Positions 1-64,000 of a DNA stretch of 64,000 nt are shown piece by piece (position 1 is the stretch's first letter; each line of letters begins with the position of its first letter). Position numbers and translations under genes: made by a program. Source of the DNA: Pseudomonadota bacterium (GTDB lineage Bacteria; Desulfobacterota; Desulfobacteria; Desulfobacterales; UBA11574); NCBI GenBank assembly GCA_043827325.1, contig JBDRPF010000039.1, forward strand, positions 5,694 to 69,693, in the 5' to 3' direction. The notes beneath the pieces are model-generated. The model searched no databases and was not told the origin of the DNA. It worked only from the letters and a program-made list of their open reading frames with translations.

Positions 1-13
1 GAGTGAACGCCTT

Positions 14-1783
14 ATGAAAAAACAATTATCTTTCTTTATTGCTGCCGTATTGTTTTTCCTGGCGTCGGCGCAATGGGGGATCTGTCAGCCCACCGAGAAC
101 CCGGCAAAGATGGACGCTCAAAAGAAAGAATGCCGTGACATCATTCTGGTCCTGGACAACTCCGGCAGTATGATCAAAAATGACCCCGATTTTTTAGCCC
201 GGCAGGTCGTGACGGATTTCCTTTCAGGTTTTAAAGGAGAATGTCGCATCGGGATGGTGATCTTCGACAAAGAAGCCAGACTCGTCGAACCGCTCATGGA
301 GATGAAGGACCCGAGGAATAGAGCCCAATTCATGAAAAGCCTGGAAGCGGTGAACTACAAGGGATTGTTTTCCGACACTCCCGCGGCGATTGAGAGGGCC
401 ATCTACGAACTGAAGTTTAACGGCAGGAAAGATGCCCAGAAGATTGTCATTTTATTGACTGACGGTATCGTGGATACCGGAGACAAACTGCGGGATCTCG
501 AACGGGAAAAATGGCTGAAGGAAAACCTGTCTCAATTGAGCAAAAAGGCGAATATCCGTATTTTTGGGATCGCGTTTACGGATCAGGCTGATTTCAGACT
601 CATTCAGACGCTGGCCTTTCAAACAGACGGCGAATACTTCAGGGCGCATCGCGCAGAGGATATCGAGCTCATTTTTGAAAAGATCAGTGAACTGACCAGA
701 CAACCGCCGGCAGAACCCGCTGAAGCGATTCCGGTGGAAACACCCGCTGTATCTGCTCCTCCGGAGACGGCAACCCTCTCAACCGGGGTGTCTGCAGAAA
801 AACAGGTCGCGCCGGCTGCGCCGTCATCGCCAATGGTCGAACCCGTTACCCCTCCGGCGCCAAAACCGGTACAGGTTCAAGAGACGAGTGCCACATCCCC
901 GCTCATCCTGACCGGAGTTATCGCCTTGCTGTTGATTGCCATCCTGGTCATTTTATTTGTCAGAAGCTCGAGAACATCTGTTGAAGCGGATGCCGGCGCG
1001 GAAGAATTCTCTTCCCGGCAAGCCCGGGATATGCCCCGGGCCGAGCTGATTGACGTTAAAAATATCACCGGGAAAAAGACATTCCTTTTGAACAAACGGG
1101 TCATGAAGATCGGCCGGAATTCACACAATGATATTCCAATTCCCATGGACACGGTGTCCAGTTTCCATGCCACCATAGAATACAGAGACGGATTCTTCTA
1201 CCTGGAAGACCAAAGGAGTACAAACAGAACACTGCTCAACGACAAGGACGTAAAATCGTCTTTGCCCGTCAAGCTCAAAAGCGGGGATGAAATCACGTTT
1301 AATATATATAGATTTCTATTTATTCTGCCCGATTTGATACCGGCAGGGGAGACCGTAATGGATTTCAAGAGTAAACCAAGAGAAGCGGCCGTTGAGGAAA
1401 CCGTAGTCCACTCGGCGGATGCCGCCCTCAAAGAGGCCGCCGAACTGCCCCAGGCCATGCTGATTGATGTTAAAAATATTACCAAGCGGAAGACCTTTTT
1501 CCTGGACATGCGAATAACCAAGATCGGCAGGGATGTCAACAACGAAATTGCAATCCCAGAGGACACGGTGTCCAGCCTTCATTCTACAATCGAACACCGG
1601 GACGGCTTCTTTTATCTGGAAGACCAGCGAAGCAAAAATAAAACATTTCTAAATGGTGAGGAGATCGAACCCTTTACACCTAAAAAACTCAAAAGCGGTG
1701 ACGAAATCATGATAAATGTTTATAAATTCATATTTCTCCTGGAACGCCAGTTTCCAACGGGCGATACCGGTGAGAGGGCCTGA
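14..1783 (+). CDS. Membrane-spanning vWA-domain protein with two C-terminal FHA domains
   Basis: Signal-like N-terminus (FFIAAVLFFLASAQW). MIDAS-type DxSxS (LDNSGSM) of a vWA fold. Pro/Ala-rich linker and one hydrophobic helix (LILTGVIALLLIAILVILFV). Then two ~100-aa FHA-like modules (KIGR...I.IP.DTVSS.H.TIE.RDGFFYLEDQRS.N.T.LN). Confidence 0.8.
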   Translation: MKKQLSFFIAAVLFFLASAQWGICQPTENPAKMDAQKKECRDIILVLDNSGSMIKNDPDFLARQVVTDFLSGFKGECRIGMVIFDKEARLVEPLMEMKDPRNRAQFMKSLEAVNYKGLFSDTPAAIERAIYELKFNGRKDAQKIVILLTDGIVDTGDKLRDLEREKWLKENLSQLSKKANIRIFGIAFTDQADFRLIQTLAFQTDGEYFRAHRAEDIELIFEKISELTRQPPAEPAEAIPVETPAVSAPPETATLSTGVSAEKQVAPAAPSSPMVEPVTPPAPKPVQVQETSATSPLILTGVIALLLIAILVILFVRSSRTSVEADAGAEEFSSRQARDMPRAELIDVKNITGKKTFLLNKRVMKIGRNSHNDIPIPMDTVSSFHATIEYRDGFFYLEDQRSTNRTLLNDKDVKSSLPVKLKSGDEITFNIYRFLFILPDLIPAGETVMDFKSKPREAAVEETVVHSADAALKEAAELPQAMLIDVKNITKRKTFFLDMRITKIGRDVNNEIAIPEDTVSSLHSTIEHRDGFFYLEDQRSKNKTFLNGEEIEPFTPKKLKSGDEIMINVYKFIFLLERQFPTGDTGERA

Positions 1784-1793
1784 GAGCTGAACC

Positions 1794-3194
1794 TTGCAGA
1801 AAAAGAAGAACCAGAACTATGATGTCATTATTGTCGGCGGAGGACCGGCGGGTCTCTTTGCGGCGTACTGCCTGTGCATGAACTCGGATCTTAAGGTGCT
1901 TTTGATTGAAAAAGGCAAGGACCCCCGAAAACGCAAATGTCCCATGAACGACACGCAAAAGTGCCAAAAGTGCAAACCGTGTAATATCCTGTGCGGCATC
2001 GGCGGGGCGGGGCTTTTTTCCGACGGAAAGTTAAACTATATCCACAAGCTGGGAAAAACCGACCTGACCCAGTTTATGCCGCTTAAAGAGTCCCGGTGGC
2101 TCATCGATGAAACCGAGAAAATATTCAACGCGTTCGGAATGGACGGCCCCGTCTATCCGACCGATATGGCGGAGGCGGAAAATATTCGGAAGAAAGCCAA
2201 ACGGTTCGGCATCGATCTTCTCATTATCAAGCAGAAACACCTGGGCAGCGAATATTTGCCGAAACACATTTCGGATATGAGCGATTTCATCCGGTCCAAA
2301 GGGGTTGTGATACACACATCCGAAGAGGTCAAAGATGTCCTCGTTGAAAACAATCGGGCGGTAGGGCTGGTTACCAGCAGGAAAAAATATTTTGCAGGCA
2401 ATATCATCCTGGCACCGGGGCGTGTCGGCGCGGATTGGGTCGGGAAGCTGGCCCAGAAATACGGCATCGAACTCAAGCAACGGGGTATCGAAGTCGGTGT
2501 TCGTGTTGAAGTTCACAATGACATTATGCAGGATCTTTGCGAAGTCATCTACGATCCGACGTTTTTTATTCAGACCGGCAAATACGACGATCAGACACGG
2601 ACATTCTGCACAAACAGAGGGGGTTTTGTTTCCATAGAGAGCTACAGCAACTTTGTCTGTGTAAACGGGCACGCCTATTTGAATAAAAAATCCCAGAACA
2701 CAAATTTTGCCTTCCTGTCTAAAGTGGTTCTGACGGAACCGGTCACCGACAACCAGGCATACGGCGAGGCCATCGGTAATCTGGCATCCCTGATCGGCGG
2801 CGGTAAACCCATTCTGCAGAGATTCGGCGATCTCAAACGCGGCCGACGCAGCACCTGGAATAGGGTGAATAAAGGCTATATCGCACCGACACTGACCAGC
2901 GTGATTTGCGGAGATATTGCCATGGCCCTTCCTGAAAGAATCATGACCAACATCATGGAGGGACTCGAAAAGCTAAACCTGGTGGTCCCCGGGGTTTCAA
3001 ATGACGAGACACTCCTTTACGCCCCGGAGATCAAGTTCTTTGCAACCCAGATCATGACCACGAAGGATCTTGAGACAAAAATAAAAGGAATGTACGTGGC
3101 GGGTGACGGGCCCGGCGTTGCCGGAAACATCGTTTCGGCCAGTGCCACCGGATTGATACCCGCCAAGGCCATCATCGCTCAGTCAAAAACATAA
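1794..3194 (+). CDS. FAD-dependent oxidoreductase (uncharacterised COG2509-like dehydrogenase family)
   Basis: N-terminal dinucleotide-binding motif VIIVGGGPAGLFAA and C-terminal MYVAGDGPG. TTG start at 1794; there is no in-frame ATG upstream of the Rossmann motif. Confidence 0.7.
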   Translation: MQKKKNQNYDVIIVGGGPAGLFAAYCLCMNSDLKVLLIEKGKDPRKRKCPMNDTQKCQKCKPCNILCGIGGAGLFSDGKLNYIHKLGKTDLTQFMPLKESRWLIDETEKIFNAFGMDGPVYPTDMAEAENIRKKAKRFGIDLLIIKQKHLGSEYLPKHISDMSDFIRSKGVVIHTSEEVKDVLVENNRAVGLVTSRKKYFAGNIILAPGRVGADWVGKLAQKYGIELKQRGIEVGVRVEVHNDIMQDLCEVIYDPTFFIQTGKYDDQTRTFCTNRGGFVSIESYSNFVCVNGHAYLNKKSQNTNFAFLSKVVLTEPVTDNQAYGEAIGNLASLIGGGKPILQRFGDLKRGRRSTWNRVNKGYIAPTLTSVICGDIAMALPERIMTNIMEGLEKLNLVVPGVSNDETLLYAPEIKFFATQIMTTKDLETKIKGMYVAGDGPGVAGNIVSASATGLIPAKAIIAQSKT

Positions 3195-3209
3195 GTGGAG
3201 AATCAAGCC

Positions 3210-4367
3210 ATGCCCAAATCCTTCAGCCGCATCGAAACGAAACTGATTCACGCCGGCGAGCCTGAACCGCTAATCAACGGGGCCGTCAGCATGCCGATCT
3301 TTCAATCGTCCACCTTTGAATACGCCGGACAGGACAGTTACCACAACCTCAAGTACATCCGTTTGAACAACACGCCCAACCATGTTGCACTGCATCAAAA
3401 GCTGGCGGCACTGGAAAATGCAGAGGCGGCCGTTGTCACAGCAAGCGGAATGGCGGCAATTTCAACCACCCTTTTGACCCTTCTTTCCTCGGGGGATCAT
3501 TTTCTGGCACAGGACTGCCTTTACGGCGGAACCCACGATTTAATTACGAAAGATCTGGTCAAACTTGGAATCTCTTTTGACTTCATCAACGGCGACGACC
3601 CGGACTCCTGGGAAGGTAAGCTGCAGAGAAACACGAAACTCATCCTTGTGGAAACCATAACGAATCCGCTGATGCAGATCGCCGACCTTAAATCCGTGGT
3701 TGAATTTGCCAGGGCAAACCATATCGTTTCACTCGTAGACAACACATTTGCCAGCCCGGTAAATTTCCGTCCGCCGGAACAGGGATTCGATCTCTCGCTC
3801 CACAGCTGCACGAAATATCTAAACGGACATTCGGACATCGTTGCCGGGGCCGTTATCGGCCGGGCAGACCTGATCAGAAAGGTGACCCGGAAGCTCAACC
3901 ATCTCGGCGGCTCGCTGGATCCGCATGCCTGCTTTTTGCTTCATCGCGGTGTTAAAACACTCGCGGTGCGCGTTAAGTATCAGAACGAAAGCGCTCTCGC
4001 CATTGCAAGATACCTGGAAGACCACTCCGCTGTTGGAATGGTAAACTACCCCGGGCTTGAAAGCCACCCCAGACACCTTCGGGCCGGCGAATTGTTTGAC
4101 GGATACGGCGGGATGTTGAGTTTCGAATTGAAAGGCGGACTGGAAGCCGCCGAGAGGTTCTTAAAAAAGATTACGCTTCCGATTTCCGCCCCGAGCCTTG
4201 GCGGGGTCGAATCGCTGATTACCCGACCCGTTACGACTTCACATTCGGGTTTGTCTCCTCAAGAGCGTCAGGCAATGGGAATTTCCGACAGCTTAATCCG
4301 GTTATCGGTGGGCATCGAGGCAACGGAGGATCTTATTGAGGATTTTGAGCAGGCCCTGAATCGTTAG
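3210..4367 (+). CDS. Cys/Met-metabolism PLP-dependent enzyme (cystathionine gamma-synthase / beta-lyase family)
   Basis: Family pattern TKLIHAG...SSTFEY...VVTASGMAA...HSCTKYLNGHSD (PLP-lysine region). The ORF track opens at GTG 3195. In-frame ATG 3210 lies 9 nt after GGAG and is preferred. Confidence 0.85.
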   Translation: MPKSFSRIETKLIHAGEPEPLINGAVSMPIFQSSTFEYAGQDSYHNLKYIRLNNTPNHVALHQKLAALENAEAAVVTASGMAAISTTLLTLLSSGDHFLAQDCLYGGTHDLITKDLVKLGISFDFINGDDPDSWEGKLQRNTKLILVETITNPLMQIADLKSVVEFARANHIVSLVDNTFASPVNFRPPEQGFDLSLHSCTKYLNGHSDIVAGAVIGRADLIRKVTRKLNHLGGSLDPHACFLLHRGVKTLAVRVKYQNESALAIARYLEDHSAVGMVNYPGLESHPRHLRAGELFDGYGGMLSFELKGGLEAAERFLKKITLPISAPSLGGVESLITRPVTTSHSGLSPQERQAMGISDSLIRLSVGIEATEDLIEDFEQALNR

Positions 4368-4381
4368 TTCGGAGGTGTTTT

Positions 4382-6403
4382 ATGAAAGCAGTTAAATGGG
4401 GAGCCATCGCAATCGGCGCACTGTTCGCGCTGTTTGTGGCAGCGCTTCTTGTCATCCCCCGGTTTGTTGACGTCCAGAAATTCAAGCCGGAAATTGAAGA
4501 AAAGGTGTCGGAGGCAACCGGCCGGCCGTTCACCCTGGGCGGAGATCTCAACCTTTCTCTCTTTCCGTGGGCGGGCCTGTCGTTTTCCGATCTGCATCTG
4601 GGAAACCCCCCGGGATTCAAAGAAAAGGACATGCTGTCCTTACAATCCTTTGAAGTGCGGGTAAAGCTTCTCCCGCTTTTGTCAAAAGAGGTTCAGGTAA
4701 AAAAATTTGTTTTGAAGGGACCTCGAATCGTTCTGGAACGACGAAAGGACGGACTGGGAAACTGGGAAGGACTGGGAAAACCCGCGAGTGAAACGTCTCC
4801 CGGTGAAAAAAAAGTGAAGACGCCGCCCTCCACGATGAGCGACACGGGACTTCCTTTCGTGTCGCTTACCGTGGGAGAATTTGCCATTACGGAAGGATAT
4901 CTCCTCTGGCTGGATCAGGTGAAAGGGGAACGGAAAGAGGTTTCGGACATGACCCTTCGCCTGACGGATGTCTCGCTGGACCGGCCAATACAAATTGTGC
5001 TTTCAGCTCTTTTTGACGGAAAACCCATTGCCCTGTCCGGCAATGTCGGACCTTTGGGGAAAGACCCGGGAAAGGGGACGATTCCCTTGGATCTTGAGAT
5101 AAATGCCCTGAAAGAACTGGTTATGAAGGTAAAGGGCAAAATCGTGGATCCCGCCACCCATCAGCAGTTTGACCTATCCGTCGATGTCTCTCCGTTCTCG
5201 CCGCGGAAACTCATGGCGGCCATGGGACAGAAATTTCCGGTATCCACCGCAGACCCGAAGGCTCTGGACCTCGTGGCCTTGAAGGCGCTGCTGACCGGTG
5301 ATGCGAAGCGTGTTTCGATTTCAGAGGGTGACCTGAAACTGGATGAATCAACGCTGATTTTTTCAGCCAGAGCCGGCGAGTTTTCAAAGCCGGACATTTC
5401 GTTTGATATCGACCTGGACCAGATCGACCTGGACCGGTATCTTCCGCCGCCGGGAGAAAAGGGGACGGATGTCGAAAAGAAATCGGAAACGGATCAAAAA
5501 ACCGTTCAAAAAAAGACCGATTACACACCGCTTAGACGACTCGTTTTGGATGGAAAAATTAGAATCGGAAAACTTCAGGCAAAAGGCGCCAAGATTCAGG
5601 ATTTTCATTTGAAGGTCAGCGGCAAGAACGGCCTTTTCAACATGGACCCCCTTAGCCTCAAACTATACCAGGGCGAGGTATCGTCCAAAGGTGCACTGGA
5701 CGTTCGGCAGGATACGCCAAAAAGCACTGCGGAACTGCAGGCCAAGGGAATCCAGGCAGGGCCGCTGCTTAAAGACGTTTTGAAAAAGGACTTTCTGGAA
5801 GGGACCATGCAGGCGACAGCGGCCATCAGCATGTCGGGAGATCAGCCGGAGAGCATCAAGCGCACACTGAACGGAAACGGGGATCTTGTTTTTAATGACG
5901 GTGCCATTGTCGGAATCGATCTGGCCGGTATGGTCCGGAACACACAGGCCGCTTTTGGGTTGGCCGAAAAGAGTGCCGAAAAACCCCGAACGGATTTCGC
6001 CGAGCTGCACTCGCCTTTCACGATCACCAACGGCCTTGTGAACACGCCGGGGACCACACTGCTGTCCCCCCTTGTGCGTGTCCTGGCCGTGGGAAAGGCC
6101 GATCTGGTGAACGAGGTTCTTGATTTCCGGGTGGAACCCAAATTCGTGTCCACACTTAAAGGGCAGGGGGACAGTATGGAACGTTCCGGGCTCATGGTCC
6201 CGGTTCTGGTAACCGGAACTTTTTCCGCGCCCAAGTTTCGGCCGGATCTGGAAGGGATACTGAAGGATCAACTCAAAAAGGGCATTCCGGACGCCACTGA
6301 AATGAAGAAGGCTCTTGAAGGAAACGGGACACCGGGCGCGCCGACGAAATCGCTGGATGAAACCGTTAAGGGTCTGAAAAAGCTATTCCCCTTTGGCAAC
6401 TAG
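4382..6403 (+). CDS. AsmA-family outer-membrane assembly protein
   Basis: N-terminal anchor helix (WGAIAIGALFALFVAALLVI) followed by the typical AsmA opening (P.FVDVQKFKPEIEEKVSEATGRPFTLGGDL.LSLFPW.GL). Long beta-rich body. GGAGG lies 8 nt upstream of the ATG. Confidence 0.8.
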   Translation: MKAVKWGAIAIGALFALFVAALLVIPRFVDVQKFKPEIEEKVSEATGRPFTLGGDLNLSLFPWAGLSFSDLHLGNPPGFKEKDMLSLQSFEVRVKLLPLLSKEVQVKKFVLKGPRIVLERRKDGLGNWEGLGKPASETSPGEKKVKTPPSTMSDTGLPFVSLTVGEFAITEGYLLWLDQVKGERKEVSDMTLRLTDVSLDRPIQIVLSALFDGKPIALSGNVGPLGKDPGKGTIPLDLEINALKELVMKVKGKIVDPATHQQFDLSVDVSPFSPRKLMAAMGQKFPVSTADPKALDLVALKALLTGDAKRVSISEGDLKLDESTLIFSARAGEFSKPDISFDIDLDQIDLDRYLPPPGEKGTDVEKKSETDQKTVQKKTDYTPLRRLVLDGKIRIGKLQAKGAKIQDFHLKVSGKNGLFNMDPLSLKLYQGEVSSKGALDVRQDTPKSTAELQAKGIQAGPLLKDVLKKDFLEGTMQATAAISMSGDQPESIKRTLNGNGDLVFNDGAIVGIDLAGMVRNTQAAFGLAEKSAEKPRTDFAELHSPFTITNGLVNTPGTTLLSPLVRVLAVGKADLVNEVLDFRVEPKFVSTLKGQGDSMERSGLMVPVLVTGTFSAPKFRPDLEGILKDQLKKGIPDATEMKKALEGNGTPGAPTKSLDETVKGLKKLFPFGN

Positions 6404-6446
6404 CCCGCATTTCTCATGAAGAATTTATTTTGGTTATGAAAAAAGC
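6402..6446 (+). repeat. Repeat family A, copy 1 (agcccgcatttctcatgaagaatttattttggttatgaaa)
   Basis: 37 of 40 nt identical to 11456-11495 in the same orientation. It begins inside the asmA stop codon. Confidence 0.8.
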
Positions 6447-6476
6447 ACGAGACCGATTTAAAATCAGGAGGGTGCC

Positions 6477-6782
6477 ATGCGTTTTGGAATAAAATACGCA
6501 TTGTTCGTTTCACTACTGGTCATGGCGCTCGCCGTCGGGTGTCAGAAGACCTACTACACCGTGTGGGAGAAACTGGGGAAGGAAAAACGGCATCTGCTCA
6601 AGGATGAAGTGGAAAAACAACGCGTCGATCAGGAAAAAGCCGCTGAAGAGTTTAAGGATGCCTTGACTCAAATCAAGCAGATATACGGACTGGATGGCGG
6701 AGAGCTCGAAGAATTTTACACGAAGCTCAAGGATGACTTCGAAGCGTGTGAAGCGGATGATTTTCTAAAAACCCTCGGTTGA
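6477..6782 (+). pseudogene. Truncated DUF2959-like lipoprotein (N-terminal ~95 residues only)
   Basis: Lipobox (LAVGC), then YYTVWEKLGKEKRHLLKDEVEKQR...EEFKDAL...GG.LEEFY.KL.DDFE, matching my recollection of the first half of ~210-aa DUF2959 proteins. The ORF stops exactly where repeat family C copy 2 begins. Confidence 0.5.
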
Positions 6783-6820
6783 ACCGAAGCGCAGAATTGG
6801 ACTTTTTACGAAGCCGTCAA
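6781..6820 (+). repeat. Repeat family C, partial copy (right arm only)
   Basis: attggactttttacgaagccgtcaa matches 39363-39388 (attggacgttttacgaagccgtcaa) at 24 of 25 positions. The upstream gaaccgaagcgca resembles gaacgcgaagtgaagcgca of the full copy. Confidence 0.75.
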
Positions 6821-6904
6821 GGACAGGTTTTAATAAGTGGACAAAAACATAAAAATATACTAAAGAACAGGTGGCTTACGTACCCGGCTAAAAAGGAGGC
6901 CCGT

Positions 6905-7354
6905 ATGAGTGAAATAAATCTGGATGAAGCCAAAATAAACCATGACGGCGAATGGCTCTCTGCCGAAGATCTGACCCGGAAAATCCAGGAAAAGATGCAG
7001 GCAGGCGACGCGAAATTTGCAGATCTGGCCGCCGCATTGGAAGAGCTGAGCAAGGCCATGGAAAATTCACACGCCATCGAGGTGAGGGTTGCCATTTCGA
7101 AGGGTGATTATGAGAAGCTGACGGAACTCGGTGGAGCGGATGACCGAGAGGCCGTGCGAAAGGCGGTGATGGCATTCATTCAAGGAGAGGGCCAGGAGGC
7201 GCCCGCCTCTGATGAGGACAAAAAGAAAACAGTTGTCATCAAATGTTCCAAGTGTAAGGCTCCCATCGAAATTCCCGCTGATGATCGGCCAACTGAAGTC
7301 AAGTGTCCCAGTTGCGGTACAACGGGCCGTTTGAAGCCGAAAGAGAAGAAGTAG
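6905..7354 (+). CDS. Hypothetical protein with C-terminal zinc-ribbon (CSKC...CPSC)
   Basis: ATG 6905 is preceded by AAAAGGAGG. The ORF-track TTG 6779 extension runs through the repeat element. Acidic coiled-coil-like body. CxxC-15-CxxC at the C-terminus. Confidence 0.55.
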   Translation: MSEINLDEAKINHDGEWLSAEDLTRKIQEKMQAGDAKFADLAAALEELSKAMENSHAIEVRVAISKGDYEKLTELGGADDREAVRKAVMAFIQGEGQEAPASDEDKKKTVVIKCSKCKAPIEIPADDRPTEVKCPSCGTTGRLKPKEKK

Positions 7355-7401
7355 ATCCCGTTTTTCATAAAATCCAGAACGATAGGTTTGAGTTTTATAC
7401 G

Positions 7402-7435
7402 AACTCCGTCACCCGGGTGGCGGAGTTTTATTTTT
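7402..7435 (+). terminator. Rho-independent terminator
   Basis: An 11-bp stem (aactccgtcac / gtggcggagtt, one G-T pair), 4-nt loop, followed by ttatttttt. Confidence 0.7.
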
Positions 7436-7467
7436 AGGCCCAACGGAAAATTATCTGAGATATTTCT

Positions 7468-8259
7468 ATGTCATATCTCATTTCAATCCAGATTCGCGTT
7501 ATTGCCGCCACAACGAAAAGAGACACATACGATGCCTTGATACAAGAAGGCTTGGAAGCAATACTTCTGCCCCTTCGTGCTATCGACAAGTTCAGTCAAG
7601 TTCGCCACGTTGTTTCCGTAGCGCTTAAATCCTCAGCGGTTTCGGTGGGGGACCTCATCGTCTGTGCATTAGGGCGAGACGTTTATCAAGAGGGGGGAGA
7701 CCTTGTCGTCCTGACAGACGTGGAGCACTCCGTCGAGCACCTCTCGATCTCCCATTTTCTCAAACTCACGGACGCTATCCAGCCCAAAGTTCTGGAGATT
7801 GCCATTGCAATTGCCTGTAAAATCGGCCGGGCGGCCAGGCGTGGAAAGCGCCTTGGGGCCATATTTATGCTTGGCGATTCCGTCAGGGTTCTTGAAAATT
7901 CCAAACAGCTTATCCCCAATCCCTTCCAGGGGCACGACGAAGCCAGTCGGAGACTTACAAATACCGATATCCACGACGCTATCGTCGAGTTGGCTAAGCT
8001 CGACGGGGCCTTTATCGTCCGCGGTGACGGCCTCATCCAAACAGCAGGAACTTTTTTGGCTTCCCCCGAAATCGAGGTAGTACTGCCGGCCGGCCTTGGA
8101 GCACGACATCTCTCTGCCGCCGCCGTCACACAGCGTACCACTTCGACAGCGATTGTAGTCTCAGCAACCGACGGCAACGTCCGCGTATTCTCCGGCGGGG
8201 CTATGGTGCTGCACATTGATCCCGAAATACCCTATAGCCCAATCACAACAGAGGCGTAA
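7468..8259 (+). CDS. Diadenylate cyclase (DisA_N/DAC) domain protein, DacZ-like architecture
   Basis: The C-terminal half aligns by eye with DAC motifs: LDGAFIVRGDG.I..AG.FL, LGARHLSAAAVT (RHR position reads RHL), TAIVVSATDGNVRVF. The N-terminal ~110 aa are a separate small domain. Confidence 0.65.
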   Translation: MSYLISIQIRVIAATTKRDTYDALIQEGLEAILLPLRAIDKFSQVRHVVSVALKSSAVSVGDLIVCALGRDVYQEGGDLVVLTDVEHSVEHLSISHFLKLTDAIQPKVLEIAIAIACKIGRAARRGKRLGAIFMLGDSVRVLENSKQLIPNPFQGHDEASRRLTNTDIHDAIVELAKLDGAFIVRGDGLIQTAGTFLASPEIEVVLPAGLGARHLSAAAVTQRTTSTAIVVSATDGNVRVFSGGAMVLHIDPEIPYSPITTEA

Positions 8260-8616
8260 GCTCGTTAAGGCTTGCCTCAACCTTCTAAATTAATGTGATA
8301 CCCAAAAGATGTCGTTCAATTATCTGCCAAATCAGATAGTTGTAGGTTTTGCAAGATATCTGCAATCGTACCGGGTTTAACCAGACCACAATATCTTGAA
8401 TTAAACCCTTTTTTGCGGTAAGGGGTTGATTACCATCCTTAACCAGAACTTCACCTATTCTTCACCTGACTACACACTGCGTTAAGCATGTGGCGCACTT
8501 TTCTTATGCCGCTGAAATAAAGAATATCATCAGTATTGTTGAATTTACCGGAATTCAAGATACAAGTATATGCAACTCGACTTGATAGTCTATTTTGAGA
8601 AATATAGGTAATAAAC

Positions 8617-11325
8617 ATGCCAAAAAAATTTACCGATAAAGAATTGGAGCAAGCAGAATCTAAGCTCAAGACGGCCGAGAAAGGGTTGCGCGAGATCGAG
8701 GAAAAATTCAAAACCGTCATTGAAAATATTGAAGACGGTTACTATGAAGTCGACATTGCTGGCAACTTTACCTTTCATAATGATTCAATGTGCAAAATTC
8801 TCGGATATTCCAAAGACGAATTAACAGGCTTGAATAACAGACGGTATATGGACGAGGAAAACGCCAAGAAAGTCTTTAAAGCCTTCAATAGGGTCTATAA
8901 AACAGGACAACCTTATAAAGCTTTTGATTGGGAACTGATAAGAAAGGATGGTTCCAAGTGTTATGTTGAGACATCAATATCTCTTAAAAAAGATTCAAAA
9001 GGTCAACCAATAGGTTTTCAGGGCATTGCGCGTGACGTTACCGAACGTAAGCAGGCGGAGGAGACGCTTCGGGGAAGCGAGGCTACTTTAAAAAGCATTT
9101 TTCGGGCTGCACCAATAGGTATTGGTATGGTCGCCGACAGGGTTATCAAACAAGCCAATGAACGTTTATGTAAAATGACTGGATACTCTCGTGAAGAGCT
9201 ATTGGGCAAAAGTGCAAGAATGGTTTATCCAAGTGACGAAGAATATGAATATGTTGGTCGGGAGAAATACACACAGATCAGTAAAAGAGGAACCGGGACC
9301 GTTGAGACACGCTGGCAGCGGAAAGATGGTAAAGTGATTGATATACTTTTGAGTTCGACCCCGATTGATCCTAACGATTTTCCCAAAGGTGTAACCTTTA
9401 CGGCACTGGATATAACCGAACGCAAACGGGTCGAGGAGGCGTTGAGGAAGAGCGATGAGATGCTGTCTTTGTATATGCGTTATTGCCCTAATCCTGTTTA
9501 TATGAAGGATGAAGATACCCGTGCTATCGTTCTCAGCCATCATTTTGAAAGGATGTTGGGCAAGCCTTTGTCTCAATTGCTTGGTAAAACCAACGAGGAA
9601 CTCTGGCCCCCGGAATTGGCTGCCGGGATGCGGGCAGATGATGAAAAAATCATGAAAGAGGGCTGCATCATTGAGCGGGAAGAGACTTTTGAAGGGCGGT
9701 ATTACTGGAGCGTGAAATTTCCAATTACCATTCCGAATCGCCCGCCCATGCTCGGCGGATACACTATTGATATTACCGAACGCAAGCAGGCGGATGAGGT
9801 GTTGCGGGAGAGTGAGGAAAGTTATAAACTGATTTTTAATTCAATGACGGATGGTTTAGCTCTTATTGATTTTGAAGGACAACTCGTAGATGTTAATCCG
9901 GAATTATGCAAGATGTACGGCTATGATCGTGATGAATTAATCGGACTTCCCGCCATTAATCTTATTCATCCCGACTACCACCATATCTTTGAAGCCTTCA
10001 AAGAGCAGATGATAAAAACCGGAAAATTTATCGGAGAGACAGTAAATATTCGCAAAGATGGGTCGACATTGAATGTGGAGGCCCGAGGCGGTTTAATCCG
10101 TTTAAAAGGAAAAGAATACTTCTTGGGCATTATTCGAGATATCAGCAAGAAAAAACAGCTTGAAGAACAACTCCGTCAATCCCAAAAAATGGAGGCCATC
10201 GGCACCCTTGCAGGTGGTATTGCTCACGAGTTTAACAACATCCTCGGGATTATCATCGGAAATACCGAACTGGCCATAGATGATGTGCCGGAATGGAGCC
10301 CGGCCAAAGATTGTTTGGAAGAGATTCGCACGGCTTCATTGCGGGCAAAAGATGTGGTGCGGCATATCATGAGCTTTGCCCGTAAAACGCCGAGTGAGCG
10401 AAATCCGATAAATATCGGCATCATTATCAAAGAGTCATTGAAGCTCATGCGGGCCACGATTCCAACGAGCATTGAAATTCGCCAGGAGGTTCTGTGTGAC
10501 ACGGAAATGATCCTTGCAAACCCGACCGAAATCAACCAGATCCTTCTGAACCTGTGCAACAATTCGGTCCATGCCATGGAAGAAGAAGCCGGTATCCTGG
10601 AAGTTAAGCTGGAAACAGTTATCCTTGATGATCGTTCAGCATCACAATACAACGATTTTACAACAGGTGACTATGTAAAACTGACCGTAAAGGATACCGG
10701 CACGGGGATCTATCCTGAGATCATGGATCGGATATTTGATCCGTATTTCACCACCAAGGGTGTGGGTAAAGGATTGGGTATGGGGATGGCTGTTGTATTT
10801 GGAATAGTGAAGAAGCATGATGGCGCGATAAAACTCATGAGCGAAGTTGGGAAAGGAACAACGGCTGAGGTGCTGTTTCCTATAACTGAGGCCCGGGCAG
10901 ATACCGAAGTGAAAAAATCTGATGCCTTACCAACGGGCTCAGAGCGCATTTTGTTTGTCGATGATGAGCCATCCCTGGTAAAGCTGGTCAAGCAAATGCT
11001 TGAGCGACAAGGATACGAGGTTGTGGGCAAAACAAGCAGCTTGGAAGCCTTGAAGCTGTTTCAGGAAGAATCCGGTAATTTTGACCTGATCATCACCGAC
11101 ATAGCGATGCCGCAGATGGCAGGCGATCAGTTGGCCAAGAGGCTGATCGCGGTTCGATCAGACATTCCTATTATCCTGTGCACAGGCCACAGCGACCGCA
11201 TCGATGAAGAGAAGGCGAAAGAGTTGGGAATTAAAGCCTATACAATGAAGCCGCTTAATAAGAAAGAGCTCAATATTATAGTCCGAAAAGTGTTGGATAA
11301 GGCGAAAGGCTCGACTCAAGGATAA
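8617..11325 (+). CDS. Multi-PAS hybrid sensor histidine kinase with C-terminal receiver domain
   Basis: Four PAS-like modules separated by recurring D[IV]TERK.AEE.LR.SE linkers. HisKA H-box (GGIAHEFNNIL). HATPase N/G boxes (LLNLCNNSVHA, DTGTGI, GKGLGMGMA). REC domain (ILFVDDEPS...DLIITDIAMP...TMKP). Confidence 0.9.
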   Translation: MPKKFTDKELEQAESKLKTAEKGLREIEEKFKTVIENIEDGYYEVDIAGNFTFHNDSMCKILGYSKDELTGLNNRRYMDEENAKKVFKAFNRVYKTGQPYKAFDWELIRKDGSKCYVETSISLKKDSKGQPIGFQGIARDVTERKQAEETLRGSEATLKSIFRAAPIGIGMVADRVIKQANERLCKMTGYSREELLGKSARMVYPSDEEYEYVGREKYTQISKRGTGTVETRWQRKDGKVIDILLSSTPIDPNDFPKGVTFTALDITERKRVEEALRKSDEMLSLYMRYCPNPVYMKDEDTRAIVLSHHFERMLGKPLSQLLGKTNEELWPPELAAGMRADDEKIMKEGCIIEREETFEGRYYWSVKFPITIPNRPPMLGGYTIDITERKQADEVLRESEESYKLIFNSMTDGLALIDFEGQLVDVNPELCKMYGYDRDELIGLPAINLIHPDYHHIFEAFKEQMIKTGKFIGETVNIRKDGSTLNVEARGGLIRLKGKEYFLGIIRDISKKKQLEEQLRQSQKMEAIGTLAGGIAHEFNNILGIIIGNTELAIDDVPEWSPAKDCLEEIRTASLRAKDVVRHIMSFARKTPSERNPINIGIIIKESLKLMRATIPTSIEIRQEVLCDTEMILANPTEINQILLNLCNNSVHAMEEEAGILEVKLETVILDDRSASQYNDFTTGDYVKLTVKDTGTGIYPEIMDRIFDPYFTTKGVGKGLGMGMAVVFGIVKKHDGAIKLMSEVGKGTTAEVLFPITEARADTEVKKSDALPTGSERILFVDDEPSLVKLVKQMLERQGYEVVGKTSSLEALKLFQEESGNFDLIITDIAMPQMAGDQLAKRLIAVRSDIPIILCTGHSDRIDEEKAKELGIKAYTMKPLNKKELNIIVRKVLDKAKGSTQG

Positions 11326-11455
11326 TCCTATTCACAATATTTGATGGCTCCAGTGATGTTCAATACCATATCACCAAACGATAGTTGCTACGATTCTGCT
11401 ATCTATATTTAAGCTTTAGCAACTGCGCATTAATAATAGTTCACTCCGCCTTCTT

Positions 11456-11549
11456 AGCCCGAATTTCTCATGAAAAATTTATTTTGGTTTTGAAACCGTA
11501 AATGCCTTGTTACTGAGTCGCTCAGGCTCGTGAGAAAGCGGGTTAGCCC
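11456..11549 (+). repeat. Repeat family A, copy 2, with an inverted partner arm (hairpin-capable ~95-nt element)
   Basis: 11456-11495 is a direct repeat of 6402-6441. In addition, 11527-11547 (ctcgtgagaaagcgggttagc) is an imperfect reverse complement of the left end (ttagcccgaatttctcatga). Confidence 0.7.
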
Positions 11550-11574
11550 CTGCGGCGAGTTGGCGCACCGTCAT

Positions 11575-12573
11575 TTATCCTCCCACCGAACCGGCAAAAA
11601 AGCAGGCAACGTGGTGGTCGTTCCCTTCATCCTTCAGCGGCGGTTCTTCCCGGCTGCAGATTTCCTTTGCATATAAACAGCGGGTGTGGAAACGGCACCC
11701 TTCGGGCGGATTGATGGGACTGGGGACATCCCCTTTCAAAATGATCCTGTTCCGTTTCAGCGTCGGGTCGGGTACGGGTGACGCGGAAAGAAGGGCCTGG
11801 GTGTAAGGGTGCAGGGGGTTCCGGTAGAGATCTTCGCTTTTTGCCAGTTCGGCGATTTTTCCCAGGTACATCACCGCGACACGGTCACTGACATGCTCAA
11901 CAACGCTCAGATCATGGGAGATAAAGAGATACGTCAGCCCGAACTTTTCCTGCAGATTTTTCAGCAGATTGATGACCTGGGCCTGTATGGAAACATCCAG
12001 GGCAGACACCGCCTCATCGCAGACGATCAGCCTGGGGTTGAGGGCAAGGGCGCGGGCTACACCGATGCGCTGGCGCTGGCCCCCGGAGAACTGGTGCGGG
12101 TAACGGCGCATATGTTCCTTGCGCAACCCGACCTCATTTAACAGTTCGTGTACGCGTTCTTCTCTCTCCCGCCGATTTTTTACCCCGTGTATCAACAGCG
12201 GTTCGCCGATGATGTGGGACACCGGTTTTCTCGGGTTGAGGGAGGAATACGGGTCCTGAAAGATAATCTGCATTTTCGCCCTTAGATGGCGCATCTGTTC
12301 GGGCGAATAGGCGAGGATGTTTTCCCCTTCAAAGAAAACCTCACCGGATGTGGGTTCTTCCAAACGAAGGATGGCACGGCCGAAGGTGGTTTTGCCGCAG
12401 CCCGATTCACCCACCAAACCCAGAGTTTCGCCGTTTTCGATTGTCAGGTTTACGCGGTCAACGGCTTTAACCGAAGCGACTTCCTTTAAGAACAGACCGC
12501 CGCGAATCGGGTAATATTTAACCAGATTTCGGGCCTGGAGAAGGGGCTGTGGTTCTTGACGGGAATCAGGCAT
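11575..12573 (-). CDS. Oligopeptide/dipeptide ABC transporter ATP-binding protein (OppF/DppF type)
   Basis: Walker [10 protein letters not shown], signature FSGGQRQR, Walker [14 protein letters not shown]-terminal oligopeptide-transporter extension with Cys residues. Confidence 0.9.
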
Positions 12574-13543
12574 ATTTCAAACACCTTGCCGTGTGGTTTT
12601 CTCCCACGGTGTACATCTCCGGTTTTACGGTGTGACACGTGTCGAAAACATCCGGGCACCGGTCACTGAACAGGCAGCTTTCGGGCAGATTGAAAAGCGA
12701 CGGAACGATGCCCTTGATGGTCTTCAGCGGACGGCCGGCGATTTGTCTGCCGAGCACCGGGATGGACGCCAGGAGGCCCACCGTGTAGGGATGCTTCGGG
12801 TTTGCGAAAATGGCATTGACATCGGTATATTCCACTACTTTCCCGGCATACATTACCGCCACGAACTGGGCTATCTCGGCAATTACGCCCAGATCATGGG
12901 TAATGAAAAGAATGGCAGCACCGGTATCGGTTTTGAGCCTGTTCATCAGGTCCAGAATCTGGGCCTGGATCGTTACGTCCAGGGCCGTGGTGGGCTCATC
13001 GGCAATCATCAACTGGGGGGTGCAGGCAAGGGCCATGGCGATCATCACCCGCTGGCGCATACCGCCGCTCATCTGGTGAGGATAGCTGGACAGCCGCTTT
13101 TTCGGATCAGGTATGCCCACGAGCTGAAACATTTCCACAACCCTGTTTCGCGTATCCGCTCGAGAAAGTTTCTGGTGCAGCCGGATGACCTCACCCACCT
13201 GATCCCCTACCGGAAAAACGGGATTTAATGATGTCATCGGTTCCTGAAAAATCATGGATATCCGGTTGCCCCTGATCTTGCGCATTTTAGCTTCCGAAAA
13301 TTCGAGAATATCCCGGCCTTCAAAAATAATTTTTCCGCTTACAATCCGTCCGGGCGGCTGAGGGATGAGCTGGATGATGGAATGAGCGGTGACACTTTTG
13401 CCGCAGCCCGACTCGCCCACAAGCCCCAGGGTTTCTCCCGGGCCGATGGTTAAACTCACATTGTCGACAGCTCTGGCCACGTGCCCCCTGACATCGAAAT
13501 AGGTGCGCAAATTTTGAATTTCCAACAAATTGTCGTGATCCAT
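12566..13543 (-). CDS. Oligopeptide/dipeptide ABC transporter ATP-binding protein (OppD/DppD type)
   Basis: Walker [10 protein letters not shown], signature MSGGMRQR, Walker [13 protein letters not shown]. 8-nt overlap with the downstream ATPase gene. Confidence 0.9.
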
Positions 13544-13549
13544 CCGTTG

Positions 13550-14443
13550 TCAATCCCTCAGTCTCGGGTCCAGGGCATCGCGTAATCCGTCACCCAGAAG
13601 ATTAAAACCAAGCACCGCCAGCAGGATGGCAATGCCGGGAAAGGTCATGACCCAGGAAGCCCTGAGAATCAGCGACCGGCTGCTGGCAATCATGGCCCCC
13701 CACTCCGGTGTCGGCGGCTGTGCGCCCAATCCGAGGTAGCTCAACGCCGCAGCATCCAGAATGGCGGATGCAAAGCTCAAAGTGGTCTGCACAATCAGCG
13801 GTCCCAGGCAGTTGGGCAGAATGGCGACAAATATGATCCGCCAATCCTTCGCACCGATAGCCCTGGCAGCCATGACATAGTCTTTTTCACACTCTTCCAG
13901 CACGCTGCCGCGTACGATGCGGGCGAATCGCGGAACATAGGTGATGCCGATGGCCATCATGGCGTTTTGCAGGCTGGGTCCCAGATATGCCACCACCACA
14001 ATGGCCAGGAGAAGGTAAGGAAAGGCCAGAATAATATCCATGATACGCATGATAACGTTGTCCAGGGCGCCTTTATAATATCCGGATATGGAACCGAGCA
14101 GGGTTCCCAGGACAAAGGCCAGCCCCACACTGACCACCGCCACAATAAGAGAAACCCGGGAACCGTAAATAATCCGGGAAAGGATATCCCGCCCTAGGTC
14201 GTCGGTACCGAGGATGTTCTTTTCTGAACCGCCGTCGGCCCAGATCGGCGGTTTGAGCTGGTCATAGAGCGACGTCTCCACAGGATTGTGGGGGCTCAGC
14301 GGTTTTGCAAACACGGCGGCGAACACAAAACAGGTAATGATGATCAGACCGGCCACGGCGGTTTTATTTCGCCACAGCTGATCGATCTGATCCAACAGCG
14401 GGTGCCGGTCTTCGGGGCTTTTTTTAGGTTTGTTTTTGTCCAT
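13550..14443 (-). CDS. Peptide ABC transporter permease (OppC/DppC type)
   Basis: Polytopic. Typical ILGTDDLGRDILSR segment and a BPD-transporter EAA-like loop (AARAIGAKDWRIIF). Confidence 0.9.
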   Translation of the reverse strand: MDKNKPKKSPEDRHPLLDQIDQLWRNKTAVAGLIIITCFVFAAVFAKPLSPHNPVETSLYDQLKPPIWADGGSEKNILGTDDLGRDILSRIIYGSRVSLIVAVVSVGLAFVLGTLLGSISGYYKGALDNVIMRIMDIILAFPYLLLAIVVVAYLGPSLQNAMMAIGITYVPRFARIVRGSVLEECEKDYVMAARAIGAKDWRIIFVAILPNCLGPLIVQTTLSFASAILDAAALSYLGLGAQPPTPEWGAMIASSRSLILRASWVMTFPGIAILLAVLGFNLLGDGLRDALDPRLRD

Positions 14444-14451
14444 TTCAAATA

Positions 14452-14490
14452 GCGGCGAAGCCGCATTATATAAAATCGTGAAGCGATTTT
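14452..14490. repeat. Repeat family B, copy 1: twin GAA-loop mini-hairpins between two permease genes
   Basis: gcggc-gaa-gccgc, 7-nt spacer, aaaatcgt-gaa-gcgatttt. 35 of 39 nt identical to 27011-27049. Confidence 0.8.
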
Positions 14491-14491
14491 A

Positions 14492-15496
14492 TTATTGTAC
14501 ACTAATCCTCGGGTTGATCACCGCATAGAGCACATCCACCACCAGGTTGATGACGACGAAGAGGGCGGCAATAAAGAGCGTGCCCCCCTGAATGACCATG
14601 TAATCGCGCTTCATCACCGCGTCAAACATCCACTTGCCCACCCCGGGCCAGGCAAAGATGGTCTCCGTGAGGATCGCTCCACCCAGTGCCACACCGAATT
14701 GCAGACCGATGGTTGTCACAATCGGAATCAGGGCGTTGCGAAGCGCGTGCTTGAACGTTACGGTAAACCGGGACAGGCCCTTGGCTTTGGCTGTTTTGAT
14801 GTAGTCCTGGCGGAGAACTTCGAGCATGGACGATCGCGTCATCCGTGCGACAATGGCCATGGGGATGCTGCTCAGGGTTACGGCCGGCATAATAATGTGC
14901 CACAGAACGTCTTTGAGCGCTATCCAGTTTCGTGTCAGTAGGGCATCCAGAATATAAAAGTTGGTGATGACTTCCAGGTCGACGCCGATGCTCAGCCGTC
15001 CGGACAGGGGCAGCCATCCGAGATGCACCGAAAAAATCAGCATAAAGACAAGGCCCAGCCAGAATATGGGCATACTGACCCCGATCAGCGCGCCGAGCAT
15101 ACTCAAATAGTCAAAAATGGAATTTTGGCGGGTGGCGGAAATGATGCCGAACAGGATACCAAAAAAGCAGCTGATGAGAAGTGCGGTAACGGATAGTTCG
15201 ATGGTTGCCGGAAAACGCTCCTTGATTTCGATCCATACCTTCTGTCGGCTCCAGATGGTTTCTCCCAGGTCTCCCTTCATCAAACGTTTCAGAAACATTC
15301 CGTACTGAACATGCAGGGGTTCATTGAGTCCCAGGTGCTCACGGATCTCCACTATGGCTTCCTCGGTGGCCCGTTCCCCCAATAGCAGTTCGGCCGGGTC
15401 TCCGGGTGTGATGCGGAGCATGAGAAACACAATGATGGATATTCCCAGCAGGGTCGGGATCAGTATCAGTATTCTTCGAAGAATGTAGACCGGCAT
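14492..15496 (-). CDS. Peptide ABC transporter permease (OppB/DppB type)
   Basis: Starts MPVYILRRILILIPTLLGISIIVF, the typical OppB/DppB opening. Six hydrophobic segments. EAA-like loop (YIKTAKAKGLS). Confidence 0.9.
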   Translation of the reverse strand: MPVYILRRILILIPTLLGISIIVFLMLRITPGDPAELLLGERATEEAIVEIREHLGLNEPLHVQYGMFLKRLMKGDLGETIWSRQKVWIEIKERFPATIELSVTALLISCFFGILFGIISATRQNSIFDYLSMLGALIGVSMPIFWLGLVFMLIFSVHLGWLPLSGRLSIGVDLEVITNFYILDALLTRNWIALKDVLWHIIMPAVTLSSIPMAIVARMTRSSMLEVLRQDYIKTAKAKGLSRFTVTFKHALRNALIPIVTTIGLQFGVALGGAILTETIFAWPGVGKWMFDAVMKRDYMVIQGGTLFIAALFVVINLVVDVLYAVINPRISVQ

Positions 15497-15572
15497 GGGA
15501 TTTTATTTAGTCCTAAAAACCTGGTCCTCCGGGGTGCACTTAAATCCGCGTCCTCCGGGCCCGGATCTTTTA

Positions 15573-17306
15573 CTATTCCAGCCACACGTTTTTCAACCGG
15601 ACGGATGCGGTCGGGTGCAGCTTGAAGTCCTTTACGGTCTTTTGGGCCGGCCAGATGACCGTGGAGTGGGCCACACTGATAACCGGGCATTCGTCGTAGA
15701 TGAGCTGTTGCGCTTTCTGGTAAATTTTGGCCCTTTCAGCCATGTCAATGGTCTGTTTTCCCTGCTGCATCAACTTGTGGTATTCCTCGTTCTTCCACTG
15801 GGTCCGGATGGAATCGGACGCCAGTCCGTCAAAAAGCACCGCCAGAAAGTTGTCCGGGTCACCGTTGTCACCGGTCCACCCCAGTTGAAAGAGATCCATG
15901 TCTTCGGGCTGTTCTCTCTGACGCTTCAGGTAGGTACCCCAGTCGTAGCTCACAATTCTGGACCTGATGCCGACTTTGGCGAGGTCTGCGGACATGGCTA
16001 CACCGATTTTCAGTCCTTCGGGATTGTACGGCCTGGGAACCGGCATGGACCAGAGGGTGATTTCTCCGAGCCCGTTGCCTTCGGGAAAACCGGCTTCGGC
16101 GAGCAATTTTTTGGCCAGGTCGGGATTGTATTCAAATCCGGGGACGTTCATGTTATACCCCCACATGGTCGGCGGAATGGGGTTTTTCGCAACCTGCCCC
16201 ATGCCCTGGTAGAGATTGTCCACGATGGCCTTGCAATCGATGGCGTAGGCAATGGCTTTGCGGAGCTTGACATTGCTTTTCCAGGGCTCCTTGGTGTGGT
16301 TGAAGGAGAGGTAACCGATGTTCATCCCGGGTTGCGTTGGAAGAATCAGATTCGGGTCTTTTCGGGCAAGATCGATATCGGCCGGGTTGGGGAACTGACA
16401 AATGTGGATATTGCCGGTCTTGAGTTCCAGAAAACGAACAGAGTTTTCCGGGATGGAGCGGAATACGACCTTGTCGAGATAGGGCCCGCCGGATTTGTCC
16501 CAGTAGTCATTGAATTTTTCAAGGACAATCTGGTCGTCATTGACCCATTTGACAAACTTGAACGGACCGGTCCCGACGGGATTGCGTACAAATTCTTTGG
16601 GATTTGCCGTAAAGGCGGTTGGGCTGATGATGTCGGCAAAGTCCATTCCCATGTTGGCCAGAAACGGGGCATCGACCCGTTTCAGCTTGAAAGCCACCGT
16701 GTATTCATCGGTTGCCTCGATGGCGTCGACGGTGTCGTCCATCTCCATGGACACCCAGTATTCCGGCGTGCGTTCCTGGGGAGGGATATCCCAGTTTTGA
16801 CCGTGGAATTTGACGTTTCTTTCTTTCATCATTCGGCCGATGGAAAAAACAACGGCATCCGCATTAAAGGCGGTTCCGTCGTGAAATATAACCCCCTTTC
16901 TTAAGTGGAAGGTGTAGGTCTTTCCATCGGGTGAAATGTCCCACGACTCGGCAAGTCCCGGTTCCAGGCTGGTTGATTCATCCGCGTACGCGACTAACGC
17001 TTCGAAAACATTGTCACAAATCATGAATGAGTTTCCATCCGTTTCATAGGCCGGGTCGAGCCCGACACTGTCACCGCCACGGCCGAAAACAAGAACTTTC
17101 CCTTTGGCGGGAGCCGGGTTTTGCGCCTCGACCGCTTTTTCTTGAACCGGCTCAGCAAGAGCCGGTTTTTGCGCCTCGGCAACTTTTTTATCCGGGGCCG
17201 GGGCTTCTTCTTCGGTTTTCTGCCCGCAGGCGATCAAGCTTATGGAGAGCACCGCCATCACAAAAATATAAAAAGCGTTTTTTCCCATTCTCTTAAATCG
17301 TTCCAT
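15573..17306 (-). CDS. ABC transporter substrate-binding lipoprotein, family 5 (peptide/nickel type)
   Basis: Lipobox LIACG, Ala/Pro/Glu-rich linker, then family-5 SBP length and patterns (GPFKFVKW, LEKFNDYW). Confidence 0.9.
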   Translation of the reverse strand: MERFKRMGKNAFYIFVMAVLSISLIACGQKTEEEAPAPDKKVAEAQKPALAEPVQEKAVEAQNPAPAKGKVLVFGRGGDSVGLDPAYETDGNSFMICDNVFEALVAYADESTSLEPGLAESWDISPDGKTYTFHLRKGVIFHDGTAFNADAVVFSIGRMMKERNVKFHGQNWDIPPQERTPEYWVSMEMDDTVDAIEATDEYTVAFKLKRVDAPFLANMGMDFADIISPTAFTANPKEFVRNPVGTGPFKFVKWVNDDQIVLEKFNDYWDKSGGPYLDKVVFRSIPENSVRFLELKTGNIHICQFPNPADIDLARKDPNLILPTQPGMNIGYLSFNHTKEPWKSNVKLRKAIAYAIDCKAIVDNLYQGMGQVAKNPIPPTMWGYNMNVPGFEYNPDLAKKLLAEAGFPEGNGLGEITLWSMPVPRPYNPEGLKIGVAMSADLAKVGIRSRIVSYDWGTYLKRQREQPEDMDLFQLGWTGDNGDPDNFLAVLFDGLASDSIRTQWKNEEYHKLMQQGKQTIDMAERAKIYQKAQQLIYDECPVISVAHSTVIWPAQKTVKDFKLHPTASVRLKNVWLE

Positions 17307-17489
17307 CTTTTCCCCCTCCCTTGCTGTTTTAATTTAGTCTTTGAAAACCGGGTCCTCTGTGCCCGGATTCTTTACTCGGTGAGTTATTGATGAACGGTCG
17401 GTATTAAAGCAGTTCTCAAATTTTGATATCATATGAATTCGATTGTCAAATATCTGTGCCGGGAGGTAACATGCCGTGAAAAATCCGGG

Positions 17490-18419
17490 CTAAGGGGTGA
17501 TTTCGGTACCGGCGTTGCCGAAGACGGCCTGTTCGATATCATCAAGCGAAGTGATTACGGCGCGTTTCCCACGATTACGGACAAACTGCACGGCTGCTTC
17601 TATCTTTGGGCTCATGGATCCGGGGGGGAAATGCCCCTTTTTGATGTATCGATCAGCCTGATCAAGGGTCACGGAACGAAGGAATTTCCGGTTTTTTTTG
17701 CCGAAGTCAAGTGCCGCTCCCGGGACGTCCGTTGCGATGACGAAGATATCCACGCCCACGTCTTCGGCCAGTTTTGCGCTGGCCAGATCTTTGTCGATCA
17801 CCGCATCCACACCGTAAAAGGCGCGGCCTTCACGGATCACGGGTATGCCGCCGCCGCCGCAGCAGATCACGATGAAATTCATATCGATGAGTTTTTTGAT
17901 TTCTCGCTTTTCCACTATGGTTACGGGTCGGGGAGATACCACCACCCGGCGGTAACCTGTTGCGGTTTTACGAACAGGGAAGGGAGCGGATGCGGCCTCT
18001 TTCTTCGAGTAGACAGGACCGATGGGTTTCACGGGGTTTTTAAACGCCGGGTCTTTTTCATCCACCACCACGTAACTGATAAGGCTGACGAGGGGCTGGG
18101 TGTTGATTCCCATTTTCATGAGTTCGCCGTCGAGCGTCGATTCTATCATGTACCCGATTTGGCCCTGTGTCTGTGCCACCAGAATTTCCAGGGGCAGCTT
18201 GGGGACCGTGTCGCAGCTTTCCTGCTGCAACAGCAGGTTTCCCACCTGCGGTCCATTTCCGTGGGTGATGATGATCCTGTATTTTCGGGACAGTCTGGCA
18301 ATCTGCCGCATGGGCAGCTTGAGGTTCTCGAATTGCTGCTCGGTGGTCCCTTCCTGGCCTTTTCGGACGAGCGCGTTCCCCCCGAGCGCAATCAGCAGTA
18401 TTTTATTTTTTACTTTCAT
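17490..18419 (-). CDS. arcC: Carbamate kinase
   Basis: LIALGGNAL...IITHGNGPQVGNLLLQ, amino-acid-kinase fold, ~310 aa. Start overlaps the stop of the upstream gene by 4 nt. Confidence 0.9.
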   Translation of the reverse strand: MKVKNKILLIALGGNALVRKGQEGTTEQQFENLKLPMRQIARLSRKYRIIITHGNGPQVGNLLLQQESCDTVPKLPLEILVAQTQGQIGYMIESTLDGELMKMGINTQPLVSLISYVVVDEKDPAFKNPVKPIGPVYSKKEAASAPFPVRKTATGYRRVVVSPRPVTIVEKREIKKLIDMNFIVICCGGGGIPVIREGRAFYGVDAVIDKDLASAKLAEDVGVDIFVIATDVPGAALDFGKKNRKFLRSVTLDQADRYIKKGHFPPGSMSPKIEAAVQFVRNRGKRAVITSLDDIEQAVFGNAGTEITP

Positions 18420-19738
18420 ATCACACTGTTCAGGCGTTTTAAAAGGACTTCTTCCAGCGACGGGCTGCCGTGGTCCTGATATTCATACCTCACCCTGAGC
18501 GTGGGCTTATTCATTGAAACAAGTCTGGGCAGATCAATGGGCGTTGCGTAGAGAACCATATCGCAGTCCACATTATTGATGGTAAGCTCCAGATCGTGAA
18601 TTTGTTCTTTGCTGTATCCCATGGCAGGCAGCAGGGCGCCGATATGGGGATAGGCTTCAAACGTCTCCTTCAGGGTACCGGTAGCGTACGGCCTGGGGTC
18701 GATAATATCGGCGGCCGCGTTCATTTTAGCCGCGATTGTCCCGGCGCCGAAAGGCATTCCCCCGTGGGTGAGTGTGGGGCCGTCTTCAACCACCAGAACG
18801 CGCTTGCCCCGGATGAGACCCGGATCATCCACAATGACCGCCGATTCCGCCAGCACGATCTGAGCGTTGGGAGCGTATTTTTCAATATTTTTTCGAACGA
18901 TTGCCACCTGGGCCGCGTCGGCCATACCCACTTTATTGATGACCGCAATATCCGACATGATCATGTTTGTTTCGCCCGGGTAATACAAGCGTTCATGCCC
19001 CGCACGGTAAGGATCAAATAGGACAATGTGAACATCCGGGAAGTAAAACGGCGTATCGTTGTTCCCGCCGTCCCAGATGATACAATCCGCCTCCATTTCC
19101 GCTGCTTTGAGAATTTGCCCGTAATCGATCCCGGCATAGACAACAATTCCCTGATCCACGAGGGGCTCATACTCTTCCCGTTCCTCAATGGTGCACTGGT
19201 GCGCATCAAAATCGGCATAGGCGGAAAATCGCTGCACGATTTGCCTCGTCAGATCGCCGTAAGGCATGGGGTGACGAACAACAACGATCCTTTTCCCCGT
19301 TCCTTTCAGTATCTTGCACACATGGCGGGTGGTCGGCGATTTGCCGCTTCCTGTTCTCACCGCGCAAACCGCCACAACGGGTTTTACAGATTTGAGCATC
19401 GTGTATGTGGCACCGATAAGGATAAAATCCGCACCGCCCGCCATCACGCCTGAAGCCTTGTGCATGACCTCCACGTGAGGGATGTCGCTGTAGGAAAAGG
19501 CGACCAGATCGACTCTGTTGCGTTGAATCAAATCGGTCAGTTGATCCTCGGGATAGATAGGGATCCCGGCCGGATAGAGCTGTCCCGTAAGCTCCGGTGG
19601 ATAGAGGCGATCTTCGATGTCCGGGATTTGGGCGGCTGTAAAAGCGATGACCCTGTATCTGGGGTTGTCTTTGAAATAAACATTGAAGTTGTGAAAATCC
19701 CTGCCGGCGGCGCCCATGATGATGACTTTTTCAACCAT
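18416..19738 (-). CDS. COG2403-type predicted P-loop NTPase (family sometimes annotated cyclic 2,3-diphosphoglycerate synthetase-like)
   Basis: Opens VIIMGAAGRDFHNFN. Walker A-like TGSGKSPTT mid-protein. ~440 aa. Family assignment is from memory of this N-terminal pattern. Confidence 0.6.
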   Translation of the reverse strand: MVEKVIIMGAAGRDFHNFNVYFKDNPRYRVIAFTAAQIPDIEDRLYPPELTGQLYPAGIPIYPEDQLTDLIQRNRVDLVAFSYSDIPHVEVMHKASGVMAGGADFILIGATYTMLKSVKPVVAVCAVRTGSGKSPTTRHVCKILKGTGKRIVVVRHPMPYGDLTRQIVQRFSAYADFDAHQCTIEEREEYEPLVDQGIVVYAGIDYGQILKAAEMEADCIIWDGGNNDTPFYFPDVHIVLFDPYRAGHERLYYPGETNMIMSDIAVINKVGMADAAQVAIVRKNIEKYAPNAQIVLAESAVIVDDPGLIRGKRVLVVEDGPTLTHGGMPFGAGTIAAKMNAAADIIDPRPYATGTLKETFEAYPHIGALLPAMGYSKEQIHDLELTINNVDCDMVLYATPIDLPRLVSMNKPTLRVRYEYQDHGSPSLEEVLLKRLNSVI

Positions 19739-19820
19739 GTGTTTCCTTTACTAAGACAAAAATATCTTGTTTATCCTGTAATCCTGGTCTAAACATGAAT
19801 GCTCTTATTCGTAATCACTA

Positions 19821-21020
19821 TCAGACGGTCAGGACAGTTTCAATCCTCTCCATGGCCCAGTCGACCTCTTCCCTGGTAATTACAAGCGGCGGCGCAAAAC
19901 GTATAATATTTTGATGGGTTTCCTTGCAGAGCAACCCCTGCTTCATCAGTTTTTCACAATACGGTCTGGCTCCGCCGGCCTCCGGGAGCAGCTCGACACC
20001 GATCAACAGGCCTTTGCCCCTGACTTCCTTGATGTGGGGATTGTTAATCTCTTTCAATCGAGACATGAAATAATCTCCCATCTTCAACGCATTATCGATC
20101 ATATTTTCTTCAATCAAAACTTTCAGCGCTGTTCTGGCTATAGCGCATGCCAGAGGGTTTCCGCCGAAAGTGCTCCCGTGATCGCCGGGCATGAAGACAC
20201 CCAGAACCTCCGTGTTCGACAGCACCGCCGAGATGGGATAGAACCCTCCGGAAAGCGCTTTGCCGATAACCGTTACATCGGACTCGATGCCGTAGTGCTC
20301 TTCAGCAAGAAGCTTCCCGGTTCGACCGAGACCGGTCTGAATTTCATCCAGAATCAACATGACATCATGTTTTTCACAGATAGCCTTGACCTCTTTTAAA
20401 TACCCCGGCGGCGGGATAATGACGCCTGCTTCGCCCTGTATGGGCTCCACCATGAAAGCGACGGTATTGGGTGTTACGGCTGATTTCAAGGCATTTGCAT
20501 CGCCGAAAGGAATTATTTTGAACCCGGGAGCAAAGGGCCCGAAACCGTTCCGGTACTGATCCTCGCTGCTGAAGCCGATAATCGCTATGGTCCTGCCGTG
20601 GAAATTCCCTTTGCATACGATGACTTCAGCCTGATCGGCGGGGACCCCTTTTACTTTGTATCCCCACTTTCGGACCGCCTTGATGACCGTTTCAACCGCT
20701 TCTGCTCCGCTGTTCATGGGCAGGACCTTGTGTGAATGGGTCAGCGCGCACAATTCTTTATAGAGCAGGCCCAGTTGATCGTTGCGGAAGGCCCGGGAGG
20801 TCAAGGTTAATTTCCCGGCCTGTTCCATCATGGTTTTCAGGATCTTGGGGTGGCAGTGCCCCTGATTGACCGCCGAGTATGCTGAAAGGCAGTCCAGGTA
20901 TTTGTTGTCTTCAACGTCCCAGACCCAGACCCCTTCGCCGCGATGTAACACCACATCCAGGGGCTTATAATTGTGAGCCCCGAATTCCTCTTCCAGTTTT
21001 ATGTAGAATTGCCGGTCCAT
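19821..21020 (-). CDS. rocD: Ornithine--oxo-acid aminotransferase
   Basis: Class-III aminotransferase with the OAT-type N-terminus ([43 protein letters not shown]) and [13 protein letters not shown]. Confidence 0.9.
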
Positions 21021-21177
21021 TGTTTTACCTCCATACCCCGGACATTGCAGTTAAACCGGATATCTTGATATCGTAATACAAAAGCCGGAAAAAATCATTT
21101 GTTTTTCATGAAATTTTGGGCATAGGTTGACATTTCATCTGCGCTGTTCTACTTTTTGTTCTTTATTCTTTATATAC

Positions 21178-22038
21178 ATGGGAGGTGCTGACATAGAAGT
21201 AATCAAGACCGTACAGGAGATGCGGACACGTTCCGACCGGTTGCGCGGCCGGGGCAAGACCATTGCCGTTGTTCCCACCATGGGCTATCTGCACGAGGGC
21301 CATCTGTCCCTGATGCGAAAAGGGCGTGCGCTGGGAGACGATCTTGCCGTAAGTATTTATGTCAACCCGACCCAGTTCGGTCCCGGGGAAGATATAGAGG
21401 CATACCCGCGAGACCTGGACAGGGATTTGGCGCTGGCTGAAAAAGAGGGTGTGGATGTGGTCTTCGCACCGGATGATACAGCGCTTTATGCCGGAGGATT
21501 TCAGACATATGTGACGCTGGAGAAACTGCCGAATCATCTTTGCGGTATTTCGAGACCCACCCATTTCAGGGGGGTTGCCACCGTTGTCACCAAGCTGTTC
21601 AACATCGTAAAACCGCATTTTGCCGTTTTCGGCCAGAAGGACTATCAGCAGCTTACGATCATTCGCCGGATGGTTCGGGATCTCGATTTTGATATAGAGA
21701 TCGTCGGCGCGCCCACGGTGAGGGAGCCCGACGGGCTTGCGATGAGTTCACGAAACAGCTATCTGTCAACGGAACAGCGGGAAAGCGCTCTCTCACTTAA
21801 TAAATCGCTAAGAAGGGCACAGGCGATGGTTGATGATGGAATAAAGGAGTCAAAACAGATACTCGATGAAGCAGCATCTTTGATAAAATCCTACCCGGAC
21901 ACTGCGATAGATTATGTTTCAATCTGCGATCCGGAAACGCTTGTCGATATGCCAACCGTGAACAGGCCGGCACTGATGGTCCTTGCCGTCAAGGTGGGGA
22001 AAACCCGCCTCATAGACAACAGTCTGCTGAATCCTTAG
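21178..22038 (+). CDS. panC: Pantoate--beta-alanine ligase
   Basis: [15 protein letters not shown] and FGQKDYQQ motifs. ATG 21178 is preferred over the ORF-track upstream start because PanC proteins begin close to the I.T..E.R segment. Confidence 0.9.
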
Positions 22039-22090
22039 AGGATACTCTTCGATTTTAGATTTTCAAACAAATGTTAAAAAGGAGATATGT

Positions 22091-23260
22091 ATGAGCAAAG
22101 AAAAATTCTTATTTACATCTGAATCCGTCACTGAAGGCCATCCGGACAAAGTGGCCGACGCCATATCCGATTCCATACTCGACGCGATTATTGCCAAAGA
22201 CAAGCATTGCAGGGTTGCCTGTGAAACACTCGTGACAACCGGGCTTGCCTTTATCGCGGGAGAGATCACTACCGACTGCTATGTTGATATGCCGGAAATT
22301 ATAAGGGAAACCATTCGCGATATCGGATACAGCTCATCCCAGATGGGTTTCGACTGGCAGACGTGTTCGGTGATCACCAGCATCGGTCAGCAGTCTCCGG
22401 ATATCGCCCAGGGTGTAAATATAGGTGAGGGCCTTTTCAAGGAACAGGGCGCCGGAGACCAGGGGCTCATGTTCGGGTTTGCCTGTGATGAAACCCCGGA
22501 GTTGATGCCGATGTCCATCACCTATGCCCACAAGATATGCCAACGCCTTGCCACCGTGCGGAAGAACAACGCTCTGGATTTTTTGAGACCCGACGGCAAA
22601 TCCCAGGTCACCATCGAGTATGAAAACGGAACGCCGCTCCGTGTTGATACGGTTGTTATCGCCGCACAGCACAAACCGAGCGTATCTCATTCAGATTTAA
22701 AAGAAGCGATTATCGAAGAGGTCATAAAAAAGGTTATCCCGAAAGAAATGGTTGACGGCGACACCCGCTATTTTATCAATGCCACCGGAAGGTTTGTGAT
22801 CGGCGGCCCCATGGGAGACTGCGGCGTTACCGGCCGAAAAATAATTGTTGACACCTACGGCGGGCAAGGGAGCCACGGCGGCGGGTGTTTTTCCGGAAAA
22901 GACCCTTCCAAGGTGGACCGAAGCGGTTCTTACATGGCCCGGCACATTGCAAAAAACGTGGTTGCCGCCGGGATCGCAAAGAAATGCGAGATTCAGATTG
23001 CCTATGCCATCGGCGTTGCAGAACCTGTCTCCGTAATGGTTGATCTGATGGGGACGGGTCTTGTTCCGAAGCGCCGGATTGAAGAGATCGTCAGAGAGGT
23101 CTTTGATTTGCGACCCGGTGCCATCATTGAGTATCTGGACCTTCTGCGGCCGATTTACAGAAAAACCGCAGCCTATGGACATTTCGGAAGAAAAGAGCCT
23201 GAATTCACATGGGAAAAAACCAACATGGCGGATGTGCTGAGAGACAGGGCCGGGCTGTGA
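22091..23260 (+). CDS. metK: S-adenosylmethionine synthetase
   Basis: [24 protein letters not shown] and GGGAFSGKD-type ([16 protein letters not shown]) motifs. Confidence 0.95.
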
Positions 23261-23343
23261 TGTTATGAAGCGGAACGCAAGATGCGGGATACCGGACAGA
23301 TGAATTTCGCTTCTTGCGTCTTTGCTGAAAAGGAGAGGATTAG

Positions 23344-24603
<1,260 letters not shown>

Positions 24604-24656
24604 ATTAATTCAGCCGCCTGTCCTGACGAGCAAGATGGTTTTTGGCTGTCAGTTAA

Positions 24657-24854
24657 TATGGTGCATGGTATGACACCAAAACCCAAACTTCAAACCGGAA
24701 AATCGACCTTGGGCCGGCAATGCTGAAAGAATTGAAAAAATGGAACCTGGCTTGCCCTCCAACTACACTTAATCTTGCATTTCCGAATGATGAAACCGGT
24801 CAATCAAGAGGCCGCGTGCAGATTAGAAAGCACCATTTTTGGAACAAGTGGTAG
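24657..24854 (+). pseudogene. Internal fragment of a tyrosine recombinase (phage-type integrase) gene
   Basis: Open frame YGAWYDTKTQTSNRKIDLGPAMLKELKKWNLACPPTTLNLAFPNDETGQ... This resembles the PKT..S.R.I.L...L...L..W......LVFPN..G segment between the core-binding and catalytic domains. It is bounded by stops, has no catalytic R/H/R/Y region, and lies 60 nt from the tRNA-Val 3' end. Confidence 0.5.
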
Positions 24855-24873
24855 CAAAACGGTAGCAAGCAAC

Positions 24874-24905
24874 AAAAAAGGGGAAACGCTGCAAAGCGTA
24901 ACCCC
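24874..24905 (-). terminator. Rho-independent terminator downstream of tRNA-Val
   Basis: Minus strand: gggg-tt-acgct / tttgc loop / agcgt-tt-cccc followed by tttttt. Confidence 0.65.
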
Positions 24906-24915
24906 TTTAAATCTG

Positions 24916-24990
24916 TGGTAGGCACGATTGGATTTGAACCAACGACTTCTACCGTGTCAAGGTAGCGCTCTCCCCCTGAGCTACGTGCCT
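24916..24990 (-). tRNA. tRNA-Val (anticodon GAC), CCA encoded
   Basis: Manual fold: acceptor AGGCACG/CGTGCCT, D arm GCTC-AGGGGGA-GAGC, anticodon arm CTACC-TTGACAC-GGTAG, T arm GTTGG-TTCAAAT-CCAAT, discriminator A, CCA. Confidence 0.95.
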
Positions 24991-25065
24991 GTGTGCGAGA
25001 AAAATCGATAACACCTCTTATTTCACCTGTCAAGAAAAATGCCCTGGCGGAAACGGCACGAATCG

Positions 25066-25347
25066 TCATCCCCGTCGTTCGGAACGCTTCAGATATGCCG
25101 ACAACCGTTCTCTTATCTCGTCCGGGATCACCGTCGATTCGTTTCTGCTGTAATCATAACAGACCTGGACCGATTCCCCCGCCGCGTAAACCGTCGACGG
25201 GTCGGAACGGTTTACCAGTTTGTAATCATAGCCGAAACTTTTGGTTCCGATGGTGTTCACACACAGCTGCAGGGTTATCCGGTCGGCAAGTCTGATCTGT
25301 ATCAAAATGTCGCAGCAGATATGGGGTTTTGCCTTTCTTCCCCGTTT
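25066..25347 (-). pseudogene. C-terminal fragment of a 4HBT/YbgC-type acyl-CoA thioesterase
   Basis: ...ICCDILIQIRLADRITLQLCVNTIGTKSFGYDYKLVN...AAGESVQVCYDY....VIPDEIRERL parallels the second half of YbgC-like hotdog thioesterases. About 50 N-terminal residues, including the catalytic Asp region, are absent, and an in-frame stop lies at 25348-25350. Confidence 0.5.
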
Positions 25348-25531
25348 TTAGCGGGACAGGCAGGAAAGGCAAAAAAATCCTGAATATCCTGTATATCCTG
25401 TCCAAATAAAACTATTTGCCCCCGGACTCTCCGGCGGAACCAGAAATTTATTGCACTGTCGGGTTGGGATGTGGCAATTTGAAGACAGTGTACAGCCTCA
25501 GAAACACATTACATTATTAATAGCGGTTCAC

Positions 25532-25564
25532 CCCCACCCTCCAAGGGGGAGGGTGGGGAGGGGG
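25532..25564 (+). other. GC-rich 11-bp hairpin overlapping a canonical G-quadruplex motif (G5-A-G3-T-G4-A-G5)
   Basis: ccccaccctcc (25532-25542) pairs with ggagggtgggg (25548-25558). G-tracts lie at 25545-49, 25551-53, 25555-58 and 25560-64, separated by single-nucleotide loops. Confidence 0.7.
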
Positions 25565-25652
25565 CCATTGTTGAGTTAAAAAAAAATCTTTTACGCAACA
25601 CTATCCCAATTTACCCGCGAGACAAGTGGGTCAATGAAAGGAGGTGAGGACC

Positions 25653-26504
25653 ATGAATGTGAGAAAAGCGACGCTGGCAGGGTCCTGGTATCCGGGCAGG
25701 GCTTCCGAGTGTGAAAAAGAAATTAAAAAATTTTTAACGGAATACGACACAAAAACCCTATCGAACCGGCCGTTGACCGGCGGAATCGTCCCCCACGCCG
25801 GATGGTACTTCTCCGGCAGTATCGCCTGCAATGTAATACACTGCCTGAAGCAGGCCGAACCACCGGATGTGATCGTCATTTTCGGGATGCACCTTCATAC
25901 CGGCTCGCCCGCCTATATTATGACTGACGGTGCCTGGGAAACACCTTTTGGCGAGGTGATGATCGAAAAGGAACTCTCCGCCGAACTCGCTGAAAAATTC
26001 ACCTTTACCATCGAGACAACCGAACGTCACACGAGGGACAACACCATAGAGCTTCAGCTCCCCTTCATTAAATACTTTTTTGAAGACACAAAAATCGTTC
26101 CCATGGGTGTACCGCCTGTAAACAATTCGCTTGGCATCGGAAAGGCTGTTGCGGAGATATCCGCCCGGCTTGGCTTGCGTGTGAAGGTCCTGGGATCCAC
26201 AGACCTTACCCACTATGGTTCAAATTACGGTTTCGTAACCAAAGGGACCGGTAAAAAAGCGCTGGATTGGGTGGTCAACGAAAACGATCGCAGGGTCATC
26301 GATGCTATGCTTGCAATGGATCCAGAAAGCGTGATCAGCGAGGCCACAACGAATCACAATGCCTGCTGCGGCGGCGCGGCAGCCACGGCAATCGCCGCCG
26401 CAAAAGCCCTCGGCGCCGAACGTGCCGAATCCATTGCCTATGCCACCAGCTATGAAAAGAGTCCGGGGAGTAGTTTTGTAGGGTATGTGGGGATTGTTTT
26501 TTAA
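25653..26504 (+). CDS. Memo-like protein (AmmeMemoRadiSam system protein B family), stand-alone copy
   Basis: AGSWYPG near the N-terminus, IVPHAGWYFSG, DLTHYG. ATG 25653 lies 8 nt after AAGGAGG. No signal peptide. Confidence 0.85.
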   Translation: MNVRKATLAGSWYPGRASECEKEIKKFLTEYDTKTLSNRPLTGGIVPHAGWYFSGSIACNVIHCLKQAEPPDVIVIFGMHLHTGSPAYIMTDGAWETPFGEVMIEKELSAELAEKFTFTIETTERHTRDNTIELQLPFIKYFFEDTKIVPMGVPPVNNSLGIGKAVAEISARLGLRVKVLGSTDLTHYGSNYGFVTKGTGKKALDWVVNENDRRVIDAMLAMDPESVISEATTNHNACCGGAAATAIAAAKALGAERAESIAYATSYEKSPGSSFVGYVGIVF

Positions 26505-26640
26505 GGGGCAAAAAGCGCCTTGGGACAAAAATTCGAAATCCCAAGCTCGAAATTCGTATTTCGTGCTTTATATTAATTTCTCCCCGGACCGGTGAACCTC
26601 GCCGGGGCCTTTCGCCCTGGGTGGAGGCTGTTTTCCGCGA

Positions 26641-26985
26641 CTAAAACCGTTTCTTGGATCGAAATATCGTGTAAAGCAGATCCAGCGTCTCCGGGTCGGG
26701 TGCCGGTTTTTTATCGATCAGCACACTCCACGATGTGTGTTCTTCCAGCGGCGACAGTGCGCCGGATATTATTGAAAGAATATTCGCGGGATCATTTCCC
26801 CGGGTGTTGATCTGCTCCATCTCCTGAAAGGATACGTCCTCGTCTTTATGGGTCCCCGGACCGAGTCCGATGAGCATCGACCCTTCCCCGATATCGACCA
26901 GGGCGCGGTTCAGCGCGGCGGACAGTTTCGGAGCGATCGGCGACAGCTCCCTGTGGATCATCTTCGCGACATCATAGGGTGTCAT
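26641..26985 (-). CDS. Hypothetical protein (114 aa)
   Basis: ORF with an AGGAAAGAGGAAGG purine tract upstream, co-oriented directly downstream of cobO. No family recognised. Confidence 0.45.
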   Translation of the reverse strand: MTPYDVAKMIHRELSPIAPKLSAALNRALVDIGEGSMLIGLGPGTHKDEDVSFQEMEQINTRGNDPANILSIISGALSPLEEHTSWSVLIDKKPAPDPETLDLLYTIFRSKKRF

Positions 26986-27010
26986 CTATGTCAACCTTCC
27001 TCTTTCCTGA

Positions 27011-27049
27011 GCGGCGAAGCCGCGTTATATAACATCGCGAAGCGATGTT
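27011..27049. repeat. Repeat family B, copy 2: twin GAA-loop mini-hairpins
   Basis: gcggc-gaa-gccgc, 7-nt spacer, aacatcgc-gaa-gcgatgtt. Overlaps the cobO stop codon (27048-27050). Confidence 0.8.
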
Positions 27050-27575
27050 ATCTCTCGATGCCATTTCGTGCCGTAACACCGTCGTTATAATAATGTTTTA
27101 TCTCTTTCATTTCGCTCACCAGGTCGGCGCGCTCAATCAGCGCTGCCGGCGCCCGGCGCCCGGTAAGAACGATTTCCACACGGTCCGGCCGATGGTCCAG
27201 AAGCGCCAGGACGTCCTCGACGGGAATCAGGTCGAACCATACGGCCACATTGATCTCGTCGAGCACGATGATGTCGTATTCTCCGGAAAGCATCGCCTCC
27301 CGGGCCCTGGCAAGTCCCTCTAACGCCTGATCAATCTGCGCCTGCGTCACTTCATCCCTCTGCACGTGGTTCGTGTCCCCGTATTGCTCAATCGTTATAT
27401 GGCAACTGTCCGATAGTGCCGAAAGTTCCCCGTAGTGCTGCCCCTTCATAAACTGGCCGATGTAGGTTTTCAGCCCGTGACCGGAAGCCCGAACGGCAAG
27501 GCCCAGGGCGGCGGTCGTCTTACCCTTGCCGTCTCCGGTGTAGACCTGAATGTATCCCCGATTTTTTTTCATCAA
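27048..27575 (-). CDS. cobO: Cob(I)yrinic acid a,c-diamide adenosyltransferase
   Basis: GYIQVYTGDGKGKTTAALGLA.RA.G.G...IGQFMKG and LDEIN motifs of the CobA/CobO/BtuR family. Confidence 0.9.
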   Translation of the reverse strand: MMKKNRGYIQVYTGDGKGKTTAALGLAVRASGHGLKTYIGQFMKGQHYGELSALSDSCHITIEQYGDTNHVQRDEVTQAQIDQALEGLARAREAMLSGEYDIIVLDEINVAVWFDLIPVEDVLALLDHRPDRVEIVLTGRRAPAALIERADLVSEMKEIKHYYNDGVTARNGIER

Positions 27576-27593
27576 TAATAAATTTAAGATTCG

Positions 27594-28040
27594 TTATAAG
27601 GAATTGAATTTTTTTTTTAGCTTTAAAATGCTTTCCTGCAGTTGTGGTCTTAAAAGCTTCCGATGAATTGGAGGGATGTCGTAATCTTCTGAAACAAAGA
27701 GGCAATCTATTATTTTATCAACAAGTTTGCTGTCAAGGCTTCCGATTATCTGCACGTCTGTATTTTTATCAACGTCCTCTGGATGCATTTCATATCTTTC
27801 GTAGAGTTCTATCCAGGTGTCTTCCTTGAAAAAAGTTTTTCCCGAAGGGATAAAAAACAAGCTGCGTTCTTTGATGCATCCGGGTCGTGAAGGGTTGTTT
27901 TTTTGTTGAGAAGTGGTCTTAACAAAAATGCAGGTTTCTTTTTTGCCGGGGGTATTCAACAACAGGAGAAGTTTCCTGCCGACAGATCCATTTCTAAATT
28001 TAAAATTGGGGTGGAAAAAGATATCACCGCGAGTTTGCAA
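27594..28040 (-). CDS. Candidate toxin partner of the PanA antitoxin; N-terminal half MazF/PemK-like
   Basis: TTG start immediately after the PanA TGA, with GGAG 8 nt upstream. RGDIFF..F.F..G..GRK.LLLL and CIFVKTTSQQK resemble MazF GDLIWVDFDP..G.E..G.RPAVVLS and CLCVPCTTQSK. The C-terminal ~70 aa are unrecognised. AT-rich. Confidence 0.55.
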   Translation of the reverse strand: MQTRGDIFFHPNFKFRNGSVGRKLLLLLNTPGKKETCIFVKTTSQQKNNPSRPGCIKERSLFFIPSGKTFFKEDTWIELYERYEMHPEDVDKNTDVQIIGSLDSKLVDKIIDCLFVSEDYDIPPIHRKLLRPQLQESILKLKKKFNSL

Positions 28041-28598
28041 TCAGGCAGCTCCAAAAATTCTGTGCATTTCGGAAATTTCTTCTTTTCTTTCTCTCGCTTC
28101 ATCAGCCGACAAACTACTATCAATACTATCAATAGACAGCATATAATCAATTTTTTCAAACATCCCTTTTTCTTTTAAGGTTTTATCCCAGGGTTCGTTC
28201 GCCAAATGAGTTGATTCGATCATTTCATCCGCCTTGGCCTCCTTAAAAATAAAAGAAATATCTTCCAGGAGCTTCATTTCTCTTTTTGAAAAATAATCGC
28301 CATTAAATTTTTTCTTCGGTATGATTTTCTGAAATCCTTCTTTGGGCAACTTCTCAATTGCTGCCTTAAGATCAGGTTTCATTTCCTCGGTGATTTCCTC
28401 AAATAAAACCTTTGGCACAGGCCCCATATCCCACGCATAATAATCGAGACCGGTTACGGATTTACCCGTTTGCTTAAAATGACGGAAATCTAAAAAATAC
28501 AGCAGTTTTAATAGCTTGGTTTTCCCGCAGAATTTCGTCTTTTCGGCAAAATAAATTATTGAATTTATAAGTTTCTCTCTATGATGAGTGATAATCAT
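28041..28598 (-). CDS. Panacea/SocA (DUF4065) domain antitoxin-like protein (PanA)
   Basis: KLLKLLYFLDFRHFKQTGKSVTGLDYYAWDMGPVP matches the characteristic KLQKLLYF....H.....G.P......AW..GPV pattern of DUF4065. Confidence 0.8.
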   Translation of the reverse strand: MIITHHREKLINSIIYFAEKTKFCGKTKLLKLLYFLDFRHFKQTGKSVTGLDYYAWDMGPVPKVLFEEITEEMKPDLKAAIEKLPKEGFQKIIPKKKFNGDYFSKREMKLLEDISFIFKEAKADEMIESTHLANEPWDKTLKEKGMFEKIDYMLSIDSIDSSLSADEARERKEEISEMHRIFGAA

Positions 28599-28860
28599 CG
28601 ATTAAATCTCATGTATATTAGTGTGGTTTTTTCTTTTTTATGTGATGTTAATGCATGAATTTAGCAAAGCAAGGTTTTATGCAAGGTGTATCTTTGAATT
28701 GTTGTATCTAAATCTTATCCGCTGATTGTTTTTGAGATGGTGATTTTCAACTTGTATATTGAATCGCCTTTTTTGTCAATATCTTAGGCAATTTTCCTAA
28801 AGGAAGGCTGAATTGGGATATGAATTATTGCTTTTGCGCCCCATATTACAAATCGGTTAA

Positions 28861-28896
28861 AAACATAAAGGGCTACGGATTAATTCCCGTAACCCC
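28861..28896 (-). terminator. Rho-independent terminator downstream of tRNA-Gln
   Basis: Minus strand: ggg-g-ttacgg / gaattaat / ccgta-g-ccc followed by tttatgttt. Confidence 0.5.
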
Positions 28897-28907
28897 TTTA
28901 ATTTAAT

Positions 28908-28981
28908 TGGCTGAGGGACTAGGATTCGAACCTAGATTAACGGGGCCAGAACCCGTCGTCCTGCCTTTAGACGATCCCTCA
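28908..28981 (-). tRNA. tRNA-Gln (anticodon CTG), CCA encoded
   Basis: Manual fold: acceptor TGAGGGA/TCCCTCA (U1-A72 as in bacterial tRNA-Gln), D stem GTC/GAC, anticodon arm ACGGG-TTCTGGC-CCCGT, T arm CTAGG-TTCGAAT-CCTAG, discriminator G, CCA. Confidence 0.9.
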
Positions 28982-28992
28982 TCAACGCCTTT

Positions 28993-29020
28993 TTGATATC
29001 ACAACCGCAATCTGAGTCAA
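28993..29020 (-). promoter_or_regulatory. Sigma70-like promoter for tRNA-Gln
   Basis: Minus strand: TTGACT, 16-nt spacer, TATCAA, ending 11 nt before the tRNA 5' end. Confidence 0.4.
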
Positions 29021-29531
29021 GACAATTTTGACGGCCTCCCCTCTCACCCGGGCAATGCCCGGCTCCCGCCCCATCGATCTTTTTCGTGTTTTGAGAAATC
29101 GCGCCGGTCCGTTTTTACTACACGGCAACAAATTAATATCAGTAATAAGTAAAGCGGCTTATGCCGGATGAAACGCTGCAAACAGATTTCACATCGCAAA
29201 ATCCCTTTCAACCGATGGGGGTACACATGGTTTTGCATGGGGGCAAGAATGGCCGTTCCGTTTTTATTATATTAAATAACAGTTGGTTAGGAACTTTTGG
29301 CCATTGGATTTATTTCTCGGAGCTCCTCGAGGATTAATACCGGGCGGGCCTTGGAAAAAAATAATTTCAACGATATTTTCAAAAAACCTTGACATTCCAT
29401 TTTATATAAACTACTAGACCTCCAACCTGAAAATTGTAGTAATTATGAATGTATTTTGCAATATAACAAGTGGTTATATATTGCTCGTGTCTGCACAATA
29501 GTAATATACTCATAATAAAGGAAAAACACAT

Positions 29532-31199
29532 ATGCCGCCGATGAAAGAAGGTTCTGACGTTGTTTATACCGGTTTGGACAGTGAAACCCGTCAGATGGTC
29601 ATAGAGACCGTCCGTCAGCTTCGCAAACGTCTGTTAACCAAAGAGAAAATATTGGAGTATGATCGAAAAGAGCTGTTTCCGGAGGAAACGATTCGAGAGA
29701 TGTTGAGTCCGGAGATCGGCCTTCAGCTGGTGTTCATCTCCGAAAAATACGGCGGAATGGGGGGTGGCGCGCGGGACCTTTGCGCGGTGACCCGTGAGAT
29801 TTCCAAAATCTGCCTGGGTATCGCCACCGGTTTTTTTGCCGTTCAGCTGGGTGCGGACCCGTTGATCGTCGGCGCCACAGAGGCGCAGAAGGAAAAGTGG
29901 CTGGGTGCCATCGCCGAAGGGAGTACGCTGGTCGCCTATGCGGTGACGGAAGCGGGGGCCGGGAGCAATCTCGCGGCGCTGAAGACAAAAGCAGATCCGG
30001 TGCTGGGTGAAGACGGCGAGGTGACGGGCTATCGGATCAACGGTTCCAAGCAGTTCATATCAACTGGGGGATACGCGGATTTTATCACCCTGCTGGCCAA
30101 GACGCCGGAAGGCCCTTCTTTTTTTGTAGTGGAAAAAGGAACGGAAGGGTTTGTTCAGGGAAAGGGAGAGGAAAAGCACGGAATTCGCGCGTCGAACACG
30201 TCGCCGCTGTCGTTTACGGACGTGTTTGTTCCGGTGGAGAATCTTATCGGCGGTATTCCCGGTCAGGGCATGAAGCACGCCAACAAGGTGTTCGGTTACA
30301 CGCGCCTGATGGTTGCGGCCATGGCGCTGGGCGCCGGGGATGCGGTGCTGGAGATTGTGATTCCGTATGCAAAGGAGCGGATTCAGTTCGGGACGCCGTT
30401 GAGCGAAAAACAGGGCTACACCCATAAGCTGGTCGTTCCGCATGTGGTTCGTCTCGCGGCGGCGGCGGCATATATTGATGAGATCGCGCTACGGCTGGAC
30501 TCGGGAGAATCCGAACTTCACGTGGAAGGTTCCATCGCCAAGCTGTTTACCTCGGAGTCCGCAAATAATGCGGCGGAAGACGGCATTCAGGCGCTGGGCG
30601 GTTACGGTTATATTGCCGAGTTCGAGGTGGAGAAGATCAAGCGGGATGTCAGGATCACCTGCATCTACGAGGGCACGAGTGAGATTCAGCAGAGCATCAT
30701 CAGCCTGTTCCGGTGGCGATCCACGCGAAAGAGCAAGGGCGAGTTTTACGGTGCGGTTTATCGGGAGCTGAAAGCGCTGGACGAAGCGATGGGTGACGCG
30801 GGATGCCTGTATTACGGTCTTTCGGCGAGGGCGTTGAACGAGACCATTATGCGTGCCCATGACGCTCGTCTGACAAAGCAGCAGCATGTGATGTTCGTGT
30901 TGGCGGACATGATGACCCACGTTGAGGTGGGTGCGGCATTGGGGCGCAAGGCGGTGTCGCTTGCCAGGGCGGGCGATGCGGACGCGGATCTTTTCAAGAC
31001 CATGTCGCGGGTGTTTGCCCGTGAGGTGGCCGATTTTGTCGCCCGGAATGCGATTCAGATTATGATGGGTACCGGCGCGATAGACGCATCGGGCATGCCT
31101 GAATTCACGGAGGCCATCTCCTATAACGAATTGATGAACAGCAATCGGGATCTGCTCCGGGATATGGACGCGGTCGCGAAAATAGTATTTGAAAAATAA
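29532..31199 (+). CDS. Acyl-CoA dehydrogenase family protein (long, 555 aa)
   Basis: ACAD patterns YAVTEAGAGSN, FISTGG and IYEGTSEIQ, plus a ~170-aa C-terminal extension. AAAGGAAAAA tract before the ATG. Confidence 0.85.
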   Translation: MPPMKEGSDVVYTGLDSETRQMVIETVRQLRKRLLTKEKILEYDRKELFPEETIREMLSPEIGLQLVFISEKYGGMGGGARDLCAVTREISKICLGIATGFFAVQLGADPLIVGATEAQKEKWLGAIAEGSTLVAYAVTEAGAGSNLAALKTKADPVLGEDGEVTGYRINGSKQFISTGGYADFITLLAKTPEGPSFFVVEKGTEGFVQGKGEEKHGIRASNTSPLSFTDVFVPVENLIGGIPGQGMKHANKVFGYTRLMVAAMALGAGDAVLEIVIPYAKERIQFGTPLSEKQGYTHKLVVPHVVRLAAAAAYIDEIALRLDSGESELHVEGSIAKLFTSESANNAAEDGIQALGGYGYIAEFEVEKIKRDVRITCIYEGTSEIQQSIISLFRWRSTRKSKGEFYGAVYRELKALDEAMGDAGCLYYGLSARALNETIMRAHDARLTKQQHVMFVLADMMTHVEVGAALGRKAVSLARAGDADADLFKTMSRVFAREVADFVARNAIQIMMGTGAIDASGMPEFTEAISYNELMNSNRDLLRDMDAVAKIVFEK

Positions 31200-31238
31200 A
31201 TATAAATGATATTTCACCCCAAAAAGGAGGTAAGCTGA

Positions 31239-31469
31239 ATGTCCATCGAAGATAAAGTTTTAAAGATTATTGCAGAAAAACTGAGTGTTGATATGGTTGA
31301 GGTGGTGCCCGATGCAGCCTTTATAGATGATCTTGGAGCGGATTCACTGGATCTTGTTGAACTGGTTATGTCCATGGAGGAGGAATTCGATATCGAGATT
31401 TCCGATGAAGATGCGGAAAAGATGGTGCGGGTTCAGGATGCCCTCGATTACATAAAAAAGCGTTCATAA
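31239..31469 (+). CDS. Acyl carrier protein
   Basis: 76 aa, phosphopantetheine attachment motif [22 protein letters not shown] upstream. Confidence 0.9.
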
Positions 31470-31537
31470 AAACTCCAGACCGGGTTCGTCGCGTTTTATC
31501 TGAAATCGCGCAGCAAACCCGTTAAAAGGAGGTTATT

Positions 31538-32779
31538 TTGGAAAGGCGGGTAGTTATAACGGGTCTAGGGCTCATCACCTCTCTGGGTATCGGGGTCGAA
31601 GAGACGTGGTCGAATTTGTGCGCCGGCAAGTCAGGAATTTCCGAAATCACCCGGTTCGATGCCTCAGACTACGGCACACGAATTGCCGGAGAAGTGAAAG
31701 ATTTCCGCCCTGAAGATTTCCTTTCCCTGAAAGAGGCAAAACGGACCCAGCTGTTTATTGCTTACGCCGTGGCAGCTTCCCGGATGGCGGTGGAAGACTC
31801 GGGGCTGGTGATCGACAGTTCCAATCAAAACCGGGTCGGAGTCCTGACCGGCTGCGGCTTGGGCGGCCTTGAAATACTCGAGCGAAGCAACAGGGTCATC
31901 GAGACGCAGGGCCCGAAAAGAGTGACCCCCTTTTTAATCCCCTTGATGATCGGGAACATGGCGCCGGGGATGGTCTCCATCCACCTGGGAGCCAAGGGTC
32001 CGAATCTTTCGATTGCCACGGCATGTGCGGCCGGCACCCACGCTGTAGGGGATGCGTTCAAGATCATAAAGCACGGTGCCGCGGATGCCATGATAACCGG
32101 AGGTGTGGAATCGGTCATCACCCCTACGTGTATTGCCGGTTTTGGTGCCATGAGGGCCCTGTCCACGCGGAATGATGAACCTGAAAAGGCGTCCCGGCCG
32201 TTTGACCGGGATCGTGACGGTTTTGTTGTGGGTGAAGGATGCGGCATTGTCATTCTTGAAACCCTCGATGGCGCGCTCGAACGGGGGGCCCGCATCTATG
32301 GCGAAATCTGTGGGTTCGGGATGAGCGGAGACGGGTTTCACATGTCGGCACCCGCGCCGGAAGGCGAAGGCGCGGCAAGGTGCATGGCTGCAGCCCTTGA
32401 CGACGCAGGGATATCTTACACCGAAATGGATTATATCAACGCACACGGTACGTCAACGGACCTGAACGATGTTCTGGAGACGCTGGCGATAAAAACCGTT
32501 TTCAAGGAAAAAGCGCCGTTGATACCGATCAGCTCCACCAAGTCCATGACTGGCCATCTCCTGGGGGGCGCCGGCGGCATAGAGACCGTTTTCACGGCGC
32601 TTACCGTTCACACTGGCCTGATCCCGCCGACAATAAACCTGGATAATCCGGACAAGCAATGTGATCTCGATTATGTTCCCCACATTGCCCGAAAGGCCGG
32701 AGTGGAAACCGCCATGAGCAACTCGTTTGGTTTCGGAGGGACAAACGCTTCGATAATCATAAAAAAATACCGGCATTGA
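31538..32779 (+). CDS. fabF: Beta-ketoacyl-ACP synthase II
   Basis: RVVITGLG, active-site ATACAAG, HGTST, GHLLGGAG and SFGFGGTN motifs. TTG start 5 nt after AAGGAGG. Possibly an accessory paralogue. Confidence 0.9.
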   Translation: MERRVVITGLGLITSLGIGVEETWSNLCAGKSGISEITRFDASDYGTRIAGEVKDFRPEDFLSLKEAKRTQLFIAYAVAASRMAVEDSGLVIDSSNQNRVGVLTGCGLGGLEILERSNRVIETQGPKRVTPFLIPLMIGNMAPGMVSIHLGAKGPNLSIATACAAGTHAVGDAFKIIKHGAADAMITGGVESVITPTCIAGFGAMRALSTRNDEPEKASRPFDRDRDGFVVGEGCGIVILETLDGALERGARIYGEICGFGMSGDGFHMSAPAPEGEGAARCMAAALDDAGISYTEMDYINAHGTSTDLNDVLETLAIKTVFKEKAPLIPISSTKSMTGHLLGGAGGIETVFTALTVHTGLIPPTINLDNPDKQCDLDYVPHIARKAGVETAMSNSFGFGGTNASIIIKKYRH

Positions 32780-32886
32780 TCCAGTTCGGCAACCGATCAT
32801 GGAAACCGTTATAATAAACCGGGGCAGGGGTAATTAAAGAATCCCGGCCCAAAGAATCAGGTTTTTCATGAGTAAATAAAAAACTT

Positions 32887-33900
32887 ATGCACTTTTCAGC
32901 AAGAATTACAGGAACCGGCTCGGCGTTTCCTGATGCCCGCGTCACAAACAGTGACCTGGCCAAGAAACTTAAAAAGCTGGGCGTTGTAACCAATGACCGC
33001 TGGATACGCGAACGAACGGGAATTCGCGAGCGGCGGATTGCAAATGTTGAAAATCCGGATGAGCACAATTCCTCTCTCGGGCTGGCGGCCGCACGAAACG
33101 CATTGGACATGGCCGGCAAAACAGCCGGAGATATCGACCAGATTATCTACGCAACCTGTTCTCCGGACACGCTGCTCCCCTCTACCGCGTGCTGGCTTCA
33201 ACACAAGATCGGGGCCGGAAGGGCCTGGGCCATGGATGTCAATGCCGCGTGTTCCGGTTTTGTTTATGGCCTTGCGACCGCCGAACAGTTTGTTCGAACC
33301 GGGCAGGTTAAAACGTCCCTTGTCGTCGGCGGCGAAGTCTTGAGCCCATTCCTCAACTGGAAAGATCGAGGCTCATGCATTCTGTTCGGGGACGGTGCCG
33401 GCGCGGCGATTGTGGAACAGGTCGAAGCCGGGTCGCCCCGACGGATTCTGTCCAGCCATTTGCTTTCGGATGGAAATCTCTGGGAGCTGTTTTACATTCC
33501 GGCCGGCGGCTCGAATATGGAGGTCACGCCGGAACGATACCACCAAAATCTCCACAAAATGAAAATGAAGGGCAAGGAAATCTTTAAAATTGCCGTAAAA
33601 ACCCTTGCCGATTTCGCACGTCTCGCTTTAAATCAAAACAATATGACTGTGGACGATTTGGATTGGTTCGTTCCGCATCAGGCGAATTTCCGGATCATCG
33701 AAGCCGTGGGAAAGCGCCTTGACTTTCCCCTGGAAAAAATTTTGGTTAACGTGGATCGATACGGCAACACCTCTGCGGCAACGATTCCCACAGCCCTGGA
33801 CGAAGCGGTTCGAGACGGCCGGATCAAAACCGGCCAGACCGTTTTGCTCGACACCTTCGGCGCGGGCCTGACGTATGGATCGGTTCTCCTTCGCTGGTAG
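32887..33900 (+). CDS. fabH: Beta-ketoacyl-ACP synthase III
   Basis: ITGTGSAFP, active-site AACSGF, HQAN, GNTSAA motifs. Possibly an accessory paralogue. Confidence 0.9.
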   Translation: MHFSARITGTGSAFPDARVTNSDLAKKLKKLGVVTNDRWIRERTGIRERRIANVENPDEHNSSLGLAAARNALDMAGKTAGDIDQIIYATCSPDTLLPSTACWLQHKIGAGRAWAMDVNAACSGFVYGLATAEQFVRTGQVKTSLVVGGEVLSPFLNWKDRGSCILFGDGAGAAIVEQVEAGSPRRILSSHLLSDGNLWELFYIPAGGSNMEVTPERYHQNLHKMKMKGKEIFKIAVKTLADFARLALNQNNMTVDDLDWFVPHQANFRIIEAVGKRLDFPLEKILVNVDRYGNTSAATIPTALDEAVRDGRIKTGQTVLLDTFGAGLTYGSVLLRW

Positions 33901-33994
33901 TAAAACCGGATATTGAGCATAATCACTTGGATTTAATTAAATTATAAAAAGTTCTCATCCGTTTTCATGCACTATTCGGACTCAGATTCCGGTC

Positions 33995-34810
33995 ATGGAC
34001 ACAGAACACTTCCGGCACATTCTCAAAACAGAATTCGGCTACAAAAGCCCCCAAAAGCGATATTTTCTTGCGGAAAATCTTCCGGGCTGGGCAACGGCTC
34101 TCTTTTATACCCGATTTGTAAGACTGGTATACACAACGAGCAGGATTGCCGGAAGCGGGGGCCTGAACCATAAAAAATGGGCGGACGCGTCTCTGGCGGT
34201 TCTCAAAATCATTGAATCGGTGGGCGGCAAGCTTCAGGTGTCCGGGCTGAAAGGGGTGGCCGAACATAAAGGCCCGTTAATATACATTGTCAATCATATG
34301 AGCATGATCGACACCTTGATAATGCCCTGCTTGGGCCTGGCCTTCAATGACCTTACGTTTGTGGTCAAGGAAGGATTGCTCTCCTATCCGGTTTTCGGCG
34401 CCATTATGAGAGCCGTTCATCCCATTGCCGTGACACGGCGAAACCCCAGGGAAGACCTCAAAACGGTTCTGCACAAGGGCCAGGAGTATCTCTCCGGCGG
34501 ATATTCCATTGTAATATTTCCCCAGGCGACCCGAAGTGCCGTGTTCGATGCCGTTGGCTTCAATTCTCTCGGAATCAAGCTTGCCAGAAAAGCAGGGGTC
34601 CCGGTGGTCCCCGTCGCCCTGAAGACCGACTTCCAGGGAAATGGTCGAATTATTAAGGAAATGGGGCCCGTTGATCCTCGAAAAACCCTGTACTTCAAGT
34701 TTGGAGCTCCCGTCGCTGTGGAAGGCGGCGGCCAGAAAGCCCATCAGGATGTCGTTGAATTTATAGCGAAAACCTTGAGGGGATGGGGCGGTGAGGTGAA
34801 AGGGTTTTGA
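33995..34810 (+). CDS. Lysophospholipid (1-acyl-sn-glycerol-3-phosphate-type) acyltransferase
   Basis: HxxxxD motif NHMSMIDT, FPQATRS (FPEGTR-type) and VPVVPVAL blocks. Confidence 0.8.
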   Translation: MDTEHFRHILKTEFGYKSPQKRYFLAENLPGWATALFYTRFVRLVYTTSRIAGSGGLNHKKWADASLAVLKIIESVGGKLQVSGLKGVAEHKGPLIYIVNHMSMIDTLIMPCLGLAFNDLTFVVKEGLLSYPVFGAIMRAVHPIAVTRRNPREDLKTVLHKGQEYLSGGYSIVIFPQATRSAVFDAVGFNSLGIKLARKAGVPVVPVALKTDFQGNGRIIKEMGPVDPRKTLYFKFGAPVAVEGGGQKAHQDVVEFIAKTLRGWGGEVKGF

Positions 34811-34818
34811 AACCGATT

Positions 34819-35238
34819 CTAGGCATCCGTATCCGGCATTGCCGGCACCGGTATCTTGAAAAACTGCACCCCCTCTTTTTTCAACATCTTTTCTTCTTCC
34901 TTGGTGCTGAAACCCCTTATATTTCTTGCCTCCGAGCTGCCATAGTGGATCTTCAGCGCCTCTTTGGCAAAATCACACCCAACATTATCGAAATTCTTCT
35001 CCACAAAATCTACGATCTTCTTGCCGACAACAGCCATATCCATCTGTTGACCATCTTCATCTCTTCCGGCGTGCGCGGTCTTTATCGCAAATGTGGAAGG
35101 GACCCTGTAAACAGCGGTATCGTTACAGATCGGACAGGTAATGAATCCCTGCTTTTTTTGCGCTTCATACGCCTTGGAATCTTCAAACCAGCCTTCAAAA
35201 GCATGTCCGCCGGCGCACTGTAAATCGTAGGCTATCAT
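34819..35238 (-). CDS. DUF1178 family protein
   Basis: MIAYDLQC..GH.FEGWF.DS.AYE.Q...G.I.CP.C is the typical DUF1178 opening. ATG 35238 with AAGGAA upstream is preferred to the longer ORF-track start. Confidence 0.7.
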   Translation of the reverse strand: MIAYDLQCAGGHAFEGWFEDSKAYEAQKKQGFITCPICNDTAVYRVPSTFAIKTAHAGRDEDGQQMDMAVVGKKIVDFVEKNFDNVGCDFAKEALKIHYGSSEARNIRGFSTKEEEKMLKKEGVQFFKIPVPAMPDTDA

Positions 35239-35624
35239 TAAACCGTTCCTTTTTCGTAAAACGCAATCACCCGGTTCACGCGAAAATACCATCCGGCCAA
35301 CGAAACCCGGTTTCATTTCTGACTGCAAGTTATCATGAATTTCACCATTTTTAAAGTTTTTAAAGAAATTATTGACAGATTCAATTTTTTCAAACACAAA
35401 TAGCGAAAAAAACTAATCTTTTTCAATTGTGCCGGTTCACGTTGAAATGATGAACCCAAAGATAGCGCCCCGTCACTTTTGCAACTATATTAACAGCTTA
35501 CGCCGGGGCGATGTTTTTTAAAGACACCGGTGTTTCGGTTCGGAAACCACAAGCGAAATCAGCGTGTTATGATTGCTCCCTGAAAACGCGTACGGATCGT
35601 CAACCCATATGGAGAGGGCCGTTT

Positions 35625-36275
35625 ATGAAACGTTTTGTTTTTATTGGAATTTGGCTCCTTTTGCTGCCTTCGGTCGTCCAGGCTGAAAGAATGTTCATCA
35701 GCGATGAGTTCGAGATAACGCTGAGAACCGGAAAGGGAATGGATCACAAAATAATATCGATGCTTAAATCAGGGGAATCGGTTGAGACCATCGAATCGTC
35801 GGATCTGTGGACCAAAATCCATACGGCCGGCGGAAGAGAAGGCTGGGTGCTCACTCGCTTTCTGAAATCAGGGGAACCGTGCCGTGTCGAACTGGAAAAA
35901 CTGAAAGAAAAACACGGGACAATGATGGAACGGCTTGCTCCGTCTCTTGAAGAAAACACGGCGCTGAAAGAAGAAAATCAAAGACTCCGCCTGGAGCTTG
36001 CCCGCAGCGAAAAAACCAGCGAGGAGCTTCGTCAAATGTACGAAAATTTAAAAACAGAGTCTTCTGATTTTGTAAATCTGAGAAAAAAATATAAAGACAC
36101 AAATAACCAGCTTGTCGAAGCAACCCAAAAAGTGGAAAAAATCGAAGATGAGCTGTCAAAACTCGAACAGCGACAGATTTTTCGTTGGATTATAACCGGT
36201 GCGGGTATTATACTACTGGGCTTTATAATCGGTTTTAGCGCCAAGCACCAGCGCCGAAGATCGTCTTTGTTATAA
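35625..36275 (+). CDS. SH3-domain membrane protein (TIGR04211/YgiM-like)
   Basis: Signal peptide (FVFIGIWLLLLPSVVQA), bacterial SH3-like segment (ISDEFEITLRTG......I.MLKSGE.VE......WTKI....G.EGWV), coiled coil, C-terminal TM helix. ATG 35625 follows GGAGAGGG. Confidence 0.7.
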   Translation: MKRFVFIGIWLLLLPSVVQAERMFISDEFEITLRTGKGMDHKIISMLKSGESVETIESSDLWTKIHTAGGREGWVLTRFLKSGEPCRVELEKLKEKHGTMMERLAPSLEENTALKEENQRLRLELARSEKTSEELRQMYENLKTESSDFVNLRKKYKDTNNQLVEATQKVEKIEDELSKLEQRQIFRWIITGAGIILLGFIIGFSAKHQRRRSSLL

Positions 36276-36329
36276 AACCGATGCGGCAATTGCTGCGGGA
36301 AAAAAAATTGTTCGTCCAAAATCGAGATT

Positions 36330-37970
36330 ATGAAAATACAAACGGACTTCCTTATTATTGGCAGCGGGGCGGCAGGTCTCAGCTTTGCCCTCAAGGCGGC
36401 GGATTTCGGAAGTGTCGCCCTGGTCACCAAAAAAGGCATCATGGACAGCAATACCGTCCATGCGCAGGGCGGTGTTGCCTCGGTTTTCGGAAAATTAGAC
36501 TCATTTGATCTGCACATTCAGGACACCCTTCTATCAGGCGAAGGAATTTGCAACCGGAAAGTTGTTGAAATGGTTGTTAAAAACGGGCCGGACAGGATCC
36601 GCGAACTAATGGATTACGGTGTGCAATTCGACCTGAGCAGCAAAACCCGGAAAAAACAGGCGTCACAACACCTCGATCTCGGGCGCGAGGGCGGTCATTC
36701 CCAAAAACGCATCGTCCATGCACAGGATATGACGGGGATCGAGATCGAACGGGTACTCGTCGCACACGTTAAAAATCATAACCGGATCACCCTGTATGAA
36801 AACCATATTGCCATCGACCTGATTACCTGCTCAACGCGAATGACACGAGGGCTTATCACAACCACGCATGAAGACACCTGTTGCGGCGCATATGTCCTCG
36901 ACAGTGAATCCAACCAGGTCAAGACGTTTTGTGCCAGGATTACCCTGCTGGCCACCGGGGGTGCGGGAAAGGTCTATCTTTACACCAGCAACCCGGATGT
37001 TGCCACCGGCGATGGTATCGCAATGGGATACAGGGCGGGGGCCACGGTGGCCAATCTCGAGTTTGTCCAATTTCACCCAACCTGCCTCTATCATCCGGAA
37101 GCCAAAAATTTCCTCATTTCAGAAGCCGTTAGAGGTGAGGGCGGCATTCTTGTTGATTCAGGCGGAAATCCGTTCATGAACCGGTATGACCCCCAAAAAG
37201 ACCTGGCATGTCGGGATGTGGTTGCCCGGGCCATAGACGCGGAACTCAAGAAAAGCGGCGACGATTCCGTATTTCTCGATATATCTCACAAGAATTCGGA
37301 TTTTGTAAAAAATCGTTTCCCCAATCTTTACGAAAAATGCCTCTCTTTTGGAATAGATATGACACGGGAGCCGATTCCCGTCGTTCCGGCAGCGCACTAC
37401 ATGTGCGGCGGCATTGCAACGGACATGCATGGCCGGACAGATATCCAGAGACTCTATGCCATTGGAGAAACAGCCTGTACCGGACTGCACGGGGCCAACC
37501 GGCTGGCCAGCAATTCTCTCATTGAAGCGTTTGTCTATGCGGACACGGCATCGCAACAGGCGGTAAAAGACCTTCAAACTCCTGACGTTGAATCTGCCAT
37601 TGACCCCCCTCTTTGGGATGAAGTTGGGACCACGGACAGCGACGAAGTTATTATGGTTTCACACAACTGGGATGAAATCCGCCGACTCATGTGGAACTAT
37701 GTTGGAATTGTCAGGTCCAATAAACGGCTGGATCGGGCCAAACGTCGGATCGAAATAATTCAAAAAGAAATTCAGGAGTATTACTGGGGCTTCAGGGTTT
37801 CTTCAGATCTGATCGAGCTTCGAAACATCGCAACCGTTGCGGAACTCATTATCAAATGCGCCAGATACCGGAAAGAAAGCCGTGGACTTCACTACAATAT
37901 TGAATACCCCTACCGGGACGACCAGCGCTGGGAAAAAGACACCGTGCTTCGCAGGCCCTTTTTGGGATAA
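36330..37970 (+). CDS. nadB: L-aspartate oxidase
   Basis: DFLIIGSGAAGLS FAD motif, HAQGG, FVQFHPT, GLHGANRLASNSL. Confidence 0.9.
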   Translation: MKIQTDFLIIGSGAAGLSFALKAADFGSVALVTKKGIMDSNTVHAQGGVASVFGKLDSFDLHIQDTLLSGEGICNRKVVEMVVKNGPDRIRELMDYGVQFDLSSKTRKKQASQHLDLGREGGHSQKRIVHAQDMTGIEIERVLVAHVKNHNRITLYENHIAIDLITCSTRMTRGLITTTHEDTCCGAYVLDSESNQVKTFCARITLLATGGAGKVYLYTSNPDVATGDGIAMGYRAGATVANLEFVQFHPTCLYHPEAKNFLISEAVRGEGGILVDSGGNPFMNRYDPQKDLACRDVVARAIDAELKKSGDDSVFLDISHKNSDFVKNRFPNLYEKCLSFGIDMTREPIPVVPAAHYMCGGIATDMHGRTDIQRLYAIGETACTGLHGANRLASNSLIEAFVYADTASQQAVKDLQTPDVESAIDPPLWDEVGTTDSDEVIMVSHNWDEIRRLMWNYVGIVRSNKRLDRAKRRIEIIQKEIQEYYWGFRVSSDLIELRNIATVAELIIKCARYRKESRGLHYNIEYPYRDDQRWEKDTVLRRPFLG

Positions 37971-38091
37971 TGAAAAATTGACAACCCCTGCATCTGCATT
38001 ATTTTAATGGATTGCCTGGCCATTAACTGACGTTCGCTGAACAAGCTCCCTTTAACAACACGCGTGCAATGAAAATTAATCGGGAAATTCC

Positions 38092-39207
38092 ATGACCAAC
38101 AAACGGGATTATTACGAAGTTCTCGGCGTAAACCGTAACGCCACCGATGATAACCTAAAGGCCGTTTACCGCAAACTCGCACTGAAGTACCACCCGGACA
38201 GAAATCCGGAAGACAGGGCCGCTGAAGAAAAATTCAAGGAAGCTTCGGAGGCCTACGAAGTTCTCAGGGACCCTCAAAAGCGAAGGATATATGACCAGTA
38301 TGGCCACCAAGGCCTTGAAGGTTCCGGTTTTTCCGGTTTTGGCGGTTTTGAGGATATATTTTCAAGTTTCGGCGATATCTTTGAAGATTTTTTCGGATTC
38401 GGCACCGGAAAGCGAACAACCAACCGCCGCATGCAGGGCGCGGATCTGCGCTATGATATGACGCTCAGTTTCATGGAGGCGGCCTTCGGGACGGAAACCG
38501 AAATAACTGTCGAAAAAATGGAAGTCTGCCCGGACTGCAACGGAAGCACATGTGAACCGGGCACCCGGCCGGAAGCCTGCGGGCAGTGCAAGGGCATGGG
38601 CCAGGTTTCCCGAAACCAGGGTTTCTTCACGGTGCGGACAACCTGCCCATACTGTAACGGGAAAGGGCAAACCATTCCGCATCCGTGCAAAAACTGCCGG
38701 GGGAACGGACAGGTAAGCGTTCGAAAAAATGTTGCCGTAAAAATACCGGCGGGCGTTGATTCCGGATCAAGGCTCCGCCTGACAGGGGAAGGGGAAGCCG
38801 GCGCACATGGCGGTCCGCCCGGCGATCTTTACGTTTTTATCGATGTTCGCCGCCATGAATATTTTGCTCGCAACAACACAGACGTGATCTATCAGGCGGA
38901 GATTTCTTTTGTTCAGGCCGCCCTCGGGGACACCATAACCGTACCCACCATACGGGGCAAAAAAAGCCTTAAAATTCCCAAAGCGACACAATTCGGCGAC
39001 ACGTTCCGTATTTCCGGCGAGGGCATACCGTCTCTTCGACGCGGTATCAACGGTGATCAGATCGTTCAGGTTGTCATCAAAACACCGACAAATCTCAATA
39101 AAAAACAGGAACAACTGCTCAAAGACTTTACGAAAATCGAATCGTCCAAACTGACCAGCAAATTAAGGAATATCCTCAAGGCAGGTTCCGACCGGGCGGC
39201 CAGATAG
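38092..39207 (+). CDS. dnaJ: Molecular chaperone DnaJ
   Basis: J domain with HPD (YHPDRNP), Gly/Phe-rich region, four CxxCxGxG zinc-finger repeats. Confidence 0.95.
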
Positions 39208-39257
39208 CCTGAATGTTTTTTGCGATTAACGTCTGGTGAACGTGCAAAAAGTCAAAA

Positions 39258-39388
39258 TTGAGACGGCAATGTAAAACGTTCAAGCTCAAGGCGTCGCGAA
39301 CTTCGTGGAATGAGGCGTACTGATGTACGCCGCAGTGAACGCGAAGTGAAGCGCAACACAGAGATTGGACGTTTTACGAAGCCGTCAA
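39258..39388. repeat. Repeat family C, full copy: ~130-nt imperfect palindrome centred on gcgtac-tgat-gtacgc
   Basis: Left arm ttgagacggcaatgtaaaacgttcaag... and right arm ...ttggacgttttacgaagccgtcaa are imperfect reverse complements, symmetric about 39322/39323. It fills the dnaJ-queD spacer up to the queD SD. Confidence 0.75.
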
Positions 39389-39399
39389 AGGAAGGCGTC

Positions 39400-39771
39400 A
39401 TGTTCGAACTCAAGATTCTAACCCATTTTGCGGCAGCACATCAGCTTAAAATGGTGGCTGAAAAGTGCGAAAACCTGCATGGACACAACTGGAAGATCGA
39501 GGTCTGTGTCGCCGGAGAAAGACTGAACGATGCCGGCGTCCTGGTGGACTTCGGGGAATTAAAAAGCCGGGTGGCGGATATCATCGAAAAACTTGACCAC
39601 AAATTCCTTAATGAAATAGATTATTTTCGTGACGGCAATCCACCTTCCTCGGAAAATGTCGCCAGGTTTATCGCTCAGGAACTTCAAGCGGCTGACAACG
39701 ATCCTTCCGTCAAGGTCATCCGGGTGACCGCCTGGGAGTCGGATGACGCCTGCGCTACGTATTTTGTATAA
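39400..39771 (+). CDS. queD: 6-carboxy-5,6,7,8-tetrahydropterin synthase
   Basis: F.AAH.L.....C.NLHGHNW.IEV and LDH.FLNEI motifs. ~123 aa from ATG 39400 (AAAGGAAGG upstream). The ORF-track extension lies in the palindromic repeat. Confidence 0.9.
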   Translation: MFELKILTHFAAAHQLKMVAEKCENLHGHNWKIEVCVAGERLNDAGVLVDFGELKSRVADIIEKLDHKFLNEIDYFRDGNPPSSENVARFIAQELQAADNDPSVKVIRVTAWESDDACATYFV

Positions 39772-39826
39772 GTTGAGATGCGGGTATAGACTATTAAAAA
39801 ACCTCTGGGACCGCTAGGGCAGGACG

Positions 39827-40390
39827 CTAGGGGTTCATTATTTTAAATTGCGCCACCAGCTCATCCCGCGTAATAATCGCGGAAACATCCTCCACGTGGT
39901 TTCGAATATTTTCAAGCCCTCCCTCCTGCCGGTCCACGAGGATGACCGCCCGCACCACATCCAGCCCCTCTGATCTCGCCCTTTCAACCGCCGTGATGGT
40001 AGACCCGCCGGTTGTTGCGACATCATCGATGATGACAACGCGCTGCCCCGGCAGCATGTCCCCTTCAATCCACCGGACAATCCCGTGATCCTTTTTGCTT
40101 TTGCGTATTGAAAATGCGTTGACAGGGCGTTGCCTTAATTCAGATGCAAATGCTGTTGCAACCGCAATAGGATCGGCCCCGAAGGTGAGTCCGCCGATGC
40201 CGTCCGCACCCAAATTCTGTATGGCATCGAAAACAAGATGACCCACCAGGAACATGCCTCTCGGGCTCAATGTAGTGGGTTTGCAGTTCACGTAAAATCG
40301 ACTCAACCGGCCTGAAACAAGTTTAAATGACGGCGTTTCGCTATACGTAAAGGACTTCCGGCACAAAATTTCGATAAGTTCCTGTTTCAT
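39827..40390 (-). CDS. pyrE: Orotate phosphoribosyltransferase
   Basis: PRPP-binding motif [13 protein letters not shown], ~187 aa, F.L.SGR.S.FY.N opening. Confidence 0.9.
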
Positions 40391-40440
40391 TTACGGGTAA
40401 CCCAAAAGAAAGTGTTGATTTTAAGATGGTGATTAGATAT

Positions 40441-40494
40441 TAAAAAGCCTCCACTGAAATGGAAGAAGCTGGTTTAATGGGATTCAGTGGAGGC
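40441..40494 (-). terminator. Terminator-like hairpin in the pyrE 5' leader (candidate attenuator)
   Basis: Perfect 12-bp arms gcctccactgaa / ttcagtggaggc (40447-40458, 40483-40494) with a 24-nt loop. On the minus strand it is followed by ttttta, and it lies about 55 nt upstream of the pyrE ATG. Confidence 0.4.
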
Positions 40495-40753
40495 CCTGAG
40501 CAAGGAAAACTGGTGTCAGCACTCCTCGAACTCGCAATACGTCATATCAATAAAATCGGAACGGGTCAAATTAAAACCCTCTCGCCCGATTCGGAAACCC
40601 AATTCGAGCGAAAGCCGAGGATGTCCGAGATCCAAGGCATCAAGGGCGAAGCTGCAGGAAGCGGCTGTGAACCCTTGACAAAACATGAGATTTGGGGTTA
40701 CTCGTTTTTCCGGAAGGCTGAACAATCCGATTGGAGGTTGAAATAAAACGTAC

Positions 40754-42079
40754 ATGATAACGAAAAAACATTTTTTGGGTCTATTGATTTGTTTGGCTGT
40801 TGGACACCTGTTTGTCATTACCGGCGTTTCCGCCGCAGAAGACCCTGCCGAACAATTTACCCTGGAACAAACTATCGAGAAGGCCATAGAGGTTAATCTC
40901 AAGCTAAAGTCGTCTCAGGAGGAGATAAAGGCGGCCACAGCCGTAAAAAATGTGAAAAGAACCAACTTCTTTCCCACCTTAAATGCATCGTACCAGTACA
41001 TAAAAAGAGACGAAACCGCAGTCGTCGGCGGCACGGTATTGAAAGCCGGAAGAGAGCACACGTTTGTGACCGGATTTAGCCAGCCGATATTTACCGGTTT
41101 TTCTCTGTTGAACCAGTACAATATTGCCGGCCTGGGTCTCGATGTTTCCGTTGTCAGCGAGAAACTCCTGCTCCAGGACATTATATTGGATGCGAAAAGA
41201 ACATTCTTTGATCTTTTAAAGGCCCAAAAACTTGTGGCCATCGCCCAGGAAACCGTTACACAGATTACCGCACAGAAAGATGTGGCGGAGAATTATTACA
41301 CTGTCGGCATGTCCCCTTTAAATGATTTTCTACAGGCGCAGGTCGAGCTGGCCAACGCCGAACAGCAACTCATCGTGGCAAAAAACGACCTGGCCAATGC
41401 CGAATCCAGGTTCAATGTTCTGCTCCGCCGGCCCATTAATTCAACCGTAAATGTTGAAGACATACTCGATTATACGTCCTTCGAGCACGATCTCGATTAC
41501 TGTATTTCAGAAGCGGGAAAAGCCCGTCTGGAGATACAGATCGCTGACAAGGAAATTGAAATCGCCCAAAAAGAAATAGCGCTCGTTCAAAAAGGTTACT
41601 GGCCCAGCGTAAATCTCAACGGGAACTATTTTTTCAACGGAACCGACTGGGATGCCGACGGTGGCCCGGGAATATCCGACCCCGAAGGATGGACCCTTAC
41701 GGCGCTGGCTTCATGGAATTTCTGGGAATGGGGACGAACAACCTACGGAAAAAAAGAGAAGCTGTCGCGTCTTTCCCAGGCAGAGCTGCAAAAAACAGAT
41801 ATTCTTGACAATATTCACCTGGAAGTCAAAACTGCGTATTTGAGAACACAAGAAGCTGAAAAGGCGATCATCGCCATTGAGAAAGCCATTGAGCAGGCAA
41901 AAGAAAACTTCAGGATCAACGAAGAGCGTTACAAGGAACAGATGGCCACTTCCACGGATGTTCTGAATGCACAGACACTTCTATCGAGAACAATGACAAA
42001 TTATTACAACGCACTGTATGAATTTAAAAAGGCAAAAGCTTCTCTGTACAGGGCCATGGGCCAGGAAGTCATGAAATGA
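40754..42079 (+). CDS. TolC-family outer-membrane efflux protein
   Basis: Signal peptide, two-repeat OEP architecture with typical L.L.Q.I..A...N..L and coiled helical segments. Stop overlaps the ftsE ATG (ATGA). Confidence 0.85.
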   Translation: MITKKHFLGLLICLAVGHLFVITGVSAAEDPAEQFTLEQTIEKAIEVNLKLKSSQEEIKAATAVKNVKRTNFFPTLNASYQYIKRDETAVVGGTVLKAGREHTFVTGFSQPIFTGFSLLNQYNIAGLGLDVSVVSEKLLLQDIILDAKRTFFDLLKAQKLVAIAQETVTQITAQKDVAENYYTVGMSPLNDFLQAQVELANAEQQLIVAKNDLANAESRFNVLLRRPINSTVNVEDILDYTSFEHDLDYCISEAGKARLEIQIADKEIEIAQKEIALVQKGYWPSVNLNGNYFFNGTDWDADGGPGISDPEGWTLTALASWNFWEWGRTTYGKKEKLSRLSQAELQKTDILDNIHLEVKTAYLRTQEAEKAIIAIEKAIEQAKENFRINEERYKEQMATSTDVLNAQTLLSRTMTNYYNALYEFKKAKASLYRAMGQEVMK

Positions 42080-42765
42080 TCGATGGAGGCAACAAAGACG
42101 CAATCATCCGGATGTTCCATGTTCACAAGAATTATGGCCCAAAGAAATCCCTCATAGATATCACCCTCGACGTCTATAAAAACGAGTTCCTGTTCATCAG
42201 TGGTCCCAGCGGCGCGGGCAAAACCACCCTGCTCAAGATTCTCTATCTGGGAGAACCCGTATCGGAAGGACAGGTGTTGATCGACGGTATGAATCTCTCC
42301 AGGATATCCCGCAAACGAATACCCTTCCTGAGACGCAAAATCGGAATCATATTTCAAGATTATAAGTTAATATCCACTAAAACGGTTTATGACAACGTCG
42401 CGGTAGTACTCGAGGCCATGGGCAAAAAGCGCCGTCTGATCCAGAAAAAGGTGAGAAGCGTACTGCGAACGGTGGGAATGGAGGACAGGGCCGTTTCACT
42501 TCCCCCGAGCCTTTCCGGCGGCGAGCAGCAGCGGGTTGCGTTTGCCAGAGCTGTCGTCGGTGATCCAAAAATAATTCTCGCCGACGAACCCACCGGCAGT
42601 CTCGATACACAGTCTGCCGATATCATTTTTGATCTTCTCAAACGATTTCACAACCGTGGCGCCACCGTTATTATCGCCACGCACGACAAAGAACTGATGC
42701 GAAAAACCGGAGGGCGGATCATTCATCTCACGCAGGGGTGCATGCAAAGACCGACTGCCCAATAA
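42076..42765 (+). CDS. ftsE: Cell-division ABC transporter ATP-binding protein FtsE
   Basis: Walker [10 protein letters not shown], signature LSGGEQQR, Walker [12 protein letters not shown]. FtsE-type length and opening (I....V.K.Y). Confidence 0.9.
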
Positions 42766-42771
42766 CTCAAA

Positions 42772-43650
42772 ATGTTTCTTTACTACAAGCGCGCCACACA
42801 AGATATCCGGGACAACTTCTTCCTGAACGCGGTGACCGTCGTCACCATCGCCTTGTCTATCCTTATCGTCAGCGCCTTCGCCCTGTTTTTTGTAAATGCC
42901 AATGAAATAATGCGTTCCTGGAAACAGGGCTTGAGAATAATGGTCTATCTCAAACCGGATATCGCAGAAGAAACGATCTCTGAAATAAAAAGTAAAATCA
43001 GTGGAATGTACGGGGTTCAACGTGTCGAGTTCATATCAAAAGCCCAGGCCCTGTCCATGCTGAAGGAAAAGATGAAGCGTCAATCATCCCTGATCGAGAA
43101 CCTTAAACAGAATCCGCTTCCGGATGCTTTTGAAGTCCGAATGATCGCTTCATCGCAAAACAGAGAAAATATCGAACCCCTGGCAACCCGTATCGAGTCG
43201 ATCCCCCAGGTGGACGAAGTCGAATACGGTCAGAGCTGGCTCGGGCGGTTTACAAATATTTTCAACCTGTTCCGACTAACCGGATACGCATTGGGCGGCC
43301 TCTTCTTTATGGCCTCCGTATTTATCGTGGCCAATACAACCCGGCTTGTTCTTTATTCGCGGCGTGAAGAGGTAGAGATTATGCGTCTTGTCGGCGCTGA
43401 AGACAGATTTATCAGGGCGCCCTTCTACATCCAGGCCCTTATCCAGAGCATATTTGGCAGTGCTATGGGGCTGGGCGCATTGTACATTACCTTTTTGTTC
43501 GTATCTTCAAATGTCGAACAGGATTTTTCATACGGACTTTTTCATATCCGATTTTTCTCTCCCGGCGTTCTTTTGCTTATATTGCTGTGCAGCATGCTCG
43601 TCGGATGGACAGGTGCTTTTATTTCACTGAAACAGTTCTCAAACCGATGA
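42772..43650 (+). CDS. ftsX: Cell-division permease FtsX
   Basis: FtsX topology: N-terminal TM, periplasmic domain, three C-terminal TMs with MRLVGA...FI..PF motif. Confidence 0.9.
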   Translation: MFLYYKRATQDIRDNFFLNAVTVVTIALSILIVSAFALFFVNANEIMRSWKQGLRIMVYLKPDIAEETISEIKSKISGMYGVQRVEFISKAQALSMLKEKMKRQSSLIENLKQNPLPDAFEVRMIASSQNRENIEPLATRIESIPQVDEVEYGQSWLGRFTNIFNLFRLTGYALGGLFFMASVFIVANTTRLVLYSRREEVEIMRLVGAEDRFIRAPFYIQALIQSIFGSAMGLGALYITFLFVSSNVEQDFSYGLFHIRFFSPGVLLLILLCSMLVGWTGAFISLKQFSNR

Positions 43651-45179
43651 CCCCCATGCAAAACCCATGTCTCTCATCTGTCGGCCGTTGCGTGCACGGG
43701 GTAACACCGCATATGAAAATTTATGGTGTCGTTGTTCGCGGGCTGCTGGCCATCGTCGGCGTTCTTCTTGTTTTGAGCACCGCAGCGGTTTACGGCGATC
43801 CGCCGGAAGAAATCGGTACAATAACCGCGCCAAGGCTGAATATGCGGCCTGAACCCGGAACCCAGACCGCCCCGATAAAAATACTTCGCAAGGGAGCAAC
43901 GGTTAAAATTCTTAAGAGGTTTGATGGATGGATCGAAATCATGCATGAAGGACAGGTCGGTTACATCCGGGACAGAACATCCTATGTGCACATCATAAAA
44001 GATCCGGACAGCCAGCCCGCCAGAGACAACGCCATCCCGCCAGACACCGTTCCGGGCACCCCGCTCGACGAAAACGACATACAGCGTTTTAAAAAAGAAG
44101 CCGAAGACATCGGTCGCAAAATTGAAAAATCCAGATCTGAGGTGATGGCCATCACCAAAGAGGAAACCCGCACCATAAACAGTTTGGACGAGATCGATCT
44201 GACCCTCAATAAAACCCGGCGACGTGTGCAGTCTTTTGAATCCGAACTTGTCGATCTCGAAAAAAAGATCGAGGAGACAACCCGGCTCTCTGAAGATCTT
44301 CTGATACAAATAAAAGCCACCGAAGATTACGCCGCTAAACGTCTGGCAGCCCTCTACAGGCTCAACTGGCTGGGCACCCTGAATTTTATCGCTTCCGCCG
44401 AATCCATTTACGAAATTATTTTACGTAAAAAGGCCCTCGAACGGGTCCTGGCATATGATGAGAACATGCGGAGAAACTTTATAGAAAATAAAGCCAGGCT
44501 CGAAGCCCTGCTGGAGAAACAAAACAGTCAAAAAAAGGAAAAGCTCTCTCTGGATGTCGCTTTGAACGAGCAAATAAAGATTATGACCCGGGAGAAGTCA
44601 AAACGCTCTATGCTTCTCGCTGATATTCGCAACCAGCGCTCTCTTGAACTGGCCGCCATCGAATCCTTAAAGCAAGCCGCGATCACGCTCGATCAAACCA
44701 TAAAATCATTAAACGTAAAGCTGGATCAGCCGGAATACGTCGAGAAGAAAGCCGAAGACACGCAACAAAAGCCATTTCACGCTTTAAAAGGGTTGCTTAA
44801 AATGCCCGTCAAAGGTAAAATAGTTTCCTTTTTCGGTTCGTATAAAAACACCAAATTCAATGTCGTAAATTTCCGGAGCGGTATTGATATAGACGCAGAC
44901 CGTGGAGAACCCGTACATGCCGTAAGTACGGGGAAAACGATCTATTCCAGCTGGTTTAAAGGTTACGGCAACATGATCATCATAGATCACGGAGATAGTT
45001 ACTACACGGTTTATGCCCACATTGAAGAACTCTTCAAGGATAAAGGTGATCCGGTAGAAATCGGAGAAGTTATCGCCACCGTCGGCGATTCCGGTTCAAT
45101 GCACGGTCCGAGACTCTATTTTGAGATACGGCATCGCGGAAAACCCGAAGATCCGCTTGTGTGGATTAAAGAAGGATAG
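43647..45179 (+). CDS. EnvC-like murein hydrolase activator: SH3 + coiled coil + M23 peptidase domain
   Basis: Bacterial SH3-like segment (LNMRPEPG....I..L.KGA.V.IL....GW..I), long coiled coil, LytM/M23 domain (GIDIDA..GEPV.AV..G.....W..GYGN.IIIDHG..YYT.YAH). ATG 43647 overlaps the ftsX stop (ATGA); ATG 43713 is an alternative start. Confidence 0.8.
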   Translation: MTPMQNPCLSSVGRCVHGVTPHMKIYGVVVRGLLAIVGVLLVLSTAAVYGDPPEEIGTITAPRLNMRPEPGTQTAPIKILRKGATVKILKRFDGWIEIMHEGQVGYIRDRTSYVHIIKDPDSQPARDNAIPPDTVPGTPLDENDIQRFKKEAEDIGRKIEKSRSEVMAITKEETRTINSLDEIDLTLNKTRRRVQSFESELVDLEKKIEETTRLSEDLLIQIKATEDYAAKRLAALYRLNWLGTLNFIASAESIYEIILRKKALERVLAYDENMRRNFIENKARLEALLEKQNSQKKEKLSLDVALNEQIKIMTREKSKRSMLLADIRNQRSLELAAIESLKQAAITLDQTIKSLNVKLDQPEYVEKKAEDTQQKPFHALKGLLKMPVKGKIVSFFGSYKNTKFNVVNFRSGIDIDADRGEPVHAVSTGKTIYSSWFKGYGNMIIIDHGDSYYTVYAHIEELFKDKGDPVEIGEVIATVGDSGSMHGPRLYFEIRHRGKPEDPLVWIKEG

Positions 45180-45191
45180 AAGGAGTAAACA

Positions 45192-46535
45192 ATGCGCACC
45201 CCCAAAAATCGAAACATAAAACTATGGCTGGTTGCGGTATCTGTCGCTGTATTTATGACACTAACGGCCGGTTTTTACCGTGACCTTCTGGCCGATGCGG
45301 AAGAGACCTACAAAGAGCTTAAAATTTTTTCCGACGTCATTGAGCTGATCGAGCAAAACTACGTTGACCCCGTTGATGCAAAGGAATTGATACAGAATGC
45401 CATTCAGGGGATGGTGAACAGCCTCGATCCCCACTCCGCACTGCTTCCCCCGGACGCTTTTGAGGAACTGCAGATGGACACCCAGGGGAAGTTTACCGGA
45501 ATCGGTGTCAGCATAACCATGCGAGATGGTTTTGTTATGGTGATTGCACCCATAGAAGGTACCCCCGCCTTTAAGGCCGGAATAGAAGCCGGTGATAAAA
45601 TTATCAAGGTCGATGGACAACCGGTCAAAGATTTGCAGGAAGCCGTAAAAATGATGAGAGGGCCCAAGGGAACAACGGTCGTTGTTTTTATTAAGCGGGA
45701 AGAAATTGAAAAACCGTTGGAATTCACGCTGATTCGAGATGTTATACCCATAGAGAGCGTAAAAGCCATTCTCCTGAAACCGGGGTACGGATACATCCGG
45801 ATCACAAACTTCAGTGACGGCACGACAAAAGATCTCGTCGCCGCTCTAAAAGAACTGGAATCGGGAGACCCGCCCCTCTCCGGTCTCGTGCTCGATCTGC
45901 GTGGAAATCCCGGGGGACTGCTCCCTCAATCAATTCAAGTTTCGGACATTTTCCTGGACAGTGGTACAATACTATCCATCAAGGGCCGGGTGGAAAAACA
46001 TACAAAAATTTATACGGCACACCCCAACGCGATCAAGCGGAGTTATCCGATCGTCGTGCTGATTAACGGCGGGAGCGCCAGCGCATCAGAAATCGTTGCC
46101 GGAGCGCTGCAGGATAACAAGCGGGCGCTTTTACTGGGAACCAATTCATTCGGAAAAGGATCTGTCCAGACCGTAGAAACCCTGAGAAACGGTTTCGGTA
46201 TTAAACTAACCATCGCGAGATATTATACGCCCAGCGGCCGATCGATACAGGCAAAGGGCATTGAACCGGATATCGTCGTGAAATACAAACTCTTAGACCC
46301 GTCTGATTCGGCAGGGACTGACAGCCGCATAATCAAAGAGAAGGATCTGAAAAATCATCTCGAGGCGGAACCAACGCAAGCTGAAAGAAAAGAGACCGAC
46401 AAAAAGAAATTGCAGATCACTGAAGAAGAAAACAAATATCGGAAGCTCAAACTCGAAGCGCTTCAATCCGACAACCAGGTGATGCGTGCGCTTGAAATCC
46501 TTGTCGGTCACAAACTTTTCAAGGATATTACCTGA
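45192..46535 (+). CDS. ctpA: Carboxy-terminal processing peptidase (S41 family)
   Basis: PDZ segment (GIG........V..PIEGTPA.KAGI..GD.I..VDG), LDLRGNPGG and GGSASASEI motifs. Confidence 0.9.
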   Translation: MRTPKNRNIKLWLVAVSVAVFMTLTAGFYRDLLADAEETYKELKIFSDVIELIEQNYVDPVDAKELIQNAIQGMVNSLDPHSALLPPDAFEELQMDTQGKFTGIGVSITMRDGFVMVIAPIEGTPAFKAGIEAGDKIIKVDGQPVKDLQEAVKMMRGPKGTTVVVFIKREEIEKPLEFTLIRDVIPIESVKAILLKPGYGYIRITNFSDGTTKDLVAALKELESGDPPLSGLVLDLRGNPGGLLPQSIQVSDIFLDSGTILSIKGRVEKHTKIYTAHPNAIKRSYPIVVLINGGSASASEIVAGALQDNKRALLLGTNSFGKGSVQTVETLRNGFGIKLTIARYYTPSGRSIQAKGIEPDIVVKYKLLDPSDSAGTDSRIIKEKDLKNHLEAEPTQAERKETDKKKLQITEEENKYRKLKLEALQSDNQVMRALEILVGHKLFKDIT

Positions 46536-46541
46536 CAATAA

Positions 46542-47519
46542 ATGGCCCAACAGAAACCCGTTAAAAAAAGAACGGCCAAAACAGGGAAATCCGCGAAGCG
46601 CCCTGACTTTAAAACGCATCTTAAAAGGAGTATTGCCGGACTGTTCATTCTGGTTCTTCTGGTGGTTTCAGCAGGCGTTCTTGCGCATTATATGATGCGG
46701 CGAAAAATGCCTGAGCAATCGTTACCTGCCGTTAAACCCGCTCCGGTCTACAAAAAAGAGATACCACCGCCGGCCTTTGAAATCTTCCCCAAAGAGGAAG
46801 CACCCCTCCCGAAACCGGTACCGGCGCCCGAAATTCCTCTTCCTGAAAAACAACCCAGGGCGGCCATTATCATCGATGATCTGGGGTATGACCGGGGGAT
46901 TGCGGAAAAATTTCTCGAACTTGATGCCGTTCTCACGTTTTCCGTGCTCCCGTACAGCCCCTTTCAGAAAAAAATTGCGCGCGCCGCCCATGAAAAAGGA
47001 TATGACACCATGCTTCATCTGCCTATGGAGCCTTTCGAGTATCCTGACGTGGATCCCGGCCTCGGTGCGTTGCTTACCGCCATGTCTCCGGACCAGCTCA
47101 TCAAGCAGCTCAATGACGACCTGGACACCGTTCCGTTTATTAAAGGTGTCAACAATCACATGGGCTCTAAGATGACGACCCTGTCCCCACAGATCTACCA
47201 GATCTTTTCCGTTCTGAAAAAGAGGAACCTTTTTTTCATCGACAGCCGATCGACCCACAAAACCATCTGCAGGCCGTCTGCCCGGTTGTTTCAAATTCCA
47301 TTCGGCGAAAGGAATGTATTTCTCGACCACAATCCGGATCCCGAATCCATACGCCGCCAGATAGGGCGCCTGATTGAAATCGCCAGAAGCCACGGCGAAG
47401 CTATCGGCATCGCACACCCGCATATGGTTACATACGAAGTGCTGCGGAGTCAGCTGGCGGACATAAAAAGACAGGTCCGTCTTGTCCCGGCTTCAGAGGT
47501 CGTACATATCACCGAATAA
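46542..47519 (+). CDS. Divergent polysaccharide deacetylase family protein (YibQ-like)
   Basis: N-terminal anchor, Pro-rich linker, then AAIIIDDLGY...FSVLP...HLPMEP...NHMGS pattern. Confidence 0.8.
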   Translation: MAQQKPVKKRTAKTGKSAKRPDFKTHLKRSIAGLFILVLLVVSAGVLAHYMMRRKMPEQSLPAVKPAPVYKKEIPPPAFEIFPKEEAPLPKPVPAPEIPLPEKQPRAAIIIDDLGYDRGIAEKFLELDAVLTFSVLPYSPFQKKIARAAHEKGYDTMLHLPMEPFEYPDVDPGLGALLTAMSPDQLIKQLNDDLDTVPFIKGVNNHMGSKMTTLSPQIYQIFSVLKKRNLFFIDSRSTHKTICRPSARLFQIPFGERNVFLDHNPDPESIRRQIGRLIEIARSHGEAIGIAHPHMVTYEVLRSQLADIKRQVRLVPASEVVHITE

Positions 47520-47529
47520 TGAAACAACG

Positions 47530-47558
47530 TTGACACGGCAGCATCATTTCTCTATACT
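47530..47558 (+). promoter_or_regulatory. Sigma70-like promoter of the AmmeMemoRadiSam operon
   Basis: TTGACA (47530-47535), 17-nt spacer, TATACT (47553-47558), 65 nt upstream of the first ATG. Confidence 0.5.
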
Positions 47559-47622
47559 CCCTGCACTGCAGACGTTTTTGCGTTTATAGCGATTTTCAAA
47601 ACACCGTGCCCAGGGTCACCTC

Positions 47623-49113
47623 ATGAAAAAGCCGCTTCGTCCGTTCATCACCGTTTTTATGTTCTTCATAATCTGTCATTTTTTCATCGCGCAAGGCCAT
47701 GCGGAAAACATTCGAAAGTGCGTTTGGGCCGGACAATTTTATCCTGCGCAATCCTCCGATCTGAATCAGGCCATTGACGATCTCTCCCGGAAGGCCAGGG
47801 CAACGCGGGTTCAGGCACCGCCCGATAAAACACTTAAAGCCCTGATTTTGCCACACGCCGGGTATGTCTATTCCGGATGGACTGCCGCCCATGCCTCGCT
47901 GGTTTTGTCAAAAAACCGGTTTTCCAAGGTCATTCTGCTGGCACCGGATCACCGTGTGGGCTTTCGCGGCGGCGCCATCAGTGACGTATCCGCTTATGAA
48001 ACCCCCCTCGGCCGGATCATGCTTCATCCGGATGCCGCGAAATTGCGCCGGGATTTCGATATGTTTCAAGCCATTCCGGCTTCCGACCAGGCCGAGCACT
48101 CGCTGGAGGTGATCCTGCCGTTCCTGCAGCATTACATCGGGGAATTCACACTTGTTCCGATTGTCCTCGGCCAGTGTGACATCCATCGGATCGCGGCGGC
48201 CCTCGACCCCCTGATTGATACAAACACGCTGGTGGTGGCAAGCTCGGACCTGTCTCACTACCTTCCCTATTCCGATGCTGTTGAAAAGGACCGGGAGACG
48301 ATCCGGATGATTCTGAATCTCGACGGCGGCGAGCTGATAAAACACACAGATTCCGCATGCGGGGTGGGGCCGATACTCGTTCTGATGAATCTGGCACAGC
48401 AGCGTGCCTGGCAGCCGATTCTTCTCCATTATTCAAACAGCGGGGACACCGCCGGAGGACGGGACAGGGTTGTCGGCTATTCAGCCGTCGCCTTCTATGG
48501 AGGTTCATCTATGCAACAGAATGATTCCGAACAGAAATTAAATTCGGCGCAGGGGCAGGTGCTGGTTAAGCTGGCCCGCAGGACCGTTTCGGAAAGGCTC
48601 GGACAAAAGACGGAAGACGCCAAATCGGGAGCCCTTGAGACCGACCTTACGGATATGGATTTTCAGGCCCGCCGCGGCACCTTTGTCACCCTTCACAAGG
48701 ACGGCCGGCTTCGGGGCTGCATCGGGAGCCTGGCCGCCAGGGAATCCATTTTAGACAGCGTCAAGCACAATGCCCTCAATGCGGCATTCCACGATCCCCG
48801 TTTCCCTCCGCTCGCTGCCGATGAACTGGACAGCGTTGATTTCGAAGTCAGCATCCTGACCGAACCGCAACCGCTCGAATACGCGGACAGCGGCGATTTG
48901 TTGAACAAACTTCGCCCGAAGGTGGATGGTGTCATCATCCGCAAAGACGCAAAAAGCGCCACTTTTTTGCCTCAGGTCTGGGACCAGTTGCCGCGCCCCG
49001 AGGATTTTCTGTCCCATCTCTGCAGAAAGGCCGGCTTGTCGTCCGATGCCTGGCAACATACCAAACTGGAAGTTTCCACCTATCAGGTTCGATATTTTGA
49101 AGAAAAAAAATAA
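47623..49113 (+). CDS. Fusion of Memo-like (AmmeMemoRadiSam protein B) and AMMECR1 (protein A) domains with N-terminal signal peptide
   Basis: Signal-like MKKPLRPFITVFMFFIICHFFIAQGHA. Memo motifs AGQFYP, LPHAGYVYSG, DLSHY. AMMECR1 motif RGTFVTLHKDGRLRGCIGS in the C-terminal ~190 aa. Confidence 0.85.
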   Translation: MKKPLRPFITVFMFFIICHFFIAQGHAENIRKCVWAGQFYPAQSSDLNQAIDDLSRKARATRVQAPPDKTLKALILPHAGYVYSGWTAAHASLVLSKNRFSKVILLAPDHRVGFRGGAISDVSAYETPLGRIMLHPDAAKLRRDFDMFQAIPASDQAEHSLEVILPFLQHYIGEFTLVPIVLGQCDIHRIAAALDPLIDTNTLVVASSDLSHYLPYSDAVEKDRETIRMILNLDGGELIKHTDSACGVGPILVLMNLAQQRAWQPILLHYSNSGDTAGGRDRVVGYSAVAFYGGSSMQQNDSEQKLNSAQGQVLVKLARRTVSERLGQKTEDAKSGALETDLTDMDFQARRGTFVTLHKDGRLRGCIGSLAARESILDSVKHNALNAAFHDPRFPPLAADELDSVDFEVSILTEPQPLEYADSGDLLNKLRPKVDGVIIRKDAKSATFLPQVWDQLPRPEDFLSHLCRKAGLSSDAWQHTKLEVSTYQVRYFEEKK

Positions 49114-51205
49114 TCGTGCCGTAACGCGGGTGGTGATCGCCACGGGCATTTCTTCCGTGGTGACCCAGTTGTTGACCATTCGCGAATTTTTGGCACAGCT
49201 TCAGGGTAACGAGTTCGTCATCGCCCTGATTCTTTTCAATTGGATGATACTGGGCGGCACGGGTACACTTCTTGCACGATGGGTCACCCGGCGCCTCCGG
49301 CAGGTGACGATCCATCGGCTGGGGTGGATTTCTCTGCTGATGTCCGCTCTTCCCGCCATCCAGATTATGGGCATCCGGGTGCTCCGTGATGTCTTCTTTA
49401 TTCACGGGAGCTCCATCGGATTTTACCCCACCTTGGCCTATACGTTTTTTACCATAGCACCGTATTGTCTCGTGCTGGGGTTTGTTCTTCCGTACAGCCT
49501 CTTTGTGATCCGCACCGAAATTCCCGATTACCGCGGTGCGCGCATTTATATAACGGACAACATCGGAGATGTTTCCGGCGGCGCCCTGTTCTCCTTTGCC
49601 CTTGTTTATCTGGTCACCCCCTTTCAAGCCGTGCTTCTCGCAAATCTGCCATTGCTGGCCGCAGCCTATTTTCTTTTTCCCGGCGCATCCCGGCGGCGTC
49701 CGTCTGTTATTTCGGGGGTGGGCCTGGCGCTGTTGATCCTTGTATCCGCCGTTTTCGTTGAACCGGCCTCCCTTGCACCCAAAGAAGGAAAACTGGTCCT
49801 TTATCGCGAATCCCGTTACGGCAGGATTGCCGTCCATCAAGACCGGGAGCAGTTCACGCTTTTTCTCGGCGGCACCCCGCTTTTCAGCAGCCAGAATCTG
49901 GAAATGGCCGAAGAAACCGTCCATTATCCCCTGTCGCAACTCGATGAAGCGAAACAGATTCTGTTGATTTCCGCAGAGAGCGGCATGATGGGAGAAGTAC
50001 AAAAATACCGGCCGGATACGGTGGATTATGTGGAACTGGACCCCCAGGTTGCTTCCATCCAATTCAGATTCGGCCTGATCGAATCGATTCCCGGTTTGAA
50101 CGTCATTCATCAGGACGGCCGGGCCTATCTGTCAACCACCCGGAAAAGCTACGACGCCATAATCATCAACCTGACCGAACCGGACACCTTTCAAATCAAC
50201 CGGTTCTTTACCGACCGTTTCTTCGCTCTGGCCAGAAGTCATCTCTCCTCCCGGGGCATCCTCAGCTTTTCCATGCAGGGATATGACAATTACCTTGCCG
50301 AACCACAGCGACAGAAGCTTTCCTCCCTTTACAATACGGTGAAAGGATACTTCCGGCACGTGCTGCTGCTGCCGGGTCAGAAGATCATCTTTCTCTGCTC
50401 GGATCAGCCCATCCGGACGGATATCCCGAAGCTGCTCGAAAAAAAAGGAATTTCAACGCGTTACATCAGCGGATATTTTTACGGCAACCTGACCCGGGAA
50501 AGAATCTCGCAGCTGAACGAACTGATGGATCCCGCCGCACCCAAAAACCGGGATGATTCCCCGGAGTTGATGCGGTTGATGTTTTCCCAGTGGTTTGCCA
50601 AATTCGCCACGTCGCCTGCCGGATTTTTCATTGTGTCGGCCGTGCTGCTCGTCATATACATGGCACGTGTAACCCGTGAAGAATTTGTTCTTTTCTCCAC
50701 CGGCTGCATCGTCATGGGGTGCGAGATTCTGGTTATTTTTGCTTTTCAGATCTTTTTCGGTTATATTTACCTGCAGATCGGATTGATCGTCACCGTGTTT
50801 CTGGCCGGCCTCCTTCCCGGTGCCTGGTTCGGCGACCGACTGCACGGCCGGGGAAAACGAATCTTGATGTTTGCCGACGGGCTGCTTATTTTATTGTTGC
50901 TGCTTTTGATCATAGCCCTGCAGCACGGTGGAGATCGCGTGCCGGTGGGTGCTTATCTCGGTTTCGGTTTTGCGGTTTCCCTGGTCTGCGGCTTTCAATT
51001 TCCCGTTGCACTGGTTTTGCGGGGCGGAGACGCGTCGGCCGTGACACGGATCTTTTCCGCGGATCTCATCGGCGCCGCCGTCGGAACCTTGGTGACCAGC
51101 ACGCTTCTGATTCCTTATTTCGGTATCCTATGGACGGCGGCCGGACTGATCGGGCTGAAGCTCATCAGCCTGACGGTGATTGGAGTGAGTCGTGAAAAAA
51201 ATTAG
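49097..51205 (+). CDS. Spermidine-synthase-like polytopic membrane protein (TM block - SpeE-like fold - TM block)
   Basis: N-terminal hydrophobic block (TQLLTIREF....GNEFVIALILFNWMILGGTG...). Central region with VELDP and DAIIINLTEPD. The usual GGGDG position reads SAESGMMG. A second hydrophobic block at the C-terminus. The start is uncertain (TTG 49097 or GTG 49130, neither with an SD). Confidence 0.7.
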   Translation: MKKKNNRAVTRVVIATGISSVVTQLLTIREFLAQLQGNEFVIALILFNWMILGGTGTLLARWVTRRLRQVTIHRLGWISLLMSALPAIQIMGIRVLRDVFFIHGSSIGFYPTLAYTFFTIAPYCLVLGFVLPYSLFVIRTEIPDYRGARIYITDNIGDVSGGALFSFALVYLVTPFQAVLLANLPLLAAAYFLFPGASRRRPSVISGVGLALLILVSAVFVEPASLAPKEGKLVLYRESRYGRIAVHQDREQFTLFLGGTPLFSSQNLEMAEETVHYPLSQLDEAKQILLISAESGMMGEVQKYRPDTVDYVELDPQVASIQFRFGLIESIPGLNVIHQDGRAYLSTTRKSYDAIIINLTEPDTFQINRFFTDRFFALARSHLSSRGILSFSMQGYDNYLAEPQRQKLSSLYNTVKGYFRHVLLLPGQKIIFLCSDQPIRTDIPKLLEKKGISTRYISGYFYGNLTRERISQLNELMDPAAPKNRDDSPELMRLMFSQWFAKFATSPAGFFIVSAVLLVIYMARVTREEFVLFSTGCIVMGCEILVIFAFQIFFGYIYLQIGLIVTVFLAGLLPGAWFGDRLHGRGKRILMFADGLLILLLLLLIIALQHGGDRVPVGAYLGFGFAVSLVCGFQFPVALVLRGGDASAVTRIFSADLIGAAVGTLVTSTLLIPYFGILWTAAGLIGLKLISLTVIGVSREKN

Positions 51206-52373
51206 CAGACGCCGTTTTTTATACTGCGGTGCGGCATTTTTGGCGTTGCCCGCGCCGGCCGGCGCGTTTCAGCTCTTTCCCGATACCGGCAGCAAGGCAT
51301 CCGGCCCTGACGATATCCGCGGAACGGTATTCAAGGGTGACGCCCCCGAAAAATTGTGGAAATGGTCCAAAGAAGGCTTTCTCTACAAAAAGATGGGCGG
51401 CGACAAGGTGGTCTGCGGCATCTGCCCCAACCGCTGCGTTCTGGCCCCCGGGGACCGCAGCGTCTGCCGCTCCAAGGTCAACATGGCAGGCACCCTGTAC
51501 AGCCTGGCATACGGCAATCCCTGTGCCGTGAACGTCGATCCTGTTGAAAAAAAGCCGCTGTACCATTTCAAACCCCGGTCAAAAGCCTTTTCTCTGGCCA
51601 CCACCGGGTGCAACTTCCGATGCCTGAACTGCCAGAACTGGGAGATTTCCCAGGTCAAACCGCATGAGGTGCGGCACCATGAGCTTTTCCCGCCCGAAGC
51701 GGTAATTGCTGCGAAAAATTCCGGGTGCGTCTCCATCGCCTATACGTATTCCGAGGCCATTACCTATTTTGAGTACATGATCGATATTGCCCGGTTGGCC
51801 AAAGATGCCGGCATTTGCAATCTTTTGATTTCAAACGGTTACATAAACCAGACCCCGCTTCTGGAACTCTGCACGGTGCTGGACGCCGCCAATATCAACT
51901 TGAAATCCTTCGATGATGCCATTTACCGGAAACTCAACGGCGGCCGTCTTCAGCCGGTGCTTGACACCTTCAAAACCCTTCACCGGCAGGGCATCCATTT
52001 TGAGATGACCAACCTGGTGGTCCCCGGTTACGTCGATGATGAGGAGATGGTCAAGGCGATGTGCCAGTGGATTCTTGACAACCTGGGGCCGGATTATCCC
52101 CTGCATTTTTTGCGGTTTTTTCCGAAATACAAGCTCGACCGGCTGCCCCCGACCCCTTTGTCAACCCTTATTCGCTTCCGGGAGGTGGCCATGGCAGAGG
52201 GAATTCGCTATGCCTATGTGGGCAACGTCCCCAACCACGAGGGAAACAACACCTACTGTCACAACTGCAAAAAAATGTTGGTCGAACGGGTGGGATATTC
52301 TATTCCGGCATACAACCTGGACGGAAATCGATGCAAATTCTGCAAGACCGTCATCCCCGGGCAATGGACATAG
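51192..52373 (+). CDS. AmmeMemoRadiSam-system radical SAM enzyme with twin-arginine-like leader
   Basis: CNFRCLNCQNW radical SAM cluster motif. N-terminal Cys cluster VCGICPNRC....G..SVC. Extra ~45-aa leader SRRRFLYCGAAFLALPAPAGA. GTG start 6 nt after GGAG, overlapping the upstream gene by 14 nt. Confidence 0.85.
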   Translation: MKKISRRRFLYCGAAFLALPAPAGAFQLFPDTGSKASGPDDIRGTVFKGDAPEKLWKWSKEGFLYKKMGGDKVVCGICPNRCVLAPGDRSVCRSKVNMAGTLYSLAYGNPCAVNVDPVEKKPLYHFKPRSKAFSLATTGCNFRCLNCQNWEISQVKPHEVRHHELFPPEAVIAAKNSGCVSIAYTYSEAITYFEYMIDIARLAKDAGICNLLISNGYINQTPLLELCTVLDAANINLKSFDDAIYRKLNGGRLQPVLDTFKTLHRQGIHFEMTNLVVPGYVDDEEMVKAMCQWILDNLGPDYPLHFLRFFPKYKLDRLPPTPLSTLIRFREVAMAEGIRYAYVGNVPNHEGNNTYCHNCKKMLVERVGYSIPAYNLDGNRCKFCKTVIPGQWT

Positions 52374-52479
52374 AGCTTGGCGCAGAGGGCAGAGAGGATG
52401 GCGTGTAGAACAGAGAGAAAAGCACCAAACATGTTAACAGCGATATGAATATGGTATCGTGGGATAGGGATAGTTTGAT

Positions 52480-52587
52480 ATGAAATACTCACAGGCCAGA
52501 CCGGGAAGAATCTTTGTTATCCGGCTCGAAGACGGGGATATGGAGAGTTTTTTATTGACACACATATCCTTTTCCATTTATAGCTAG
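52480..52587 (+). pseudogene. Possible N-terminal remnant of a DUF296 (PPC-domain) gene
   Basis: The 35-codon ORF MKYSQARPGRIFVIRLEDGDME... resembles my recollection of how DUF296 proteins open, then runs into nonsense and a stop. Confidence 0.25.
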
Positions 52588-52807
52588 CCTATCTTCCTAT
52601 AATCTTTAAATTCTTAAAATGCTTTTTTTTTCGATGGTTATCCGGCCCGAAACTCTCAGGAGGTTGTCATTCTAAAATTATTCTTGGAATTGCTGTGAAT
52701 ACCCGTGCGCATGCCGTTTAAAACACAATGTCAGGGCATTCGTATGAAAGGTCTGTGCGGCGTTTCCATTCAACGCTTAAATGGCACTTAACAACAAGGT
52801 GAAACGT

Positions 52808-53350
52808 ATGATTGAAATCAGAATACATGGTCGAGGCGGACAGGGAAACGTTGCGGCTGCAGAGCTTTTGTCGATTGCAGCGTTTGCAGACGGAAAATTT
52901 TCCCAGGCGTTTCCCTCTTTCGGGGCTGAACGGATCGGCGCCCCTGTCCAGGCGTTTGTAAGAATTGACGACAAAAAAATTCGAACGCGGGAGGATGTCC
53001 GGACGCCGGATTATCTGATCATTCAGGACGAATTCTTGATCGAAACGGTCCCTGTTTTGGATGGATTGAAACCTGACGGTTTAATTCTGATCAATTCAGA
53101 CAGGCTCCCCGAGGATTTAAACATTAAAACAACCGCAACTATTGAAACCATTCCTGCTACGGAAATCGCCCTTGAAATCATCGGCAGGCCCATCCCCAAC
53201 GCCGTGATGATCGGCGCATTCTGTGCTATTACCGGTCTGGTGAGCCTTGACGCTGTACAGAAGGCCATTATGGGCAAGTTCCCCGGCAGGGTCGGAGAAA
53301 ACAATGTGGCCGCCCTTGAACGGGCTGCTGAAATCATACAAAAGAGGTAG
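52808..53350 (+). CDS. 2-oxoacid:ferredoxin oxidoreductase, gamma subunit
   Basis: IEIRIHGRGGQGNV.AAELL..AAF..GK. is the typical gamma-subunit opening. ~180 aa from ATG 52808. Confidence 0.85.
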   Translation: MIEIRIHGRGGQGNVAAAELLSIAAFADGKFSQAFPSFGAERIGAPVQAFVRIDDKKIRTREDVRTPDYLIIQDEFLIETVPVLDGLKPDGLILINSDRLPEDLNIKTTATIETIPATEIALEIIGRPIPNAVMIGAFCAITGLVSLDAVQKAIMGKFPGRVGENNVAALERAAEIIQKR

Positions 53351-53354
53351 GTTT

Positions 53355-54530
53355 ATGCTGAAACAAATTGAAGGATCTCATGCTGTTGCGGATGTGGTAG
53401 CCATGTGCCGCCCCAACGTTATTTCCGCGTATCCGATCACGCCGCAAACCCACATTGTGGAAGCGCTGGCGTCCATTGTCGGCGAGGGCCGGCTGGACGC
53501 CGAGTTTGTCAATGTGGAAAGTGAATTTGCTGCGGCATCGGTTGTGTTGGGGGCCAGTGCCGCGGGTGCCCGTACATACACGGCAACATCATCGCAGGGG
53601 CTGTTGCTCATGAGCGAAGTCATTTACTGCATTGCGGGAATGCGACTGCCCGTTGTGTTAACCTGTGCCAACCGGGCCATATCCGCACCGCTGAGTATAT
53701 GGAACGATCAGCAGGACTCCATGGCACTGAGGGATGCGGGATGGATTCAGCTCCATGCCGAGGACAACCAGGAGGCGGCGGACCTGCACATCCAGGCGTT
53801 CAAAATCGCGGAGCAGACCTTTCTTCCGGTCATGGTTTGCATGGACGGATTTATTCTGACGCACGCATTCGAGCCGGTCGACGTTCCGGATCCAAAAGAT
53901 GTGGATGCCTTTTTGCCCCCGTTTAAACCCAAAAACATTGTCGATCCCCGCTGGCCCAGGGGTATCGGCCTTTTTGCGGACCCCCGGTTTTACCTGGAAA
54001 CCCGCTACATCCTCCACCGGGCCATGGAAAAATCCGAGGACACCATCAACGATGTCAGCGCCGAATTTGCCAAAGCATTCGGCAGGGACAGCGGCGGTTT
54101 TATCAAGACCTACAAGCTGAAAGATGCCGATCTTGTTATTGTTTCCATGGGCTCTGTGGTCGGGACCATCAAGGAGCTCATCGACCGGCTGGAAGAAGAG
54201 GGTAAGAAAGTCGGGCTGTTACAAATATGTTCCTATCGCCCGTTTCCGCGAAACGCGGTTTACAATGCCTTAAAAGACAAAATGAACATTGTTGTGCTGG
54301 AAAAGTCGATTTCACTGGGAAGAGGCGGCATTCTGGCCAGCGACGTGCGCTGGTCCTTTCCCCGGGCAGAGAAAAAAGACCGCAACATCAGCAGTTTCAT
54401 TGCCGGTCTCGGCGGCAGAAACATACCGATAGACGATCTTCGGTACATGGTGGAAAAGGTGGAGAAAGAACCCGTGGAAATCGAATTTTTAGGGTTGAAA
54501 AAGGAACTCATAGCAGAGAAGGATTTGTAA
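53355..54530 (+). CDS. 2-oxoacid:ferredoxin oxidoreductase, alpha subunit
   Basis: EGSHAVA..V....P.VISAYPITPQT..VE opening and ~390-aa length. ATG 53355 follows AGAGG. The ORF-track extension overlaps the gamma gene. Confidence 0.9.
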   Translation: MLKQIEGSHAVADVVAMCRPNVISAYPITPQTHIVEALASIVGEGRLDAEFVNVESEFAAASVVLGASAAGARTYTATSSQGLLLMSEVIYCIAGMRLPVVLTCANRAISAPLSIWNDQQDSMALRDAGWIQLHAEDNQEAADLHIQAFKIAEQTFLPVMVCMDGFILTHAFEPVDVPDPKDVDAFLPPFKPKNIVDPRWPRGIGLFADPRFYLETRYILHRAMEKSEDTINDVSAEFAKAFGRDSGGFIKTYKLKDADLVIVSMGSVVGTIKELIDRLEEEGKKVGLLQICSYRPFPRNAVYNALKDKMNIVVLEKSISLGRGGILASDVRWSFPRAEKKDRNISSFIAGLGGRNIPIDDLRYMVEKVEKEPVEIEFLGLKKELIAEKDL

Positions 54531-54532
54531 TA

Positions 54533-55423
54533 ATGAGCATAACAGAAGAAGAACTCAACAGAGTAGAAAAAAAAGACCTGTTTACCAGCGGCCATCGGGC
54601 GTGCGGCGGTTGTGCCCAGGCCCTTGCCGCGCGTCTGGTTCAAGACGCTTCGGGCGAAAACACCATCGCGTGCGTTGCCACGGGGTGTCTGGAAGTGTTC
54701 AGTTCACCCTATCCGGACCCGTCCTGGCGCGTTCCTTTCTTGCACAGCCTGTTTGAGAACGCGGCAGCGGTGGCTTCCGGCGTGGAAGCCGCCTACAAGG
54801 CCTTGAAAAAAGGACCGGTCAACATCATCGCCCAGGGCGGTGACGGCAGTACGGCCGACATCGGGTTTCAGTGCATCAGCGGCATGTTCGAACGGGGCCA
54901 CAACGTGCTCTATGTCTGCTACGACAACGAAGCATACATGAATACCGGTGTTCAGCGTTCCAGTTTTACACCCTTTGGCGCCCGTACCACCACCACGCCC
55001 ATGGGAAACAAAATCCGGAAGAAAGATATGCCTGCCATTGCCGCCGCTCACGGGATTCCGTATGTTGCCACCGCCACAACGGACGATTTCAGAGATCTTC
55101 AGCGCAAGGTGAAGTTCGCCCTGACCATCGAAGGACCCAAATACATTCACATCCTCGCGCCCTGCCCGTTGGGATGGGGGCATCACGGAGAACTCTCCAT
55201 AGAGATCAGCCGTTTGGCCAAGGATACCGGGTTGTTTCCCATTTTTGAAATTATCAACGGCAAGGTGACCAACGTGAGAAAGATTCCCGTCAAAAAGCCC
55301 GTGGAAGAGTATCTGAAACCGCAAGGCCGGTTCAGACACCTCTTCAAAAAGGGCGTGCCGACGGAAGTCGTGGCCGAAATTCAAAAAATTGCCAACCAAA
55401 ATATAGAGAGGTTTAATTTATAA
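54533..55423 (+). CDS. 2-oxoacid:ferredoxin oxidoreductase, beta (TPP-binding) subunit
   Basis: SGHRACGGC cluster-binding Cys motif and TPP motif GGDGSTADIGF...DNEAYMNTG. ATG 54533. Confidence 0.9.
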   Translation: MSITEEELNRVEKKDLFTSGHRACGGCAQALAARLVQDASGENTIACVATGCLEVFSSPYPDPSWRVPFLHSLFENAAAVASGVEAAYKALKKGPVNIIAQGGDGSTADIGFQCISGMFERGHNVLYVCYDNEAYMNTGVQRSSFTPFGARTTTTPMGNKIRKKDMPAIAAAHGIPYVATATTDDFRDLQRKVKFALTIEGPKYIHILAPCPLGWGHHGELSIEISRLAKDTGLFPIFEIINGKVTNVRKIPVKKPVEEYLKPQGRFRHLFKKGVPTEVVAEIQKIANQNIERFNL

Positions 55424-57075
55424 TGGAAAAGCTGCCTTTAGGATTAGTCCTGGATTTGCGTAAAGTGGTGCCTTACAAAACAGGGTCATGGCGGACCCTG
55501 ATGCCGGTGAACATAACCCAGATTCCGCCCTGCACGCACAATTGCCCTTCGGGCAACGACATCCGTGGGTTCTTGAGAGTCCTTGCAGAGCGGCAGGACT
55601 ACGAAGACGCCTGGCATATTCTGACCCGCACCAATCCTCTGCCGGCAACCTGCGGCAGGGTCTGCCCCCATCCCTGTGAGGGGGGGTGTAACCGCCGGGA
55701 TTTTGACACGCCCCTGGCCATAAACAGCGCGGAACGCACCGTGGGGGATTATGGTCTGGAGCAAAAGCTGGAACACATGAAACTCCTCTCGCCTCGAAAA
55801 GAGAAAGTGGCGGTGGTGGGATCCGGACCGGCAGGGCTTTCATGCGCGTTTCATCTGGCCAAAAGGGGGTTTAAGGTAAAAATATTCGAAGCGAACAGCG
55901 AACCCGGCGGGATGATGCGCTACGGCATCCCGTCCTACCGCCTGCCGAATTACATCCTGAAACAGGAAATCGACAATATTCTCAAGCTCGGCATCGAGCT
56001 GGAATGCAATGTCAAAGCGGGTGTCAACATTCCGATGGATCAGTTGACCCGGGAATATGACGCGGTCTTTTTGGGACTCGGCGCCCAGATCGGATCATCC
56101 ATAGGACTTCCCGGTGAAGATGTGCAAAACGTTTATACCGGTGTGGAGTTCCTGAATCAGATCAACAGCGGAAAGATCGTGGAACTGGGCCGTGACGTGG
56201 TTGTCATCGGCGGCGGCAATACGGCCATGGACTGTGCCCGCGTCGCCAAACGGCTGGGCGCGAATGTCAGTGTCTTTTACCGGCGTACCCGAATGGAGAT
56301 GCCTGCCATCAAGGCCGAGATCGATGAAGCCATGGAAGAGCGCATCATGTTTCGTTATCACACCAACCCGGTAAAGATCCTCAACGATGAAGGTCGGTCC
56401 ATCGGCGTTCTTTGCGTCCAGATGGAACTGAAAGAACCGGATGCCAGCGGCCGGGCCAGACCGGTCCCCATCAAAGGTTCGGAAGCGGTTTATCCGGCGG
56501 ATACCGTCATTATGGCAACGGGCCAGGCCGTGGATTATGACGGCATCGACATCCAGAAAATGGACAACCAGTGGATTCAAACAAATGACAGGTTGATGAC
56601 CAGTATGGACGGCGTATTTGCCGGCGGTGACGCGGTGATAGGCCTTGAGACGGTTACCGCGGCAATCGGACAGGGCACCCGGGCCGCGTCCGCCATTGAA
56701 GATTACATCGAAGGCAGGGTGGAAAGCAGACTGGCCCAGCCGCCGGTGCTCTATTCCAAGGATCTCAATACGTACTACTATAAATCCGCAAAACGATTCA
56801 CCAAGGAAGCCGTGTCCATTCACCGGCGACTGAAGGGTTTCCGGGAGATTTATCCGGCGTTTGATGAAGAGGAGATCATTAAAGAAGCGGAACGCTGTTT
56901 CAGCTGCGGTCTCTGTTTTCATTGCGGCAATTGCTATATGTACTGCCCGGACAATGCCGTAAAGATATCGCAAAAAACGGGAATGTACGAATTTGACCTG
57001 GACTTCTGCAAGGGATGCGGCCTTTGCGTCAAAGAATGCCCCTGTCATTATATTCAGATGACACTTGAAAAATAA
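55423..57075 (+). CDS. GltD/NfnB-like NAD(P)H-dependent flavoprotein fused to a C-terminal 2x[4Fe-4S] ferredoxin domain
   Basis: N-terminal Cys motifs CTHNCPSGNDI and CGRVCPHPCEGGCNR. VAVVGSGPAGLSCA and VVVIGGGNTAMDCA Rossmann motifs. C-terminal CFSCGLCFHCGNCYMYCP and CKGCGLCVKECP. ATG overlaps the beta-subunit stop. Confidence 0.85.
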   Translation: MEKLPLGLVLDLRKVVPYKTGSWRTLMPVNITQIPPCTHNCPSGNDIRGFLRVLAERQDYEDAWHILTRTNPLPATCGRVCPHPCEGGCNRRDFDTPLAINSAERTVGDYGLEQKLEHMKLLSPRKEKVAVVGSGPAGLSCAFHLAKRGFKVKIFEANSEPGGMMRYGIPSYRLPNYILKQEIDNILKLGIELECNVKAGVNIPMDQLTREYDAVFLGLGAQIGSSIGLPGEDVQNVYTGVEFLNQINSGKIVELGRDVVVIGGGNTAMDCARVAKRLGANVSVFYRRTRMEMPAIKAEIDEAMEERIMFRYHTNPVKILNDEGRSIGVLCVQMELKEPDASGRARPVPIKGSEAVYPADTVIMATGQAVDYDGIDIQKMDNQWIQTNDRLMTSMDGVFAGGDAVIGLETVTAAIGQGTRAASAIEDYIEGRVESRLAQPPVLYSKDLNTYYYKSAKRFTKEAVSIHRRLKGFREIYPAFDEEEIIKEAERCFSCGLCFHCGNCYMYCPDNAVKISQKTGMYEFDLDFCKGCGLCVKECPCHYIQMTLEK

Positions 57076-57182
57076 TCCGGTGACCGGCGGCGTGATCGTT
57101 TTGGGTTCCGATCATTCCTGATCTCTGCAAGTTCGATTCCGTGTGAAACCGTTTAACGTGCGAACCTGAACCGCCATCAAAT

Positions 57183-57219
57183 AAAAAGCCCGCCTGAAAA
57201 GGAAGGCTTTTTATTTTTT
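57183..57219 (+). terminator. Probable rho-independent terminator after the oxidoreductase operon
   Basis: aaaaagcc ... ggcttttt stem with an internal loop, followed by attttttg. Confidence 0.45.
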
Positions 57220-57220
57220 G

Positions 57221-57236
57221 TGGAATTATTTTTGCG
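57221..57236 (+). promoter_or_regulatory. Candidate sigma54 (-24/-12) promoter
   Basis: TGGAATTATTTTTGCG: the GG and TTGC have the spacing of the TGGCAC-N5-TTGC consensus, 50 nt upstream of ATG 57286. Confidence 0.35.
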
Positions 57237-57285
57237 AAAATCACTTGCCGCCCCTTAAAGAAATGCAACTCATTCAGAGAGCCTC

Positions 57286-60226
57286 ATGAAAATTATTGAC
57301 AAACTCAAAGCCATATCCCGATCACGAAAAATTCTGCTGGGCGTGTTTGTTGCTTTTCTGGTTTACACGATCACCGGCTTTCTGGTGCTGCCCCCCATCG
57401 TCAAATCCGTGGTTTCGGAAAAACTCTCTCTGGCCTTGCATCGTGACACCCGGGTTTCGGGTGTAAAGATCAATCCTTACACCCTCTCCGCCCGATTAAC
57501 CGGACTAACCGTCATGGATACGGATGGAAAACCGCTCACCGCCGTTGATGAGATTTTTATAAATCTCCAGCTTTCGTCTCTGTTCAAACAAGCATTGGTT
57601 CTAAACGCATTCCACGTCCATGGTCCGTATTTCCGCATCGTCCGAACCGGATCGGACGGGTTCAACTTCTCAGATCTCATTCCCGAAGAAAATCGCGCCA
57701 AAGAAAAAAATCAACGACGTGAAACTTCCGCTGGTGGTTGTCGATCATCTGGAAATCGGGAACGGGCAGATCCTTTTTTCCGATCGATCTCAGGGGCAAC
57801 CGTTTACCGCATCACTGAACCCGTTCGATGTTACGATGGATCATTTCAGCACCCAAAGGGACCGGCAGGCGACATTCAAATTCGCTGCAACAACCGGAAA
57901 CAAAGAAACCATCGAGGGGGAGGGCTCTTTTTCCGTCAATCCGATGCAATCAGAAGGCGTCATTGCCCTGAATGGAATGATTTTGGAAAAATACGCGCCC
58001 TATTATCAACATTACGTTCAATTCGACATCGCCGGGGGCACGATGGATTTTAAAACCGGCTACCGGTTTCATTTGGCGGAATCCGAACCGGCCGTAAACC
58101 TTTTCCAGACACATTTTTCCCTGAACGCATTGAAACTTGAAGACCGCTCAAAGCACGAAGCATTTTTCACGCTGCCCCGGTTTTCCGTCGACGACACGGA
58201 AGCGGATTCACTGGCCCGGACCATCACCGTCGGCAGCCTCTCCACCGATGATGGATTTCTGCTCTGCCGGCGGTCCAAAAAAGGCCTTCTGAATCTTGAG
58301 AATCTGGTCGTACTGCCGGAAAGCTCAGCGGAATCGAAGCCGGCAGAAAAAAAACCTGCAACATCAAAACCGTGGCAGGCGGATCTCAAAAACCTTGTGG
58401 TGAAAAACTATACGGTGAGGTTCAATGACCTTCAACCGCCGGAACCCGTGGACTTCACGCTGGACAAAATCACTCTCACTGCCGAGAACCTTTCCACAAA
58501 AAAGGACGCCAAAGGAAATACCGCCGCCGCCATGCGGTACAACAAGAAGGGCACGATATCTGTCCGTGGCCCCGTGGCCGTTCAGCCGCTTTATGCAGAT
58601 ATCCAGGTCGAGGCAAGCAACATCAATATCCGCCCCGTTCAGTCATATATCACCGATATTGCCCGGATTGATATCACCGACGGAAATGTCAACGCGCGGG
58701 GCCGGCTCAACCTGTCTTTTACGGAAAAAACCGGCCCGAAGATCCGTTACCAGGGCAAGGTTGCCATACGCTCCATGGCATCTGTCGGCAAAACAACTGG
58801 CGATGATTTCGTGAAATGGGACGCTTTGGATTTTCGCGGAATGGATATAAACAACAATCCCGTTCGGATCGACATCGATCAGGTGGCGCTGACCGGTTAT
58901 TACACACAAATAGTCATCAACCCGGACGGAACGATCAATGCCAACCGGATTGTCCGGCGGGACAAACCGGAAGAAAAGCCGGTGTCCGGTAAAGCCGGCG
59001 CCGCCGAAAAAGATACAAAAACGTCGCCCACACCGGAAATCAACATCAACACCGTAACCCTGCAAAACGGCACGATCCACTTTGCCGATCGATTCAACAA
59101 GCCGAATTTCGAGACCGATCTCATGGAACTCGGCGGCCGGATTTCAGGGATTTCTTCCGACAGCGCGTCGCGAGCGGACGTTTCTCTAAAGGGCGTGCAT
59201 CAAAGCTCGGCCCCGCTGGAAATCAGCGGAAAGATAAACCCGTTGATCGACAGTCCTTTTGTCGATGTGAAATTGAGTATCCGGGATATTCAACTCAGCC
59301 CGTTTTCACCCTATTCCGGAAAATACATCGGTTATATCATTGAAAAAGGAAACCTCCATGTTGAACTGGCATACACGCTGGAGAACAGCAAACTGCACGG
59401 AGAAAACCGGATTTTCGTCGATCAGCTGACACTGGGAGATAAGGTGGAGAGCCCCGATGCGACTTCCCTGCCGGTTCGTCTCGGCATTTCTCTTTTACAG
59501 GACCGCAACGGCCGCATCTCACTGGATCTGCCGGTGGACGGAGATATCAACAATCCCGACTTTAACGCCGGCAAGGCTGTCTTTAAAATAATCGGCAACC
59601 TGTTTGCAAAAGTCATCACCGCACCCTTTGCCGCCTTCGGTTCCATGTTCGGTGGCGGCACGGAGCTCAGCTTCATCGAGTTCGATTACGGAAGCACTCA
59701 AATCACTGATATTGCGAAAGAAAAGCTGGACACCCTTACCGCCGCCCTTTATGAGCGGCCTTCGGTTCGGCTGGACATTGCCGGCGGAGCGGATCCGATG
59801 ATGGACCGGGATGCCCTTGCAACTGTTGAACTGAAAAGCCGTTTAACGGCGGAAAAATTGAAAAGCCTGTCCAAAAAGGAGCGTGAAACCCTATCGCCGG
59901 ATCAGGTCATCCTCTCGCCTGAGGAATATGACCGGTATTTGAAAAAGGCTTACAAAGATGCGGATTTTCCAAAACCCAGGGACGAAAAGGGGCGGATCAA
60001 AAAACTTCCCCCCGAGGAGATGGAGAAGCTCATTGGCACGAATATTCGCATCACGGATGACGCGCTGCGGATCCTGGCGCAAAAAAGAGCCTTTTCCGTT
60101 CAGGAGTACATCCTCAAGAGCGAAAAAGTGACGCCGGAGAGGATCTTTGTTCTGGAACCCGAATCTTTTTCGTCGCCGAAAAGTGCGGATGGCGTGAAAA
60201 GCCGTGTAAACTTTACGTTAAAATAA
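57286..60226 (+). pseudogene. DUF748 (AsmA/TamB-like) envelope protein, reading frame broken in an A7 run
   Basis: ORF 57286.. carries the DUF748-type N-terminus (TM helix, then V.INP.TLS..L..L...D..G.PL.......INL.LSSL). After the A7 run at 57704-57710 that frame becomes Arg-rich nonsense, while the frame of ORF 57620..60226 continues plausibly (KINDVKLPLVVVDHLEIGNGQILFSD). Removing one A joins them. Confidence 0.75.
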
Positions 60227-60256
60227 CACCTAACTAACGCCTAAAGGAGTAAGCGG

Positions 60257-60973
60257 ATGGTAAAAAAAATATGCGCCCCGACGCCGAAGAATCGTTTTGT
60301 TTTTGTACGGCTTCCGGTCATCGCCCTGAAGACCCTTCTGCTGACCGGCCTGTCGGTTGTTATCCTGGCAGGCTTGTCTGCCGGTATTTTGGCTGGGTGC
60401 CAGGGCACCCTTTTCGAAACCCGGTCCGACGAACCGCCCCCATCCGTTACCGTCTCCGGCATTCAGCCCGTGTCGCCCCAGCCGCCCGGTGAACAGTTCC
60501 GGCCCGGGTTGAGCGTGCTCTATTTTGACAAGTTCTTTGAGCGCCACATCAATAAGCTGCCGGTCGGCAAAGAAGCGTTAAAGAGAGGCACGCCGGGAAA
60601 ACCCATCCCGTACCTGAACCACAGATTCGGCGAATCAAATGTATTTGACAGCCGCAACAACCGCGGTATCGGGATGCAGATGACCGGACTGCTCCGCTTC
60701 GATCGTACAGGCGATTACGTGTTCAAGGTGAAGAGCAACGACGGCTTCCGGATGTTCGTCGGCGATCGAATGGTCCTTGACGATCCGACGGTGCACGCCG
60801 ACCGGTTCTCGGCGCCGGCCACGGTTCGGATGAATATTGCCGGATGGTATCCGCTGATGATCCAGTATTTTCAGCGCAAGGGGACGGCCACCGTCGAACT
60901 CTACTGGCAGCCCCCCGGCGCCGCGGATTTCAGTGTGGTTCCGCCTGAAGCGTATGCCCATCTGCCCATGTGA
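60257..60973 (+). CDS. PA14-domain lipoprotein
   Basis: Lipobox (ILAGC). PA14-like segment GLLRFDRTGDYVFKVKSNDGFRMFVGDRMVLDD....H.......V.....GWYP..I.YFQ..G.A..EL.W. Confidence 0.7.
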   Translation: MVKKICAPTPKNRFVFVRLPVIALKTLLLTGLSVVILAGLSAGILAGCQGTLFETRSDEPPPSVTVSGIQPVSPQPPGEQFRPGLSVLYFDKFFERHINKLPVGKEALKRGTPGKPIPYLNHRFGESNVFDSRNNRGIGMQMTGLLRFDRTGDYVFKVKSNDGFRMFVGDRMVLDDPTVHADRFSAPATVRMNIAGWYPLMIQYFQRKGTATVELYWQPPGAADFSVVPPEAYAHLPM

Positions 60974-61038
60974 TGAGCCCTGGCCCAGAGGCCCCGGTTT
61001 TCCAAGACTAAATAAATACATTGTCCTTTTCACTGCAT

Positions 61039-61067
61039 TTGACAAACAGACAATAGTGTCATAATCT
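61039..61067 (+). promoter_or_regulatory. Sigma70-like promoter
   Basis: TTGACA, 17-nt spacer, TAATCT, 100 nt upstream of ATG 61168. Confidence 0.35.
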
Positions 61068-61167
61068 ACCTGACCAGAGCGGTTCTCAAAATTCTGAACA
61101 TATTTATGAAAACCGCCTTAAAATCCGGGTGAATTGATTCGCCCGACAACTCTGCTGCGGAGGACCT

Positions 61168-61668
61168 ATGAAAAATCAGCTTGGAACCTTTGTTTTCCGC
61201 CTGGCGCTTATTGCCGTCATCGGTATTGCGGGTTTCGGCGTCGGTTTCGCCGGAGATCAAAAAGATATGGGGGGCTGGGAAATCGACAGTCCTTACAACC
61301 GCCTGTACAGTGCAAATGAACTGGATCGCATAAAAGCCCGCATCGAGGACATCAAAGAAGTCGTTCCCCTGCCGGGCATGTCGCCGGGCGTGGCGCTTGT
61401 TGTCCGCGAATCCCCGGAGGATGAAACCATCCTGGTCCACCTGTGCCCCACCGGGTACATGGATTCGAAAAGCACGGGACTCCGAAAGGGCGATCTGGTC
61501 AAAATAAGAGGGGTCTGGATTGAAATCGGCGACAATGACGCCTTCGCGGCGTCTAAGATAACCAGAGGCGAAGATTTTGTGCTCAAGATCCGTTTAACCA
61601 AAGACGGCAAACCCTTTTGGGCCATGGACCCTTATGAACTGGCCAAAGAAAAAGCGACAACCGAGTAG
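61168..61668 (+). CDS. Hypothetical secreted protein (166 aa)
   Basis: Signal-like FVFRLALIAVIGIAGFGVGFA. GGAGG 5 nt upstream of the ATG. No family recognised. Confidence 0.55.
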   Translation: MKNQLGTFVFRLALIAVIGIAGFGVGFAGDQKDMGGWEIDSPYNRLYSANELDRIKARIEDIKEVVPLPGMSPGVALVVRESPEDETILVHLCPTGYMDSKSTGLRKGDLVKIRGVWIEIGDNDAFAASKITRGEDFVLKIRLTKDGKPFWAMDPYELAKEKATTE

Positions 61669-61743
61669 TTCCGGCACAACCGGCCCCTGCTTCCACCGGA
61701 GGATGAGAGGAACCGGGGCCCCATCCTGGAGGCATTGTACATC

Positions 61744-62244
61744 ATGGTCGATTCCAGCTATTTAAAAGAAAACCAGTATCTCATCAAAAAACTGATGCGA
61801 ATTCCCGCCCTGAAGTCCTTTACGGAAGAGTCTGTCCAGAAAATCCTGGAGATGAGCAAGGTCAAGGTGTTCAAGACCGGGGATTTGATTTTTGAAGAGG
61901 GCAGTTACGCGAACCTGATATACTATTTGATTTCCGGACAGGCCAAAGTCGTTAAAGACGGCAAAAAACTCGTCGTTTTACAGCGCACCGGGGATGTGTT
62001 CGGTGAAATGGGCCCCATTGACGGCTCTTCCAGATCAGCGTCCGTGTATGCCGAAGATGAAACGGTCTGCATTGAAATCGATTTTTCCCAACTTGAAAAA
62101 GGACCGGAAAAGGACATGCACGCGTTCAGGTACATTGTTTTCCGCGGATTTGCCGAAATATTGGCCAATCGTCTGAGGGTCACCACCGAAGAGTTAATCC
62201 ATGCCCGGAAGGAGATCGACGAACTCCGGCTTCTCGTTGAATAA
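61744..62244 (+). CDS. Cyclic-nucleotide-binding domain protein
   Basis: cNMP-binding cassette F..G..I..EG.......Y.L.SG...V......L......GD.FGEM......RSASV.A. Stand-alone ~165 aa. Confidence 0.8.
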   Translation: MVDSSYLKENQYLIKKLMRIPALKSFTEESVQKILEMSKVKVFKTGDLIFEEGSYANLIYYLISGQAKVVKDGKKLVVLQRTGDVFGEMGPIDGSSRSASVYAEDETVCIEIDFSQLEKGPEKDMHAFRYIVFRGFAEILANRLRVTTEELIHARKEIDELRLLVE

Positions 62245-62311
62245 GGCTGCATGCTGATGTAAATAAAATTGCCCGGCCGGCTTGAAACAGACTGTTATTA
62301 TGGCAACGGCG

Positions 62312-63265
62312 CTATAACCGCTGTAACCGGACCTTTCCCGCAATCGAAACCCACTCCGTCATTCCGCGCACATCAACGATCTCAAAGCCCTGAGCCGCCA
62401 TTTTTTCAATCACGGCGTCTTTTTCTTCTTCAAGTATGCCTGAACAGCAAAAAAACCCGCCGTCGAACAGCACCCGTTTCATGTCGTCCAGCAGGGCCAA
62501 AACCGCCTTGGTCGTAATATTGGCGGTGACAAGATCAAACCGTTCCGATATCCTGTCCACAAGATTACAGGTGATAATGTCAAACCGTGTGTCGTCTATA
62601 TTGTTCCGGATCAAATTCTTTCGGGCAACCGTTACGGCCGTGTCATCATTGTCTGTCCCCCGGATTTTTCCCGCACCTAATTTTGCGGCCGCAATCATCA
62701 ATATGCCGGAACCGGTCCCCACGTCCAGAAGCGCATCGCCCGGCTTCATGAAGGTTTCGATCATCCGGAGACAAAGCACCGTTGTCGGATGCGTACCCGT
62801 TCCAAAAGCCATTCCGGGGTCGATCTCGAGAACGATTTCATCCGGCCCGGCATCATAGTCCCGCCACGCGGGTTTCACGACAATTTTTTTGCCGACCTTC
62901 TTCGGCCAGAAGTAGGCTTTCCACGACTCTGCCCAATCTTCCCCGTCCATCTCTTCATAAACAATCCTGCCGGACATGCCGGTTTCTTTTTCCAGCACCG
63001 ACAGCCGGGTCTCGAGAATTCCGCAATTTTCTTTTACCTGATCGTCTTTGAGAAAATATCCGATCACCGCGTCATGTTCCGGAGGGGCCTCGGCATCATC
63101 CCCCCAGTCCGCATCCGGACTCAGATCCGTCTCTTCAATAACAACGCCCTGCAATCCCAATTCATAAAAAAGGTTTGAAATCAGTTCCTGAGCAAGTGTC
63201 CTGTCAACCGAATCGAAGATAACTTTTGCTTTGATCCATTTATGTATTTTTATCTCTAAATTCAT
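62312..63265 (-). CDS. prmA: Ribosomal protein L11 methyltransferase
   Basis: PrmA length and motifs: IDPGMAFGTGTHPTT, LDVGTGSGILMIAAAKLGA, SGIL. Confidence 0.9.
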   Translation of the reverse strand: MNLEIKIHKWIKAKVIFDSVDRTLAQELISNLFYELGLQGVVIEETDLSPDADWGDDAEAPPEHDAVIGYFLKDDQVKENCGILETRLSVLEKETGMSGRIVYEEMDGEDWAESWKAYFWPKKVGKKIVVKPAWRDYDAGPDEIVLEIDPGMAFGTGTHPTTVLCLRMIETFMKPGDALLDVGTGSGILMIAAAKLGAGKIRGTDNDDTAVTVARKNLIRNNIDDTRFDIITCNLVDRISERFDLVTANITTKAVLALLDDMKRVLFDGGFFCCSGILEEEKDAVIEKMAAQGFEIVDVRGMTEWVSIAGKVRLQRL

Positions 63266-63339
63266 CCGTGTATCGTTCCGGCATAATTTATAAATTGACC
63301 AGTATGTTGATATCTATAAGAAAAAAAATAAATCTGTGG

Positions 63340-64000
63340 TCAATTGTTAAATTTTTCTTTGGGCGGGTTGAAGTACCCATATATTAAATTCGGAAAAGCG
63401 GTTCGAACCCGCCCGAGGAGCGTCTTCATGCCGATCGATTCACCCTGCGCTGCGGCGGTGTCCATTGCTTTCCAGTACACTACGGGGTCGAAATTCAGGT
63501 TTCGCCACTGGATCATGTTTACGGGGTATTTTCTGATAAACGCGATCAATGCGTTTACCTCTTCCGCGGTGTCGGTGAACCCCGGACAGTTCAGGTAATT
63601 TATGGAGACAAATTTTCTGCGGCCGAGGGCGGTTTCGACACTCTTTTTGACATCTGAAAACCCGTAGCCTCCGGGTTTAAAATAGGCGGTGTAGCAGGCC
63701 TCTCTGACACTGTTCAGGCTGACCCGGATGCTGTCCAGACCGGCGTCGAACAGGGTGGCCAGTATTTCAGGCCGGCCGGCATTGGTATTCATGTTCAGGG
63801 TGCCGCTTCGGGTAGCGGAACGGATCATTTTTATGGCAGGCGCGATAACCTCCGCTGCAAGCAGGGGGTCGCCTTCACATCCCTGCCCGAAACTGACAAC
63901 GCTCCGCCGAACCCGTTGTATATGCGCCAGGGCCACTTCCGCGATCTCTTCGGGAGACGGCGTAAACGAAATCCGCTCCTGGGTTGCGGGAATCCGGTCG
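63340..64000 (-). CDS. Radical SAM-type protein, C-terminal part (gene runs off the window end)
   Basis: The frame stays open upstream of the first Met to position 64000. It has ...SFGQGCEGDPLL... and TIM-barrel-like SAM-radical body patterns. The N-terminal CxxxCxxC lies outside the window, so the family call is tentative. Confidence 0.55.
   Translation of the reverse strand, partial: DRIPATQERISFTPSPEEIAEVALAHIQRVRRSVVSFGQGCEGDPLLAAEVIAPAIKMIRSATRSGTLNMNTNAGRPEILATLFDAGLDSIRVSLNSVREACYTAYFKPGGYGFSDVKKSVETALGRRKFVSINYLNCPGFTDTAEEVNALIAFIRKYPVNMIQWRNLNFDPVVYWKAMDTAAAQGESIGMKTLLGRVRTAFPNLIYGYFNPPKEKFNN

Follow-up and report, generated by a model that had tools for sequence, protein, structure and literature searches.

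An AmmeMemoRadiSam operon with conserved export signals and a predicted membrane component

The window, which is the whole 64,000-nucleotide stretch of DNA that was analysed, contains an operon that is probably an extracytoplasmic version of AmmeMemoRadiSam, with three translationally coupled genes (g1, g2 and g3; Table 1) for its four functional parts. AmmeMemoRadiSam is a widespread system of Memo, AMMECR1 and radical SAM proteins, and its function is unknown. Here, conserved signals for a location outside the cytoplasm occur on every part. A radical SAM enzyme would not be expected there, and the finding narrows the search for the substrate of the system. As in the canonical cytoplasmic system, the three signature proteins score above their cut-offs, are encoded in one operon, and have identical radical SAM motifs. 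The operon differs in having a single Memo-AMMECR1 fusion with a Sec signal, a twin-arginine (Tat) leader on the radical SAM enzyme, and a fourth, membrane component encoded between the other two genes. A cytoplasmic control locus (L091) lacks the fusion, the Sec signal, the Tat leader and the membrane component.

Table 1. Features of the operon, with positions in the window
Feature	Position	Strand	Description
Sigma-70-like promoter	47530-47558	+	TTGACA-17-TATACT; ends 64 nt before the g1 start codon
g1	47623-49113	+	Memo-AMMECR1 fusion, predicted secreted, 496 aa; TIGR04336 and TIGR04335 above cut-offs
g1 Sec-type signal peptide (predicted)	47623-47703	+	residues 1-27, MKKPLRPFITVFMFFIICHFFIAQGHA, then EN
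g1 Memo domain	47713-48495	+	LPHAGYVYSG at 47848-47877; HMM
g1 AMMECR1 domain	48559-49098	+	LRGCIGS at 48709-48729; HMM
g2	49097-51205	+	predicted inner-membrane protein, ~14 helices, central catalytically degenerate SpeE-fold domain, 702 aa, TTG start
g2 N-terminal bundle	49097-49771	+	residues 1-225, 7 predicted helices; hydrophobicity, helix count in model
g2 central SpeE-fold (Rossmann) domain	49772-50611	+	predicted periplasmic; SpeE structure alignment, Foldseek, positive-inside rule
g2 central-domain motifs	49970-49993, 50030-50044, 50108-50131, 50153-50185	+	SAESGMMG, VELDP, HQDGRAYL, DAIIINLTEPD, respectively
g2 C-terminal bundle	50612-51205	+	residues 506-702, 6-7 predicted helices; hydrophobicity, model
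g3 ribosome-binding site	51182-51185	+	GGAG, 6 nt 5' of the GTG start
g3	51192-52373	+	AmmeMemoRadiSam radical SAM enzyme with twin-arginine leader, 393 aa, GTG start
g3 Tat signal (predicted)	51192-51266	+	residues 1-25, MKKISRRRFLYCGAAFLALPAPAGA, then FQ
g3 radical SAM cluster motif	51609-51641	+	CNFRCLNCQNW
g3 further Cys motifs	51414-51437, 52254-52277, 52332-52349	+

An earlier note, made from the DNA sequence, described three packed genes at this place, and there are indeed three plus-strand reading frames, which overlap by 17 nt (g1/g2) and 14 nt (g2/g3), the TTG start of g2 overlapping the stop of g1. The open frame of g2 begins at 48926, and the TTG is the real start; the NCBI-called protein (P0001) has the same length and is 100% identical. 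The promoter that the note had picked out scores 11 out of 12, a score reached in none of 500 shuffles of the 160-nt region upstream of g1, and TTGACA-17-TATnnT is present in the corresponding region of about 20 orthologous loci. All the motifs quoted in the note were found (LPHAGYVYSG, LRGCIGS, SAESGMMG, VELDP, DAIIINLTEPD, SRRRFLY, EKLWKWSKEGFLY and CNFRCLNCQNW), and the HMMs that it proposed for searching (TIGR04335, TIGR04336, TIGR04337 and Pfam Spermine_synth) all match above cut-off.

The proposal that g1 fuses Memo and AMMECR1 domains behind a signal-like N-terminus agrees with both the HMMs and the orthologues. The protein scores 234 bits against TIGR04336 (cut-off 26, residues 31-291) and 202 bits against TIGR04335 (cut-off 99, residues 313-492). 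It has a single hydrophobic stretch, at residues 4-27, with a strongly hydrophobic h-region. A complete Sec signal (n-region, h-region and AxA) is present in 56 of the 58 orthologues in Desulfobacterales; its sequence is variable, and directly after AxA comes a conserved mature start, IRKPVYAGSFYP. The signal length is 27 aa with predicted cleavage after GHA, which corrects the earlier description.

g3 scores 339 bits against TIGR04337 (cut-off 220), the match beginning at residue 66, and can be accepted as the radical SAM enzyme with a twin-arginine pattern that it was taken to be: [STND]RRxF[LI], an h-region and AxA are found in all 77 orthologues. The signal had been placed within about 45 aa. 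A leader ending in AGA is present as described, while its length is 25 aa, followed by a clade-conserved linker of about 40 aa. None of the curated Tat-signal HMMs matched it; only the Rieske Tat-signal model gave a weak hit (E 0.06). No segment of g3 passed the hydrophobicity threshold that the h-region of g1 passed. The arrangement resembles that of Tat-exported Fe-S proteins (hydrogenase small subunits, Rieske proteins, NapG-type ferredoxins), which have a twin-arginine leader and a cluster-containing passenger that folds before export, except that those passengers are electron carriers and g3 is of the SAM-cleaving type.

Predicted export recurs across the family. A survey was made of 132 TIGR04337 cluster representatives with a complete core, in which a Tat leader was found in 29 (32 by eye), a hydrophobic N-terminus in 4, and a membrane- or signal-initiated fusion in 12. 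Among the nearest clusters at 50% identity, roughly one in three has a Tat leader, a membrane anchor or a fusion to an FMN-binding/NapH-like or DsbD-like electron conduit, and the g3 type of leader occurs in at least 29 other such clusters. The nearest neighbour by core sequence is also exported for 46 of the 48 exported forms, and a tree built on the core has 9 changes between exported and cytoplasmic states, compared to 39 with shuffled labels. All ten exported forms tested against TIGR04337 are above cut-off, and the catalytic motifs are equally conserved in exported and cytoplasmic members. In three loci (L083, L085, L094) a distant Tat-type enzyme (44-49% identity) lies beside a signal-bearing Memo-AMMECR1 fusion, while the leaderless relative P0241 has as neighbours a 270-aa Memo and a 183-aa AMMECR1 protein, both without signals. 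The suggestion that this copy is envelope-targeted thus stands up well, in that the Sec signal on g1 and the Tat signal on g3 are conserved in Desulfobacterales and recur in distant lineages. Some relatives (P0262, P0281) have Sec-like or lipoprotein-like N-termini on the Fe-S enzyme, which is hard to square with the export of a cluster-bearing protein.

In some relatives the radical SAM domain is fused behind an electron conduit, of one of three types: FMN_bind (flavinylation motif D-x-x-[ST]-G-A-T) with NapH-like CX3CP helices (PF12801) and one further helix; DsbD_2; or a single anchor followed by FMN_bind. Judging from helix parity and positive loops, the radical SAM domain lies on the same side as the FMN, and in NapH-like systems that side is extracytosolic (PMC8238504). 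These NapH/NosR-like flavinylated systems provide a precedent for delivery of electrons to an enzyme outside the cytoplasm, although the operon in the window has no such module and the word 'radical' is absent from the main text of that paper (PMC8238504). An exported radical SAM enzyme had been called odd on the grounds of both reductant and SAM. The reductant objection is partly answered, because relatives are fused to trans-membrane electron conduits; the SAM objection stands, and a route for SAM to the enzyme has to be supposed. We know of no periplasmic source of SAM, nor of any SAM-cleaving enzyme described as a Tat substrate, and a literature search found no paper on an exported radical SAM branch or on a Tat-borne enzyme of this kind.

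g2 had been described as a protein of about 700 aa in which helix blocks flank a SpeE-like fold, and bundles are indeed found at both ends. Its central domain aligns to the SpeE structures 6qmm and 3anx, and Foldseek returned SpeE only, over approximately 190-243 alignment columns. The structure model is poor (pLDDT 59.6), so that the topology rests on hydrophobicity and charge counts, with three long hydrophobic stretches each treated as two helices. Summed K+R in the loops is 16.4 predicted inside against 2.7 outside in the clade of the window, and 18.1 against 1.5 in clade B, which has strongly positive loops by the helices on both sides of the central domain. By the positive-inside rule, the central domain is predicted to face the periplasm. 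The PRK03612 membrane SpeE proteins have a homologous N-terminal bundle, and in them the catalytic domain, if active, should be cytoplasmic; this homology counts against a periplasmic central domain in g2.

The earlier note had raised a polyamine- or aminopropyl-type modification, and on that reading g2 would be an active aminopropyltransferase working on an envelope component. The protein is above cut-off for Pfam Spermine_synth (40.3 bits, cut-off 22.9) and its only fold matches are to SpeE. Like the membrane-bound aminopropyltransferases (NF002956/PRK03612; SpeE, PF01564) it has an N-terminal helix bundle followed by a SpeE-fold domain, the alignment spanning model positions 16-414. It differs from them in having a second bundle after the domain, and in being linked to genes of the AmmeMemoRadiSam system and not to polyamine genes. 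In all three lineages Asn takes the place of the first Asp in the catalytic D-x-x-D-P motif, the glycine loop is degenerate, with SAESG in the window instead of GGGDG, and the equivalog HMMs are missed widely (42-90 bits against cut-offs of 250-472, with 90 against 472 for NF002956). Because of the Asn substitution, and because the predicted location of the domain is the periplasm, in which dcSAM would not be expected, the aminopropyl reading is unsupported and we regard it as very unlikely. Judged by its residues, g2 is not a spermidine synthase.

The linkage of g2 to the other genes is conserved. In 74 of 80 genome loci a g2-type gene immediately precedes g3, and a search seeded with distant g2 homologues found g1 and/or g3 adjoining in 49 of 58 metagenome loci. 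In two further lineages, with gene orders different from that of the window, distant homologues (23-27% identity) adjoin genes for a Tat-type radical SAM enzyme and for a Memo-AMMECR1 protein with a signal, and g2-type genes are almost never found away from exported systems. This supports g2 as a stable fourth component of the system, in line with the SpeE-like polytopic partner originally suggested. Tat-type radical SAM genes do occur without g2 (L083) and without Memo/AMMECR1 (L081). Orthologues are present in Desulfosudis oleivorans (L079), Desulfonema limicola (L071) and Desulfatibacillum (L078).

In the model that we favour, g1 would be secreted unfolded via Sec and its 27-residue signal peptide removed after AxA, while g3 would receive its Fe-S clusters in the cytoplasm and then be exported folded by Tat. 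g2 would be a platform in the inner membrane, of about 14 helices, with a SpeE-fold domain, catalytically dead, exposed on its periplasmic side; it probably docks g1 and g3, and probably presents to them a small molecule that is derived from the membrane or delivered across it. Because every catalytic hallmark of the family is kept, the chemistry of g3 is likely still to be SAM-dependent hydrogen abstraction, which would take place on the outer side of the inner membrane, with the substrate held by g1, by g2 or by both. The proposed electron donors are low-potential periplasmic carriers in this lineage of sulfate reducers; related lineages would have a donor that is fused (FMN-binding plus NapH/NosR-like, or DsbD/CcdA-like modules) or co-encoded (DUF362).

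An unlikely alternative to this model, though the least unlikely of those considered, is that g3 is exported with SAM already bound and acts only once, in the periplasm and in the manner of a glycyl-radical activase, installing a stable radical or modification on the conserved LRGCIG loop of the g1 AMMECR1 domain or on the periplasmic domain of g2. This would do away with the need for a pool of SAM in the periplasm, and no SAM supply is evident in this locus. Tat is well established as a carrier of folded, cofactor-loaded proteins, translational coupling would yield near-stoichiometric amounts, and with TIGR04337 set aside, g3 is matched best by HMMs of glycyl-radical activases, YjjW and PflA among them. 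By HMM these activases (PflA, YjjW, NrdG) are the closest of the characterised radical SAM families, and they share a CxxxCxxC near the N-terminus of the core, but g3 is far under their cut-offs (58 bits against 250 and 55 against 232), it has extra Cys motifs towards both termini, there is no gene for a glycyl-radical enzyme near it, and no glycyl-radical-type motif is shown in g1 or g2. Repeated reduction, and with it repeated turnover, is moreover suggested by the fusion of relatives to dedicated trans-membrane electron conduits. It is more doubtful still that g2 is a supply line, its helix bundles moving SAM or another adenosyl compound across the membrane and a binding-only periplasmic Rossmann domain passing it to g3. 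The near-confinement of g2-type genes to exported systems would fit, as would the ribose-binding acid E313 and adenine-binding Asp D340, retained in the clade of the window, and the near-canonical loop GGGAEG of clade C. Many polar or charged intra-helix residues are invariant across lineages, as in transporters. The invariant positions include Q24, R29, E30, E39, R61, R94 and R139 in the N-terminal bundle over three lineages, and E543, Q551, G555 and Y558 in the C-terminal bundle. Against this, clade B has neither the glycine loop (GRPEFG) nor the ribose-binding acid (TALDP), the bundles matched no known transporter family by HMM or Foldseek, and an exported system without g2 exists (L083).

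Equally doubtful is that the signals are membrane tethers only, with g1 and g3 bound to g2 on the cytoplasmic face and the chemistry cytoplasmic. The problems of SAM and reductant would vanish, plain hydrophobic or Sec-like N-termini do occur on Fe-S relatives (P0262, P0281), and the catalytic domains of PRK03612-type proteins are presumably cytoplasmic. The earlier note had allowed for a leader that serves as an anchor or targeting device, and an anchor alone is made less likely by the AxA sites conserved after both signals. The FMN_bind fusions also carry the flavinylation motif of extracytosolic proteins (PMC8238504), and the charges of g2, counted in two clades, locate its central domain on the outside. 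We know of no twin-arginine leader that acts as a cytoplasmic tether. It is scarcely credible that the leaders are artefacts of gene calling with the true starts downstream, even though the start codons of g3 and g2 are GTG and TTG and the family HMM matches start only at residue 31 of g1 and residue 66 of g3. The leaders are kept as coding, signal-like sequence in 56-77 orthologues and in distant clusters, a GGAG precedes the GTG of g3, and the next Met of g3 is residue 68, within the conserved core. The NCBI and JGI gene callers agree on the protein lengths, and full-length relatives of g3, at 393 aa, number in the hundreds.

The operon encodes a Memo-AMMECR1 fusion (g1), a polytopic membrane protein with a SpeE-fold domain (g2) and a radical SAM enzyme (g3). 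The genes overlap by 17 nt (g1/g2) and 14 nt (g2/g3), such that stop and start codons overlap, indicating a single operon, and GGAG lies 6 nt ahead of the g3 start. In HMM searches, TIGR04336 matches residues 31-291 of g1 (234.2 bits against a cut-off of 26) and TIGR04335 matches residues 313-492 (202.2 against 99), while g3 is matched by TIGR04337 at 339.3 bits against 220, the model beginning only at residue 66, and by the Pfam model PF04055 at 56 bits. The three signature domains share one locus, an arrangement kept in 65-74 of the 80 genome loci compared, and every defining test makes this a member of the AmmeMemoRadiSam system. This was the assignment made in the earlier note, and the motifs quoted there were all found where expected. 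The promoter-like site that it placed ahead of g1 also holds up: it matches at 11 of 12 positions, its score was never equalled in 500 shuffles of the 160-nt upstream region, and about 20 orthologous loci have the form TTGACA-17-TATnnT 5' of g1. Within 47000-53000, Rfam matched no RNA family, riboswitches included.

The operon is flanked on one side by a YibQ-like deacetylase gene and on the other by a 2-oxoacid:ferredoxin oxidoreductase operon. A functional link of g1 to the upstream ftsEX, envC, ctp and yibQ genes was considered and set aside: these precede g1 only in about 13 close relatives, and are therefore treated as local synteny.

Positions of the operon, its surroundings and features of the comparison loci (L-numbers, fetched loci; all other coordinates are those of the window)
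Feature	Location	Strand	Description
Promoter-like site	47530-47558		TTGACA-17-TATACT
g1	47623-49113	+	496 aa; Memo type (TIGR04336) and AMMECR1 type (TIGR04335)
g2	49097-51205	+	TTG start; 702 aa; 100% identity to NCBI protein P0001
g3	51192-52373	+	GTG start; 393 aa; TIGR04337
Upstream envelope run	40754-47519		TolC-like outer-membrane factor, FtsE, FtsX, M23 (EnvC-like) peptidase, S41 C-terminal processing peptidase, YibQ-like divergent polysaccharide deacetylase
Downstream operon	52781-57075		2-oxoacid:ferredoxin oxidoreductase (gamma, alpha, beta) and GltD-like Fe-S flavoprotein
Apparent promoter of downstream operon	near 52553		TTGACA, in 408-nt gap after g3
DUF362 gene, distant g2 lineage (clade B)	L085 1738-2661		
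Solitary g3 orthologue	L019 8001-9206		
Solitary g3 orthologue	L030 6631-7806		
Solitary g3 orthologue	L041 7989-9203		
Small Cys-rich ORF	L081 7799-8014		
Small Cys-rich ORF	L083 3996-4241		
Genes 3' of radical SAM/Memo-AMMECR1 pair	L083 7104-11909		GT4 glycosyltransferase, histidine phosphatase, START lipid-binding protein, alkaline ceramidase

To our knowledge, radical SAM enzymes are regarded as strictly cytoplasmic, because they require SAM and a very low-potential electron donor. We know of no function for the Memo-AMMECR1-radical SAM trio, two of whose proteins have human relatives in MEMO1 and AMMECR1. The export signals were compared in an orthologue set of 80 loci from species-level genomes (g3 identity 66-81%), all annotated as Desulfobacterales or related Thermodesulfobacteriota except contig L010, which is labelled Nitrospinaceae. 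The predicted Sec signal (type I) of g1 consists of MKKPLRP, then FITVFMFFIICHFFIA, then QGHA. A positive n-region, a strongly hydrophobic h-region and an AxA-type site are present in 56 of 58 full-length g1 orthologues, the other two being cut by a contig end or by the start-codon choice made in the analysis, and the conserved mature sequence IRKPVYAGSFYP comes directly after the AxA site. The signal sequence itself drifts freely among the orthologues while its signal properties are kept, which is the behaviour of a real signal peptide.

The g3 leader reads S-R-R-R-F-L-Y, then CGAAFLALPAP, then AGA, and fits the Tat consensus of an [ST]-R-R-x-F-L-K n-region, a moderately hydrophobic h-region and an AxA c-region. 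The pattern [STND]-R-R-x-F-[LI], again with a moderately hydrophobic h-region and an AxA site, is kept in all g3 orthologues (77/77). The curated Tat-signal profiles TIGR01409 and PF10518 gave no match to the leader at E up to 10, and the sole profile match is to PF10399, the Rieske Tat-signal model, at E 0.061, which is below cut-off; since Tat profiles are very short, an absent match is weak negative evidence. A gene-calling artefact, in which the true starts lie beyond the signals, is essentially excluded, because the next Met of g3 falls within the conserved core and separate gene callers agree on 393 aa for hundreds of g3 relatives. On the sequence evidence, the envelope-targeting signals described in the earlier note therefore appear to be genuine. 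In the cases examined, whenever a radical SAM gene has a Tat leader and a Memo-AMMECR1 fusion is present, the fusion has a signal peptide. The leaderless control, the homologous protein P0241, adjoins a 270-aa Memo and a 183-aa AMMECR1 protein, both of which lack signals.

A search with g3 against 1.84 billion cluster representatives gave 7454 matches, the best 150 of which were classified, and a complete core was found in 132 of these. Among these 132, from the best 150 of 7454, 77 have no N-terminal extension, 29 have twin-arginine leaders (32 by eye), four have a plain hydrophobic or lipoprotein-like N-terminus, and 14 are long N-terminal fusions, 12 of them with membrane or signal segments at the start. 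The TIGR04337 cut-off was passed by all ten representatives tested, fusions included. The exported or membrane-linked forms, as predicted from a Tat leader, membrane anchor or conduit fusion, group together on core sequence alone: the nearest neighbour is exported for 46 of 48, and 9 state changes suffice on the tree, against a mean of 39 with shuffled labels. This argues that targeting is an old and stable trait of one branch of the TIGR04337 family. The CxxxCxxC (CNFRCLNC in g3), QNW, TYxEP, [ST]xG, DLK and flanking Cys motifs are equally conserved in exported and cytoplasmic members, and there is no sign that the exported enzymes have abandoned SAM chemistry.

Some relatives have unusual architectures. 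In P0248 and P0250, the radical SAM domain is combined with an N-terminal anchor and either CBM_11, a carbohydrate-binding module, or beta-propeller repeats (Reg_prop, PorZ-like); both are typical domains of surface proteins. P0262 (835 aa) is a single chain with a Sec-like N-terminus followed by Memo, AMMECR1 and radical SAM domains, and P0281 (387 aa) has a lipoprotein-like LLSGC box. Why an Fe-S enzyme would take a Sec-type route, as these last two suggest, is difficult to account for, and the export model carries this as a caveat.

The gene for g2 lies directly 5' of g3 in 74 of the 80 Desulfobacterales genome loci, and g1 is seen in 65 of them, most of the others being cut by contig ends. 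Homologues of g2 also occur in two distant lineages, designated clades B and C (clade A being the lineage of the window). In clade B a full-length homologue (23% identity, E ~1e-34) is found near a distant Tat-type radical SAM protein, P0263, in the order divergent g1, then DUF362, g3, g2; in clade C the homologue (26% identity, E ~1e-46) is near P0265, in the order g1, g3, convergent g2. A metagenome scan seeded with the distant g2 homologues gave 58 loci, and in 49 of these g1 and/or g3 adjoin the g2-like gene; L099 is the only locus with room on both sides yet without either. The SpeE-like membrane partner proposed in the earlier note is thus supported by its neighbourhoods, and g2 is a genuine fourth component.

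There are loci that depart from this arrangement. Among those with enough flank, three have g3 alone in unrelated surroundings (L019, L030 and L041, with MnmA-like, NadA, ResB/CcsA and Fic neighbours). These solitary orthologues are 73-75% identical and keep the Tat leader, and may be second copies or relocated genes. L083 has a Tat-type radical SAM gene without g2 but with a signal-bearing Memo-AMMECR1 fusion, and L081 has one without any Memo/AMMECR1 gene. Just 5' of these two g2-less genes are small ORFs rich in Cys (71 and 81 aa, CxxC...CxxC), one of which ends in a hydrophobic tail; they may encode partner or substrate proteins. The genes 3' of the pair in L083 may hint at a lipid substrate.

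The spermidine synthase assignment of g2 stands at the level of the fold, with a score of 40.3 bits for PF01564 (Pfam Spermine_synth) against a gathering score of 22.9. The SpeE equivalog cut-offs are all missed (TIGR00417, 42.5 bits against 249.6; NF002956, 90.3 against 472; NF002010, 60.5 against 260), and g2 is not a member of the SpeE enzymes. In a Foldseek search of the PDB, SpeE structures matched the central domain only. The helix bundles had no match in the PDB by Foldseek and neither had a match in Pfam, and the two have no detectable mutual similarity that would suggest an internal repeat. A mixed-alignment homologue search returned only close Desulfobacterales relatives, so no deeper alignment of g2 was available.

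Residues were compared by aligning g2 to the SpeE structures 6qmm and 3anx. The first Asp of the D-x-x-D-P motif, which we take to be the catalytic base (Asp170 of the Thermotoga enzyme), is replaced by Asn in the window protein (IINLTEP). This Asn is nearly invariant in the clade, and clades B (ILNPGE) and C (VNVPGP) likewise have Asn. The dcSAM loop, GGG(D/E)G, reads SAESG in the window protein, SAEGG in its clade consensus, GRPEFG in clade B and GGGAEG in clade C, while the ribose-binding acid is kept in clades A and C and is Ala in clade B. Given the loss of the catalytic Asp and the degenerate loop, together with the missed equivalog cut-offs, g2 is not expected to be an aminopropyltransferase, and the aminopropyl-type or polyamine modification suggested in the earlier note is essentially excluded.

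The topology of g2 was modelled as seven helices, the central domain and seven further helices. Over 66 orthologues this model has mean K+R sums of 16.4 in the inside loops and 2.7 in the outside loops, and by the positive-inside rule the central domain is outside. The result is cleaner in clade B (19 sequences; K+R 18.1 inside against 1.5 outside), where there is one positive loop before the helix preceding the domain and another (RRGGLARFG) after the helix following it. The AlphaFold model, based on 44 close homologues, is poor (pLDDT 59.6) and usable for the helix count only, in which it agrees; the periplasmic placement is for this reason a prediction. A SpeE catalytic domain would lie on the cytoplasmic side, where dcSAM is made, and the positive-inside rule in two clades puts the g2 domain in the periplasm. 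The idea that g2 conducts electrons was also considered; since the three lineages share no invariant Cys or His this is unlikely, and the idea was rejected. Many polar and charged residues within its helices are invariant across lineages, suggesting a role for g2 beyond that of an anchor.

Several close g3 relatives are fusions with modules for trans-membrane electron transfer. P0244 and P0247 have DsbD_2 followed by radical SAM; P0246 and P0260 have a single anchor, then FMN_bind, then radical SAM; P0254 and P0264 have FMN_bind, then NapH/NosR-like CX3CP helices, then radical SAM; and P0261 has all these fusion modules together. The flavinylation motif D-x-x-[ST]-G-A-T is present in the FMN_bind domains. 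In the NapH-like fusions the loops that hold the two CX3CP segments are positively charged and a single further helix comes after the second, which places the radical SAM domain on the same side as the FMN domain, while in the DsbD_2 fusions the positive loops predict that the C-terminal radical SAM domain is outside. Flavodoxin reduces cytoplasmic radical SAM enzymes, and a covalent FMN beside a radical SAM domain would resemble such a donor. In NapH-like systems the FMN side is extracytosolic according to PMC8238504, a paper whose main text does not contain the word 'radical'. The window operon has no FMN_bind/NapH-like or DsbD-like module, and low-potential periplasmic carriers would be a plausible donor in this sulfate-reducer lineage. 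The objection in the earlier note, that no reductant is expected outside the cytoplasm, is partly answered by the conduit fusions of the relatives. In clade B (L085 and L127-L153), the gene directly ahead of the Tat-type radical SAM gene, its stop overlapping the next start, encodes a DUF362 protein that has no signal of its own and may leave the cytoplasm by hitch-hiking on the enzyme, as an Fe-S partner or electron donor.

We suggest that the three proteins form an extracytoplasmic AmmeMemoRadiSam module, in which g1 would be exported by Sec and g3 by Tat, the latter folded and with its clusters loaded, and g2 would be a membrane platform with its dead SpeE-fold domain exposed to the periplasm. 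In the best reading, which we regard as fairly probable, g3 would use SAM to abstract hydrogen from a substrate that g1 and/or g2 hold, on the outer side of the inner membrane. An alternative in which the signals only tether the proteins and all chemistry is cytoplasmic is ranked as unlikely.

Hydrogen abstraction at the outer face raises the question of SAM, for which three solutions are compatible with the data. One is that g3 is a one-shot activase, exported with SAM already bound; against this, g3 falls short of the cut-offs of the glycyl-radical activase families (TIGR02493, 55.5 bits against 231.8; TIGR04041, 58 against 250.2), and is not a member of them. SAM might also be a regenerated cofactor, or be delivered by g2. 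The fuller proposal, that a whole branch of the family performs periplasmic radical SAM chemistry on a substrate of the envelope or membrane, with electrons brought by conduits or carriers and the adenosyl cofactor delivered or held by g2, whose dead SpeE fold would be a SAM-handling module, seems to us improbable. The clade B residues would argue against the binding of an adenosyl compound by g2.

The Memo superfamily paper of Burroughs et al. 2019 (J Biol Chem) reportedly ties Memo-AMMECR1-radical SAM contexts to nucleotide-base and isoprenoid modification. Full-text literature searches, which did not cover that paper, gave only incidental mentions of AmmeMemoRadiSam and no description of a radical SAM enzyme that is exported by Tat or works in the periplasm, and AMMECR1 is still termed uncharacterised in papers of 2019 and 2026. 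The novelty lies in the conservation of the export signals, in the fourth component of g2 type and, among relatives, in the FMN-binding/NapH-like and DsbD-like conduit fusions. The locus belongs to a large and coherent branch that takes in many other 50%-identity clusters in addition to hundreds of Desulfobacterales genomes, and whose Tat leaders, membrane anchors or fused trans-membrane electron conduits challenge the cytoplasm-only assumption. If export is true, SAM is present in the periplasm, or is carried out with the enzyme, or is used catalytically and regenerated, any of which would be new to biochemistry. For the chemistry of the trio, the exported variant suggests the outer side of the inner membrane as one site, and g2 provides a named fourth protein expected to touch the substrate. 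Orthologues are found in MAGs assigned to Desulfosudis oleivorans, Desulfonema limicola and Desulfatibacillum, which offer cultivable test organisms.
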